Shown here piece by piece: positions 1-64,000 of a stretch of 64,000 nucleotides of DNA. The translations under genes and the position numbers were made by a program. Source of the DNA: Euglena gracilis (lineage: Eukaryota); assembly GCA_039621445.1 (NCBI GenBank), contig CP154954.1, positions 372,001 through 436,000 on the forward strand, in the 5' to 3' direction. Position 1 is the first letter of the stretch. Every line of letters starts with the position of its first letter. The notes below the pieces were generated by a model. The model had not been told where the DNA came from. It saw nothing but the letters and a program-made list of their open reading frames with translations, and searched no databases.

Positions 1-182
1 GAATTAAAAAAAAAAGGATGGTAAAAAAGTTAGTTTTTTTTGTTTGAAATATTGTAATTAAAATATTGGAAAATTTTTACTTTTTTGTAGTTTATTAAAT
101 AAATTTTTTACATTACTTTTTAAGTTAAAATTTTAGTATTTTTTTTTTTTAATAAATTTTATAATTGATTTTAGAGTTGTAG

Positions 183-293
183 ATTTTGAAAATTTTCTTT
201 TATTTCAAAAATATGGTTTATTTTAAAAACAATAATATTCGCACCACTATAGGGAGAATTTTTTTTGATGATATGATTAAAGAATTTCTATAA
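183..293 (+). CDS. rpoC1: RNA polymerase beta' subunit, last exon (5' boundary approximate)
   Basis: Reads ...IRTTIGRIFFDDMIKEFL*, the RpoC1 C-terminal TTxGR motif, directly upstream of rpoC2. Confidence 0.75.
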   Translation: MLKIFFYFKNMVYFKNNNIRTTIGRIFFDDMIKEFL

Positions 294-384
294 ATACTTT
301 AATTTTTTGTATGAGCTAAGTAGTTTTAAAGTTTATTATTTTATTGATTTATTTCAATAAGTTTGTTAAATTATTATTTTAATT

Positions 385-3300
385 ATGAATTTCGGAAATA
401 TAGTATGTTTTAATAGAGTTTTTGATAAAAATGAAATTAGAAATTTAATTAGCTGGTTTTTGTCAAATTATGGTAGTATCCGAACAAAAGAGTTATTGGA
501 TAAAATGAAAAATTTTGGTTTTACCTATGCAACAACCACTGGATTATCATTAGGACTTGGAGATCTTAAAATTCCTTCTTCAAAAGCAAATTTGGTTAAA
601 AGTTCTGAAAAAATTTTATTTAAAACGAGAAATCGATATAAAAATGGTATGATAAATTTCATTAATGTTTTGGATGAAGAAAGGGATATTTGGAATGTCG
701 TTAATGAAAATTTGAAGAAAGAATCTATTAATAATTTGAGACAATCCGACTTTTTGAATCCTTTGTATTCTATGACTTTGTCAGGTGCAAGGGGTAGTAT
801 TACACAGGTGAAACAATTGATAGGTATGCGAGGACTAATGTCCGATTCTCAGGGTAATGTAATTCCTTTTCCAATAAAAACTAATTTTAAAGAAGGTTTA
901 AATATTACTGAATATTTTGTTTCTTGTTACGGTGCTAGAAAAGGCTTAATTGATACTGCTTTAAAAACAGCTAATGCTGGGTATTTAACTAGACGAATGA
1001 TTTATACAGCACAAAACTTAATTGTAAAAAGGTCGGATTGTTTTACAAAATATAATACGTGCGTATTACTACAAAACCAAGATAAAGAAGAACTAAAGTT
1101 TTTGAAGGAAAAATTAATTGGTAGAGTATTAGCAAAAACTATTGTTAATGCCAAAACAGGTGATATTTTAGTTAGTGCTGGTCAAGATATTTGTAATGTG
1201 TGGTTCGAGCTACAAAAATTTTAAAATTTAAGGAATGTGGCAAATTCTTTTATATTAATTTTTATCTAAGATTATTATACTTTAAAATTAGCGAAATTCT
1301 AATAATATACAGATCATTGTTATTAAACATAATTTCCTTTTTATTAGAATAAAAAAACAGGATTAAAATTTCAAAGTATTAAAAGTATTTGAAATAGTAA
1401 TTTTATATGGTTTACAGAAAATTAAGAAACTAAAAAGCTTCAACTTTTTTTATAATATTTTATTACACTTTGTTATTGAAAATTAAGGGGGAGTTATATT
1501 AGGAGCCATTTTAAAACATACCTTTTATGTATAGTAGTTATGGTATAAACGAATTGAATTTTTATTTATAAGGATGGAATATGAAGCAAAAGGTCTGAAC
1601 GATGTTATAAAAACGTTTAAAATACTCTATGAAAAGTAGTAGGTGTAATCACCGGCATATGCTGATATATTTCTTAAATATCATAAAAAGTTTATGATTT
1701 TTAGGTAGCCGAGTGAAAAAGAATTTTCATGCTCGGTTTCGAATGAGAAATATTTTTATTAAATATTAACTTTCAGTCTATACGTTTAAAAAAATTATTA
1801 ATTTTCCCGAGGTTTATATTCGTACACCTTTTAATTGTGTATTAATGGAAGGCATATGCCAAATATGCTATGGTTGGAATTTAGCCTGTGGCAAAATGGT
1901 AGAACTTGGTGAATGTGTAGGAATTTTAGCTGCTCAATCAATAGGTGAGCCTGGTACGCAATTAACAATGCGAACTTTTCATACGGGTGGTGTTTTTTCT
2001 GCAAAGGCAAAAGAAGTTATAACATCTCCTTTAAATGGAAAAATATGGTACGATTTGAAGTGTGTATCGTTTTTAATTTTACAATATTTAATGGCAGAAT
2101 TAAACTTTCTATTTTAGACTAATTGTCTTTGTTATTGTATTACAATTTTTATATTTATTACTTGTTATAGATAGTAACTTAAAGTTTTTTAAATTGATTT
2201 ATATTGTAAGTTTATTTTTTTATAATTGAAATCAATTTTGCAGAATAGATAAACAAAATGTTGTTTATATTTTGTTACGTATTTTTTTAGTAAATAGAGT
2301 GAGAATAAATGGTTTTTCTAATAAAATTTATAATTTTAAACTTTATTTGATAAAACATGTTCTAAAAAACGATGTTTTAAAATAGAAGGAACGATTAAAA
2401 TTAGTTTGGGGTTAGGGGATGTTTATTATTAGTATTTAAATTTATAGATCGCAATTATAAAATAAATATGAAGTATTAGCCATTAAATTAATCACAATTA
2501 TAATTGAGTAGTCGTATGATATAATATATCAAGTATGACTTCGTAAAAGTGATTTTTATAGGTCAACTTTAACTACAGGGTTAAGAAGAGTTTATAATAA
2601 ATTTAAGGAAAAAGCTTTTTTAACTTTGCAAGAAAAAAAAATTGTGATTTACGAAAATGACGTTAGTAAATCTATTATGTTTTTACCTTCTAGTACGCTT
2701 TTATATGTTAAGCCAGGAAGAAAAATATTTGATAAGCAAATAATAGGAGAATCTGTAAATTCTAACTTGAAAAATGACGTTTTTGGTATTGAGGAAATTC
2801 GAGATGTTAAGGCAAAAATTTCTGGTCAAATCTTTTTCCCTCAAATTAATTCGAAGCAATTTGGAAAAATATTTTGGATAATAAGTTCTATTATTATGAG
2901 TTTTACTTCTTTATTTTTTCATTTGACAAAGAAATTTTCTTTTAAAAATAAATTAATTTGTCCTACTACAAATGTTCATAAAAAAGAATTATTTGTTAAC
3001 AGGAAGAAAGAACTTTTTCCTCGTAAATTTGGTAAATTATTTATTAACATTAGGAACGTTAATAGTTTAGTTGATAAATCGAAAGTTTTAAAAAAAAGAA
3101 GTTCACATATTATTACATGTATACTTGATCAAGATAAGGTTATAATGCTTCGAAATCTTAAAAAACAAAAGCGTATTTTTGGTAATTTTAAAATTGGATG
3201 TTTTCTTAAAACGGGTCAAATAATTAGTAATTTTAAGCTTCTTCATTCTTCTCAAATAATACAAGAAAGAAAAGAGTTTTCGATTTTTCGAAAAGTAATG

Positions 3301-3972
3301 CCTTTTTCGACTAATGATGATACATTGATGAGAATAGAAGATAAACCTTTTATAAGAAAGAACCAATTATTATATCGCGTTAATTTTGTCCGAGAAAAAA
3401 CTTATGATATAGTTCAAGGATTGCCTAAAGTAGAAAAATTGTTAGAAGCTCGAATGACTTCTTCGTTAAAAGAAATAATAAATAACCCTCATGATATATT
3501 GACGGAGTCTTTTTTTACTTTTTTAGATGATTATGAGAATCTTGTAGCTGCGCGAAAAAGTTTTGAGGTAATACAAAAATATTTAATAGATGGTGTTCAG
3601 ACTGTTTATAAATCTCAGGGTGTCAAAATAGCGGATAAACATATTGAACTTATTGTTAAACAAATAACGTCAAAAGTGATTGTTACTAATCCAGGTGATT
3701 CTAGCTTTATGGTAGGGGATTTTTTAGATCTTAATTTAGTAGAGGTATTAAATAAAAGACTAGTAAATAGTATTGTTTATGAGCCTATAATTATGGGATT
3801 GACTCGTTTTTCTCTATCTAGTCAAAGTTTTATAGCTCAAGCGAGTTTTCAAGAAACTACTAGAGTTTTAACAAAAGCTGCTTTACAAGGAAGAGCTGAT
3901 TGGTTATCTGGGTTAAAAGAAAATTTAGTTTTAGGAAATATTATTCCCGCAGGTACTGGTTTTAAAAATTAA
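385..3972 (+). CDS. rpoC2: RNA polymerase beta'' subunit; exons 385-1197, 1779-2059, 2574-3972; two group II introns
   Basis: Motifs [60 protein letters not shown]; introns start GTGTG and have domain V-like 3' hairpins. Confidence 0.96.
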
Positions 3973-4002
3973 TTAGCAAAATTTACTATAATTTGAGTAA
4001 CT

Positions 4003-4075
4003 GGGGGTATAGCTCAGTTGGTAGAGCGTCTGCCTTACAAGCAGAATGTCAGCGGTTCGAATCCGTTTGCCCTCA
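4003..4075 (+). tRNA. trnV: tRNA-Val(UAC)
   Basis: Cloverleaf, anticodon loop CTTACAA, GTTCGAATC T-loop. Confidence 0.95.
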
Positions 4076-4091
4076 AAGGTTATTTACTTTA

Positions 4092-4163
4092 TCCTTAATA
4101 GCTCAGTGGTAGAGCAATCGGCTGTTAACCGATCGGTCGTAGGTTCGAATCCTACTTAAGGAG
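4092..4163 (+). tRNA. trnN: tRNA-Asn(GUU)
   Basis: Cloverleaf, loop CTGTTAA. Confidence 0.95.
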
Positions 4164-4166
4164 TAA

Positions 4167-4240
4167 GGGCTTGTAGCTCAGTGGACTAGAGCACGTGGCT
4201 ACGAACTACGGAGTCAGGGGTTCGAATCCCTTCTTGCCCG
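4167..4240 (+). tRNA. trnR: tRNA-Arg(ACG)
   Basis: Cloverleaf, loop CTACGAA. Confidence 0.95.
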
Positions 4241-4285
4241 ATTGATTAGTAATTTCGTTATTTTTTATGATCATTTAATTTTTAA

Positions 4286-4369
4286 TACAGGCAGAGAGAC
4301 TCGAACTCTCACATCATAAAGACACAGGAACCTAAATCCTGCGCGTCTACCAAATTCCGCCATGCCTGC
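4286..4369 (-). tRNA. trnL: tRNA-Leu(UAG)
   Basis: Minus-strand cloverleaf with long variable arm, loop TTTAGGT. Confidence 0.93.
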
Positions 4370-4439
4370 TTTATCAATATTAATAAATGTTAATATTGTT
4401 TTTATTTATTTTAAAACGTGTTAAATAAATTTTGTTATT

Positions 4440-5036
4440 TTATATTCTACGTCTCTTGCTAGGTCGACATCCATTATGTGGTAAGGGAGTGACATCTCTT
4501 ATGCAACTTATGCGTAGACCTAAACTTTGTACGCATTTTAAAGCTGTTTCTCGTCCGGTTCCAGGTCCACTAATGTTTATCTCAACTTTTTGAAGTCCTT
4601 GTTCTATAGCTTTCTTAACGGCAATTGCAGTAGTTGTCTTTGTAGCTAACGGTGTAGCCTTTTTCGAGCTTTTAAAACCGCATGCTCCTGAAGATGACCA
4701 AGCGATTACATTTCCTTTTGGATCACTTACCGAAACTAAGAATTTAATTAGATGTATTTTCTATTATTTAATATAAAGGAAAATTTTTTTTAGTTTTATT
4801 GTGATGATTTTTTGTATAATTTTTTTAATATTAAATCGCTTCATTATTATAAGTTGTTTTTTTAAGATATTGATTTTTAAATGCTTTTTTTTAAAGATAA
4901 AAATTATAATAACTTTATATTACATTATATACTATTAATTTTTGATTGCATGTAAGTTTAATCCCATAATATGGACAATTCCTTTTGGAAATTTTTTTTT
5001 TGTTATTTTGATTATTTTTTTTTTTTGTTTTATCAT
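4440..5036 (-). CDS. rps11: Ribosomal protein S11, two ~100-nt group III introns
   Basis: Exons give KGIVHI, KTTYNN, VSDPKGNVIAWSSSGACGFKSSKKATP...DVTPLPHNGCRPSKRRRI*. Confidence 0.92.
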
Positions 5037-5159
5037 TTTTTTATAAATAAATATTTCTTTTTAAGAACAAAATTTGCAAAAAGCATGATTTCCTTGAGTT
5101 TTTAATATTTATTTCATTTTTTATATTATTCACAATTTTCCCTATAAATTAATTTATAA

Positions 5160-5777
5160 TTAGACCTTGCGTGAATAGAATTCGATTACTAAAAGTTCAT
5201 TAACTATTAACGATATCGCTTTTCTATTGATTAAACCAATAATTTTTGCTTCTAAGTTTTTTTTGTTAAGAGATAAATGTGGTGGTATTAATAGTAATTC
5301 TTTAGATTCTATGTTTTTTTGTATGACATTTTCTGATACAGTACTTTTTTTAGGTTTTATAATACTTTTTGGTTGGCAAATAAAACTAGGTATATTGATA
5401 ACTTTGTCATCTACACAAATGTGACCATGATTTATTAGTTGTTTTGCAGCCATTATTGTAGGTGCAAAACCTATTCGATGTACAATATTATCTAATCTCA
5501 TTTCCAAAAAAGTTAGCAAAAATCTTCCGGATGATCCTTTTTTTTTCCTAGATTTTTTTACATAATTTAGAAGTTGTCTTTCGGTTATTCCGTAGTTAAA
5601 TCGCAGTTTTTGTTTTTCTTTTAATCTTATGTTATATTTTGATATTTTTTTTTTCCTTTTAAAGGATGTTGCTGGTTGCCCTGGGGATTTTCTTTTCTTT
5701 GATGTTTTATTTGTAAGACTTGGAAGTTTTCCTATTCTACGAACTATTCGCAATCGTGGTCCTCTATATCTTGACAT
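5160..5777 (-). CDS. rps4: Ribosomal protein S4
   Basis: MSRYRGPRLRIVRR, EKQKLRFNYG, LEMRLDNIVHR. Confidence 0.98.
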   Translation of the reverse strand: MSRYRGPRLRIVRRIGKLPSLTNKTSKKRKSPGQPATSFKRKKKISKYNIRLKEKQKLRFNYGITERQLLNYVKKSRKKKGSSGRFLLTFLEMRLDNIVHRIGFAPTIMAAKQLINHGHICVDDKVINIPSFICQPKSIIKPKKSTVSENVIQKNIESKELLLIPPHLSLNKKNLEAKIIGLINRKAISLIVNELLVIEFYSRKV

Positions 5778-5853
5778 AGTTTTATCTATATTTTTTTTGA
5801 TCTTAAATAACTTTTTCTATGTTAATTGTTTTTGTTGTTTAACATCTAATTGC

Positions 5854-5935
5854 GAGTTGTTGCCCGAGTGGTTAATGGGGGCGGATTGTAAATCCGCTAG
5901 TTCATCTTTCGCTGGTTCGAATCCAGCACGACTCA
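5854..5935 (+). tRNA. trnY: tRNA-Tyr(GUA)
   Basis: Cloverleaf, loop TTGTAAA, long variable arm. Confidence 0.95.
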
Positions 5936-6000
5936 AAATATTTTTATATTTAATCAGACAGTTTTCGAGTTATAATAAATTTTTATTATATTTTTTATAG

Positions 6001-6072
6001 GTGGGTGTAGCCAAGTGGTAAGGCAAAGGACTGTGACTCCTTCATTCGCGGGTTCGATCCCCGTCATTCACC
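6001..6072 (+). tRNA. trnH: tRNA-His(GUG)
   Basis: Cloverleaf, loop CTGTGAC, G at -1 (6000). Confidence 0.95.
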
Positions 6073-6087
6073 ATCTATTAATTTTTA

Positions 6088-6159
6088 GGCTCAGTAGCTC
6101 AGAGGTAGAGCAGGGGATTCATAAGCCCTTGGTCACAGGTTCAAATCTTGTCTGAGCCA
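6088..6159 (+). tRNA. trnM: tRNA-Met(CAU), elongator
   Basis: Cloverleaf, loop TTCATAA, paired 1:72. Confidence 0.9.
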
Positions 6160-6163
6160 AACT

Positions 6164-6236
6164 GCGCTTTTAGTTCAATTGGTAGAACGTAGGTCTCCAA
6201 AACCTGATGTAGTAGGTTCGAATCCTACAGAGCGCG
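6164..6236 (+). tRNA. trnW: tRNA-Trp(CCA)
   Basis: Cloverleaf, loop CTCCAAA. Confidence 0.95.
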
Positions 6237-6263
6237 TTTATTTTTTTTCTTTATCTTAAATTT

Positions 6264-6336
6264 GCCCCCATCGTCTAGAGGCCTAGGACATCTCCCTTTC
6301 ACGGAGGCAACGGGGATTCGAATTCCCCTGGGGGTA
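6264..6336 (+). tRNA. trnE: tRNA-Glu(UUC)
   Basis: Cloverleaf, loop CTTTCAC. Confidence 0.95.
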
Positions 6337-6342
6337 ATTTAT

Positions 6343-6415
6343 GCGGGTATAGCTCAGTTGGTAGAGCGTGGTCCTTCCAAGTCCAATGTCGCGTGTTCGA
6401 ATCACGTTACCCGCT
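6343..6415 (+). tRNA. trnG: tRNA-Gly(UCC)
   Basis: Cloverleaf, loop CTTCCAA. Confidence 0.95.
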
Positions 6416-6475
6416 TTTAACTTTTTGTCTTTATAGAAAGTTAATTTTTAATTTTTATGATATTTTTAATATACT

Positions 6476-9400
6476 ATGGGATGTGCGATTCGTAAAATTT
6501 GGATCTTATTTTTAAAAAAATTTTTTGTCCATGTAAATTAAATTTTTACTCTTAATTTTCCGATATTTTAGTAGTTTAGTTTTTATTATCGAAAGAATTT
6601 TTTTATCTTTAAATTTTCTTATGTTTATAAAGAAAAATAATTTGGAACTTTAGTAGGAAATGTTTATACGATCATTTTGTAGTTTTTGTTATTTGTTTCC
6701 ATGTTTTATTAAAAAATAATTTATTTATTCCTCTAATTTATTTTTGTTATTAATAAATGAATGATCATTTCATTAAAAGAATAATAAAGCGGATAAAAAA
6801 AAACGAAAAATATATATTAAATTTTATAAGGATGATTTTTTAATCAGAATTATATCTAAGTTATTTTAAGTATTTTTTGCGTTTTCTAATCTTTTAAGAT
6901 TATATAATTGAGTAGCCGTATGTTATTGAATTAACAAGTACGGTTTCGGATAAAAAACTTTTTAATTATTAAAGTTGATTTTACCTGCCTTGGTATCGTG
7001 TTGTGATTTTTAGTTTTTTACTTATAAATGATATTTATAGTTTTAAAAATTTCCTTATAGTTTATTTTTTGATTTTTTAATAAAATTTTTAAAAATATTT
7101 GTTTTACATACTGTTGTTCTTAATGATCCAGGTCGTTTGATTTCTGTTCATTTAATGCATACTGCATTAGTTTCAGGATGGGCTGGATCTATGGCCTTAT
7201 ATGAACTTGCTATTTTTGATCCTTCTGATGTTGCGCTAAATCCTATGTGGCGCCAAGGAATGTTTGTTCTTCCTTTTATGACACGTTTAGGGGTAACAAA
7301 ATCTTGGGGTGCTTGGAGTGTTACAGGGGAATCTTTTTCGGATCCAGGAATTTGGAGTTACGAAGGTGTAGCGGTAGCACATATAATTTTATCGGGTCTT
7401 TTATTTTTAGCTGCTATTTGGCATTGGGTTTATTGGGACCTTGATTTATTTCGTGATCCAGCTAGTGGTGAGTTAAAGTTAGATTTACCTAGAGTATTTG
7501 GAGTTCATTTATTCTTGTCTGGAGCATTATGTTTAGCTTTTGGAGTTTTCCATGTTACGGGTGTTTTTGGTCCTGGTATTTGGGTTTCTGATCCTTATGG
7601 TTTAAGTGGGAGTGCGATTCGTTTTTAATGTTCTTTTAATAATTTTATATCGTTAAGAGATTTTTTATGAAATTTTTGTTCAATTAGGTGAAAAACCTTT
7701 TATTTTATTGAAATTATTGCGTTATCAATAAGAACGATAACTTATTTAATTTTTTAACTGTAAAAAATTAACGATTTTTGGATAGATAATCTAAATATTG
7801 GCTATGCCATAGTTATATATTTTCTAATTAAATTTTGTATAATTTTTAATTTTTCTTCTAATAAGATTAATTTTTTAGCAAAATTGTGGATAAGTGTGTC
7901 CTCAAGAATTTCATTTAGCAACAAAAAGCAACGAAATAATTTAGTTTCTATCTTTGACATTTTTTGATATGTCTATTTTTAACTTTTTTAGAGGGGATGA
8001 TTTAAACGGAAAAATTTTTTATTAATTTTTATTGACTTAAATCACACTTATAAAAGTATCAAAATTATATTTTGATATATAAGTATTTGTTAAAATACAA
8101 GTACTTTATAAGTGAGTAGTTAAATGATTTAAAAATTTCATATTTAATTTCGGATGAAAGATTTTTAATCTATTCTTGCAAATTGAACCTGTTATTCCTT
8201 CTTGGGGTGCTGAAGGTTTTGATCCGTATAATGTAGGTGGAATTGCTTCTTTGCGAGTTGTAAAAGTTCATACTTATGAGTTAAAAGTTTTTAACTTTTT
8301 CTTACTTTAATACCTTTTATTCAATTTTTAATTTTTAGTAATAAAAAGCCAGGTAGATTTTTTTACTAAATAGCCATTTTTGTTTTAGGTTAGTTATATT
8401 TTTTGCAATAATATTTGCAGTTTATTAATATTCTTGATAAAAACTTTTTTTACAGTTTTGTGAGAGTTTGGCTGTTAAAGAAGCATAAAATTTATTTTAT
8501 TTTATTTTGTTATTGTAATTTTTATTTTTTGTGTATGAAAATAATAACTAATTAATTGTATTTTTTTCCAAAATTTTTTTTTACACTTTGATTCGAAATT
8601 TTTTCCTAAGTTTAGTATTTACGAATATTTTGTAAAAAAAGTTGAGTTAAAGATTTAAAAATAACTTATTTGTTTAGGTATTTTTAAATCTTTAAAATTT
8701 GTCCTAAATTTAGTATTAGGAAAAATTGATTAATAATTTTATTATTAATTAAAGCCGTGTGCATTTTTATTTTGCATGCACGGTTTTTTTGAGGAAATAT
8801 AATAATTTATTTTCTATCAAGGCATCATATTGCTGCAGGTCTTTTAGGACTTATTGCTGGTGGATTTCATGTTTTAGTTCGCCCTTCTCAACGCTTGTTT
8901 GTACTTTTACGTATGGGGAATATTGAAACTGTTCTTTCTAGTAGTATAGCTGCGGTTTTTTGGTCTGCATTTGTTGTTTCAGGCACTATGTGGTACGGTT
9001 CTGCTTCTACACCTATTGAGCTATTTGGTCCTACTCGATACCAATGGGATAAAGGTTATTTTCAGGAAGAAATAGAAAGACGTGTTCAAGCTAGTTTATC
9101 TGATGGTTGTTCTTTGTCAGAAGCTTGGGGTGCTATTTCGCCTAAGTTAGCTTTTTATGATTATATTGGGAATAATCCAGCAAAAGGTGGATTATTTCGT
9201 TCTGGTCCTATGAATAATGGTGATGGTATAGCGACTGCATGGTTAGGTCATGCAGTATTTATTGATAAGGAAGGTAATTCATTGTTTGTTCGTCGTATGC
9301 CTACTTTTTTTGAAACGTTTCCAGTAATATTATTAGATCAAAATGGTGTTGTTCGTGCCGATATTCCGTTTCGTCGTGCTGAGTCTAAATATAGTATTGA

Positions 9401-9749
9401 ACAAGTAGGCGTTACTGTTCGTTTCTTCGGTGGTAGTTTCGATACTTTAAGTTTTAATGATCCTGCTACTGTGAAAAGATATGCACGACGTGCTCAGCTT
9501 GGAGAAATTTTTGACTTTAATCGTTCTATTTTACAGTCTGATGGTGTTTTTAGAAGTAGTCCAAGAGGCTGGTTTACTTTTGGTCATTTGTCTTTTGCTT
9601 TAATTTTCTTTTTTGGGCATATTTGGCATGGGGCAAGAACTTTATTTAAATATTTGCTTGCTGGTATTGACCCTGATTTGGAGGAAGAGATTGAATTTGG
9701 TACTTTTGAAAAATTAGGTGATGATACAACTAAGAAAGAATTAGTTTAA
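6476..9749 (+). CDS. psbB: Photosystem II CP47; exons 6476-6482, 6986-7000, 7105-7611, 8180-8250, 8823-9749 (three group II introns, one 104-nt group III intron)
   Basis: Spliced N-terminus [51 protein letters not shown]. Confidence 0.96.
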
Positions 9750-9812
9750 TTATTATTTAATTAGTAAATTTGTTTTAGGAAATGTGCAAAGTTGTGAAAA
9801 TTTTTTATTTTT

Positions 9813-11257
9813 ATGGAAGCTTTAGTTTATACATTCTGTGTGCTACGAAGTTGTATTCTTTTTACTTTAGGTAATTAAATTTAAATTAATAAAAGGGTGG
9901 ATTAAGACTTTTCATAAACGCCTTTATTAAATTTTTTGTGGGGTATATTTTTGTGCGGTTTACCTAGGACAAAACAAGATTATATGTTTTAATTTTGTAT
10001 TTTTGCATATTACTTTACTTAATTTATGGAGTTTTTATACTTTAAGCAATTAAAACTAATTTTATAGATTTTATAGTTTGGTAGTGAATTTATATTTTAT
10101 TATTTTGATTTGATTTTTTCGTATTTTTTTTATTTTAATTTAGTAGAAAAGGAAATTTTTACTATTTTGTAATTTTTAATTTCGATATTTTAATGTAATA
10201 ATTATTTTTAAGTGCTTTTTTTTTTTTGTTCTTTTACACGGTTGTTATATCTTTTTGTCGAGGAAATTGTAATTACATTTAATTCTTTTATTTTTGAATT
10301 AATTTTTATTAAGATGATTTGGGATAGAAACGATTTCTGAAAAATATAATTTTTATTAAAGGTATCATATAATTACTTTTATGGTTATTTTAATTGATCG
10401 ATAATTTTTTATTAATCTTGGATTGTCCACGATATCATTTCAGGCGGGTAAAGATTTTTTATCTTTATTCTTTTGATGATTTTAGTTTTTTGGGTGAGCC
10501 AGATGCTTAGGAATTAGCTTGTCCGGTTCTTTAGGGAATTTTTTTTACCTTATATTTGATTTTACTGTTTTTATTTTAATTAAGGATGATTTTTTTTGGA
10601 TTGATTATTTTTTGTTGTAAATATTATTTTATTGCTTTTTTTGTTGATAATATTGATATGTTTTGAAATTTTGAAGTTTCAATAAAATTTATGAAAAATT
10701 TGTATTTTTTGTAAATTATTTTTTTACTGTAGTCGTTTTCCTTTTTAATGCAGTTCTGTTAGGTCTTTTAGTATAATTTTATTTTACTGTAATTACTTAA
10801 TCTTTATTAGTGTTTTTTTCATTTTTTTCAACGAAATCAATTATAATTGTTTAAATATGTAATTTTTCTTCAATACGAATTATATTAATTTTATTTTTTT
10901 AGAAATTTCTAGTGTATTTATAAAGCTTTGTGATATACATATCAAGCATAGTTTGGTGACAATTATTTTTTATTTTTAGTCTTTTTTTTTACATTGAGTT
11001 TTATATAATTTTTAATTTTCATAAATATTTTTGAAGTTTATAAAACGTATTATATATTTAAAATATATGAGGATTTTAACTACTAGAATAGTTGTTAATA
11101 TTATTTTATTTTAAAAATTTATATTTGAGCTTTGTGTAATAGTATAATACTTGTAAAGTTCTTTTAGGAGGGTTTCCTTACTTAACTATTGATAGGTACT
11201 TTAGGCGTTATTTTTTTTGCTATTTTTTTCCGTGAATCTCCACGTATTAATAAATAA
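9813..11257 (+). CDS. psbT: Photosystem II protein T; exons 9813-9837 and 11187-11257 around a ~1.35-kb intron
   Basis: Splices to [31 protein letters not shown]; intron GTGTG...AAC. Confidence 0.93.
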
Positions 11258-11292
11258 TTATTCTTATTATCTTTCAATTTTCGATGTGATTT

Positions 11293-11328
11293 AATTTTTA
11301 TTAACTTATAAAAAAGTTAATAAAAATT
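11293..11328. terminator. 15-bp-stem hairpin between convergent psbT and psbH 3' ends
   Basis: AATTTTTATTAACTT-ataaaa-AAGTTAATAAAAATT perfect inverted repeat; function inferred from position. Confidence 0.55.
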
Positions 11329-11402
11329 TTAAAAAGAAAAAGAAATAAAAAATAAATAAAATGAAATTTTCACAACAGTTTTAATTTGTTATTTATTTCA
11401 TT

Positions 11403-11614
11403 TTATTTAATGTCAAGAATTACTGAAGAGTTGTATATTTCTAAAATTATTGTTAAAAAAATTGCGAATAAAGTCATAAAAATTAACATTATTCCAGCTG
11501 TCCCCCAGCCAGGAAGAACTTTTCCATATTTAGAATTTAAAGGTTTTAATATTGTTCCTAAAGTAGTTGTTTTACCTTTAGAATTTGATGTTTGTTTTTT
11601 GAAATAGTTGTCAT
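11403..11614 (-). CDS. psbH: Photosystem II protein H (1-nt homopolymer deletion near 11592 in this copy)
   Basis: Mirror of intact ORF 14217..14429. Confidence 0.9.
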
Positions 11615-11665
11615 AATATTAAATTTAATAATTTTTAACTTTCTTTTGAAATTACCTATTTTATT

Positions 11666-11794
11666 TTAATTTTCATGTTCTTCAAAAGGATCTTTAAGTT
11701 TTCTTGACATTGGACCAAATCCCATGTAAATTGAGTATATTGTTGTACTTATAATAAAAAAACCTAAAAAAATAGTTGATAAAAATGATATTAT
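11666..11794 (-). CDS. psbN: PsbN (start uncertain, no in-frame ATG)
   Basis: ...STIFLGFFIISTTIYSIYMGFGPMSRKLKDPFEEHEN* matches the PsbN C-terminal DPFEEH motif. Confidence 0.85.
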   Translation of the reverse strand: MISFLSTIFLGFFIISTTIYSIYMGFGPMSRKLKDPFEEHEN

Positions 11795-12058
11795 TTTAAA
11801 TAAAAATTTATATTACTTTTATTTTAGTATATTATTTTTGGCTGACTTTTTAAAATTAAAGAATTTTTATTCCAATTCGAAAATTGTTGGTTTTGATTTA
11901 ATGTGTTTTATTTATATTCGTATATATTTGAGAATTTTAAGTTTTTAATATAAAATTTTTTTTTTATTTATATTGCATGAAGTTAGGTATAATGAATTCT
12001 TTTATCTTTATAATGCATACTTGAAATTTTAATTCTTGTTTGATAAGTTTCTCTTTTT

Positions 12059-12081
12059 ATGAGTCGAGTTTACGATTGGTT
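12059..12081 (+). CDS. petB: Cytochrome b6 exon 1; gene truncated by the fold-back inside intron 1
   Basis: ATG AGT CGA GTT TAC GAT TGG TT (MSRVYDWF) followed by GTGCG group II 5' end. Confidence 0.85.
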
Positions 12082-13750
12082 GTGCGGACCGAATTTAGCA
12101 TATTAGGTTATAATTCCTGAAGATTTTTACTTAGCGTTTTTTAGCTATTTGATAGTTTGAAGCCTAATTTCATATAAATTTAGAAAGTTATTTATAAAAT
12201 TTTAATTATTTTATTGCTCCGTAATTTAGCATTTGTATGTTAAATAGCAAATTTTTTGCTTGTTAAACTTTTTCGGTAATGGAAAAAACTTTGTTTGTTA
12301 CAGTATAATTTTTACTATTTTTTTTTTGAAAAAAGGGTTAACTTAAAGTTTTATGTTTTTGTTTTAGGATATTATAATTTGAATCAAAAATTTAATAAAA
12401 ATTTCTAAGTACTATTTTAATCTAAGTTTAAATATTGATTAAAAATAATTGGAAATACATAATACACTTTATATATTTTAATTTTTATTAAATTAAATGT
12501 TATTTCTTAAAAGAATCAATATTTAAAATTACCTGTAAGTTTCAAAAGAAAATAAAAATTTTTATTTTTGTTACGAGTTATAAAGATCGCTTATCTAATT
12601 TTAGATAATTTTAGTTTTGACAAAAGCTGTGTATATGTAGTAATATTTTTTCAGTTTGCGAATAAAGTATTATAATAAAGTTATACTTTAATTCATTTTA
12701 AATAATTGTAGTTGTGTTTTTCTAAGTTGTAGCTTCTCTGAATTAATTTTTTAAGATATAATAATTTGAATATCATTTCTTTGAGAATATTAAGTTTTTA
12801 ATATAAAATTTTTTGTGGTATTTATATTGCATTTTATTTTTACAAAAGTAAAAAATAATTTTAGGATTCTTTAAAGCGGTTTATTAAGGGGTAGGAAAAA
12901 ATTCAATAAAATTCTTACTTTTTAATTGCGATTGTTTTGTATTGTTAATATTGGAATTTTAACTGGTATTCCGTTTTTAAGAAGTATAAGGCATTTTTTA
13001 TTATCTTAGTATCGTGTTAGCTTGTTGATAGTTTGAAGGCAGCTTGCTTACCTGTACGAGGAAAAAGTTGGAGATTTAACGAACAATTTTATATTTTTTA
13101 TTGACATTGCTCGATAAATTAGTGCGATTGTATGGTTTAAATATCCAACTTTATTTTCATACTTCTAGATTCGCAAACTGAAAAAAATATTACTACATAT
13201 ACACAGCCTTTTGTCAAACTAAAATTATCTAAATTAGATAAGCGATCTTTATAACTCGTAACAAAAATAAAAATTTTTATTTTCTTTTGAAACTTACAGG
13301 TAATTTTAAATATTGATTCTTTTAAGAAATAACATTTAATTTAATAAAAATTAAAATATATAAAAAATATTATGTATTTCCAATTATTTTTAATCAATAT
13401 TTAAACTTAGATTAAAATAGTACTTAGAAATTTTTATTAAATTTTTGATTCAAATTATAATATCCTAAAACAAAAACATAAAACTTTAAGTTAACCCTTT
13501 TTTCAAAAAAAAAATAGTAAAAATTATACTGTAACAAACAAAGTTTTTTCCATTACCGAAAAAGTTTAACAAGCAAAAAATTTGCTATTTAACATACAAA
13601 TGCTAAATTACGGAGCAATAAAATAATTAAAATTTTATAAATAACTTTCTAAATTTATATGAAATTAGGCTTCAAACTATCAAATAGCTAAAAAACGCTA
13701 AGTAAAAATCTTCAGGAATTATAACCTAATATGCTAAATTCGGTCCGCAC

Positions 13751-13773
13751 AACCAATCGTAAACTCGACTCAT
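13751..13773 (-). CDS. petB: Cytochrome b6 exon 1, mirror copy
   Basis: Reverse complement of 12059..12081. Confidence 0.8.
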
Positions 13774-14037
13774 AAAAAGAGAAACTTATCAAACAAGAAT
13801 TAAAATTTCAAGTATGCATTATAAAGATAAAAGAATTCATTATACCTAACTTCATGCAATATAAATACACAAAAAATTTTATATTAAAAACTTAAAATTC
13901 TCAAATATATACGAATATAAATAAAACACATTAAATCAAAACCAACAATTTTCGAATTGGAATAAAAATTCTTTAATTTTAAAAAGTCAGCCAAAAATAA
14001 TATACTAAAATAAAAGTAATATAAATTTTTATTTAAA

Positions 14038-14165
14038 ATAATATCATTTTATCAACTATTTTTTTAGGTTTTTTTATTATAAGTACAACAATATACTCAA
14101 TTTACATGGGATTTGGTCCAATGTCAAGAAAACTTAAAGATCCTTTTGAAGAACATGAAAATTAA
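14038..14165 (+). CDS. psbN: PsbN, mirror copy (1-nt shorter T run near 5' end)
   Basis: GFGPMSRKLKDPFEEHEN*. Confidence 0.8.
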
Positions 14166-14216
14166 AATAAAATAGGTAATTTCAAAAGAAAGTTAAAAAT
14201 TATTAAATTTAATATT

Positions 14217-14429
14217 ATGACAACTATTTCAAAAAACAAAACATCAAATTCTAAAGGTAAAACAACTACTTTAGGAACAATATTAAAACCTTTAAATTCT
14301 AAATATGGAAAAGTTCTTCCTGGCTGGGGGACAGCTGGAATAATGTTAATTTTTATGACTTTATTCGCAATTTTTTTAACAATAATTTTAGAAATATACA
14401 ACTCTTCAGTAATTCTTGACATTAAATAA
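14217..14429 (+). CDS. psbH: Photosystem II protein H, intact mirror copy
   Basis: [23 protein letters not shown]...[11 protein letters not shown]. Confidence 0.96.
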
Positions 14430-14574
14430 AATGAAATAAATAACAAATTAAAACTGTTGTGAAAATTTCATTTTATTTATTTTTTATTTCTTTTTCTTTT
14501 TAAAATTTTTATTAACTTTTTTATAAGTTAATAAAAATTAAATCACATCGAAAATTGAAAGATAATAAGAATAA

Positions 14575-16022
14575 TTATTTATTAATACGTGGAGATTCAC
14601 GGAAAAAAATAGCAAAAAAAATAACGCCTAAAGTACCTATCAATAGTTAAGTAAGGAAACCCTCCTAAAAGAACTTTACAAGTATTATACTATTACACAA
14701 AGCTCAAATATAAATTTTTAAAATAAAATAATATTAACAACTATTCTAGTAGTTAAAATCCTCATATATTTTAAATATATATAATACGTTTTATAAACTT
14801 CAAAAATATTTATGAAAATTAAAAATTATATAAAACTCAATGTAAAAAAAAAGACTAAAAATAAAAAATAATTGTCACCAAACTATGCTTGATATGTATA
14901 TCACAAAGCTTTATAAATACACTAGAAATTTCTAAAAAAATAAAATTAATATAATTCGTATTGAAGAAAAATTACATATTTAAACAATTATAATTGATTT
15001 CGTTGAAAAAAATGAAAAAAACACTAATAAAGATTAAGTAATTACAGTAAAATAAAATTATACTAAAAGACCTAACAGAACTGCATTAAAAAGGAAAACG
15101 ACTACAGTAAAAAAATAATTTACAAAAAATACAAATTTTTCATAAATTTTATTGAAACTTCAAAATTTCAAAACATATCAATATTATCAACAAAAAAAAG
15201 CAATAAAATAATATTTACAACAAAAAATAATCAATCCAAAAAAAATCATCCTTAATTAAAATAAAAACAGTAAAATCAAATATAAGGTAAAAAAAATTCC
15301 CTAAAGAACCGGACAAGCTAATTCCTAAGCATCTGGCTCACCCAAAAAACTAAAATCATCAAAAGAATAAAGATAAAAAATCTTTACCCGCCTGAAATGA
15401 TATCGTGGACAATCCAAGATTAATAAAAAATTATCGATCAATTAAAATAACCATAAAAGTAATTATATGATACCTTTAATAAAAATTATATTTTTCAGAA
15501 ATCGTTTCTATCCCAAATCATCTTAATAAAAATTAATTCAAAAATAAAAGAATTAAATGTAATTACAATTTCCTCGACAAAAAGATATAACAACCGTGTA
15601 AAAGAACAAAAAAAAAAAAGCACTTAAAAATAATTATTACATTAAAATATCGAAATTAAAAATTACAAAATAGTAAAAATTTCCTTTTCTACTAAATTAA
15701 AATAAAAAAAATACGAAAAAATCAAATCAAAATAATAAAATATAAATTCACTACCAAACTATAAAATCTATAAAATTAGTTTTAATTGCTTAAAGTATAA
15801 AAACTCCATAAATTAAGTAAAGTAATATGCAAAAATACAAAATTAAAACATATAATCTTGTTTTGTCCTAGGTAAACCGCACAAAAATATACCCCACAAA
15901 AAATTTAATAAAGGCGTTTATGAAAAGTCTTAATCCACCCTTTTATTAATTTAAATTTAATTACCTAAAGTAAAAAGAATACAACTTCGTAGCACACAGA
16001 ATGTATAAACTAAAGCTTCCAT
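14575..16022 (-). CDS. psbT: Photosystem II protein T, mirror copy
   Basis: Reverse complement of 9813..11257. Confidence 0.9.
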
Positions 16023-16085
16023 AAAAATAAAAAATTTTCACAACTTTGCACATTTCCTAAAACAAATTTACTAATTAAATAATAA

Positions 16086-19000
16086 TTAAACTAATTCTTT
16101 CTTAGTTGTATCATCACCTAATTTTTCAAAAGTACCAAATTCAATCTCTTCCTCCAAATCAGGGTCAATACCAGCAAGCAAATATTTAAATAAAGTTCTT
16201 GCCCCATGCCAAATATGCCCAAAAAAGAAAATTAAAGCAAAAGACAAATGACCAAAAGTAAACCAGCCTCTTGGACTACTTCTAAAAACACCATCAGACT
16301 GTAAAATAGAACGATTAAAGTCAAAAATTTCTCCAAGCTGAGCACGTCGTGCATATCTTTTCACAGTAGCAGGATCATTAAAACTTAAAGTATCGAAACT
16401 ACCACCGAAGAAACGAACAGTAACGCCTACTTGTTCAATACTATATTTAGACTCAGCACGACGAAACGGAATATCGGCACGAACAACACCATTTTGATCT
16501 AATAATATTACTGGAAACGTTTCAAAAAAAGTAGGCATACGACGAACAAACAATGAATTACCTTCCTTATCAATAAATACTGCATGACCTAACCATGCAG
16601 TCGCTATACCATCACCATTATTCATAGGACCAGAACGAAATAATCCACCTTTTGCTGGATTATTCCCAATATAATCATAAAAAGCTAACTTAGGCGAAAT
16701 AGCACCCCAAGCTTCTGACAAAGAACAACCATCAGATAAACTAGCTTGAACACGTCTTTCTATTTCTTCCTGAAAATAACCTTTATCCCATTGGTATCGA
16801 GTAGGACCAAATAGCTCAATAGGTGTAGAAGCAGAACCGTACCACATAGTGCCTGAAACAACAAATGCAGACCAAAAAACCGCAGCTATACTACTAGAAA
16901 GAACAGTTTCAATATTCCCCATACGTAAAAGTACAAACAAGCGTTGAGAAGGGCGAACTAAAACATGAAATCCACCAGCAATAAGTCCTAAAAGACCTGC
17001 AGCAATATGATGCCTTGATAGAAAATAAATTATTATATTTCCTCAAAAAAACCGTGCATGCAAAATAAAAATGCACACGGCTTTAATTAATAATAAAATT
17101 ATTAATCAATTTTTCCTAATACTAAATTTAGGACAAATTTTAAAGATTTAAAAATACCTAAACAAATAAGTTATTTTTAAATCTTTAACTCAACTTTTTT
17201 TACAAAATATTCGTAAATACTAAACTTAGGAAAAAATTTCGAATCAAAGTGTAAAAAAAAATTTTGGAAAAAAATACAATTAATTAGTTATTATTTTCAT
17301 ACACAAAAAATAAAAATTACAATAACAAAATAAAATAAAATAAATTTTATGCTTCTTTAACAGCCAAACTCTCACAAAACTGTAAAAAAAGTTTTTATCA
17401 AGAATATTAATAAACTGCAAATATTATTGCAAAAAATATAACTAACCTAAAACAAAAATGGCTATTTAGTAAAAAAATCTACCTGGCTTTTTATTACTAA
17501 AAATTAAAAATTGAATAAAAGGTATTAAAGTAAGAAAAAGTTAAAAACTTTTAACTCATAAGTATGAACTTTTACAACTCGCAAAGAAGCAATTCCACCT
17601 ACATTATACGGATCAAAACCTTCAGCACCCCAAGAAGGAATAACAGGTTCAATTTGCAAGAATAGATTAAAAATCTTTCATCCGAAATTAAATATGAAAT
17701 TTTTAAATCATTTAACTACTCACTTATAAAGTACTTGTATTTTAACAAATACTTATATATCAAAATATAATTTTGATACTTTTATAAGTGTGATTTAAGT
17801 CAATAAAAATTAATAAAAAATTTTTCCGTTTAAATCATCCCCTCTAAAAAAGTTAAAAATAGACATATCAAAAAATGTCAAAGATAGAAACTAAATTATT
17901 TCGTTGCTTTTTGTTGCTAAATGAAATTCTTGAGGACACACTTATCCACAATTTTGCTAAAAAATTAATCTTATTAGAAGAAAAATTAAAAATTATACAA
18001 AATTTAATTAGAAAATATATAACTATGGCATAGCCAATATTTAGATTATCTATCCAAAAATCGTTAATTTTTTACAGTTAAAAAATTAAATAAGTTATCG
18101 TTCTTATTGATAACGCAATAATTTCAATAAAATAAAAGGTTTTTCACCTAATTGAACAAAAATTTCATAAAAAATCTCTTAACGATATAAAATTATTAAA
18201 AGAACATTAAAAACGAATCGCACTCCCACTTAAACCATAAGGATCAGAAACCCAAATACCAGGACCAAAAACACCCGTAACATGGAAAACTCCAAAAGCT
18301 AAACATAATGCTCCAGACAAGAATAAATGAACTCCAAATACTCTAGGTAAATCTAACTTTAACTCACCACTAGCTGGATCACGAAATAAATCAAGGTCCC
18401 AATAAACCCAATGCCAAATAGCAGCTAAAAATAAAAGACCCGATAAAATTATATGTGCTACCGCTACACCTTCGTAACTCCAAATTCCTGGATCCGAAAA
18501 AGATTCCCCTGTAACACTCCAAGCACCCCAAGATTTTGTTACCCCTAAACGTGTCATAAAAGGAAGAACAAACATTCCTTGGCGCCACATAGGATTTAGC
18601 GCAACATCAGAAGGATCAAAAATAGCAAGTTCATATAAGGCCATAGATCCAGCCCATCCTGAAACTAATGCAGTATGCATTAAATGAACAGAAATCAAAC
18701 GACCTGGATCATTAAGAACAACAGTATGTAAAACAAATATTTTTAAAAATTTTATTAAAAAATCAAAAAATAAACTATAAGGAAATTTTTAAAACTATAA
18801 ATATCATTTATAAGTAAAAAACTAAAAATCACAACACGATACCAAGGCAGGTAAAATCAACTTTAATAATTAAAAAGTTTTTTATCCGAAACCGTACTTG
18901 TTAATTCAATAACATACGGCTACTCAATTATATAATCTTAAAAGATTAGAAAACGCAAAAAATACTTAAAATAACTTAGATATAATTCTGATTAAAAAAT

Positions 19001-19358
19001 CATCCTTATAAAATTTAATATATATTTTTCGTTTTTTTTATCCGCTTTATTATTCTTTTAATGAAATGATCATTCATTTATTAATAACAAAAATAAATTA
19101 GAGGAATAAATAAATTATTTTTTAATAAAACATGGAAACAAATAACAAAAACTACAAAATGATCGTATAAACATTTCCTACTAAAGTTCCAAATTATTTT
19201 TCTTTATAAACATAAGAAAATTTAAAGATAAAAAAATTCTTTCGATAATAAAAACTAAACTACTAAAATATCGGAAAATTAAGAGTAAAAATTTAATTTA
19301 CATGGACAAAAAATTTTTTTAAAAATAAGATCCAAATTTTACGAATCGCACATCCCAT
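16086..19358 (-). CDS. psbB: Photosystem II CP47, mirror copy
   Basis: ORFs 16086..16940 and 18207..18698 identical to the left-arm exons. Confidence 0.95.
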
Positions 19359-19418
19359 AGTATATTAAAAATATCATAAAAATTAAAAATTAACTTTCTA
19401 TAAAGACAAAAAGTTAAA

Positions 19419-19491
19419 AGCGGGTAACGTGATTCGAACACGCGACATTGGACTTGGAAGGACCACGCTCTACCAACTGAGCTATACCCGC
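19419..19491 (-). tRNA. trnG: tRNA-Gly(UCC), mirror
   Basis: Reverse complement of 6343..6415. Confidence 0.93.
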
Positions 19492-19497
19492 ATAAAT

Positions 19498-19570
19498 TAC
19501 CCCCAGGGGAATTCGAATCCCCGTTGCCTCCGTGAAAGGGAGATGTCCTAGGCCTCTAGACGATGGGGGC
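19498..19570 (-). tRNA. trnE: tRNA-Glu(UUC), mirror
   Basis: Reverse complement of 6264..6336. Confidence 0.93.
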
Positions 19571-19597
19571 AAATTTAAGATAAAGAAAAAAAATAAA

Positions 19598-19670
19598 CGC
19601 GCTCTGTAGGATTCGAACCTACTACATCAGGTTTTGGAGACCTACGTTCTACCAATTGAACTAAAAGCGC
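19598..19670 (-). tRNA. trnW: tRNA-Trp(CCA), mirror
   Basis: Reverse complement of 6164..6236. Confidence 0.93.
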
Positions 19671-19674
19671 AGTT

Positions 19675-19746
19675 TGGCTCAGACAAGATTTGAACCTGTG
19701 ACCAAGGGCTTATGAATCCCCTGCTCTACCTCTGAGCTACTGAGCC
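19675..19746 (-). tRNA. trnM: tRNA-Met(CAU), mirror
   Basis: Reverse complement of 6088..6159. Confidence 0.9.
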
Positions 19747-19761
19747 TAAAAATTAATAGAT

Positions 19762-19833
19762 GGTGAATGACGGGGATCGAACCCGCGAATGAAGGAGTCA
19801 CAGTCCTTTGCCTTACCACTTGGCTACACCCAC
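19762..19833 (-). tRNA. trnH: tRNA-His(GUG), mirror
   Basis: Reverse complement of 6001..6072. Confidence 0.93.
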
Positions 19834-19898
19834 CTATAAAAAATATAATAAAAATTTATTATAACTCGAAAACTGTCTGATTAAATATAAAAATATTT

Positions 19899-19980
19899 TG
19901 AGTCGTGCTGGATTCGAACCAGCGAAAGATGAACTAGCGGATTTACAATCCGCCCCCATTAACCACTCGGGCAACAACTC
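19899..19980 (-). tRNA. trnY: tRNA-Tyr(GUA), mirror
   Basis: Reverse complement of 5854..5935. Confidence 0.93.
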
Positions 19981-20056
19981 GCAATTAGATGTTAAACAAC
20001 AAAAACAATTAACATAGAAAAAGTTATTTAAGATCAAAAAAAATATAGATAAAACT

Positions 20057-20674
20057 ATGTCAAGATATAGAGGACCACGATTGCGAATAGTTCGTAGAAT
20101 AGGAAAACTTCCAAGTCTTACAAATAAAACATCAAAGAAAAGAAAATCCCCAGGGCAACCAGCAACATCCTTTAAAAGGAAAAAAAAAATATCAAAATAT
20201 AACATAAGATTAAAAGAAAAACAAAAACTGCGATTTAACTACGGAATAACCGAAAGACAACTTCTAAATTATGTAAAAAAATCTAGGAAAAAAAAAGGAT
20301 CATCCGGAAGATTTTTGCTAACTTTTTTGGAAATGAGATTAGATAATATTGTACATCGAATAGGTTTTGCACCTACAATAATGGCTGCAAAACAACTAAT
20401 AAATCATGGTCACATTTGTGTAGATGACAAAGTTATCAATATACCTAGTTTTATTTGCCAACCAAAAAGTATTATAAAACCTAAAAAAAGTACTGTATCA
20501 GAAAATGTCATACAAAAAAAAATAGAATCTAAAGAATTACTATTAATACCACCACATTTATCTCTTAACAAAAAAAACTTAGAAGCAAAAATTATTGGTT
20601 TAATCAATAGAAAAGCGATATCGTTAATAGTTAATGAACTTTTAGTAATCGAATTCTATTCACGCAAGGTCTAA
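20057..20674 (+). CDS. rps4: Ribosomal protein S4, mirror
   Basis: ORF identical except one N->K change in an A run. Confidence 0.97.
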   Translation: MSRYRGPRLRIVRRIGKLPSLTNKTSKKRKSPGQPATSFKRKKKISKYNIRLKEKQKLRFNYGITERQLLNYVKKSRKKKGSSGRFLLTFLEMRLDNIVHRIGFAPTIMAAKQLINHGHICVDDKVINIPSFICQPKSIIKPKKSTVSENVIQKKIESKELLLIPPHLSLNKKNLEAKIIGLINRKAISLIVNELLVIEFYSRKV

Positions 20675-20797
20675 TTATAAATTAATTTATAGGGAAAATT
20701 GTGAATAATATAAAAAATGAAATAAATATTAAAAACTCAAGGAAATCATGCTTTTTGCAAATTTTGTTCTTAAAAAGAAATATTTATTTATAAAAAA

Positions 20798-21392
20798 ATG
20801 ATAAAACAAAAAAAAAAATAATCAAAATAACAAAAAAAAAATTTCCAAAAGGAATTGTCCATATTATGGGATTAAACTTACATGCAATCAAAAATTAATA
20901 GTATATAATGTAATATAAAGTTATTATAATTTTTATCTTTAAAAAAAAGCATTTAAAAATCAATATCTTAAAAAAACAACTTATAATAATGAAGCGATTT
21001 AATATTAAAAAAATTATACAAAAATCATCACAATAAAACTAAAAAAAATTTTCCTTTATATTAAATAATAGAAAATACATCTAATTAAATTCTTAGTTTC
21101 GGTAAGTGATCCAAAAGGAAATGTAATCGCTTGGTCATCTTCAGGAGCATGCGGTTTTAAAAGCTCGAAAAAGGCTACACCGTTAGCTACAAAGACAACT
21201 ACTGCAATTGCCGTTAAGAAAGCTATAGAACAAGGACTTCAAAAAGTTGAGATAAACATTAGTGGACCTGGAACCGGACGAGAAACAGCTTTAAAATGCG
21301 TACAAAGTTTAGGTCTACGCATAAGTTGCATAAGAGATGTCACTCCCTTACCACATAATGGATGTCGACCTAGCAAGAGACGTAGAATATAA
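20798..21392 (+). CDS. rps11: Ribosomal protein S11, mirror (A run 1 nt short near start)
   Basis: Reverse complement of 4440..5036. Confidence 0.9.
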
Positions 21393-21463
21393 AATAACAA
21401 AATTTATTTAACACGTTTTAAAATAAATAAAAAACAATATTAACATTTATTAATATTGATAAA

Positions 21464-21547
21464 GCAGGCATGGCGGAATTTGGTAGACGCGCAGGATTTA
21501 GGTTCCTGTGTCTTTATGATGTGAGAGTTCGAGTCTCTCTGCCTGTA
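21464..21547 (+). tRNA. trnL: tRNA-Leu(UAG), mirror
   Basis: GCAGGCATGGCGGAATTTGGTAGACGCG... Confidence 0.93.
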
Positions 21548-21592
21548 TTAAAAATTAAATGATCATAAAAAATAACGAAATTACTAATCAAT

Positions 21593-21666
21593 CGGGCAAG
21601 AAGGGATTCGAACCCCTGACTCCGTAGTTCGTAGCCACGTGCTCTAGTCCACTGAGCTACAAGCCC
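21593..21666 (-). tRNA. trnR: tRNA-Arg(ACG), mirror
   Basis: Reverse complement of 4167..4240. Confidence 0.93.
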
Positions 21667-21669
21667 TTA

Positions 21670-21741
21670 CTCCTTAAGTAGGATTCGAACCTACGACCGA
21701 TCGGTTAACAGCCGATTGCTCTACCACTGAGCTATTAAGGA
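21670..21741 (-). tRNA. trnN: tRNA-Asn(GUU), mirror
   Basis: Reverse complement of 4092..4163. Confidence 0.93.
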
Positions 21742-21757
21742 TAAAGTAAATAACCTT

Positions 21758-21830
21758 TGAGGGCAAACGGATTCGAACCGCTGACATTCTGCTTGTAAGG
21801 CAGACGCTCTACCAACTGAGCTATACCCCC
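21758..21830 (-). tRNA. trnV: tRNA-Val(UAC), mirror
   Basis: Reverse complement of 4003..4075. Confidence 0.93.
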
Positions 21831-21860
21831 AGTTACTCAAATTATAGTAAATTTTGCTAA

Positions 21861-24800
21861 TTAATTTTTAAAACCAGTACCTGCGGGAATAATATTTCCT
21901 AAAACTAAATTTTCTTTTAACCCAGATAACCAATCAGCTCTTCCTTGTAAAGCAGCTTTTGTTAAAACTCTAGTAGTTTCTTGAAAACTCGCTTGAGCTA
22001 TAAAACTTTGACTAGATAGAGAAAAACGAGTCAATCCCATAATTATAGGCTCATAAACAATACTATTTACTAGTCTTTTATTTAATACCTCTACTAAATT
22101 AAGATCTAAAAAATCCCCTACCATAAAGCTAGAATCACCTGGATTAGTAACAATCACTTTTGACGTTATTTGTTTAACAATAAGTTCAATATGTTTATCC
22201 GCTATTTTGACACCCTGAGATTTATAAACAGTCTGAACACCATCTATTAAATATTTTTGTATTACCTCAAAACTTTTTCGCGCAGCTACAAGATTCTCAT
22301 AATCATCTAAAAAAGTAAAAAAAGACTCCGTCAATATATCATGAGGGTTATTTATTATTTCTTTAACGAAGAAGTCATTCGAGCTTCTAACAATTTTTCT
22401 ACTTTAGGCAATCCTTGAACTATATCATAAGTTTTTTCTCGGACAAAATTAACGCGATATAATAATTGGTTCTTTCTTATAAAAGGTTTATCTTCTATTC
22501 TCATCAATGTATCATCATTAGTCGAAAAAGGCATTACTTTTCGAAAAATCGAAAACTCTTTTCTTTCTTGTATTATTTGAGAAGAATGAAGAAGCTTAAA
22601 ATTACTAATTATTTGACCCGTTTTAAGAAAACATCCAATTTTAAAATTACCAAAAATACGCTTTTGTTTTTTAAGATTTCGAAGCATTATAACCTTATCT
22701 TGATCAAGTATACATGTAATAATATGTGAACTTCTTTTTTTTAAAACTTTCGATTTATCAACTAAACTATTAACGTTCCTAATGTTAATAAATAATTTAC
22801 CAAATTTACGAGGAAAAAGTTCTTTCTTCCTGTTAACAAATAATTCTTTTTTATGAACATTTGTAGTAGGACAAATTAATTTATTTTTAAAAGAAAATTT
22901 CTTTGTCAAATGAAAAAATAAAGAAGTAAAACTCATAATAATAGAACTTATTATCCAAAATATTTTTCCAAATTGCTTCGAATTAATTTGAGGGAAAAAG
23001 ATTTGACCAGAAATTTTTGCCTTAACATCTCGAATTTCCTCAATACCAAAAACGTCATTTTTCAAGTTAGAATTTACAGATTCTCCTATTATTTGCTTAT
23101 CAAATATTTTTCTTCCTGGCTTAACATATAAAAGCGTACTAGAAGGTAAAAACATAATAGATTTACTAACGTCATTTTCGTAAATCACAATTTTTTTTTC
23201 TTGCAAAGTTAAAAAAGCTTTTTCCTTAAATTTATTATAAACTCTTCTTAACCCTGTAGTTAAAGTTGACCTATAAAAATCACTTTTACGAAGTCATACT
23301 TGATATATTATATCATACGACTACTCAATTATAATTGTGATTAATTTAATGGCTAATACTTCATATTTATTTTATAATTGCGATCTATAAATTTAAATAC
23401 TAATAATAAACATCCCCTAACCCCAAACTAATTTTAATCGTTCCTTCTATTTTAAAACATCGTTTTTTAGAACATGTTTTATCAAATAAAGTTTAAAATT
23501 ATAAATTTTATTAGAAAAACCATTTATTCTCACTCTATTTACTAAAAAAATACGTAACAAAATATAAACAACATTTTGTTTATCTATTCTGCAAAATTGA
23601 TTTCAATTATAAAAAAATAAACTTACAATATAAATCAATTTAAAAAACTTTAAGTTACTATCTATAACAAGTAATAAATATAAAAATTGTAATACAATAA
23701 CAAAGACAATTAGTCTAAAATAGAAAGTTTAATTCTGCCATTAAATATTGTAAAATTAAAAACGATACACACTTCAAATCGTACCATATTTTTCCATTTA
23801 AAGGAGATGTTATAACTTCTTTTGCCTTTGCAGAAAAAACACCACCCGTATGAAAAGTTCGCATTGTTAATTGCGTACCAGGCTCACCTATTGATTGAGC
23901 AGCTAAAATTCCTACACATTCACCAAGTTCTACCATTTTGCCACAGGCTAAATTCCAACCATAGCATATTTGGCATATGCCTTCCATTAATACACAATTA
24001 AAAGGTGTACGAATATAAACCTCGGGAAAATTAATAATTTTTTTAAACGTATAGACTGAAAGTTAATATTTAATAAAAATATTTCTCATTCGAAACCGAG
24101 CATGAAAATTCTTTTTCACTCGGCTACCTAAAAATCATAAACTTTTTATGATATTTAAGAAATATATCAGCATATGCCGGTGATTACACCTACTACTTTT
24201 CATAGAGTATTTTAAACGTTTTTATAACATCGTTCAGACCTTTTGCTTCATATTCCATCCTTATAAATAAAAATTCAATTCGTTTATACCATAACTACTA
24301 TACATAAAAGGTATGTTTTAAAATGGCTCCTAATATAACTCCCCCTTAATTTTCAATAACAAAGTGTAATAAAATATTATAAAAAAAGTTGAAGCTTTTT
24401 AGTTTCTTAATTTTCTGTAAACCATATAAAATTACTATTTCAAATACTTTTAATACTTTGAAATTTTAATCCTGTTTTTTTATTCTAATAAAAAGGAAAT
24501 TATGTTTAATAACAATGATCTGTATATTATTAGAATTTCGCTAATTTTAAAGTATAATAATCTTAGATAAAAATTAATATAAAAGAATTTGCCACATTCC
24601 TTAAATTTTAAAATTTTTGTAGCTCGAACCACACATTACAAATATCTTGACCAGCACTAACTAAAATATCACCTGTTTTGGCATTAACAATAGTTTTTGC
24701 TAATACTCTACCAATTAATTTTTCCTTCAAAAACTTTAGTTCTTCTTTATCTTGGTTTTGTAGTAATACGCACGTATTATATTTTGTAAAACAATCCGAC

Positions 24801-25447
24801 CTTTTTACAATTAAGTTTTGTGCTGTATAAATCATTCGTCTAGTTAAATACCCAGCATTAGCTGTTTTTAAAGCAGTATCAATTAAGCCTTTTCTAGCAC
24901 CGTAACAAGAAACAAAATATTCAGTAATATTTAAACCTTCTTTAAAATTAGTTTTTATTGGAAAAGGAATTACATTACCCTGAGAATCGGACATTAGTCC
25001 TCGCATACCTATCAATTGTTTCACCTGTGTAATACTACCCCTTGCACCTGACAAAGTCATAGAATACAAAGGATTCAAAAAGTCGGATTGTCTCAAATTA
25101 TTAATAGATTCTTTCTTCAAATTTTCATTAACGACATTCCAAATATCCCTTTCTTCATCCAAAACATTAATGAAATTTATCATACCATTTTTATATCGAT
25201 TTCTCGTTTTAAATAAAATTTTTTCAGAACTTTTAACCAAATTTGCTTTTGAAGAAGGAATTTTAAGATCTCCAAGTCCTAATGATAATCCAGTGGTTGT
25301 TGCATAGGTAAAACCAAAATTTTTCATTTTATCCAATAACTCTTTTGTTCGGATACTACCATAATTTGACAAAAACCAGCTAATTAAATTTCTAATTTCA
25401 TTTTTATCAAAAACTCTATTAAAACATACTATATTTCCGAAATTCAT
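21861..25447 (-). CDS. rpoC2: RNA polymerase beta'' subunit, mirror (1-nt deletion near 22362 splits exon 3)
   Basis: ORFs 24608..25447, 23715..23987, 22355..23206, 21861..22334. Confidence 0.94.
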
Positions 25448-25538
25448 AATTAAAATAATAATTTAACAAACTTATTGAAATAAATCAATAAAATAATAAA
25501 CTTTAAAACTACTTAGCTCATACAAAAAATTAAAGTAT

Positions 25539-26177
25539 TTATAGAAATTCTTTAATCATATCATCAAAAAAAATTCTCCCTATAGTGGTGCGAATATTAT
25601 TGTTTTTAAAATAAACCATATTTTTGAAATAAAAGAAAATTTTCAAAATCTACAACTCTAAAATCAATTATAAAATTTATTAAAAAAAAAAAATACTAAA
25701 ATTTTAACTTAAAAAGTAATGTAAAAAATTTATTTAATAAACTACAAAAAAGTAAAAATTTTCCAATATTTTAATTACAATATTTCAAACAAAAAAAACT
25801 AACTTTTTTACCATCCTTTTTTTTTTAATTCTTATTTTACTATTCTTTAAAATATTAGGAAATTTTTGACAAATTAACCAAACAAATGTTTGAATCAATA
25901 TTTCACCTTTATGATAAGCACTTTTAACCTTCTCAATATTAGCATAAATTTTTATTAATTAATTTGAGATTATAATTCCTCAAAAAAATAAAATAATATT
26001 ATTTAAATAATAAAATAAATATAATTAAATAGTATTTTATAGAAAAAACCTAACCAAGTTAGTTAAAATAAAATCAAGATTACAATTCTCTAACGTAACG
26101 TAATAACATCCTAAAACCATGTCTTGACTAGGCAAAATACTCGGTAAACCATTAGCATGTAAAACGCAATTATTAAT
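25539..26177 (-). CDS. rpoC1: RNA polymerase beta' subunit, 3' exons only (partial, several small introns)
   Basis: Minus strand at ~26060-26177 reads INNCVLHANGLPSILPSQDMVLGCYYVT (conserved PSQDM motif); last exon mirrors 183..293. Confidence 0.88.
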
Positions 26178-26333
26178 CTAAAATTACGTAGATTATTATT
26201 AAAATTTTTTCTTTTATATTCTGATATACAATTTGATTTTGTACTTATTTTACTTTTTTTAAATTTATTAATTAAAAGCCAAATGCATTACATTTTGCTT
26301 GTTTGGATTTTTTAAGGCATATTGTACTTGTTT

Positions 26334-26849
26334 TACAATCATTAGAGCCTGGTTGGATAACTTCACGTCAAATTGAAGCTGCTTTGTGGTTTTTTGTGAT
26401 TTCTAATAAATTTATATAGATTTTTTGCTTTCAAAGTTATTTAATAAATTTTTATTGTTTATAAACTTTTTTGGTTTTCGATAAAAAAGGTTTTTTAACT
26501 TATTTACTTATAAGATGATTTTTCTTAATTGTTTTATTTTAAATAAATTTTTACTGTTTTCTTTTCTAAAAAAAAATTTTTTTATTTAATTCGTAGAGTT
26601 ATTACAAGATATGCAAAACGTGGGGGCAAACTTTGGATAAGAATTTTTCCCGATAAGCCTGTAACATTTCGAGCAGCCGAAACTCGCATGGGTTCAGGGA
26701 AAGGAAATGTAGAATATTGGGTTGCAATTGTAAAACCTGGAAAAATTCTTTACGAAGTATTGGGTATTTCAGAATCCATTGCAAAGTATTCTTTAAAAAT
26801 AGCAGGATATAAAATGCCTATTAAAACTCGTGTTATTGTTAAAATTTAA
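26334..26849 (+). CDS. rpl16: Ribosomal protein L16, last two exons only (26334-26383, 26592-26849)
   Basis: [17 protein letters not shown] / [25 protein letters not shown]...RMGSGKG. Confidence 0.93.
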
Positions 26850-26944
26850 AACTGTTTAATGCTAATTGTTTTTGTTAATAATATTTTTGGTAAAATTCTT
26901 ATTTTGGTAGTTCTTCGTTCTTTATAATTTATTTTTTAGTTTAG

Positions 26945-27418
26945 ATGATTAAACCACAAACATATTTGAAAATTGCGGATAATACTGGAGCACAAAAAAT
27001 TATGTGTATTCGTATATTAGGACCAAATTGTCAGTATGCGAATATTGGTGATATAATAATAGCGGTTGTAAAATTGTGTATTAGAGTTAATAATTTATAT
27101 ATCTTTTTATGTTTTTATTATTTTATTATTCTTTTATATTGATATTGTTTATAAATTTATAAAGATTTTATCTATTTTAAAGAAGCTATTCCTAACATGG
27201 TTGTTAAAAAATCAGATATTGTTAAAGCTGTTATTGTTAGAACTGTTAAAGGAGTACGTAGAGAAAGTGGAATGGCAATTCGTTTTGACGAAAATGCTGC
27301 TGTCATAATTAATAATGATCGTTCACCTAAAGGTACAAGAATTTTCGGCCCCATTGCTCGCGAATTGCGAGAAAAGGAATTCGTAAAAATAATGTCCTTA
27401 GCGCCAGAGGTTGTGTGA
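26945..27418 (+). CDS. rpl14: Ribosomal protein L14; group III intron 27074-27181
   Basis: [16 protein letters not shown] / [21 protein letters not shown]...[15 protein letters not shown]. Confidence 0.94.
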
Positions 27419-27601
27419 TACAATAAAGACTTCTCATAATAAGTTGTTTTTCATTTTTAGCGTATATCTATATTTTCTTAATTTTTTGTATGTGTGTTTT
27501 TTTATTATAAATTTTACTTTTATCATTCCTATTTATAGTTCCAAAATATTTTTATTAAAATTTAGTGTAGTAGTAATATTTAAAAAGGATTTTATAAAAA
27601 A

Positions 27602-28141
27602 ATGCAAAGATTAAAATCGTTTTATTTAGAAACTATCATTCCCAAACTTAAAGAAGAATTTGGTTATGTTAATTCTTATAGGGTTCCTAAATTAAAAAAG
27701 ATTGTTATAAATCGAGGATTTGATGAATCTTGTCAAAATTCAAAAATTTTGGAAGTTTTATTAAATGAATTAGAAATTATTTCTGGTCAAAAGCCTATTA
27801 TAAGTAAGGCGAAAAAAGCTATTGCTAACTTTAAACTTAAAGAAAAGATGCCTGTTGGTATGTTTTTGACTTTGCGTAGTGAAAAGATGTACAGTTTTTT
27901 AGACCGGTTAATTAATCTATCTTTACCTAGAATTAGAGATTTTCAAGGAATAAACAAGAATTGTTTTGATGGATCAGGTAACTTTAGTTTTGGGTTAAGT
28001 GAACAATCAATGTTCCCTGAAATTAACTTTGATAAAATGATTAAAGTACAAGGTTTGAATATAACAATCGTTACAACTGCTGAAACGAATCAAGAAGCTT
28101 TCTTTCTTTTAAAAGAATTAGGTATCCCGTTCCGAGATTAA
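27602..28141 (+). CDS. rpl5: Ribosomal protein L5
   Basis: VPKLKKIVINRG, LPRIRDFQG, FDGSGNFSFG. Confidence 0.97.
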   Translation: MQRLKSFYLETIIPKLKEEFGYVNSYRVPKLKKIVINRGFDESCQNSKILEVLLNELEIISGQKPIISKAKKAIANFKLKEKMPVGMFLTLRSEKMYSFLDRLINLSLPRIRDFQGINKNCFDGSGNFSFGLSEQSMFPEINFDKMIKVQGLNITIVTTAETNQEAFFLLKELGIPFRD

Positions 28142-28225
28142 TTTTTATACTTTTTTTTACGTGTTAAGATGTACAAAATCTATTTTTTATTAATAGTAAT
28201 TTTATTGTTTTATTTTTAGAATTTT

Positions 28226-29347
28226 ATGACAAATATTGATTTGCGAGTTTAAGTGTAATAATATATTATTAATAATTTTTTATATTTATTATCTATATAT
28301 ATGTTGAAATTCGGTAAATAAGAGCATTATTAAATATTTTGATAGTAGTATTTTTCTTTAACAAACCGTTTATTATTGTTTTGTAAAATTTATTCATTAG
28401 TTGGGAGATCACTTATTTTTATTACTATATTAATATTACATAATTAAATTAGTTAAATATTAGTAAATCTTGAAATATTTAAATTTTATTTTTCAAAACT
28501 TTATGATTAATGGTTTCCTGTAGAGTTTGTTAATAAATTGTTTTAAAAATTTATAATTTAATTTAATGTAATTAGGTGTGATTTTTTTTTTTTTTTTATA
28601 ATTAATTTTTGATTTTTATTAATATATATACATATTTTTATTCTTTTGTTAGGTTTTATTTAGCCTTATACGATATGCTTACAAGAATAAGAAACTCTCT
28701 TTTAATAAAAGCTAGAAAAGTTAATGTTATTAATACAAAACTTACGGTAAATATAGCCGAAATTTTAAAAAAAGAAGGATTTATTGACTCTTTTGAATTG
28801 GCTGACGCTACGTGTTTAACTGAAAACGGTGTTATAAAAAAATATATTACAATCTTTTTAAAATATAAAGGTCCAAAACAAGTTTCTTATATAACTAAAA
28901 TAAAACGTGTAAGCAAACCTGGTTTGCGTACTTATAGTAGTTATAAAAGACTACAATCAGTAGCAGGTGGCGTTGGTTTAACTGTTTGTGCGATATGTTT
29001 TTTGAGTTTCATAAGATAAAAATTATAAGCAATAATAAATTTTTTATAATGATTTCCTTTATTATAATTTAGCAAGAATTTCTATTTTTGTATTCTAATG
29101 CATGTTTTTGTGAAAAACATAAAATTTAATTCTTATTATTCGTGAATTATTTTGAAATATTTTTTAACGTAATTTTTTGTATTATTATTATTATTTTTAT
29201 TTGAGCCTTATGTTGATTATTAACTTGTATTGTTCTTAAAGAAATTTTAAAATTTAATTTTGCATGTCTACTTCTAAAGGATTAATGACTGATCGATTGG
29301 CTAGATCTAATAAAATTGGTGGGGAGATTCTGTTTTATATTTGGTAA
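28226..29347 (+). CDS. rps8: Ribosomal protein S8; exons 28226-28240, 28568-28575, 28671-28987, 29265-29347
   Basis: Splices to MTNIDVISDMLTRIRN...RVSKPGLRTY...LSTSKGLMTD...GGEILFYIW*. Confidence 0.93.
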
Positions 29348-29430
29348 ATAAACTAAAATTACCTCTTTTGTTTTATTATTTTTTATTAAAAAGTTGTTTG
29401 ATAATTTTTGTTTAATTAGACTTAATTTTT

Positions 29431-29544
29431 ATGAAAATACGTTCTTCTGTTAAAAAAATTTGTAATAAATGTTATTTGATTCGTCGCAAAAACAATCTTT
29501 TAGTTGTTTGTATAAATAACAAGCATAAACAACGACAGGGTTAA
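29431..29544 (+). CDS. rpl36: Ribosomal protein L36
   Basis: [37 protein letters not shown]. Confidence 0.96.
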
Positions 29545-29572
29545 ACTTGTTTTGCGTCTATAATTTGTAGGC

Positions 29573-29656
29573 GCATTTATGGCAGAGTGGACGATAGCAC
29601 GGGACTCATAATCTCGCTCCGGAAGGACGTCGCTGGTTCGAATCCAGCTGAATGCA
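29573..29656 (+). tRNA. trnI: tRNA with CAU anticodon and long variable arm, probably Ile(CAU)
   Basis: Cloverleaf, loop CTCATAA; Ile identity inferred from position between rpl36 and rps14. Confidence 0.8.
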
Positions 29657-29695
29657 TCTTATTCGAGCATTATTTAACCTAAAAATTTTTTATTT

Positions 29696-30104
29696 ATGTC
29701 AAAAAAAAGTCTTATAGCAAGACAGAGAAAACGAATAATATTAGTATTAATACATTCCCATAACCGTTATGTATACAGGACAAATGGAAAAGACGAAAAA
29801 TCTTTTGAGAAAAAATTGCGGATTTACTCTTTTTTGCAAAAATTACCTAGAAATAGTTTGCGTTGCCGATTAATTTGATTTTCTATTTGTCATTCAAATT
29901 TTATAGCTGTTAATAATTTGAAAAATTTATAAAATTTTTATATTTATTTTTTTGAGTATTTTTATTTGTTAACTCTTTCGAAATCGTTGTTACGTAACAG
30001 GGAGATCACGTGGATATTTTAGGACTTTTGGATTATCACGACATATTCTTCGAGATATGGCTCATTATGGTTTACTTCCAGGTGTAACCAAAGCGAGTTG
30101 GTAA
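29696..30104 (+). CDS. rps14: Ribosomal protein S14; group III intron 29873-29978
   Basis: MSKKSLIAR...[10 protein letters not shown] / [22 protein letters not shown]...PGVTKASW*. Confidence 0.94.
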
Positions 30105-30156
30105 ACTTAAATTTACTTATAATAATATAAGTATAAATTAATTTATAATAATAATA

Positions 30157-30229
30157 GCTGGGATAGCTCAGTTGGTAGAGCGGAGGACTGAAAATCCTTG
30201 TGTCACCAGTTCAAATCTGGTTCCTAGCA
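30157..30229 (+). tRNA. trnF: tRNA-Phe(GAA)
   Basis: Cloverleaf, loop CTGAAAA. Confidence 0.95.
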
Positions 30230-30230
30230 T

Positions 30231-30302
30231 GGCGGCATGGCCAAGCGGTAAGGCAGAAGATTGCAAATCTTTTATTCCCCAGTTCGATTCTGGGTGTCGT
30301 CT
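30231..30302 (+). tRNA. trnC: tRNA-Cys(GCA)
   Basis: Cloverleaf, loop TTGCAAA; 1 nt downstream of trnF. Confidence 0.95.
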
Positions 30303-30472
30303 TTAAGAGAATTGAAGAAACAATAAAACAAAAAATACATAGATGATTCCGGTATTTACTTCTTAAAATAATAAAGAAAATTTTTTTTTATGAAATATTT
30401 TTATATATCTTTTATAACTATTATTTTCTTTATATGTATGTTACGCTACTCGTTTTTTAAATTTAATTAAAT

Positions 30473-31896
30473 ATGATTACTGTAGAAAAAATGCTTAATT
30501 CTAGTGTTCATCTTGGTCATAAGGTTAAACAATGGAATCCAAGAATGAGAATTTATATTTATGGAGAACGCAAAGGTCTTCATATTATCGATTTGTTACA
30601 GACTATAGTTTGTTTAAAAAAAGCTTGCAATTTCCTTATACGTTCTGTACGTAAAGGTAAAAGTTGTGACTTTTTATGAAAACCAATCTGTTAGATTTTA
30701 GCATTTTTTAAAAAGCTTTATAAATTTTTTATGAATATTTATTAGAAAAATTTTTAATCTTAATGGCTCTTTTTGTTTGTACAAAACGCTTTTTTTCTAT
30801 TTTAACACAAAAAATCGCTTTAAAATGTAATTCTTTTTTTGTAACAAAACGTTGGTTGGGCGGTATATTGACAAATTGGATAACAATTAAAAATTGCATA
30901 AATAAATTAAAGCAATTTTTTGATAATAAAAATTATAAATTTTATTTATAACTAAATTACATTTAATTATAAAATTAAGAATAATTTTGGGATTATTTTA
31001 TTTTTGTTGCAATAAAATTTTATGCTAAAATCAAAACAAAAAGAAAAGCATCACAACTTATTAACAAAAAAAGAACGTTTAGTACTAAAAAAAAAAAATT
31101 AAATGTGACTCAATTTTTATTTTTTAACTAAATTTTAAAATTTTTATAAATATATTTATTTTCAAACTAGATAATTAATCGAAAGAATATTCTATTTAAT
31201 TAGCTTAAAAAATATTTTTCCGGTATGAGAGATATGACTGAACGTCCTGAAATTGTTATTATAATAGGACAAAACAAGGAGATAAATGCTGTACGTGAAT
31301 GTAAAAAGTTAGGTATTGCTAGTATAACTATAGTGCGTTATTCATGTTTTAAGTATCTCTTTTTTCCATAGTAGAATTTTTTTTATTAAAGAATAAAAAA
31401 TTTATAAAATGAAAATTCTTTAAAAATAATTATTAGAATTAATTATTAAATAATTACAATTAAATTTGAATGAATATAGTAACAAATTATTTCTCGATAT
31501 TTTATTTTGTTATTTAGTAATATAGTTTTTAATATAACAATAAACTACCTTTGAGGTTTATGAATAATTTTTAAAAATTAAATAATGAAAAAGTTTTGTT
31601 TTTTTGTAACAAGTTTTAATAACTTTAAATAAATAATTATTCAAAGCTGTATGAAACTTTAAATCGTTTTCTTGTTCAGTTTGATGAAGCGTATTAATTT
31701 TTAAATTAAATGCGTATTTTATTTAGATACCAATTGTGACCCCACACTTACTAAATATCCTATTCCTTCAAATGATGATTCTATTCTTTCTGTTTCTTTA
31801 ATTTTGAGTGTTCTTTGTAATTCCATAAATCGGGGCGTTAACAACAAAGTAAGACAAAAATTTGATAAGTATAAAAAATTCAAAAAACTTTCTTAA
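30473..31896 (+). CDS. rps2: Ribosomal protein S2; three group III-size introns and one group II intron (~31333-31722)
   Basis: [31 protein letters not shown]...IPSNDDS. Confidence 0.92.
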
Positions 31897-31938
31897 AGGT
31901 TTCAGTGACTTTCATAATAATTTTTTATTTTTCGAGAA

Positions 31939-33552
31939 ATGAAGATTGTTTTATTATATTATTTTTGTGATTTCAATCCCTTTCATATGAAGTTTGTTTT
32001 AATTATATTTTTTAATTTTTTGAATTTTTAAGACTTCTTCTTTTAGTTAAAACTTTTTTAAAAAATTTTTTCTGTAAACATGTTTATTTCGGGCATTTTT
32101 CTGTTGATTTTAAAAATTAAACATTCTTTTAACAATAAAAATTTTTTCGGATTTTTTATAAATATAAATATTTTGATTAAATACTTCCTAAGAAAATTTT
32201 AACTTTTAAAAATTGCTAATGTTTTGCGATTTAAATAATTTTCATTTAAAAGTTCAGATGTAGAAACTTTAATTCAAATTTATTGCTATTTATAAGAATA
32301 TTTAAAAATATTTTATTATTTTTAAGAAGTTGGGCAACACTTTTATTGGTCAATTTTAGGTTTTCAAATTCACGGGCAAGTATTAATTAATTCTTGGATT
32401 GTTATATTAATAATAGGTTTTTTAAGTATTTATACTACAAAAAATCTTACTTTAGTACCAGCAAACAAACAAATTTTTATAGAACTTGTCACAGAATTTA
32501 TAACAGACATTTCAAAAACTCAAATAGGTGAAAAAGAATATTCAAAATGGGTTCCTTATATTGGAACTATGTTTTTATTTATCTTTGTGTCAAATTGGTC
32601 AGGGGCACTAATTCCTTGGAAAATTATTGAACTTCCAAATGGAGAGTTGGGAGCACCTACAAATGATATGTGCGTTTTGAATTTATCATAAAAAGTTTAT
32701 TCAAAATGGTTTATAAAGCAATGGAATTAATAAAGTAATTTTATTTGTCTGAAACTCTAAAATTTGGTTAATTTATTAAATATTTGCAATAAAATATCCT
32801 TTTTTTTTTTAACATTTATAGTTGATAAAGATTTCTGATAAAACAAATATGTATTTATTAATTTTATTATTTATTTATAGATAAGACTCAACATTTATTA
32901 AAGTGTAGTTGTTAGATCTTTTTTTTATAATTGTAAGTTATATACGTTTTGTAATGTAGGTATAAATTTTAAGAGGATGTTTTCTATCTATTTAATACTA
33001 CGGCAGGACTTGCTATATTGACATCTTTAGCGTATTTTTATGCTGGACTTAACAAAAAGGTTTTGTCGTATATTTTATTAAAGAATTTTAAATTTACTAA
33101 GCTTACTTTAATTTATATAAATTTTATAGTTTTTTTATTAATTACTTAATAAAGAATTTAAATTCTATTAAACTTAACATATTTTAAAAAATATGTTCAA
33201 CCTACTCCAATTTTATTGCCCATTAATATTTTGGAGGATTTTACTAAACCTCTTTCCTTAAGTTTCAGACTTTTTGGTAATATTTTAGCAGATGAATTAG
33301 TAGTAGCGGTATTGGTTTCTTTGGTACCGCTAATTGTTCCTGTTCCTTTAATTTTTTTAGGTTTATTTACTAGTGGTATTCAAGCTTTAATTTTTGCAAC
33401 TTTGTCTGGATCAACGCGATTTCCCATTTATTAAAATTTGTATTTTTTATAATGACAATTATAGAACTAATTAATACTATTATTTTTTTTAGTTTATGAA
33501 GGATTATTTTTATCTAAATTATATCGGTGAAGCAATGGAAGGTCATCATTAA
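31939..33552 (+). CDS. atpI: ATP synthase CF0 subunit IV (a), multiple small introns; 5' exon boundaries uncertain
   Basis: [59 protein letters not shown]. Confidence 0.9.
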
Positions 33553-33666
33553 TAGTAAGTGATATTAAGTAACATTTTATTACCCAAGTATTAATTTTTA
33601 ATATTCAATCCTTTATTCTTTAATTTAATTAAATTAAAAGTTCAAAATTTAACTTTTAAGCAATAA

Positions 33667-33930
<264 letters not shown>

Positions 33931-34045
33931 TTTTAATATTAGATTTTTAATAAAAAAATTTTAAAATTTAATCGAGAGTATAATACTGTATAGTTTATAT
34001 TTTGAGGTTTCCTAAAATGAAAGCAACTATTGTGTAAAAAATATC

Positions 34046-36202
34046 GTGGTGTGTGAAACGTTAATGACAATAAATTACTTTTCTAAAATTTTTAGTTAAA
34101 TTTGGCTGTTTGGCTATTAATCTTATTTTAATAATTTTACATGAAAAAGATTACATTGCGAAAAAATTTTAATCTATTTTTACAAATATTATTCATTTTT
34201 CAATTAGAATAAATATATTTGCCGGAATAACGGTAGATTAAGTTTATACATGTTATTTCAAAGGTTAGATTTATTTAAATTATAATTTACAAATATATTA
34301 TAATAAATTGTAGTTAAAATATACTAAATTTTTATAATAAAAATTTTTTTTAATATCATGTTTTAAAAATTTTAAACACTTCTATTATAATTTGAACATA
34401 ATATTAAACCTAATGATTAAAAAACATTAAAATTAAGATACGTTGTTATATGAAATATAAAAATATTTATTAAAGTTGGAATTTCGTATTATTGTTTTTC
34501 TTATTAAACTTGAAAGATAATTCTAGAACTATTTTAAAAAATATTTTAATTTAATAGGTAAAGTGTTGTTTTTAAATTTTTAAAACGCTGTATGATCTGA
34601 AAAGTTCAAATACGGTGTATTTGGGGATATCGAGAATTTTCTCATTATATATCTATCTAAATAATTGATAATTTTAATATTTTCACTATCATTTCTAACG
34701 CTAAGACTTTCGGTATAAATACAAATGTTTTTGAAACGAATATTATAAATTTAGCGATAGTAGTTGGAACCCTGTTTTATTATGGAAAGTTAACTTTTTA
34801 GTCATTATTTTTAATTTTAATTTTACAAATTCAGTAAAATTAATATAAATTATATTTTAAAAAATAATTTTATATAAAAGCTTTTATGTAATTTTGTTGT
34901 GATAACAGTTATAATTATTATAAGTTAAATTTTTTATAAGTAAGAATCATTTATTTTTTAATACAACGGTAATGTTAAAAACATTAAAATATTTATCATT
35001 AATTTTAAACTTAAAAATTATAGAAATTCTTTAAAGATAGAAGATCAATTTCCGATAATTTTGAAATAGATATTAATGAATATTATATAGATTTAAGACG
35101 TATGCAAAAAATTTTGCTCATACCTTTTTGAAAGGAAAATTTTATTTTTATCTAATTTAAGTGATTTACTAAAAACGCGAAAAAAAACTATAATTAAAAA
35201 TATTTTAGATATTGATGAAAAGATCCGTTCTTCGCAAAGTTCTTTATATCTTGCTGAACTTGAATTTGAAAATGCAGCTAAAAAAGCTTCTTTAATTCGT
35301 TCTAATGGTACAACATTTTGTGTGATTCGTCTATTTAAAATTATATTTATTTTTATGGGAATAGAGGAAATTTCTAAAATTAGTATTTTACTAAATATTT
35401 TTAAAAGAATAATTTATCTCTTATCATGAAAATTATAGAAATATTATAAGCAAGAGAAAAATAAGATTATAAACTTTTCATTGTTAATTTTTTATTTCAC
35501 ATTTTATAAAATAGATAATCAAAATGTTTCTTCAATCACCGTTAAGTATAATTTTGCTTATCAAGTTAGGTTATATTATGTTATTGAGAAGAAATTAATA
35601 TAACTATAAGAAAATAATATAAAAATTTGTAATAAAACAACTTTATATTATGTTAACTATCTTAAAACTTTTGGTGAACAATCATATTTATTAGTAATAT
35701 ATTATCAGTAAAAATAACGAAGTAATAAAAATTATTATAAAAGGACGATTCTTATAGGTAAATTTTTTGCTAAAAAAGCTGGTTTATAAAAAATACTAAT
35801 TTACAAACGCAATTTCAATTTATAAAATTTGTTTCAAATTATTTTCAAACTTATAATAAAACAAATAAAATACAATTTTAATTGAATAGCCATATGATTG
35901 GAAATAAATCGTGTATGGTTTCGGATAAGAGTATTAAAAAACTACTTTATCGCCTTAAAAGTTTTGATATAATTCGTTCTTCCGTTAATGAAGATATTAA
36001 ACGTTTAAAGCAATCAAAGCGTTTAATATTAAGAACGGAAGATAAAAAATCTGTTAGAGAAATTTTTAAAAATTTATATTCACAAGCCTGTCAAAAAGCT
36101 AAAGCGACTATTATTAAACGTCTAAATTCAAAAATTCATAAAAAAATTATTCTGAAAAAAATGGAAAAAATGTCGCTTAAGAAATTAAAACCTAAATACT
36201 AA
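34046..36202 (+). CDS. atpF: ATP synthase CF0 subunit I (b); probable GTG start in a 5-nt exon, three group II introns
   Basis: FGINTNVFETNIINLAIVVG exon at ~34663-34797; lies between atpH and atpA; last exon is the end of ORF 35882..36202. Confidence 0.85.
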
Positions 36203-36306
36203 GAAAAAACTAAATACATATATGTATTGTTTATGTTGAAAATTTTGACTTATTAATTTTGTATTTATATGTTTAGCATTGTCTATATATGCCCCAGGCC
36301 CAAGCT

Positions 36307-38977
36307 ATGATCAGAGTTCGCCCGAATGAAGTTACTAGGATAATTCGTCAACAGGTAAAGAAATATCGTCAAGAATTAAAAATTGTTAACGTAGGAACTG
36401 TGCTTCAAGTAGGGGACGGAATAGCTAGGATTTATGGGCTTGAAAAAGTGATGGCGGGCGAACTTGTAGAATTTGATGAAGGTACTATTGGAATTGCTTT
36501 GAATTTAGAGGCTGACAATGTTGGAGCCGTTTTAATGGGCGAAGCTACTAATTTAAAAGAAGGTGCTTCAGTTAAAACAACAGGAAAGATTGCTCAAATT
36601 CCTGTAGGTAGAGGTTTTTTAGGTCGAGTTGTTGATGCCTTGGCACGTCCTATAGATGGAAAAGGGGATATTGCATCATTTACAACACGATTAATAGAGT
36701 CTCCTGCTCCAGGTATTGTTTCAAGACGTTCAGTTCATGAACCTTTGCAAACAGGATTAATTGCGATAGATGCAATGATTCCAATAGGAAGAGGACAACG
36801 CGAACTTATTATTGGTGATCGCCAAACAGGCAAAACAGCTGTTGCTACAGATACGATTTTAAACCAAAAAGGACAAGGGGTTATTTGTGTTTACGTAGCT
36901 ATTGGACAGAAAGCGTCTTCTGTTTCACAAATAGTAACTACGTTAGAAAAACGTGGGGCTATGGAATATACAATAATAGTTGCAGAAAATGCGGATTCAT
37001 CTGCTACACTACAATATTTAGCTCCTTATACAGGTGCAGCTTTGGCGGAATATTTCAGTGCGGCATGTTGTCTTAAAACAAATTTTATAAAAAACATAAT
37101 TAAAAATTTTAAATCTCTTTTTTATTATAAGTAAATTATTAATTTTTATTCTTATAAATTTTTTATTTAAATTGTAATCTTCAATTATATTATACATTAA
37201 AGCATGAAGCAAAGTAGTTATATGGAAATAAAAAAGGTTATTTAAAATAGAATTATTGTCTTAAAATTGTTTTATTTGTCTGTAATATTATGCTTAATTT
37301 CATTATTGAATTATGAAATTATTTAATAATTTTTTAACAATTATTATAAACAAAAATCTTTTTATTAAAATAGAAAGAGAAACTTGTTAGGTTATAATTT
37401 TTTTCCCATTATATGGATTTTAGGTTAACAAAATGCTAAATATAAAATTATAAAAGCGAATTGAATTAATGTTAAAATTTTTAATTAATTAAAAAAATAA
37501 ACCCAAAATTTGATAACATTTGCAATTTCGTAAACAAAATATGACTTTATAATTTGTTTAAAAGAAATTATTCATATGATAGGAGCCGTATGAAGTAAAA
37601 GCTTCATGTACGTTTCTGAAAGGAAATATATTGAGTAATTATTATATTTACCAACGTGTATAATGGAAAACATACGTTAGTTATTTATGATGATCTTTCA
37701 TTGCGAGTTGTAAAAGTCTTATTGTTATTTTTTATACTAAAGAATATTTAGATGAAAGATTTATAAACATTAAAAACACAAAATTAAACGAACTAAGCTT
37801 TTATTAAAATTTTGTCAATAATTGAACTCTTATTTTTTGATTGTAAGTATTATTTAAGTAAAATTTTTTGAACACAAAAAACTAAAAATTTTATAATTTT
37901 TTGAAAGATAATATAATCGTAATTTACTAATGTTTTCTATTTTCTATAAAATTTTAATAATAATTCTTAAAAATAAGGGTATAACAACTAACAAAAATAT
38001 ATTGCTAAAAATAATATTTTTTATATTTATTCTTTGATATGAAAGTCTTTCAAGATTAGTTAATTTACAAATAAAAGAAAGTACTATTTAAAATTGTTTT
38101 TTGGATATTATTACTAGTAAACCTTGAAGAATTATTATTATTATTAACTAAAAATATTATTATTATAATTATTGATTTGAGCCGTGTGCACTAAAACTTG
38201 CATGCACGATTCTTTATGAAGAAATTGTTATATTTAAATTTTCTATCACGAAAACAAGCACAAGCTTATAGACAAATGTCATTATTACTACGTCGTCCAC
38301 CTGGACGCGAAGCATATCCGGGAGATGTATTCTATTTACATTCAAGATTATTAGAACGAGCAGCTAAATTAAGTGATGAATTAGGACAAGGAAGTATGAC
38401 AGCTTTACCAATTGTAGAAACTCAAGCAGGAGATGTTTCAGCATACATACCTACAAATGTTATTTCTATTACGGACGGACAAGTCTTTTTATCAGCCGAC
38501 ATATTTAATTCGGGGATTCGTCCAGCTATTAATGTAGGTATTTCCGTGTCAAGAGTTGGATCTGCTGCGCAGATAAAAGCTATGAAACAAGTAGCAGGAA
38601 AACTTAAATTAGAACTAGCTCAATTTGCAGAATTAGAGGCTTTTTCACAATTTGCGTCAGATTTAGATCAAGCTACACAAAATCAATTGGCTCGTGGTGC
38701 AAGATTAAGAGAATTATTAAAACAACCTCAAGCTTCACCATTGTCAGTAGCAGATCAAGTGGCAACAATATATACAGGTATTAATGGATACTTGGACGAT
38801 ATAAATCTTGAAGATGTTAGGGGATTCCTTATAGAATTACGAGAGCACATCAATAATGAAAAACCCACTTTTAAAGAAATAATAAATAAAACTAAAACTT
38901 TTACACAAGAGGCAGAATTATTACTTAAATTCACTATTATTGATTTAAAAAAAAAAAAAAAAAAAAGAATTAAATAA
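36307..38977 (+). CDS. atpA: ATP synthase CF1 alpha; exons 36307-37057, 37657-37700, 38252-38977
   Basis: Walker [52 protein letters not shown]. Confidence 0.97.
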
Positions 38978-39162
38978 CTCGATATTAGTTATAATAGTAA
39001 AAATATGCCAATAATATCTATGTATTTGCCCGAATAAATGAAAAACTTTAAAAAATTCAGTAAATAAAAAACAAAATTTTTCCCTTAATAATGGGAACAA
39101 ATTTAATAAATTTTAACTAAATTTATATTAAATTTATTTATGTTATAAGATGTTTTAACTTT

Positions 39163-39891
39163 ATGAAATTTGTGATTGTACTTTTAAATAAATTAAAATA
39201 AAATATTATAAAATAAAATTATTTTTAATATAAATCTTAACAAAATTTTAGAAAGAATTTTTATCATATACCCAGCACTTATTGATTATAAAAATGTTAA
39301 TATTCTTAGAAGATTCATAAACTTTCAAGGTAAAATAATTCCAAAACGATTAAACAAACCTAAATTAACATATAAACAGCACCGTCTTCTAAGAAAATCT
39401 TTTTGATTTTATTTAAAATATTAAAAAAATTAAAATGACAATAATATCAATAATCAAACAATAAAAAATTTTTTTGTCTTTCTAAGAAAAAACATATTAT
39501 GTTTTCACGTTAAAATTATTAAAAAATAGTAAAAATAATAGTGACATTAAAACAATAAAATTGAGTATTCCACAAAAATTTTAAAAACAAATACATATTT
39601 TTTATAAAATTCTTTATATTTTGAAAAACATTTAGTTATTTTTAATATAAATTTGTAAAATGATTGTTCTTATTTTTTAAAAATTACAAAATTGTAAGAT
39701 TAAAAATTTTAATTAAAAATAAAATAATTTAAATTATTTAATTAAAAATTAAAATTATTTTCTTTAGTAGATTAAAATATACGCATTTTAAAGATTAATA
39801 TTATGACTACATTTTAATAAAAGTATATTCAAAAGTTAAACAAGCACGCTATTTAGGCTTACTTCCTTTTAAAACTAAAGATTTTTTTTAA
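39163..39891 (+). CDS. rps18: Ribosomal protein S18; ~100-nt intron after codon 2 and 434-nt intron 39401-39834
   Basis: [23 protein letters not shown]...KQHRLLRKS / [12 protein letters not shown]. Confidence 0.9.
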
Positions 39892-39919
39892 TATTCTTTA
39901 GTTTTAATACTTCAAATTT

Positions 39920-40051
<132 letters not shown>

Positions 40052-40146
40052 CTAAATAAAATTTACCTTTCAATTTCATACAAATACGTTCATTAAATCT
40101 ATAACGATTTTTGTAAATTTATTATAAATAATAAAGAAAACCTTAT

Positions 40147-40220
40147 CGGGATGTAGCGCAGTTTGGTAGCGCATTGCATTTGGGATGCAAGGGTCGCAGG
40201 TTCGAATCCTGTCATCCCGA
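40147..40220 (+). tRNA. trnP: tRNA-Pro(UGG)
   Basis: Cloverleaf, loop TTTGGGA. Confidence 0.95.
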
Positions 40221-40230
40221 AAAACAGAAA

Positions 40231-40315
40231 GGAGAGGTGTCTGAGTGGTTTAAAGTACTGGTCTTGAAAACCAGCGTAGTTTTTGCTACCGAGGGTTCGA
40301 ATCCCTCCTTCTCCG
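40231..40315 (+). tRNA. trnS: tRNA-Ser(UGA)
   Basis: Cloverleaf, loop CTTGAAA, long variable arm. Confidence 0.95.
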
Positions 40316-40428
40316 AATTAAAATGAAAATTAAAATAAATTTGACGTTTTTAATACAAATCACAATATTTTATTATAAATAATATAAAATTATTTTGATC
40401 TTAATTTAAATTTAAATATTAAAAAAAT

Positions 40429-41198
40429 TTATGCATTAGTTAAAGTAACTAAATTAGAAGATTGCAATGCTTTGATAAATGCATTGAAAGGTGTAACACT
40501 TCCATCTGTAGTCAGATCAAAAATCATATAATTATCAAAAATTCATCTTTTTCTATAATTAAATTTAATCTTTTAATAGGCTTTTGAAAACTGGCTTTTT
40601 TTGCTTCTATTTTTAATAAAATTTTTAAAGTAATATTAAAGGAAATTTTAGTAAACAATAATTCTCGTGAATTTAGTAGTTTTAAATGAGGAGGAAATAT
40701 TATATCTCCTGATAAAAAATCTTTCACTTCAAAAGCATTTAAAACAGCAAAAAATTTATTACCTTGGTAGGATTTTGAACATAATTTAAAACGTAGAAGT
40801 TTGAATTTTTTAGTTATTTCGAGTAAACTTTGTTTTAACTCTTCTAAACCTAAAAAGTTGTGAACAACATGAAAAGTACTAGTATTTTTTAAATTATTTG
40901 TGACAAAGAACATAACATTTGTAATGTTCCAACTCTCAAAAAAATAGATCTTAATCTTTCAATTATAACGAATATTTATATAAATTTTTTATTAGGAAAA
41001 ATTTATTTCTTTTATTAACAATCTTAAAATATTGTAAATTTAATTAAATTATCTAAACAAATCTAGTAATAAATACCTTCTAATTTCAGTAACAAAAAAG
41101 TTTTTATCAAAAAATTGTAGATTTTTTACTTTAAAAAAAGCCAAATTACCATCTTTTAATAGCCTACTTCTTAAAACATATATTTTTAAATATTTCAT
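40429..41198 (-). CDS. rpoA: Divergent RNA polymerase alpha subunit (frameshifted near 40540 in this copy)
   Basis: Mirror of 47884..48654. Confidence 0.7.
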
Positions 41199-41363
41199 AA
41201 AAGATTCATAATAAATAATTACGTTCTATAAAAAAAGAAAAAAAATAATTTTTGTTAAAATTAATAAGGATTTATTGTTAAACAAAACATAATTTTTTAA
41301 ATTAATTTAAACTATATTCTTAGATCAAAATTCATCAAAAATAAAAAAAAGAAAAAATATGAA

Positions 41364-41561
41364 TTATAAGAAAATACCATCCAATATTCCTATTAAAAAA
41401 ACTAAAAAAAACCAGAAGCGACACGCCAACCAAATACGAGATTTGTTATTTTCCCATCCTTTAGGAGAAGCAAAAATAACTGGCAGCGTAAGAACCAATA
41501 TAAAAGAGAAAATAATTAGAGCTAAAACTAAAGCTTGAAACGTAAATGTAAATAAAAGCAT
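41364..41561 (-). CDS. psbZ: Photosystem II protein Z (ycf9)
   Basis: FQALVLALIIFSFILVLTLPVIFASPKGWENNK. Confidence 0.95.
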   Translation of the reverse strand: MLLFTFTFQALVLALIIFSFILVLTLPVIFASPKGWENNKSRIWLACRFWFFLVFLIGILDGIFL

Positions 41562-41749
41562 AATAACTAAAAGTTAAACATTTTACACTTAAACCAAATA
41601 TAAAAAACTAAAATATATACTAAATCACTTTTATAAAAAAGAATTGTACTTCTTTTATACAATTTTTAAAAATAATTAAAAAATCAATAAAGAAAACAAC
41701 TAATAATTATAGAATAAATAAAAATATTATTTAAAGGTTATGTATAAAC

Positions 41750-42249
41750 TTATTTAATAATTATTGAAGCTCCTGCTTCTTCTAGAAGTTTTTTAGTTTC
41801 TTCTGCTACTTCTTTTGATACAGCCTCACATACAACCTTTGGAACAGATTCAATAAGATCTTTAGCTTCTTTAAGACCTAATGTTGTTAAACTACGGACA
41901 GTTTTAATAACATTAATTCTTTTTGCACTTGGAACTTCTTGGATGATAACATCAAATTCAGTTTTTTCCTCCACTACAGTTTCATCCGCTTTTGAAGGTA
42001 AAATTGATGGATTCGTATTACTAGCTGACAAAGCAATAGTAGCATCAACACCGAAGGTATTTTCAAAAAAGTAATAATATTCTAAATTATAAAAAATAAA
42101 AAATATTATTTTATGTAAAATATAATAATAAAAGCTAAAAAAAATAAAATTTTTTTACAAAACCCCAAAATTTGTTTAACTAGCTCGTAAGCTTCTAGTA
42201 AAGTAATTTTTTTAAGTCTTTCTAAAATTTCATCTGTTTCTGTTGACAT
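41750..42249 (-). CDS. rpl12: Ribosomal protein L12, one group III intron
   Basis: Mirror of 46832..47331. Confidence 0.93.
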
Positions 42250-42344
42250 AATAAAAATAATTCTTCAATAAAAAAAATAAAATTTTTCTACAAAAATTTT
42301 TACATATACCTATTAAGAAGTTATTCTTAAAAAATAAGAAGATT

Positions 42345-44047
42345 CTATCTTTTTGAGAATTGTGGCGCTTTGCGCGCTTTTTTCAAACCGTATTAATAAA
42401 CTAGAAAAAAGTTCTGTTACAAAACTAAACATCTTTTTTATTTCATTAAAAAATGTAAGATTAAGCTTTTGAAATAGATGATACTATTTTCTTTTTTTTA
42501 ATTAATAATCTATTGTTAGAGATTGTAACGATTATACAAAACTATACTTTCCCTATTATTAAAATAAAATTGTTTTTAAAATTAAAAAGAAATTATATAA
42601 TATAAACAACTATTTTTTATAAAATGAATAATAATTAATGAAAAATTACATATTTGAATTAACTTTATAGTAAATAGTGTTACAAAGTTAATACAAAAAA
42701 ATAATAGGACTTAAATATACAAACTTCTTCTTTCTTTACACAAAGAATTTCGTGTTAAAAAACCGTTCACTTTCAGTTTTTTTTTGTCTTCCTTTTCTAT
42801 AAAAACGCTTAATGATTTTGATATAGCAAGTTTTTTTACATAAAATAAAATTTCTACAATATAAAACAAAAATATAATCTTTAATTTTTTTAAATTTTTG
42901 GTATTACTCGGTCATAACGCTTAAAAATCATAAAATGGCATCTGCTTGACCAGAAAGGCCTCCTCCTTTTACATAAGCATGAACTTTATAATTATTAATG
43001 TTAAGAAGTTCGAACGGACTACAATAGAATAAAAATATAACTTTCTAATTTTTAAAACAAAAAAAATGTTTTGCAATAGAAAAAACTAAACTAATTAAAA
43101 AATACAAATAAAACACAAATACAACTTTCAACGTTATTTAGATTGTAAATACTTGAAAAAATATATAAAAAAATAGTTTATTAAACAAACAAAAATTAAA
43201 AATAACATTTTAAAAATTCTTTTTCTCAACGAAGGTTATTAGTTGATAGAAAATAAAATTGATAAATTATTTCCCTCAAAAGAACTGGACAAACATCAAT
43301 AAATGTATCCAGCTCATAAAAAGTTTATTAAAATAAAATAGAATAACTTTCATAAATACTTCCTTAATTAAAATTTTATGAACAATAAAGATAATTTATA
43401 ACAATGTTTAATAATCTATCATTTACTTTTTTATATTTGTATATCATAATTTAAAGAAAGTCTTTCGAATAAAATATAAAAATTATAAAAAAATTTAGTT
43501 CTTACGTCTAAGGTAAATTTGAATATTTTGATTTCAAATTAAAAAGAATTTCTATCCAAGAAGTATATTAGTATATTAATATGTGCAACTATATTAATAT
43601 CGATTTAACTTTATTAAAAATTTCAACTGTTATCTTAAACTTAATTTAAATTCAATTATTAACTCGAAATTTATCATCTTTAGGATTAAATTAAAAAATA
43701 ATAAATCTATTAAATGCTTAAAAATTATTAAATAAAAATCAATAATAAAATTTAAATAAACGAGATTATTTTTTTTCCCTTAACTTGGAAATGTTAAATA
43801 AAGACTTTTAGAACTCGCAACTGCAAATAGTTAAAAGCTTTTTCTCCATTAATCAAAATTTCACCACCACCATCTTTAGGAAGGAAGAGAATTATTTTGG
43901 CAATAGAAGATTTTCTAGTTAAATAAAAAATTTTTAAAAAAATTAAATTAAAAAAATTATATGATTCATAATAAATCTAAAATAAATATAAAAAATTTTT
44001 TAAGAAATCCATAACTTACCTATTACTTCAATAGAATTTAATTTCAT
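42345..44047 (-). CDS. rps9: Ribosomal protein S9, seven exons
   Basis: Mirror of 45031..46733. Confidence 0.88.
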
Positions 44048-44158
44048 AAAAATAACTAAAAATAAATTTAACAATAAACAAAATTCTATATTAAAAAATT
44101 TTTTTAATAAAATATAAATATGTCCTTTGAAATTTCCTATCTCAAAGAAAAACCTTAT

Positions 44159-44332
<174 letters not shown>

Positions 44333-44520
44333 CAACTGAGGCCAACAGGAGAAGCGGCGGCAAAGAGCGGGAAAAGCTGAAGAAAAACAGACAGCGCAGA
44401 GTGGTGAAAAGTAACAAGGGACCGGAGAAAAAGAATAAGGAAATAAACAAATTCTGCGAGCAGATAGATGACAAAGCGAAAAACTGGATGCGAAGTGTAT
44501 AAAAGAAAGGAGTTAAAAAA

Positions 44521-44562
44521 ATCGCTCGCTCTGTTCCCTCGCCGGGGGGGGGGGCGAGAGAT
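44521..44562 (+). other. Corrupted PacBio SMRTbell hairpin adapter (technical sequence)
   Basis: ATCGCTCGCTCTGTTCCCTCGCCGGGGGGGGGGGCGAGAGAT versus adapter ATCTCTCTCTTTTCCTCCTCCTCCGTTGTTGTTGTTGAGAGAGAT with T->G errors; lies on the palindrome axis. Confidence 0.85.
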
Positions 44563-44733
44563 AGAGTGAATGTGAGACTGTCATTTTATAAAATTATTAA
44601 TCAAGTTTTTCGATTGATATATCTGATAATAGAATTTTTTTATTTAATTTTATTTTTATCAGGTATTGTTCCTTTTAAAAATATGAGCTGTATGTTTTTA
44701 TTAAGCTTTTACAGATCTTTGAGAAGATTATAA

Positions 44734-44919
<186 letters not shown>

Positions 44920-45030
44920 ATAAGGTTTTTCTTTGAGATAGGAAATTTCAAAGGACATATTTATATTTTATTAAAAAAATTTTTTAATATAGAATTTTGT
45001 TTATTGTTAAATTTATTTTTAGTTATTTTT

Positions 45031-46733
45031 ATGAAATTAAATTCTATTGAAGTAATAGGTAAGTTATGGATTTCTTAAAAAATTTTTTATATTTATTTTA
45101 GATTTATTATGAATCATATAATTTTTTTAATTTAATTTTTTTAAAAATTTTTTATTTAACTAGAAAATCTTCTATTGCCAAAATAATTCTCTTCCTTCCT
45201 AAAGATGGTGGTGGTGAAATTTTGATTAATGGAGAAAAAGCTTTTAACTATTTGCAGTTGCGAGTTCTAAAAGTCTTTATTTAACATTTCCAAGTTAAGG
45301 GAAAAAAAATAATCTCGTTTATTTAAATTTTATTATTGATTTTTATTTAATAATTTTTAAGCATTTAATAGATTTATTATTTTTTAATTTAATCCTAAAG
45401 ATGATAAATTTCGAGTTAATAATTGAATTTAAATTAAGTTTAAGATAACAGTTGAAATTTTTAATAAAGTTAAATCGATATTAATATAGTTGCACATATT
45501 AATATACTAATATACTTCTTGGATAGAAATTCTTTTTAATTTGAAATCAAAATATTCAAATTTACCTTAGACGTAAGAACTAAATTTTTTTATAATTTTT
45601 ATATTTTATTCGAAAGACTTTCTTTAAATTATGATATACAAATATAAAAAAGTAAATGATAGATTATTAAACATTGTTATAAATTATCTTTATTGTTCAT
45701 AAAATTTTAATTAAGGAAGTATTTATGAAAGTTATTCTATTTTATTTTAATAAACTTTTTATGAGCTGGATACATTTATTGATGTTTGTCCAGTTCTTTT
45801 GAGGGAAATAATTTATCAATTTTATTTTCTATCAACTAATAACCTTCGTTGAGAAAAAGAATTTTTAAAATGTTATTTTTAATTTTTGTTTGTTTAATAA
45901 ACTATTTTTTTATATATTTTTTCAAGTATTTACAATCTAAATAACGTTGAAAGTTGTATTTGTGTTTTATTTGTATTTTTTAATTAGTTTATTTTTTTTT
46001 ATTGCAAAACATTTTTTTTGTTTTAAAAATTAGAAAGTTATATTTTTATTCTATTGTAGTCCGTTCGAACTTCTTAACATTAATAATTATAAAGTTCATG
46101 CTTATGTAAAAGGAGGAGGCCTTTCTGGTCAAGCAGATGCCATTTTATGATTTTTAAGCGTTATGACCGAGTAATACCAAAAATTTAAAAAAATTAAAGA
46201 TTATATTTTTGTTTTATATTGTAGAAATTTTATTTTATGTAAAAAAACTTGCTATATCAAAATCATTAAGCGTTTTTATAGAAAAGGAAGACAAAAAAAA
46301 ACTGAAAGTGAACGGTTTTTTAACACGAAATTCTTTGTGTAAAGAAAGAAGAAGTTTGTATATTTAAGTCCTATTATTTTTTTGTATTAACTTTGTAACA
46401 CTATTTACTATAAAGTTAATTCAAATATGTAATTTTTCATTAATTATTATTCATTTTATAAAAAATAGTTGTTTATATTATATAATTTCTTTTTAATTTT
46501 AAAAACAATTTTATTTTAATAATAGGGAAAGTATAGTTTTGTATAATCGTTACAATCTCTAACAATAGATTATTAATTAAAAAAAAGAAAATAGTATCAT
46601 CTATTTCAAAAGCTTAATCTTACATTTTTTAATGAAATAAAAAAGATGTTTAGTTTTGTAACAGAACTTTTTTCTAGTTTATTAATACGGTTTGAAAAAA
46701 GCGCGCAAAGCGCCACAATTCTCAAAAAGATAG
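45031..46733 (+). CDS. rps9: Ribosomal protein S9, seven exons
   Basis: IGK/RKSSIAK...ILING; VKGGGLSGQADAI/KLAISK; GFLTRN...KERRK/YGLKKARKAPQFSKR*. Confidence 0.9.
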
Positions 46734-46831
46734 AATCTTCTTATTTTTTAAGAATAACTTCTTAATAGGTATATGTAAAAATTTTTGTAGAAAAATTTTA
46801 TTTTTTTTATTATTGAAGAATTATTTTTATT

Positions 46832-47331
46832 ATGTCAACAGAAACAGATGAAATTTTAGAAAGACTTAAAAAAATTACTTTACTAGAAGCTTACGAGCTA
46901 GTTAAACAAATTTTGGGGTTTTGTAAAAAAATTTTATTTTTTTTAGCTTTTATTATTATATTTTACATAAAATAATATTTTTTATTTTTTATGATTTAGA
47001 ATATTATTACTTTTTTGAAAATACCTTCGGTGTTGATGCTACTATTGCTTTGTCAGCTAGTAATACGAATCCATCAATTTTACCTTCAAAAGCGGATGAA
47101 ACTGTAGTGGAGGAAAAAACTGAATTTGATGTTATCATCCAAGAAGTTCCAAGTGCAAAAAGAATTAATGTTATTAAAACTGTCCGTAGTTTAACAACAT
47201 TAGGTCTTAAAGAAGCTAAAGATCTTATTGAATCTGTTCCAAAGGTTGTATGTGAGGCTGTATCAAAAGAAGTAGCAGAAGAAACTAAAAAACTTCTAGA
47301 AGAAGCAGGAGCTTCAATAATTATTAAATAA
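46832..47331 (+). CDS. rpl12: Ribosomal protein L12, one group III intron (~46912-47015)
   Basis: [27 protein letters not shown] / ENTFGVDA...EEKTEFDV...[12 protein letters not shown]. Confidence 0.94.
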
Positions 47332-47520
47332 GTTTATACATAACCTTTAAATAATATTTTTATTTATTCTATAATTATTAGTTGTTTTCTTTATTGATTT
47401 TTTTAATTATTTTTATTTTTTTTTTAAAAGAAGTACAATTCTTTTTTATAAAAGTGATTTAGTATATATTTTAGTTTTTTATATTTGGTTTAAGTGTAAA
47501 ATGTTTAACTTTTAGTTATT

Positions 47521-47718
47521 ATGCTTTTATTTACATTTACGTTTCAAGCTTTAGTTTTAGCTCTAATTATTTTCTCTTTTATATTGGTTCTTACGCTGCC
47601 AGTTATTTTTGCTTCTCCTAAAGGATGGGAAAATAACAAATCTCGTATTTGGTTGGCGTGTCGCTTCTGGTTTTTTTTAGTTTTTTTAATAGGAATATTG
47701 GATGGTATTTTCTTATAA
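47521..47718 (+). CDS. psbZ: Photosystem II protein Z, mirror
   Basis: Identical ORF. Confidence 0.95.
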   Translation: MLLFTFTFQALVLALIIFSFILVLTLPVIFASPKGWENNKSRIWLACRFWFFLVFLIGILDGIFL

Positions 47719-47883
47719 TTCATATTTTTTCTTTTTTTTATTTTTGATGAATTTTGATCTAAGAATATAGTTTAAATTAATTTAAAAAATTATGTTTTGT
47801 TTAACAATAAATCCTTATTAATTTTAACAAAAATTATTTTTTTTCTTTTTTTATAGAACGTAATTATTTATTATGAATCTTTT

Positions 47884-48654
47884 ATGAAATATTTAAAAAT
47901 ATATGTTTTAAGAAGTAGGCTATTAAAAGATGGTAATTTGGCTTTTTTTAAAGTAAAAAATCTACAATTTTTTGATAAAAACTTTTTTGTTACTGAAATT
48001 AGAAGGTATTTATTACTAGATTTGTTTAGATAATTTAATTAAATTTACAATATTTTAAGATTGTTAATAAAAGAAATAAATTTTTCCTAATAAAAAATTT
48101 ATATAAATATTCGTTATAATTGAAAGATTAAGATCTATTTTTTTGAGAGTTGGAACATTACAAATGTTATGTTCTTTGTCACAAATAATTTAAAAAATAC
48201 TAGTACTTTTCATGTTGTTCACAACTTTTTAGGTTTAGAAGAGTTAAAACAAAGTTTACTCGAAATAACTAAAAAATTCAAACTTCTACGTTTTAAATTA
48301 TGTTCAAAATCCTACCAAGGTAATAAATTTTTTGCTGTTTTAAATGCTTTTGAAGTGAAAGATTTTTTATCAGGAGATATAATATTTCCTCCTCATTTAA
48401 AACTACTAAATTCACGAGAATTATTGTTTACTAAAATTTCCTTTAATATTACTTTAAAAATTTTATTAAAAATAGAAGCAAAAAAAGCCAGTTTTCAAAA
48501 GCCTATTAAAAGATTAAATTTAATTATAGAAAAAGATGAATTTTTTGATAATTATATGATTTTTGATCTGACTACAGATGGAAGTGTTACACCTTTCAAT
48601 GCATTTATCAAAGCATTGCAATCTTCTAATTTAGTTACTTTAACTAATGCATAA
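47884..48654 (+). CDS. rpoA: Highly divergent RNA polymerase alpha subunit, one small intron (~48020-48145)
   Basis: Exon 1 ends TEIRRYLL (cf. nalRRxLL); exon 2 has DIIFPPHLKLLN and DYMIFDLTTDGSVTP-like motif (cf. lei.TnGsi.P). Confidence 0.75.
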
Positions 48655-48763
48655 ATTTTTTTAATATTTAAATTTAAATTAAGATCAAAATAATTTTATA
48701 TTTTATAATAAAATTGTGATTTGTATTAAAAACGTCAAATTTATTTTAATTTTCATTTTAATT

Positions 48764-48848
48764 CGGAGAAGGAGGGATTCGAACCCTCGGTAGCAAAAAC
48801 TACGCTGGTTTTCAAGACCAGTACTTTAAACCACTCAGACACCTCTCC
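48764..48848 (-). tRNA. trnS: tRNA-Ser(UGA), mirror
   Basis: Reverse complement of 40231..40315. Confidence 0.93.
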
Positions 48849-48858
48849 TTTCTGTTTT

Positions 48859-48932
48859 TCGGGATGACAGGATTCGAACCTGCGACCCTTGCATCCCAAA
48901 TGCAATGCGCTACCAAACTGCGCTACATCCCG
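48859..48932 (-). tRNA. trnP: tRNA-Pro(UGG), mirror
   Basis: Reverse complement of 40147..40220. Confidence 0.93.
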
Positions 48933-49027
48933 ATAAGGTTTTCTTTATTATTTATAATAAATTTACAAAAATCGTTATAGATTTAATGAACGTATTTGTA
49001 TGAAATTGAAAGGTAAATTTTATTTAG

Positions 49028-49159
<132 letters not shown>

Positions 49160-49187
49160 AAATTTGAAGTATTAAAACTAAAGAATA

Positions 49188-49917
49188 TTAAAAAAAATCT
49201 TTAGTTTTAAAAGGAAGTAAGCCTAAATAGCGTGCTTGTTTAACTTTTGAATATACTTTTATTAAAATGTAGTCATAATATTAATCTTTAAAATGCGTAT
49301 ATTTTAATCTACTAAAGAAAATAATTTTAATTTTTAATTAAATAATTTAAATTATTTTATTTTTAATTAAAATTTTTAATCTTACAATTTTGTAATTTTT
49401 AAAAAATAAGAACAATCATTTTACAAATTTATATTAAAAATAACTAAATGTTTTTCAAAATATAAAGAATTTTATAAAAAATATGTATTTGTTTTTAAAA
49501 TTTTTGTGGAATACTCAATTTTATTGTTTTAATGTCACTATTATTTTTACTATTTTTTAATAATTTTAACGTGAAAACATAATATGTTTTTTCTTAGAAA
49601 GACAAAAAAATTTTTTATTGTTTGATTATTGATATTATTGTCATTTTAATTTTTTTAATATTTTAAATAAAATCAAAAAGATTTTCTTAGAAGACGGTGC
49701 TGTTTATATGTTAATTTAGGTTTGTTTAATCGTTTTGGAATTATTTTACCTTGAAAGTTTATGAATCTTCTAAGAATATTAACATTTTTATAATCAATAA
49801 GTGCTGGGTATATGATAAAAATTCTTTCTAAAATTTTGTTAAGATTTATATTAAAAATAATTTTATTTTATAATATTTTTATTTTAATTTATTTAAAAGT
49901 ACAATCACAAATTTCAT
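49188..49917 (-). CDS. rps18: Ribosomal protein S18, mirror
   Basis: Reverse complement of 39163..39891. Confidence 0.88.
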
Positions 49918-50102
49918 AAAGTTAAAACATCTTATAACATAAATAAATTTAATATAAATTTAGTTAAAATTTATTAAATTTGTTCCCATTATTAAGGGAA
50001 AAATTTTGTTTTTTATTTACTGAATTTTTTAAAGTTTTTCATTTATTCGGGCAAATACATAGATATTATTGGCATATTTTTACTATTATAACTAATATCG
50101 AG

Positions 50103-52776
50103 TTATTTAATTCTTTTTTTGAAATTTTTTTTTAAATCAATAATAGTGAATTTAAGTAATAATTCTGCCTCTTGTGTAAAAGTTTTAGTTTTATTTATTA
50201 TTTCTTTAAAAGTGGGTTTTTCATTATTGATGTGCTCTCGTAATTCTATAAGGAATCCCCTAACATCTTCAAGATTTATATCGTCCAAGTATCCATTAAT
50301 ACCTGTATATATTGTTGCCACTTGATCTGCTACTGACAATGGTGAAGCTTGAGGTTGTTTTAATAATTCTCTTAATCTTGCACCACGAGCCAATTGATTT
50401 TGTGTAGCTTGATCTAAATCTGACGCAAATTGTGAAAAAGCCTCTAATTCTGCAAATTGAGCTAGTTCTAATTTAAGTTTTCCTGCTACTTGTTTCATAG
50501 CTTTTATCTGCGCAGCAGATCCAACTCTTGACACGGAAATACCTACATTAATAGCTGGACGAATCCCCGAATTAAATATGTCGGCTGATAAAAAGACTTG
50601 TCCGTCCGTAATAGAAATAACATTTGTAGGTATGTATGCTGAAACATCTCCTGCTTGAGTTTCTACAATTGGTAAAGCTGTCATACTTCCTTGTCCTAAT
50701 TCATCACTTAATTTAGCTGCTCGTTCTAATAATCTTGAATGTAAATAGAATACATCTCCCGGATATGCTTCGCGTCCAGGTGGACGACGTAGTAATAATG
50801 ACATTTGTCTATAAGCTTGTGCTTGTTTTCGTGATAGAAAATTTAAATATAACAATTTCTTCATAAAGAATCGTGCATGCAAGTTTTAGTGCACACGGCT
50901 CAAATCAATAATTATAATAATAATATTTTTAGTTAATAATAATAATAATTCTTCAAGGTTTACTAGTAATAATATCCAAAAAACAATTTTAAATAGTACT
51001 TTCTTTTATTTGTAAATTAACTAATCTTGAAAGACTTTCATATCAAAGAATAAATATAAAAAATATTATTTTTAGCAATATATTTTTGTTAGTTGTTATA
51101 CCCTTATTTTTAAGAATTATTATTAAAATTTTATAGAAAATAGAAAACATTAGTAAATTACGATTATATTATCTTTCAAAAAATTATAAAATTTTTAGTT
51201 TTTTGTGTTCAAAAAATTTTACTTAAATAATACTTACAATCAAAAAATAAGAGTTCAATTATTGACAAAATTTTAATAAAAGCTTAGTTCGTTTAATTTT
51301 GTGTTTTTAATGTTTATAAATCTTTCATCTAAATATTCTTTAGTATAAAAAATAACAATAAGACTTTTACAACTCGCAATGAAAGATCATCATAAATAAC
51401 TAACGTATGTTTTCCATTATACACGTTGGTAAATATAATAATTACTCAATATATTTCCTTTCAGAAACGTACATGAAGCTTTTACTTCATACGGCTCCTA
51501 TCATATGAATAATTTCTTTTAAACAAATTATAAAGTCATATTTTGTTTACGAAATTGCAAATGTTATCAAATTTTGGGTTTATTTTTTTAATTAATTAAA
51601 AATTTTAACATTAATTCAATTCGCTTTTATAATTTTATATTTAGCATTTTGTTAACCTAAAATCCATATAATGGGAAAAAAATTATAACCTAACAAGTTT
51701 CTCTTTCTATTTTAATAAAAAGATTTTTTGTTTATAATAATTTAGTTAAAAAATTATTAAATAATTTCATAATTCAATAATGAAATTAAGCATAATATTA
51801 CAGACAAATAAAACAATTTTAAGACAATAATTCTATTTTAAATAACCTTTTTTATTTCCATATAACTACTTTGCTTCATGCTTTAATGTATAATATAATT
51901 GAAGATTACAATTTAAATAAAAAATTTATAAGAATAAAAATTAATAATTTACTTATAATAAAAAAGAGATTTAAAATTTTTAATTATGTTTTTTATAAAA
52001 TTTGTTTTAAGACAACATGCCGCACTGAAATATTCCGCCAAAGCTGCACCTGTATAAGGAGCTAAATATTGTAGTGTAGCAGATGAATCCGCATTTTCTG
52101 CAACTATTATTGTATATTCCATAGCCCCACGTTTTTCTAACGTAGTTACTATTTGTGAAACAGAAGACGCTTTCTGTCCAATAGCTACGTAAACACAAAT
52201 AACCCCTTGTCCTTTTTGGTTTAAAATCGTATCTGTAGCAACAGCTGTTTTGCCTGTTTGGCGATCACCAATAATAAGTTCGCGTTGTCCTCTTCCTATT
52301 GGAATCATTGCATCTATCGCAATTAATCCTGTTTGCAAAGGTTCATGAACTGAACGTCTTGAAACAATACCTGGAGCAGGAGACTCTATTAATCGTGTTG
52401 TAAATGATGCAATATCCCCTTTTCCATCTATAGGACGTGCCAAGGCATCAACAACTCGACCTAAAAAACCTCTACCTACAGGAATTTGAGCAATCTTTCC
52501 TGTTGTTTTAACTGAAGCACCTTCTTTTAAATTAGTAGCTTCGCCCATTAAAACGGCTCCAACATTGTCAGCCTCTAAATTCAAAGCAATTCCAATAGTA
52601 CCTTCATCAAATTCTACAAGTTCGCCCGCCATCACTTTTTCAAGCCCATAAATCCTAGCTATTCCGTCCCCTACTTGAAGCACAGTTCCTACGTTAACAA
52701 TTTTTAATTCTTGACGATATTTCTTTACCTGTTGACGAATTATCCTAGTAACTTCATTCGGGCGAACTCTGATCAT
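50103..52776 (-). CDS. atpA: ATP synthase CF1 alpha, mirror
   Basis: ORFs 51949..52794 and 50103..50882. Confidence 0.96.
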
Positions 52777-52880
52777 AGCTTGGGCCTGGGGCATATATAG
52801 ACAATGCTAAACATATAAATACAAAATTAATAAGTCAAAATTTTCAACATAAACAATACATATATGTATTTAGTTTTTTC

Positions 52881-55038
52881 TTAGTATTTAGGTTTTAATT
52901 TCTTAAGCGACATTTTTTCCATTTTTTTCAGAATAATTTTTTTATGAATTTTTGAATTTAGACGTTTAATAATAGTCGCTTTAGCTTTTTGACAGGCTTG
53001 TGAATATAAATTTTTAAAAATTTCTCTAACAGATTTTTTATCTTCCGTTCTTAATATTAAACGCTTTGATTGCTTTAAACGTTTAATATCTTCATTAACG
53101 GAAGAACGAATTATATCAAAACTTTTAAGGCGATAAAGTAGTTTTTTAATACTCTTATCCGAAACCATACACGATTTATTTCCAATCATATGGCTATTCA
53201 ATTAAAATTGTATTTTATTTGTTTTATTATAAGTTTGAAAATAATTTGAAACAAATTTTATAAATTGAAATTGCGTTTGTAAATTAGTATTTTTTATAAA
53301 CCAGCTTTTTTAGCAAAAAATTTACCTATAAGAATCGTCCTTTTATAATAATTTTTATTACTTCGTTATTTTTACTGATAATATATTACTAATAAATATG
53401 ATTGTTCACCAAAAGTTTTAAGATAGTTAACATAATATAAAGTTGTTTTATTACAAATTTTTATATTATTTTCTTATAGTTATATTAATTTCTTCTCAAT
53501 AACATAATATAACCTAACTTGATAAGCAAAATTATACTTAACGGTGATTGAAGAAACATTTTGATTATCTATTTTATAAAATGTGAAATAAAAAATTAAC
53601 AATGAAAAGTTTATAATCTTATTTTTCTCTTGCTTATAATATTTCTATAATTTTCATGATAAGAGATAAATTATTCTTTTAAAAATATTTAGTAAAATAC
53701 TAATTTTAGAAATTTCCTCTATTCCCATAAAAATAAATATAATTTTAAATAGACGAATCACACAAAATGTTGTACCATTAGAACGAATTAAAGAAGCTTT
53801 TTTAGCTGCATTTTCAAATTCAAGTTCAGCAAGATATAAAGAACTTTGCGAAGAACGGATCTTTTCATCAATATCTAAAATATTTTTAATTATAGTTTTT
53901 TTTTGTGTTTTTAGTAAATCACTTAAATTAGATAAAAATAAAATTTTCCTTTCAAAAAGGTATGAGCAAAATTTTTTGCATACGTCTTAAATCTATATAA
54001 TATTCATTAATATCTATTTCAAAATTATCGGAAATTGATCTTCTATCTTTAAAGAATTTCTATAATTTTTAAGTTTAAAATTAATGATAAATATTTTAAT
54101 GTTTTTAACATTACCGTTGTATTAAAAAATAAATGATTCTTACTTATAAAAAATTTAACTTATAATAATTATAACTGTTATCACAACAAAATTACATAAA
54201 AGCTTTTATATAAAATTATTTTTTAAAATATAATTTATATTAATTTTACTGAATTTGTAAAATTAAAATTAAAAATAATGACTAAAAAGTTAACTTTCCA
54301 TAATAAAACAGGGTTCCAACTACTATCGCTAAATTTATAATATTCGTTTCAAAAACATTTGTATTTATACCGAAAGTCTTAGCGTTAGAAATGATAGTGA
54401 AAATATTAAAATTATCAATTATTTAGATAGATATATAATGAGAAAATTCTCGATATCCCCAAATACACCGTATTTGAACTTTTCAGATCATACAGCGTTT
54501 TAAAAATTTAAAAACAACACTTTACCTATTAAATTAAAATATTTTTTAAAATAGTTCTAGAATTATCTTTCAAGTTTAATAAGAAAAACAATAATACGAA
54601 ATTCCAACTTTAATAAATATTTTTATATTTCATATAACAACGTATCTTAATTTTAATGTTTTTTAATCATTAGGTTTAATATTATGTTCAAATTATAATA
54701 GAAGTGTTTAAAATTTTTAAAACATGATATTAAAAAAAATTTTTATTATAAAAATTTAGTATATTTTAACTACAATTTATTATTAATATATTTGTAAATT
54801 ATAATTTAAATAAATCTAACCTTTGAAATAACATGTATAAACTTAATCTACCGTTATTCCGGCAAATATATTTATTCTAATTGAAAAATGAATAATATTT
54901 GTAAAAATAGATTAAAATTTTTTCGCAATGTAATCTTTTTCATGTAAAATTATTAAAATAAGATTAATAGCCAAACAGCCAAATTTAACTAAAAATTTTA
55001 GAAAAGTAATTTATTGTCATTAACGTTTCACACACCAC
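52881..55038 (-). CDS. atpF: ATP synthase CF0 subunit I, mirror
   Basis: Reverse complement of 34046..36202. Confidence 0.85.
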
Positions 55039-55153
55039 GATATTTTTTACACAATAGTTGCTTTCATTTTAGGAAACCTCAAAATATAAACTATACAGTA
55101 TTATACTCTCGATTAAATTTTAAAATTTTTTTATTAAAAATCTAATATTAAAA

Positions 55154-55417
<264 letters not shown>

Positions 55418-55531
55418 TTATTGCTTAAAAGTTAAATTTTGAACTTTTAATTTAATTAAATTAAAGAATAAAGGATTGAATATTAAAAATTAATACTTGG
55501 GTAATAAAATGTTACTTAATATCACTTACTA

Positions 55532-57147
55532 TTAATGATGACCTTCCATTGCTTCACCGATATAATTTAGATAAAAATAATCCTTCATAAACTAAAAAAA
55601 ATAATAGTATTAATTAGTTCTATAATTGTCATTATAAAAAATACAAATTTTAATAAATGGGAAATCGCGTTGATCCAGACAAAGTTGCAAAAATTAAAGC
55701 TTGAATACCACTAGTAAATAAACCTAAAAAAATTAAAGGAACAGGAACAATTAGCGGTACCAAAGAAACCAATACCGCTACTACTAATTCATCTGCTAAA
55801 ATATTACCAAAAAGTCTGAAACTTAAGGAAAGAGGTTTAGTAAAATCCTCCAAAATATTAATGGGCAATAAAATTGGAGTAGGTTGAACATATTTTTTAA
55901 AATATGTTAAGTTTAATAGAATTTAAATTCTTTATTAAGTAATTAATAAAAAAACTATAAAATTTATATAAATTAAAGTAAGCTTAGTAAATTTAAAATT
56001 CTTTAATAAAATATACGACAAAACCTTTTTTGTTAAGTCCAGCATAAAAATACGCTAAAGATGTCAATATAGCAAGTCCTGCCGTAGTATTAAATAGATA
56101 GAAAACATCCTCTTAAAATTTATACCTACATTACAAAACGTATATAACTTACAATTATAAAAAAAAGATCTAACAACTACACTTTAATAAATGTTGAGTC
56201 TTATCTATAAATAAATAATAAAATTAATAAATACATATTTGTTTTATCAGAAATCTTTATCAACTATAAATGTTAAAAAAAAAAAGGATATTTTATTGCA
56301 AATATTTAATAAATTAACCAAATTTTAGAGTTTCAGACAAATAAAATTACTTTATTAATTCCATTGCTTTATAAACCATTTTGAATAAACTTTTTATGAT
56401 AAATTCAAAACGCACATATCATTTGTAGGTGCTCCCAACTCTCCATTTGGAAGTTCAATAATTTTCCAAGGAATTAGTGCCCCTGACCAATTTGACACAA
56501 AGATAAATAAAAACATAGTTCCAATATAAGGAACCCATTTTGAATATTCTTTTTCACCTATTTGAGTTTTTGAAATGTCTGTTATAAATTCTGTGACAAG
56601 TTCTATAAAAATTTGTTTGTTTGCTGGTACTAAAGTAAGATTTTTTGTAGTATAAATACTTAAAAAACCTATTATTAATATAACAATCCAAGAATTAATT
56701 TAATACTTGCCCGTGAATTTGAAAACCTAAAATTGACCAATAAAAGTGTTGCCCAACTTCTTAAAAATAATAAAATATTTTTAAATATTCTTATAAATAG
56801 CAATAAATTTGAATTAAAGTTTCTACATCTGAACTTTTAAATGAAAATTATTTAAATCGCAAAACATTAGCAATTTTTAAAAGTTAAAATTTTCTTAGGA
56901 AGTATTTAATCAAAATATTTATATTTATAAAAAATCCGAAAAAATTTTTATTGTTAAAAGAATGTTTAATTTTTAAAATCAACAGAAAAATGCCCGAAAT
57001 AAACATGTTTACAGAAAAAATTTTTTAAAAAAGTTTTAACTAAAAGAAGAAGTCTTAAAAATTCAAAAAATTAAAAAATATAATTAAAACAAACTTCATA
57101 TGAAAGGGATTGAAATCACAAAAATAATATAATAAAACAATCTTCAT
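55532..57147 (-). CDS. atpI: ATP synthase CF0 subunit IV, mirror (1-nt insertion near 56700)
   Basis: Reverse complement of 31939..33552. Confidence 0.88.
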
Positions 57148-57189
57148 TTCTCGAAAAATAAAAAATTATTATGAAAGTCACTGAAACCT

Positions 57190-58614
57190 TTAAGAAAGTT
57201 TTTTGAATTTTTTATACTTATCAAATTTTTGTCTTACTTTGTTGTTAACGCCCCGATTTATGGAATTACAAAGAACACTCAAAATTAAAGAAACAGAAAG
57301 AATAGAATCATCATTTGAAGGAATAGGATATTTAGTAAGTGTGGGGTCACAATTGGTATCTAAATAAAATACGCATTTAATTTAAAAATTAATACGCTTC
57401 ATCAAACTGAACAAGAAAACGATTTAAAGTTTCATACAGCTTTGAATAATTATTTATTTAAAGTTATTAAAACTTGTTACAAAAAAACAAAACTTTTTCA
57501 TTATTTAATTTTTAAAAATTATTCATAAACCTCAAAGGTAGTTTATTGTTATATTAAAAACTATATTACTAAATAACAAAATAAAATATCGAGAAATAAT
57601 TTGTTACTATATTCATTCAAATTTAATTGTAATTATTTAATAATTAATTCTAATAATTATTTTTAAAGAATTTTCATTTTATAAATTTTTTATTCTTTAA
57701 TAAAAAAAATTCTACTATGGAAAAAAGAGATACTTAAAACATGAATAACGCACTATAGTTATACTAGCAATACCTAACTTTTTACATTCACGTACAGCAT
57801 TTATCTCCTTGTTTTGTCCTATTATAATAACAATTTCAGGACGTTCAGTCATATCTCTCATACCGGAAAAATATTTTTTAAGCTAATTAAATAGAATATT
57901 CTTTCGATTAATTATCTAGTTTGAAAATAAATATATTTATAAAAATTTTAAAATTTAGTTAAAAAATAAAAATTGAGTCACATTTAATTTTTTTTTTTTT
58001 AGTACTAAACGTTCTTTTTTTGTTAATAAGTTGTGATGCTTTTCTTTTTGTTTTGATTTTAGCATAAAATTTTATTGCAACAAAAATAAAATAATCCCAA
58101 AATTATTCTTAATTTTATAATTAAATGTAATTTAGTTATAAATAAAATTTATAATTTTTATTATCAAAAAATTGCTTTAATTTATTTATGCAATTTTTAA
58201 TTGTTATCCAATTTGTCAATATACCGCCCAACCAACGTTTTGTTACAAAAAAAGAATTACATTTTAAAGCGATTTTTTGTGTTAAAATAGAAAAAAAGCG
58301 TTTTGTACAAACAAAAAGAGCCATTAAGATTAAAAATTTTTCTAATAAATATTCATAAAAAATTTATAAAGCTTTTTAAAAAATGCTAAAATCTAACAGA
58401 TTGGTTTTCATAAAAAGTCACAACTTTTACCTTTACGTACAGAACGTATAAGGAAATTGCAAGCTTTTTTTAAACAAACTATAGTCTGTAACAAATCGAT
58501 AATATGAAGACCTTTGCGTTCTCCATAAATATAAATTCTCATTCTTGGATTCCATTGTTTAACCTTATGACCAAGATGAACACTAGAATTAAGCATTTTT
58601 TCTACAGTAATCAT
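57190..58614 (-). CDS. rps2: Ribosomal protein S2, mirror
   Basis: ORFs 58408..58614 and 58136..58324. Confidence 0.9.
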
Positions 58615-58784
58615 ATTTAATTAAATTTAAAAAACGAGTAGCGTAACATACATATAAAGAAAATAATAGTTATAAAAGATATATAAAAATATTTCATAAA
58701 AAAAAATTTTCTTTATTATTTTAAGAAGTAAATACCGGAATCATCTATGTATTTTTTGTTTTATTGTTTCTTCAATTCTCTTAA

Positions 58785-58856
58785 AGACGACACCCAGAAT
58801 CGAACTGGGGAATAAAAGATTTGCAATCTTCTGCCTTACCGCTTGGCCATGCCGCC
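58785..58856 (-). tRNA. trnC: tRNA-Cys(GCA), mirror
   Basis: Reverse complement of 30231..30302. Confidence 0.93.
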
Positions 58857-58857
58857 A

Positions 58858-58930
58858 TGCTAGGAACCAGATTTGAACTGGTGACACAAGGATTTTCAGT
58901 CCTCCGCTCTACCAACTGAGCTATCCCAGC
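58858..58930 (-). tRNA. trnF: tRNA-Phe(GAA), mirror
   Basis: Reverse complement of 30157..30229. Confidence 0.93.
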
Positions 58931-58982
58931 TATTATTATTATAAATTAATTTATACTTATATTATTATAAGTAAATTTAAGT

Positions 58983-59391
58983 TTACCAACTCGCTTTGGT
59001 TACACCTGGAAGTAAACCATAATGAGCCATATCTCGAAGAATATGTCGTGATAATCCAAAAGTCCTAAAATATCCACGTGATCTCCCTGTTACGTAACAA
59101 CGATTTCGAAAGAGTTAACAAATAAAAATACTCAAAAAAATAAATATAAAAATTTTATAAATTTTTCAAATTATTAACAGCTATAAAATTTGAATGACAA
59201 ATAGAAAATCAAATTAATCGGCAACGCAAACTATTTCTAGGTAATTTTTGCAAAAAAGAGTAAATCCGCAATTTTTTCTCAAAAGATTTTTCGTCTTTTC
59301 CATTTGTCCTGTATACATAACGGTTATGGGAATGTATTAATACTAATATTATTCGTTTTCTCTGTCTTGCTATAAGACTTTTTTTTGACAT
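58983..59391 (-). CDS. rps14: Ribosomal protein S14, mirror
   Basis: Reverse complement of 29696..30104. Confidence 0.92.
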
Positions 59392-59430
59392 AAATAAAAA
59401 ATTTTTAGGTTAAATAATGCTCGAATAAGA

Positions 59431-59514
59431 TGCATTCAGCTGGATTCGAACCAGCGACGTCCTTCCGGAGCGAGATTATGAGTCCCGTGCTATCGTCCAC
59501 TCTGCCATAAATGC
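59431..59514 (-). tRNA. trnI: tRNA-Ile(CAU), mirror
   Basis: Reverse complement of 29573..29656. Confidence 0.8.
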
Positions 59515-59542
59515 GCCTACAAATTATAGACGCAAAACAAGT

Positions 59543-59656
59543 TTAACCCTGTCGTTGTTTATGCTTGTTATTTATACAAACAACTAAAAGATTGTTTTTG
59601 CGACGAATCAAATAACATTTATTACAAATTTTTTTAACAGAAGAACGTATTTTCAT
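59543..59656 (-). CDS. rpl36: Ribosomal protein L36, mirror
   Basis: Reverse complement of 29431..29544. Confidence 0.95.
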
Positions 59657-59739
59657 AAAAATTAAGTCTAATTAAACAAAAATTATCAAACAACTTTTTA
59701 ATAAAAAATAATAAAACAAAAGAGGTAATTTTAGTTTAT

Positions 59740-60860
59740 TTACCAAATATAAAACAGAATCTCCCCACCAATTTTATTAGATCTAGCCAATCGATCAGTC
59801 ATTAATCCTTTAGAAGTAGACATGCAAAATTAAATTTTAAAATTTCTTTAAGAACAATACAAGTTAATAATCAACATAAGGCTCAAATAAAAATAATAAT
59901 AATAATACAAAAAATTACGTTAAAAAATATTTCAAAATAATTCACGAATAATAAGAATTAAATTTTATGTTTTTCACAAAAACATGCATTAGAATACAAA
60001 AATAGAAATTCTTGCTAAATTATAATAAAGGAAATCATTATAAAAAATTTATTATTGCTTATAATTTTTATCTTATGAAACTCAAAAAACATATCGCACA
60101 AACAGTTAAACCAACGCCACCTGCTACTGATTGTAGTCTTTTATAACTACTATAAGTACGCAAACCAGGTTTGCTTACACGTTTTATTTTAGTTATATAA
60201 GAAACTTGTTTTGGACCTTTATATTTTAAAAAGATTGTAATATATTTTTTTATAACACCGTTTTCAGTTAAACACGTAGCGTCAGCCAATTCAAAAGAGT
60301 CAATAAATCCTTCTTTTTTAAAATTTCGGCTATATTTACCGTAAGTTTTGTATTAATAACATTAACTTTTCTAGCTTTTATTAAAAGAGAGTTTCTTATT
60401 CTTGTAAGCATATCGTATAAGGCTAAATAAAACCTAACAAAAGAATAAAAATATGTATATATATTAATAAAAATCAAAAATTAATTATACTTCTATAAAA
60501 AAAATCACACCTAATTACATTAAATTAAATTATAAATTTTTAAAACAATTTATTAACAAACTCTACAGGAAACCATTAATCATAAAGTTTTGAAAAATAA
60601 AATTTAAATATTTCAAGATTTACTAATATTTAACTAATTTAATTATGTAATATTAATATAGTAATAAAAATAAGTGATCTCCCAACTAATGAATAAATTT
60701 TACAAAACAATAATAAACGGTTTGTTAAAGAAAAATACTACTATCAAAATATTTAATAATGCTCTTATTTACCGAATTTCAACATATATATAGATAATAA
60801 ATATAAAAAATTATTAATAATATATTATTACACTTAAACTCGCAAATCAATATTTGTCAT
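59740..60860 (-). CDS. rps8: Ribosomal protein S8, mirror (homopolymer frameshift near 60315)
   Basis: ORFs 60268..60477 and 60068..60289 are the split exon 3. Confidence 0.9.
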
Positions 60861-60944
60861 AAAATTCTAAAAATAAAACAATAAAATTACTATTAATAAA
60901 AAATAGATTTTGTACATCTTAACACGTAAAAAAAAGTATAAAAA

Positions 60945-61484
60945 TTAATCTCGGAACGGGATACCTAATTCTTTTAAAAGAAAGAAAGCTTCTTGATTCG
61001 TTTCAGCAGTTGTAACGATTGTTATATTCAAACCTTGTACTTTAATCATTTTATCAAAGTTAATTTCAGGGAACATTGATTGTTCACTTAACCCAAAACT
61101 AAAGTTACCTGATCCATCAAAACAATTCTTGTTTATTCCTTGAAAATCTCTAATTCTAGGTAAAGATAGATTAATTAACCGGTCTAAAAAACTGTACATC
61201 TTTTCACTACGCAAAGTCAAAAACATACCAACAGGCATCTTTTCTTTAAGTTTAAAGTTAGCAATAGCTTTTTTCGCCTTACTTATAATAGGCTTTTGAC
61301 CAGAAATAATTTCTAATTCATTTAATAAAACTTCCAAAATTTTTGAATTTTGACAAGATTCATCAAATCCTCGATTTATAACAATCTTTTTTAATTTAGG
61401 AACCCTATAAGAATTAACATAACCAAATTCTTCTTTAAGTTTGGGAATGATAGTTTCTAAATAAAACGATTTTAATCTTTGCAT
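60945..61484 (-). CDS. rpl5: Ribosomal protein L5, mirror
   Basis: Identical ORF. Confidence 0.97.
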   Translation of the reverse strand: MQRLKSFYLETIIPKLKEEFGYVNSYRVPKLKKIVINRGFDESCQNSKILEVLLNELEIISGQKPIISKAKKAIANFKLKEKMPVGMFLTLRSEKMYSFLDRLINLSLPRIRDFQGINKNCFDGSGNFSFGLSEQSMFPEINFDKMIKVQGLNITIVTTAETNQEAFFLLKELGIPFRD

Positions 61485-61665
61485 TTTTTATAAAATCCTT
61501 TTTAAATATTACTACTACACTAAATTTTAATAAAAATATTTTGGAACTATAAATAGGAATGATAAAAGTAAAATTTATAATAAAAAAACACACATACAAA
61601 AAATTAAGAAATATAGATATACGCTAAAAATGAAAAACAACTTATTATGAGAAGTCTTTATTGTA

Positions 61666-62139
61666 TCACACAACCTCTGGCGCTAAGGACATTATTTTTA
61701 CGAATTCCTTTTCTCGCAATTCGCGAGCAATGGGGCCGAAAATTCTTGTACCTTTAGGTGAACGATCATTATTAATTATGACAGCAGCATTTTCGTCAAA
61801 ACGAATTGCCATTCCACTTTCTCTACGTACTCCTTTAACAGTTCTAACAATAACAGCTTTAACAATATCTGATTTTTTAACAACCATGTTAGGAATAGCT
61901 TCTTTAAAATAGATAAAATCTTTATAAATTTATAAACAATATCAATATAAAAGAATAATAAAATAATAAAAACATAAAAAGATATATAAATTATTAACTC
62001 TAATACACAATTTTACAACCGCTATTATTATATCACCAATATTCGCATACTGACAATTTGGTCCTAATATACGAATACACATAATTTTTTGTGCTCCAGT
62101 ATTATCCGCAATTTTCAAATATGTTTGTGGTTTAATCAT
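61666..62139 (-). CDS. rpl14: Ribosomal protein L14, mirror
   Basis: ORFs 61942..62139 and 61666..61887. Confidence 0.93.
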
Positions 62140-62234
62140 CTAAACTAAAAAATAAATTATAAAGAACGAAGAACTACCAAAATAAGAATTTTACCAAAAA
62201 TATTATTAACAAAAACAATTAGCATTAAACAGTT

Positions 62235-63297
62235 TTAAATTTTAACAATAACACGAGTTTTAATAGGCATTTTATATCCTGCTATTTTTAAAGAATACTT
62301 TGCAATGGATTCTGAAATACCCAATACTTCGTAAAGAATTTTTCCAGGTTTTACAATTGCAACCCAATATTCTACATTTCCTTTCCCTGAACCCATGCGA
62401 GTTTCGGCTGCTCGAAATGTTACAGGCTTATCGGGAAAAATTCTTATCCAAAGTTTGCCCCCACGTTTTGCATATCTTGTAATAACTCTACGAATTAAAT
62501 AAAAAAATTTTTTTTTAGAAAAGAAAACAGTAAAAATTTATTTAAAATAAAACAATTAAGAAAAATCATCTTATAAGTAAATAAGTTAAAAAACCTTTTT
62601 TATCGAAAACCAAAAAAGTTTATAAACAATAAAAATTTATTAAATAACTTTGAAAGCAAAAAATCTATATAAATTTATTAGAAATCACAAAAAACCACAA
62701 AGCAGCTTCAATTTGACGTGAAGTTATCCAACCAGGCTCTAATGATTGTAAAACAAGTACAATATGCCTTAAAAAATCCAAACAAGCAAAATGTAATGCA
62801 TTTGGCTTTTAATTAATAAATTTAAAAAAAGTAAAATAAGTACAAAATCAAATTGTATATCATAATATAAAATAAAAAATTTTAATAATAATCTACTTAA
62901 TTTTAGTAAAGATTAAATGTATTTTTTATTATTTTAATTTTTATTAGCTTAAAAAAATATTTAATACTTAAAATTTAAAATTATTAAACATTTATTACGT
63001 TAAGAATAAAATGCTATTAAAGATATTTAATTACAATAATTTAAAACTTAAACAAAAAATAATTAAATTTACTCATAATTAATTTTTTAAATTATTTAGA
63101 TCGCACAAGCATAATTACCAAAAACAACTTTATCAATTAAATAAAAAATTTCACTTAAATCAAATCGAATAAAATAACTATCGTGGTAAAACGCAATAAA
63201 AATTTTATTTTTTACATAAAAAAAGTCTCATATAGATTTTACCTGTTAATCTACCTCTATGATATTTACGAAACTTCGTTCGCTTAGGACTTAACAT
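62235..63297 (-). CDS. rpl16: Ribosomal protein L16, complete four-exon copy
   Basis: [20 protein letters not shown] / [10 protein letters not shown] / [16 protein letters not shown] / RRVITRY... Confidence 0.93.
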
Positions 63298-63353
63298 ATA
63301 AGACTATAAAAACAACGAAAATAAAAGATAATAAATTTCTAAATTAGGTAAAT

Positions 63354-64000
63354 TCATTGCAACTGATTAAAATTATTACAATAAAAATGAATTAAAATCA
63401 AATTTTCAAAGAAACTAAAGTTCCACTTTTTTATGTTCAAAATTACAAAACGATTCGAATAAATCGATTTTTTACAAAAGAAACATAGTCCCCTCTGATT
63501 ATTATATAAGACAATAAAATTAGGTGAAAATTTATATTTGAACTTTTCAAATATCATACGTTCTAATTTTCCTTTATTATATAAGTTGAATATATTTAAA
63601 GTATTAGATATTTTAAATTTCATATTTCTATAACTATAAAAATATTTCGAAGAATACAAATGAGACTTTAAAAATAAAAAATTTCCTGTTTTTATATCAG
63701 TAATGAAAAATCTCCAAATTCCTGAAAAAAATTTCCAATATTTAGAGTAAATCCAAGTTCTAGTTTTTCTAGAATGAAGTTTTTTTATATATCTCCACAA
63801 TAATCGGTAAAGATAAAGATCTAATTCTAAAAATAGAAAATTGTTATTAAAACAAAAAAAACCTCTGTTTAAACAATCTAAAATTTTTTTATTCAATAAA
63901 TTTACTAAAAAAAATACACTTTTTTTTAAAAACATTTTTACAATCATTTTTAAACTTAGTTTATAAAATTGTATATGTTTTTTATTAATATGCAATAAAA
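63354..64000 (-). CDS. roaA: 3' part of the ribosomal-operon-associated maturase-like protein (extends beyond the window)
   Basis: 213-aa basic ORF just upstream of rpl16; LWRYIKKLHSRKTRTWIYSKYW resembles maturase domain X; QRGLCFFC...NLILIHFYC resembles a degenerate HNH. Confidence 0.78.
   Translation of the reverse strand, partial: LLHINKKHIQFYKLSLKMIVKMFLKKSVFFLVNLLNKKILDCLNRGFFCFNNNFLFLELDLYLYRLLWRYIKKLHSRKTRTWIYSKYWKFFSGIWRFFITDIKTGNFLFLKSHLYSSKYFYSYRNMKFKISNTLNIFNLYNKGKLERMIFEKFKYKFSPNFIVLYNNQRGLCFFCKKSIYSNRFVILNIKKWNFSFFENLILIHFYCNNFNQLQ

Follow-up and report, generated by a model that had tools for sequence, protein, structure and literature searches.

The window analysed here, i.e., the whole stretch of 64,000 nt, has a GC content of 25% and contains 30 tRNA genes arranged as mirrored clusters (Val-Asn-Arg; Leu; Tyr-His-Met-Trp-Glu-Gly; Met; Phe-Cys; Pro-Ser). 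Split genes observed in the window are rpoC1/rpoC2, rps4, psbB, rpl16, rpl14, rpl5, rps8, atpA, rpl12 and psaC. Furthermore, two group II intron matches were obtained, and no rRNA gene was found within the 64 kb. The gene runs of the window agree with clusters listed for euglenoid plastids in PMC5572947, namely rpl16-rpl14-rpl5-rps8...tRNA-Met, tRNA-Cys...atpA, tRNA-Val/rpoC2-rpoC1 and psbN-psbH-psbT-psbB. Based on this agreement, on the tRNA and gene content and on the identity of the encoded PsaC protein (see below), the window is classified as euglenid-type plastid DNA. An open reading frame of at least 214 aa is located at 63354-63998 on the minus strand upstream of rpl16 exon 1 and runs past the window end; its match to the group II intron maturase-specific domain (GIIM) is weak, with an E-value of 0.0007 and a score under the Pfam cut-off.

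Self-comparison of the window revealed two palindromes and no direct repeats. The palindrome at 26178-62906, spanning 37 kb, is self-complementary at 99.3% across 36,768 alignment columns, and its coordinate sum of 89084 places the axis at 44542. The original prediction had located this axis at approximately 44540, at a GC-rich 42-mer within a background of about 25% GC, and the computed values agree with both statements: the letters at 44521-44562 are as written there, their GC content is 71%, and the centre of the 42-mer (44541.5) lies on the axis. The arms end at 44520 and 44563, flush with the 42-mer, and a genomic spacer is absent. Read on the plus strand, the left arm (26178-44520) is the error-bearing copy and begins within rpl16 intron 1, without rpl16 exon 1. 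The right arm (44563-62906) represents the clean copy and runs on naturally into the remaining part of rpl16 past 62906.

The axis interrupts psaC, the gene next to it. The psaC 3' exon of the right arm, located at 44749-44916 on the plus strand, comprises 56 codons and carries the second Fe-S motif only. The deduced PsaC part shows 95% identity to PsaC of the euglenid Strombomonas acuminata, which is the best named protein among the best 120 of 299 proteins matching at an E-value of at most 0.001. In a tblastn search with the Strombomonas PsaC sequence, residues 28-86 were placed at 44740-44916 (95% identity, E 4e-37), and the mirror copy of the exon, which is damaged, was detected on the minus strand at 44162-44305, so that each arm contains one C..C..C...CP iron-sulfur motif. 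The first 26 residues of PsaC with their Fe-S motif gave nothing above chance in the window (tblastn, E 13 or worse). Since the 5' psaC codons are absent from the window and the axis sits within the intron, approximately 186 nt upstream of the 3' exon, both psaC copies are truncated. An intact, intron-less psaC gene is present in the metagenome locus L001, where the 5' codons directly precede the corresponding stretch (translation read by eye). A 36-nt stretch of the psaC exon recurs identically in this locus at 3395-3430 on the minus strand, i.e., in a clearly different organism, and the exon is thus strongly conserved at the DNA level. Exact searches with this 36-mer yielded no match in genome_contigs and L001 as the one metagenome locus, and the 40-mer immediately right of the axis had no exact match in viral_contigs, genome_contigs or metagenome_contigs. 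These searches retrieved no contig of the same species from the three collections. Screening of 44250-44850 against Rfam (E-value of at most 10) returned three matches far under their gathering scores (CrfA with 19.9 vs 38, mir-8364 and snoR35), and a group II domain V was not found beside the axis in this search.

Inverted repeats occur in some euglenophyte plastid genomes, as described in PMC6207741, and the palindrome resembles them in being a large inverted duplication with long, nearly identical arms in plastid DNA of the same organism group. It might therefore represent a real form of the plastid DNA, either hairpin-ended, a head-to-head dimer or a natural inverted repeat, in which the 42-mer would be the natural centre. 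In a related version of this explanation, a hairpin-ended or head-to-head fold-back would have arisen in the cell when replication made a U-turn at the psaC intron, the GC-rich centre being native or derived from damage and its likeness to an adaptor fortuitous. The natural repeats of Euglenophyta, as characterized in that source, contain the rDNA operon and have single-copy regions between them, whereas the window holds no rRNA gene and the arms are separated by the 42-mer only. Moreover, natural repeats keep their genes whole, but here psaC is cut by the axis in both arms and rpl16 is truncated in the left arm. A real plastid form is consequently considered highly improbable, and the replication U-turn deserves just as little credence.

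The outer ends of the palindrome differ from each other. On the right side, rpl16 exon 2 (62668-62808, minus strand) lies within the arm, downstream of exon 1, which is located at approximately 63235-63297 on the minus strand in the natural flank past 62906 and whose frame residues 3-29 match residues 1-27 of the chloroplast ribosomal protein uL16 (6eri_AM, E 1.3e-6). On the left side, rpl16 intron 1 adjoins an rpoC1 exon fragment at 26177/26178; this fragment (26040-26177, minus strand) was recognized by a match to RNA_pol_Rpb1_3 (E 9.5e-7) and continues the right arm of the other palindrome, located at 1-25831. Comparison of 25832-26177 with the mirror of 62907-63252 revealed no similarity, also in a reduced A/C-vs-G/T alphabet, for which the miscalled flank described below served as a clear positive control. 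With rpoC1 on the left, rpl16 exon 1 on the right and dissimilar flanks, the position 26177/26178 is thus a further chimeric join, which breaks the rps3-rpl16 neighbourhood; in the conserved euglenid cluster given in PMC5572947, rps3 and not rpoC1 is found beside rpl16. At 62906, the contig appears to return from the chimeric path to genuine sequence. On its outer side, the left arm terminates in the join to rpoC1 and shows no insert end marked by a second adaptor; the source molecule, or the path taken by the contig, was therefore more complex than one clean forward-plus-reverse read. Besides the axis of the 37-kb palindrome, the window thus holds two more chimeric joins, i.e., the one at 26177/26178 and the one in the second palindrome, where an adaptor is missing. 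Within 45 nt of the join at 26177/26178, the arms show a cluster of three A/C differences (26187, 26211 and 26221).

The 42-mer itself is exceptional in its composition. Its GC content is the top value among all 42-nt stretches of the window, and its run of eleven G residues is the sole G or C run longer than five. According to the original prediction, the 42-mer is a remnant of the PacBio SMRTbell hairpin adaptor, the poly-G run of which results from converting T to G, and the adaptor sequence quoted there is identical to the SMRTbell blunt adaptor printed in the methods of PMC5218489, which was used as the reference. Under plain local scoring, the 42-mer reached a score of 16 against the adaptor, which was attained by 62 of 5000 shuffles and is not significant; CT-rich sites elsewhere in the window reach 22. 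In a tolerant scoring scheme, an adaptor T read as G was counted as neutral, and 5000 composition-matched shuffles of the 42-mer served as the control. The relaxed alignment of the axis proposed in the original prediction then produced a forward match to adaptor positions 3-42 with a local score of 37, which none of the 5000 shuffles attained (shuffle maximum 28) and which is the best of the whole window, 14 above the runner-up tile outside the axis (23). In this alignment, 40 of the 45 adaptor positions are found in order and both stem ends are retained, and global alignment of the 42-mer with the 45-nt adaptor comprises 30 matches, nine T>G changes, one A>C change and seven gap columns.

Identification of the 42-mer depends on allowing one error type, and all 12 single tolerated substitution types were compared. 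T>G gave the score of 37, A>G gave 21 in the reverse orientation, a value attained by 0 of 1000 shuffles, and the remaining types gave 16-18. Tolerance of T>G is not an arbitrary choice, because T>G miscalls were also detected, independently of the adaptor, in the adjoining stretch 44290-44520 (see below). Against its own reverse complement, the 42-mer scores 14 and is self-complementary at its short ends only, which agrees with a hairpin adaptor whose loop is asymmetric. This centre is also difficult to reconcile with a real plastid form, for it is not symmetric, unlike a replicated hairpin end, and its 71% GC within a 25% GC genome matches a synthetic adaptor. The element at 44521-44562 is therefore most likely a badly miscalled PacBio hairpin adaptor. 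An exact scan of genome_contigs with the adaptor sequence retrieved no place. A second adaptor, as could mark the far end of the insert, was not detected in the window, where no other adaptor-like site exists (next tolerant score 23), and its lack is compatible with a contig path that leaves the chimeric read.

The stretch adjoining the adaptor on its left side (44294-44520, plus strand) was compared with the reverse complement of 44563-44795 and contains a burst of miscalls. In 44290-44520, the right arm predicts 68 T residues, 40 of which appear as G, in line with the earlier claim that the T-to-G error of the adaptor is also present just upstream; across the whole palindrome, G-for-T differences (40 in total) are confined to 44294-44497. 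The other bases were kept to a larger extent (A 92/101, G 19/21, C 33/43), with C read as A at six of the 43 positions, and ten deleted plus eight inserted bases amount to approximately 8% indels. The proportion of T read as G within the adaptor (9/20) is of similar order to that in the flank. Including the indels, the 230-nt left flank diverges from its mirror by about 32% and therefore looks like unpolished single-read sequence, and the GC content of the burst zone is 46% vs 26% in the partner stretch. The burst is confined to the left arm; near the adaptor, the right arm is ordinary AT-rich DNA with a correct PsaC exon. For a one-sided burst of T>G changes and indels, a real plastid form offers no biological reason.

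Differences between the two arms are otherwise rare. Of 107 in total, 60 are located at 44250-44504; the rest of the arm, 18,072 nt in length, contains 47 scattered differences (0.26%), which are mainly one-base length changes in A/T runs, in addition to three spots at which one arm shows a pure homopolymer. At these three spots (28590-28596, 38956-38959 and 41658-41666, with their mirror sites), a pure T or A homopolymer on one arm faces mixed sequence on the other. The scattered differences are typical leftovers of long-read consensus calling. Such differences break reading frames on one arm only, as illustrated by rpoC2, which is represented by 448 aa at 2626-3972 vs 157 plus 283 aa at 21861-23206. 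As homopolymer and length differences of this kind are consensus errors, gene calls from the contig are unreliable.

Consensus errors at A/T runs are also what would be seen if the assembler or polisher alone had produced the palindrome, without any palindromic read, and at least three odd joins within 64 kb of the contig would suit such an origin. However, neither an adaptor-like 42-mer nor a T>G burst restricted to one strand can be created by an assembler, and the self-comparison, which is devoid of direct repeats, uncovered no repeat common to both sides of the joins that could have misled the overlap step. The likelihood of a purely computational origin is accordingly judged to be very small.

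Considering the adaptor match on the axis, the one-sided T>G burst, the indels resembling those of raw reads and the truncation of psaC, the missed-adaptor reading put forward in the original prediction is upheld for the palindrome at 26178-62906, which is very probably a sequencing and assembly artefact caused by a missed SMRTbell adaptor and not a biological structure. In the proposed course of events, the backbone of the long-read contig at 26178-62906 would derive from a single PacBio molecule, in which reading proceeded along one insert strand, passed through the SMRTbell hairpin adaptor and returned on the opposite strand. A burst of miscalls, in which T of the plus strand was read as G and some C as A, with indels as in raw reads, would have extended over the adaptor and approximately 230 nt next to it. 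The adaptor may thereby have become unrecognisable, so that the adaptor finder failed, both passes stayed joined as one palindromic read, and this read entered the layout. Polishing would then have cleaned the arms wherever genuine plastid reads aligned. It would have spared the garbled adaptor and the flank with the miscalls, presumably since the clean right arm was the better target for these reads. The axis itself would thus have been carried by a single molecule.

Two further points on the miscalls are assumptions. A read displays the complement of the adaptor oligonucleotide; in this case the minus strand would have been read, with the right arm first and the miscalls starting in the adaptor loop. 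Moreover, on two-colour PacBio instruments T and G as well as A and C are presumably separated by pulse brightness, so that a single shift in brightness would account for both T>G and C>A; no usable description of the PacBio dye channels explaining T>G was found in a literature search.

Palindromic reads resulting from missed or missing SMRTbell adaptors, which are able to enter and damage de novo assemblies, have been described in PMC6218980. The palindrome studied here corresponds to the missed-adaptor subreads presented there in that the passes lie head to head with a sequence of adaptor length on the axis. It differs from them, as far as they are described in this source, in that the adaptor is located inside a polished contig and is heavily miscalled (nine T>G, seven gap columns and one other change relative to the 45-nt adaptor), and in that the left arm ends in a chimeric join and not in a second adaptor. 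Due to its heavy miscalling, the adaptor would go unnoticed in a screen for exact or near-exact adaptor copies.

The second palindrome of the window requires a different explanation. Its arms, 1-12682 and 13147-25831, are 99.8% identical and cut by the window start, and they enclose a loop of 464 nt (12683-13146) that is AT-rich and non-palindromic. Adaptor-like sequence was not found in the palindrome at 1-25831 in the T>G-tolerant window scan, and comparison of the two loop halves in the reduced A/C-vs-G/T alphabet uncovered no hidden similarity, with a clear positive control. Of its 26 arm differences, ten are located within the last 182 nt before the loop. The arm tips of approximately 20 nt (12664-12682 vs 13147-13168) align poorly and could represent no more than a short, imperfect inverted repeat located where the switch took place. 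This palindrome looks like a fold-back chimera generated by template switching, with an origin other than that of the adaptor-bearing palindrome. The missed-adaptor reading thus holds for 26178-62906 but extends neither to 1-25831, with its 464-nt loop and lacking adaptor, nor to the join at 26177/26178.

As the second palindrome demonstrates, adaptor-free fold-back chimeras occur in the data set, and an artefact of another kind has to be weighed for the 37-kb palindrome as well. It could have originated from a template switch during whole-genome amplification or sequencing or from the hairpin of another platform, in which case the 42-mer would be junk resembling an adaptor, as the weak plain alignment might suggest. 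Amplification is reported in the Pacasus paper (PMC6218980) to yield such palindromes, with long inverted duplications in single long reads, and the palindrome at 1-25831 has this look. The palindrome at 26178-62906 is unlike the amplification chimeras of that paper, since its centre is occupied by an adaptor-like 42-mer instead of a genomic loop. Its arms meet without any loop beyond the 42-mer of adaptor length, in contrast to the arrangement at 1-25831. Furthermore, a chance resemblance is hard to reconcile with an alignment that follows the adaptor in order from stem end to stem end and is unmatched among the shuffles, and the only error type yielding this match is the one independently seen in the flank. 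Another kind of artefact is therefore unlikely, albeit somewhat less so than a real plastid form or an origin in the assembler alone.

Public sequencing runs were searched with 109 words sampled from 43800-45300. Among 24 runs listed, 18 originating from 11 studies contain part of the stretch, and 11 contain half or more, the highest share of words in any listed run being 0.63. Words common to both arms account for 59% of the positions, those of the right arm only for 18% and those of the left flank and the axis only for 23%. The best share of 0.63 is thus below the 0.77 expected for runs containing every natural word (59% + 18%). As totals over all sampled words, the shares establish that none of the runs contains the complete set, and they are compatible with an axis that is missing from all runs.

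The palindrome represents a known kind of technical artefact, and the value of the finding lies in quality control only. A heavily miscalled adaptor can persist in a polished contig where an exact screen misses it, and a one-sided burst of a single substitution type beside the axis of a palindrome represents a practical sign of a missed-adaptor artefact. The contig should be split at 44521-44562 and at 26177/26178, and in its present form it is unsuitable for inferring the structure of the plastid genome, gene copy number or inverted repeats.
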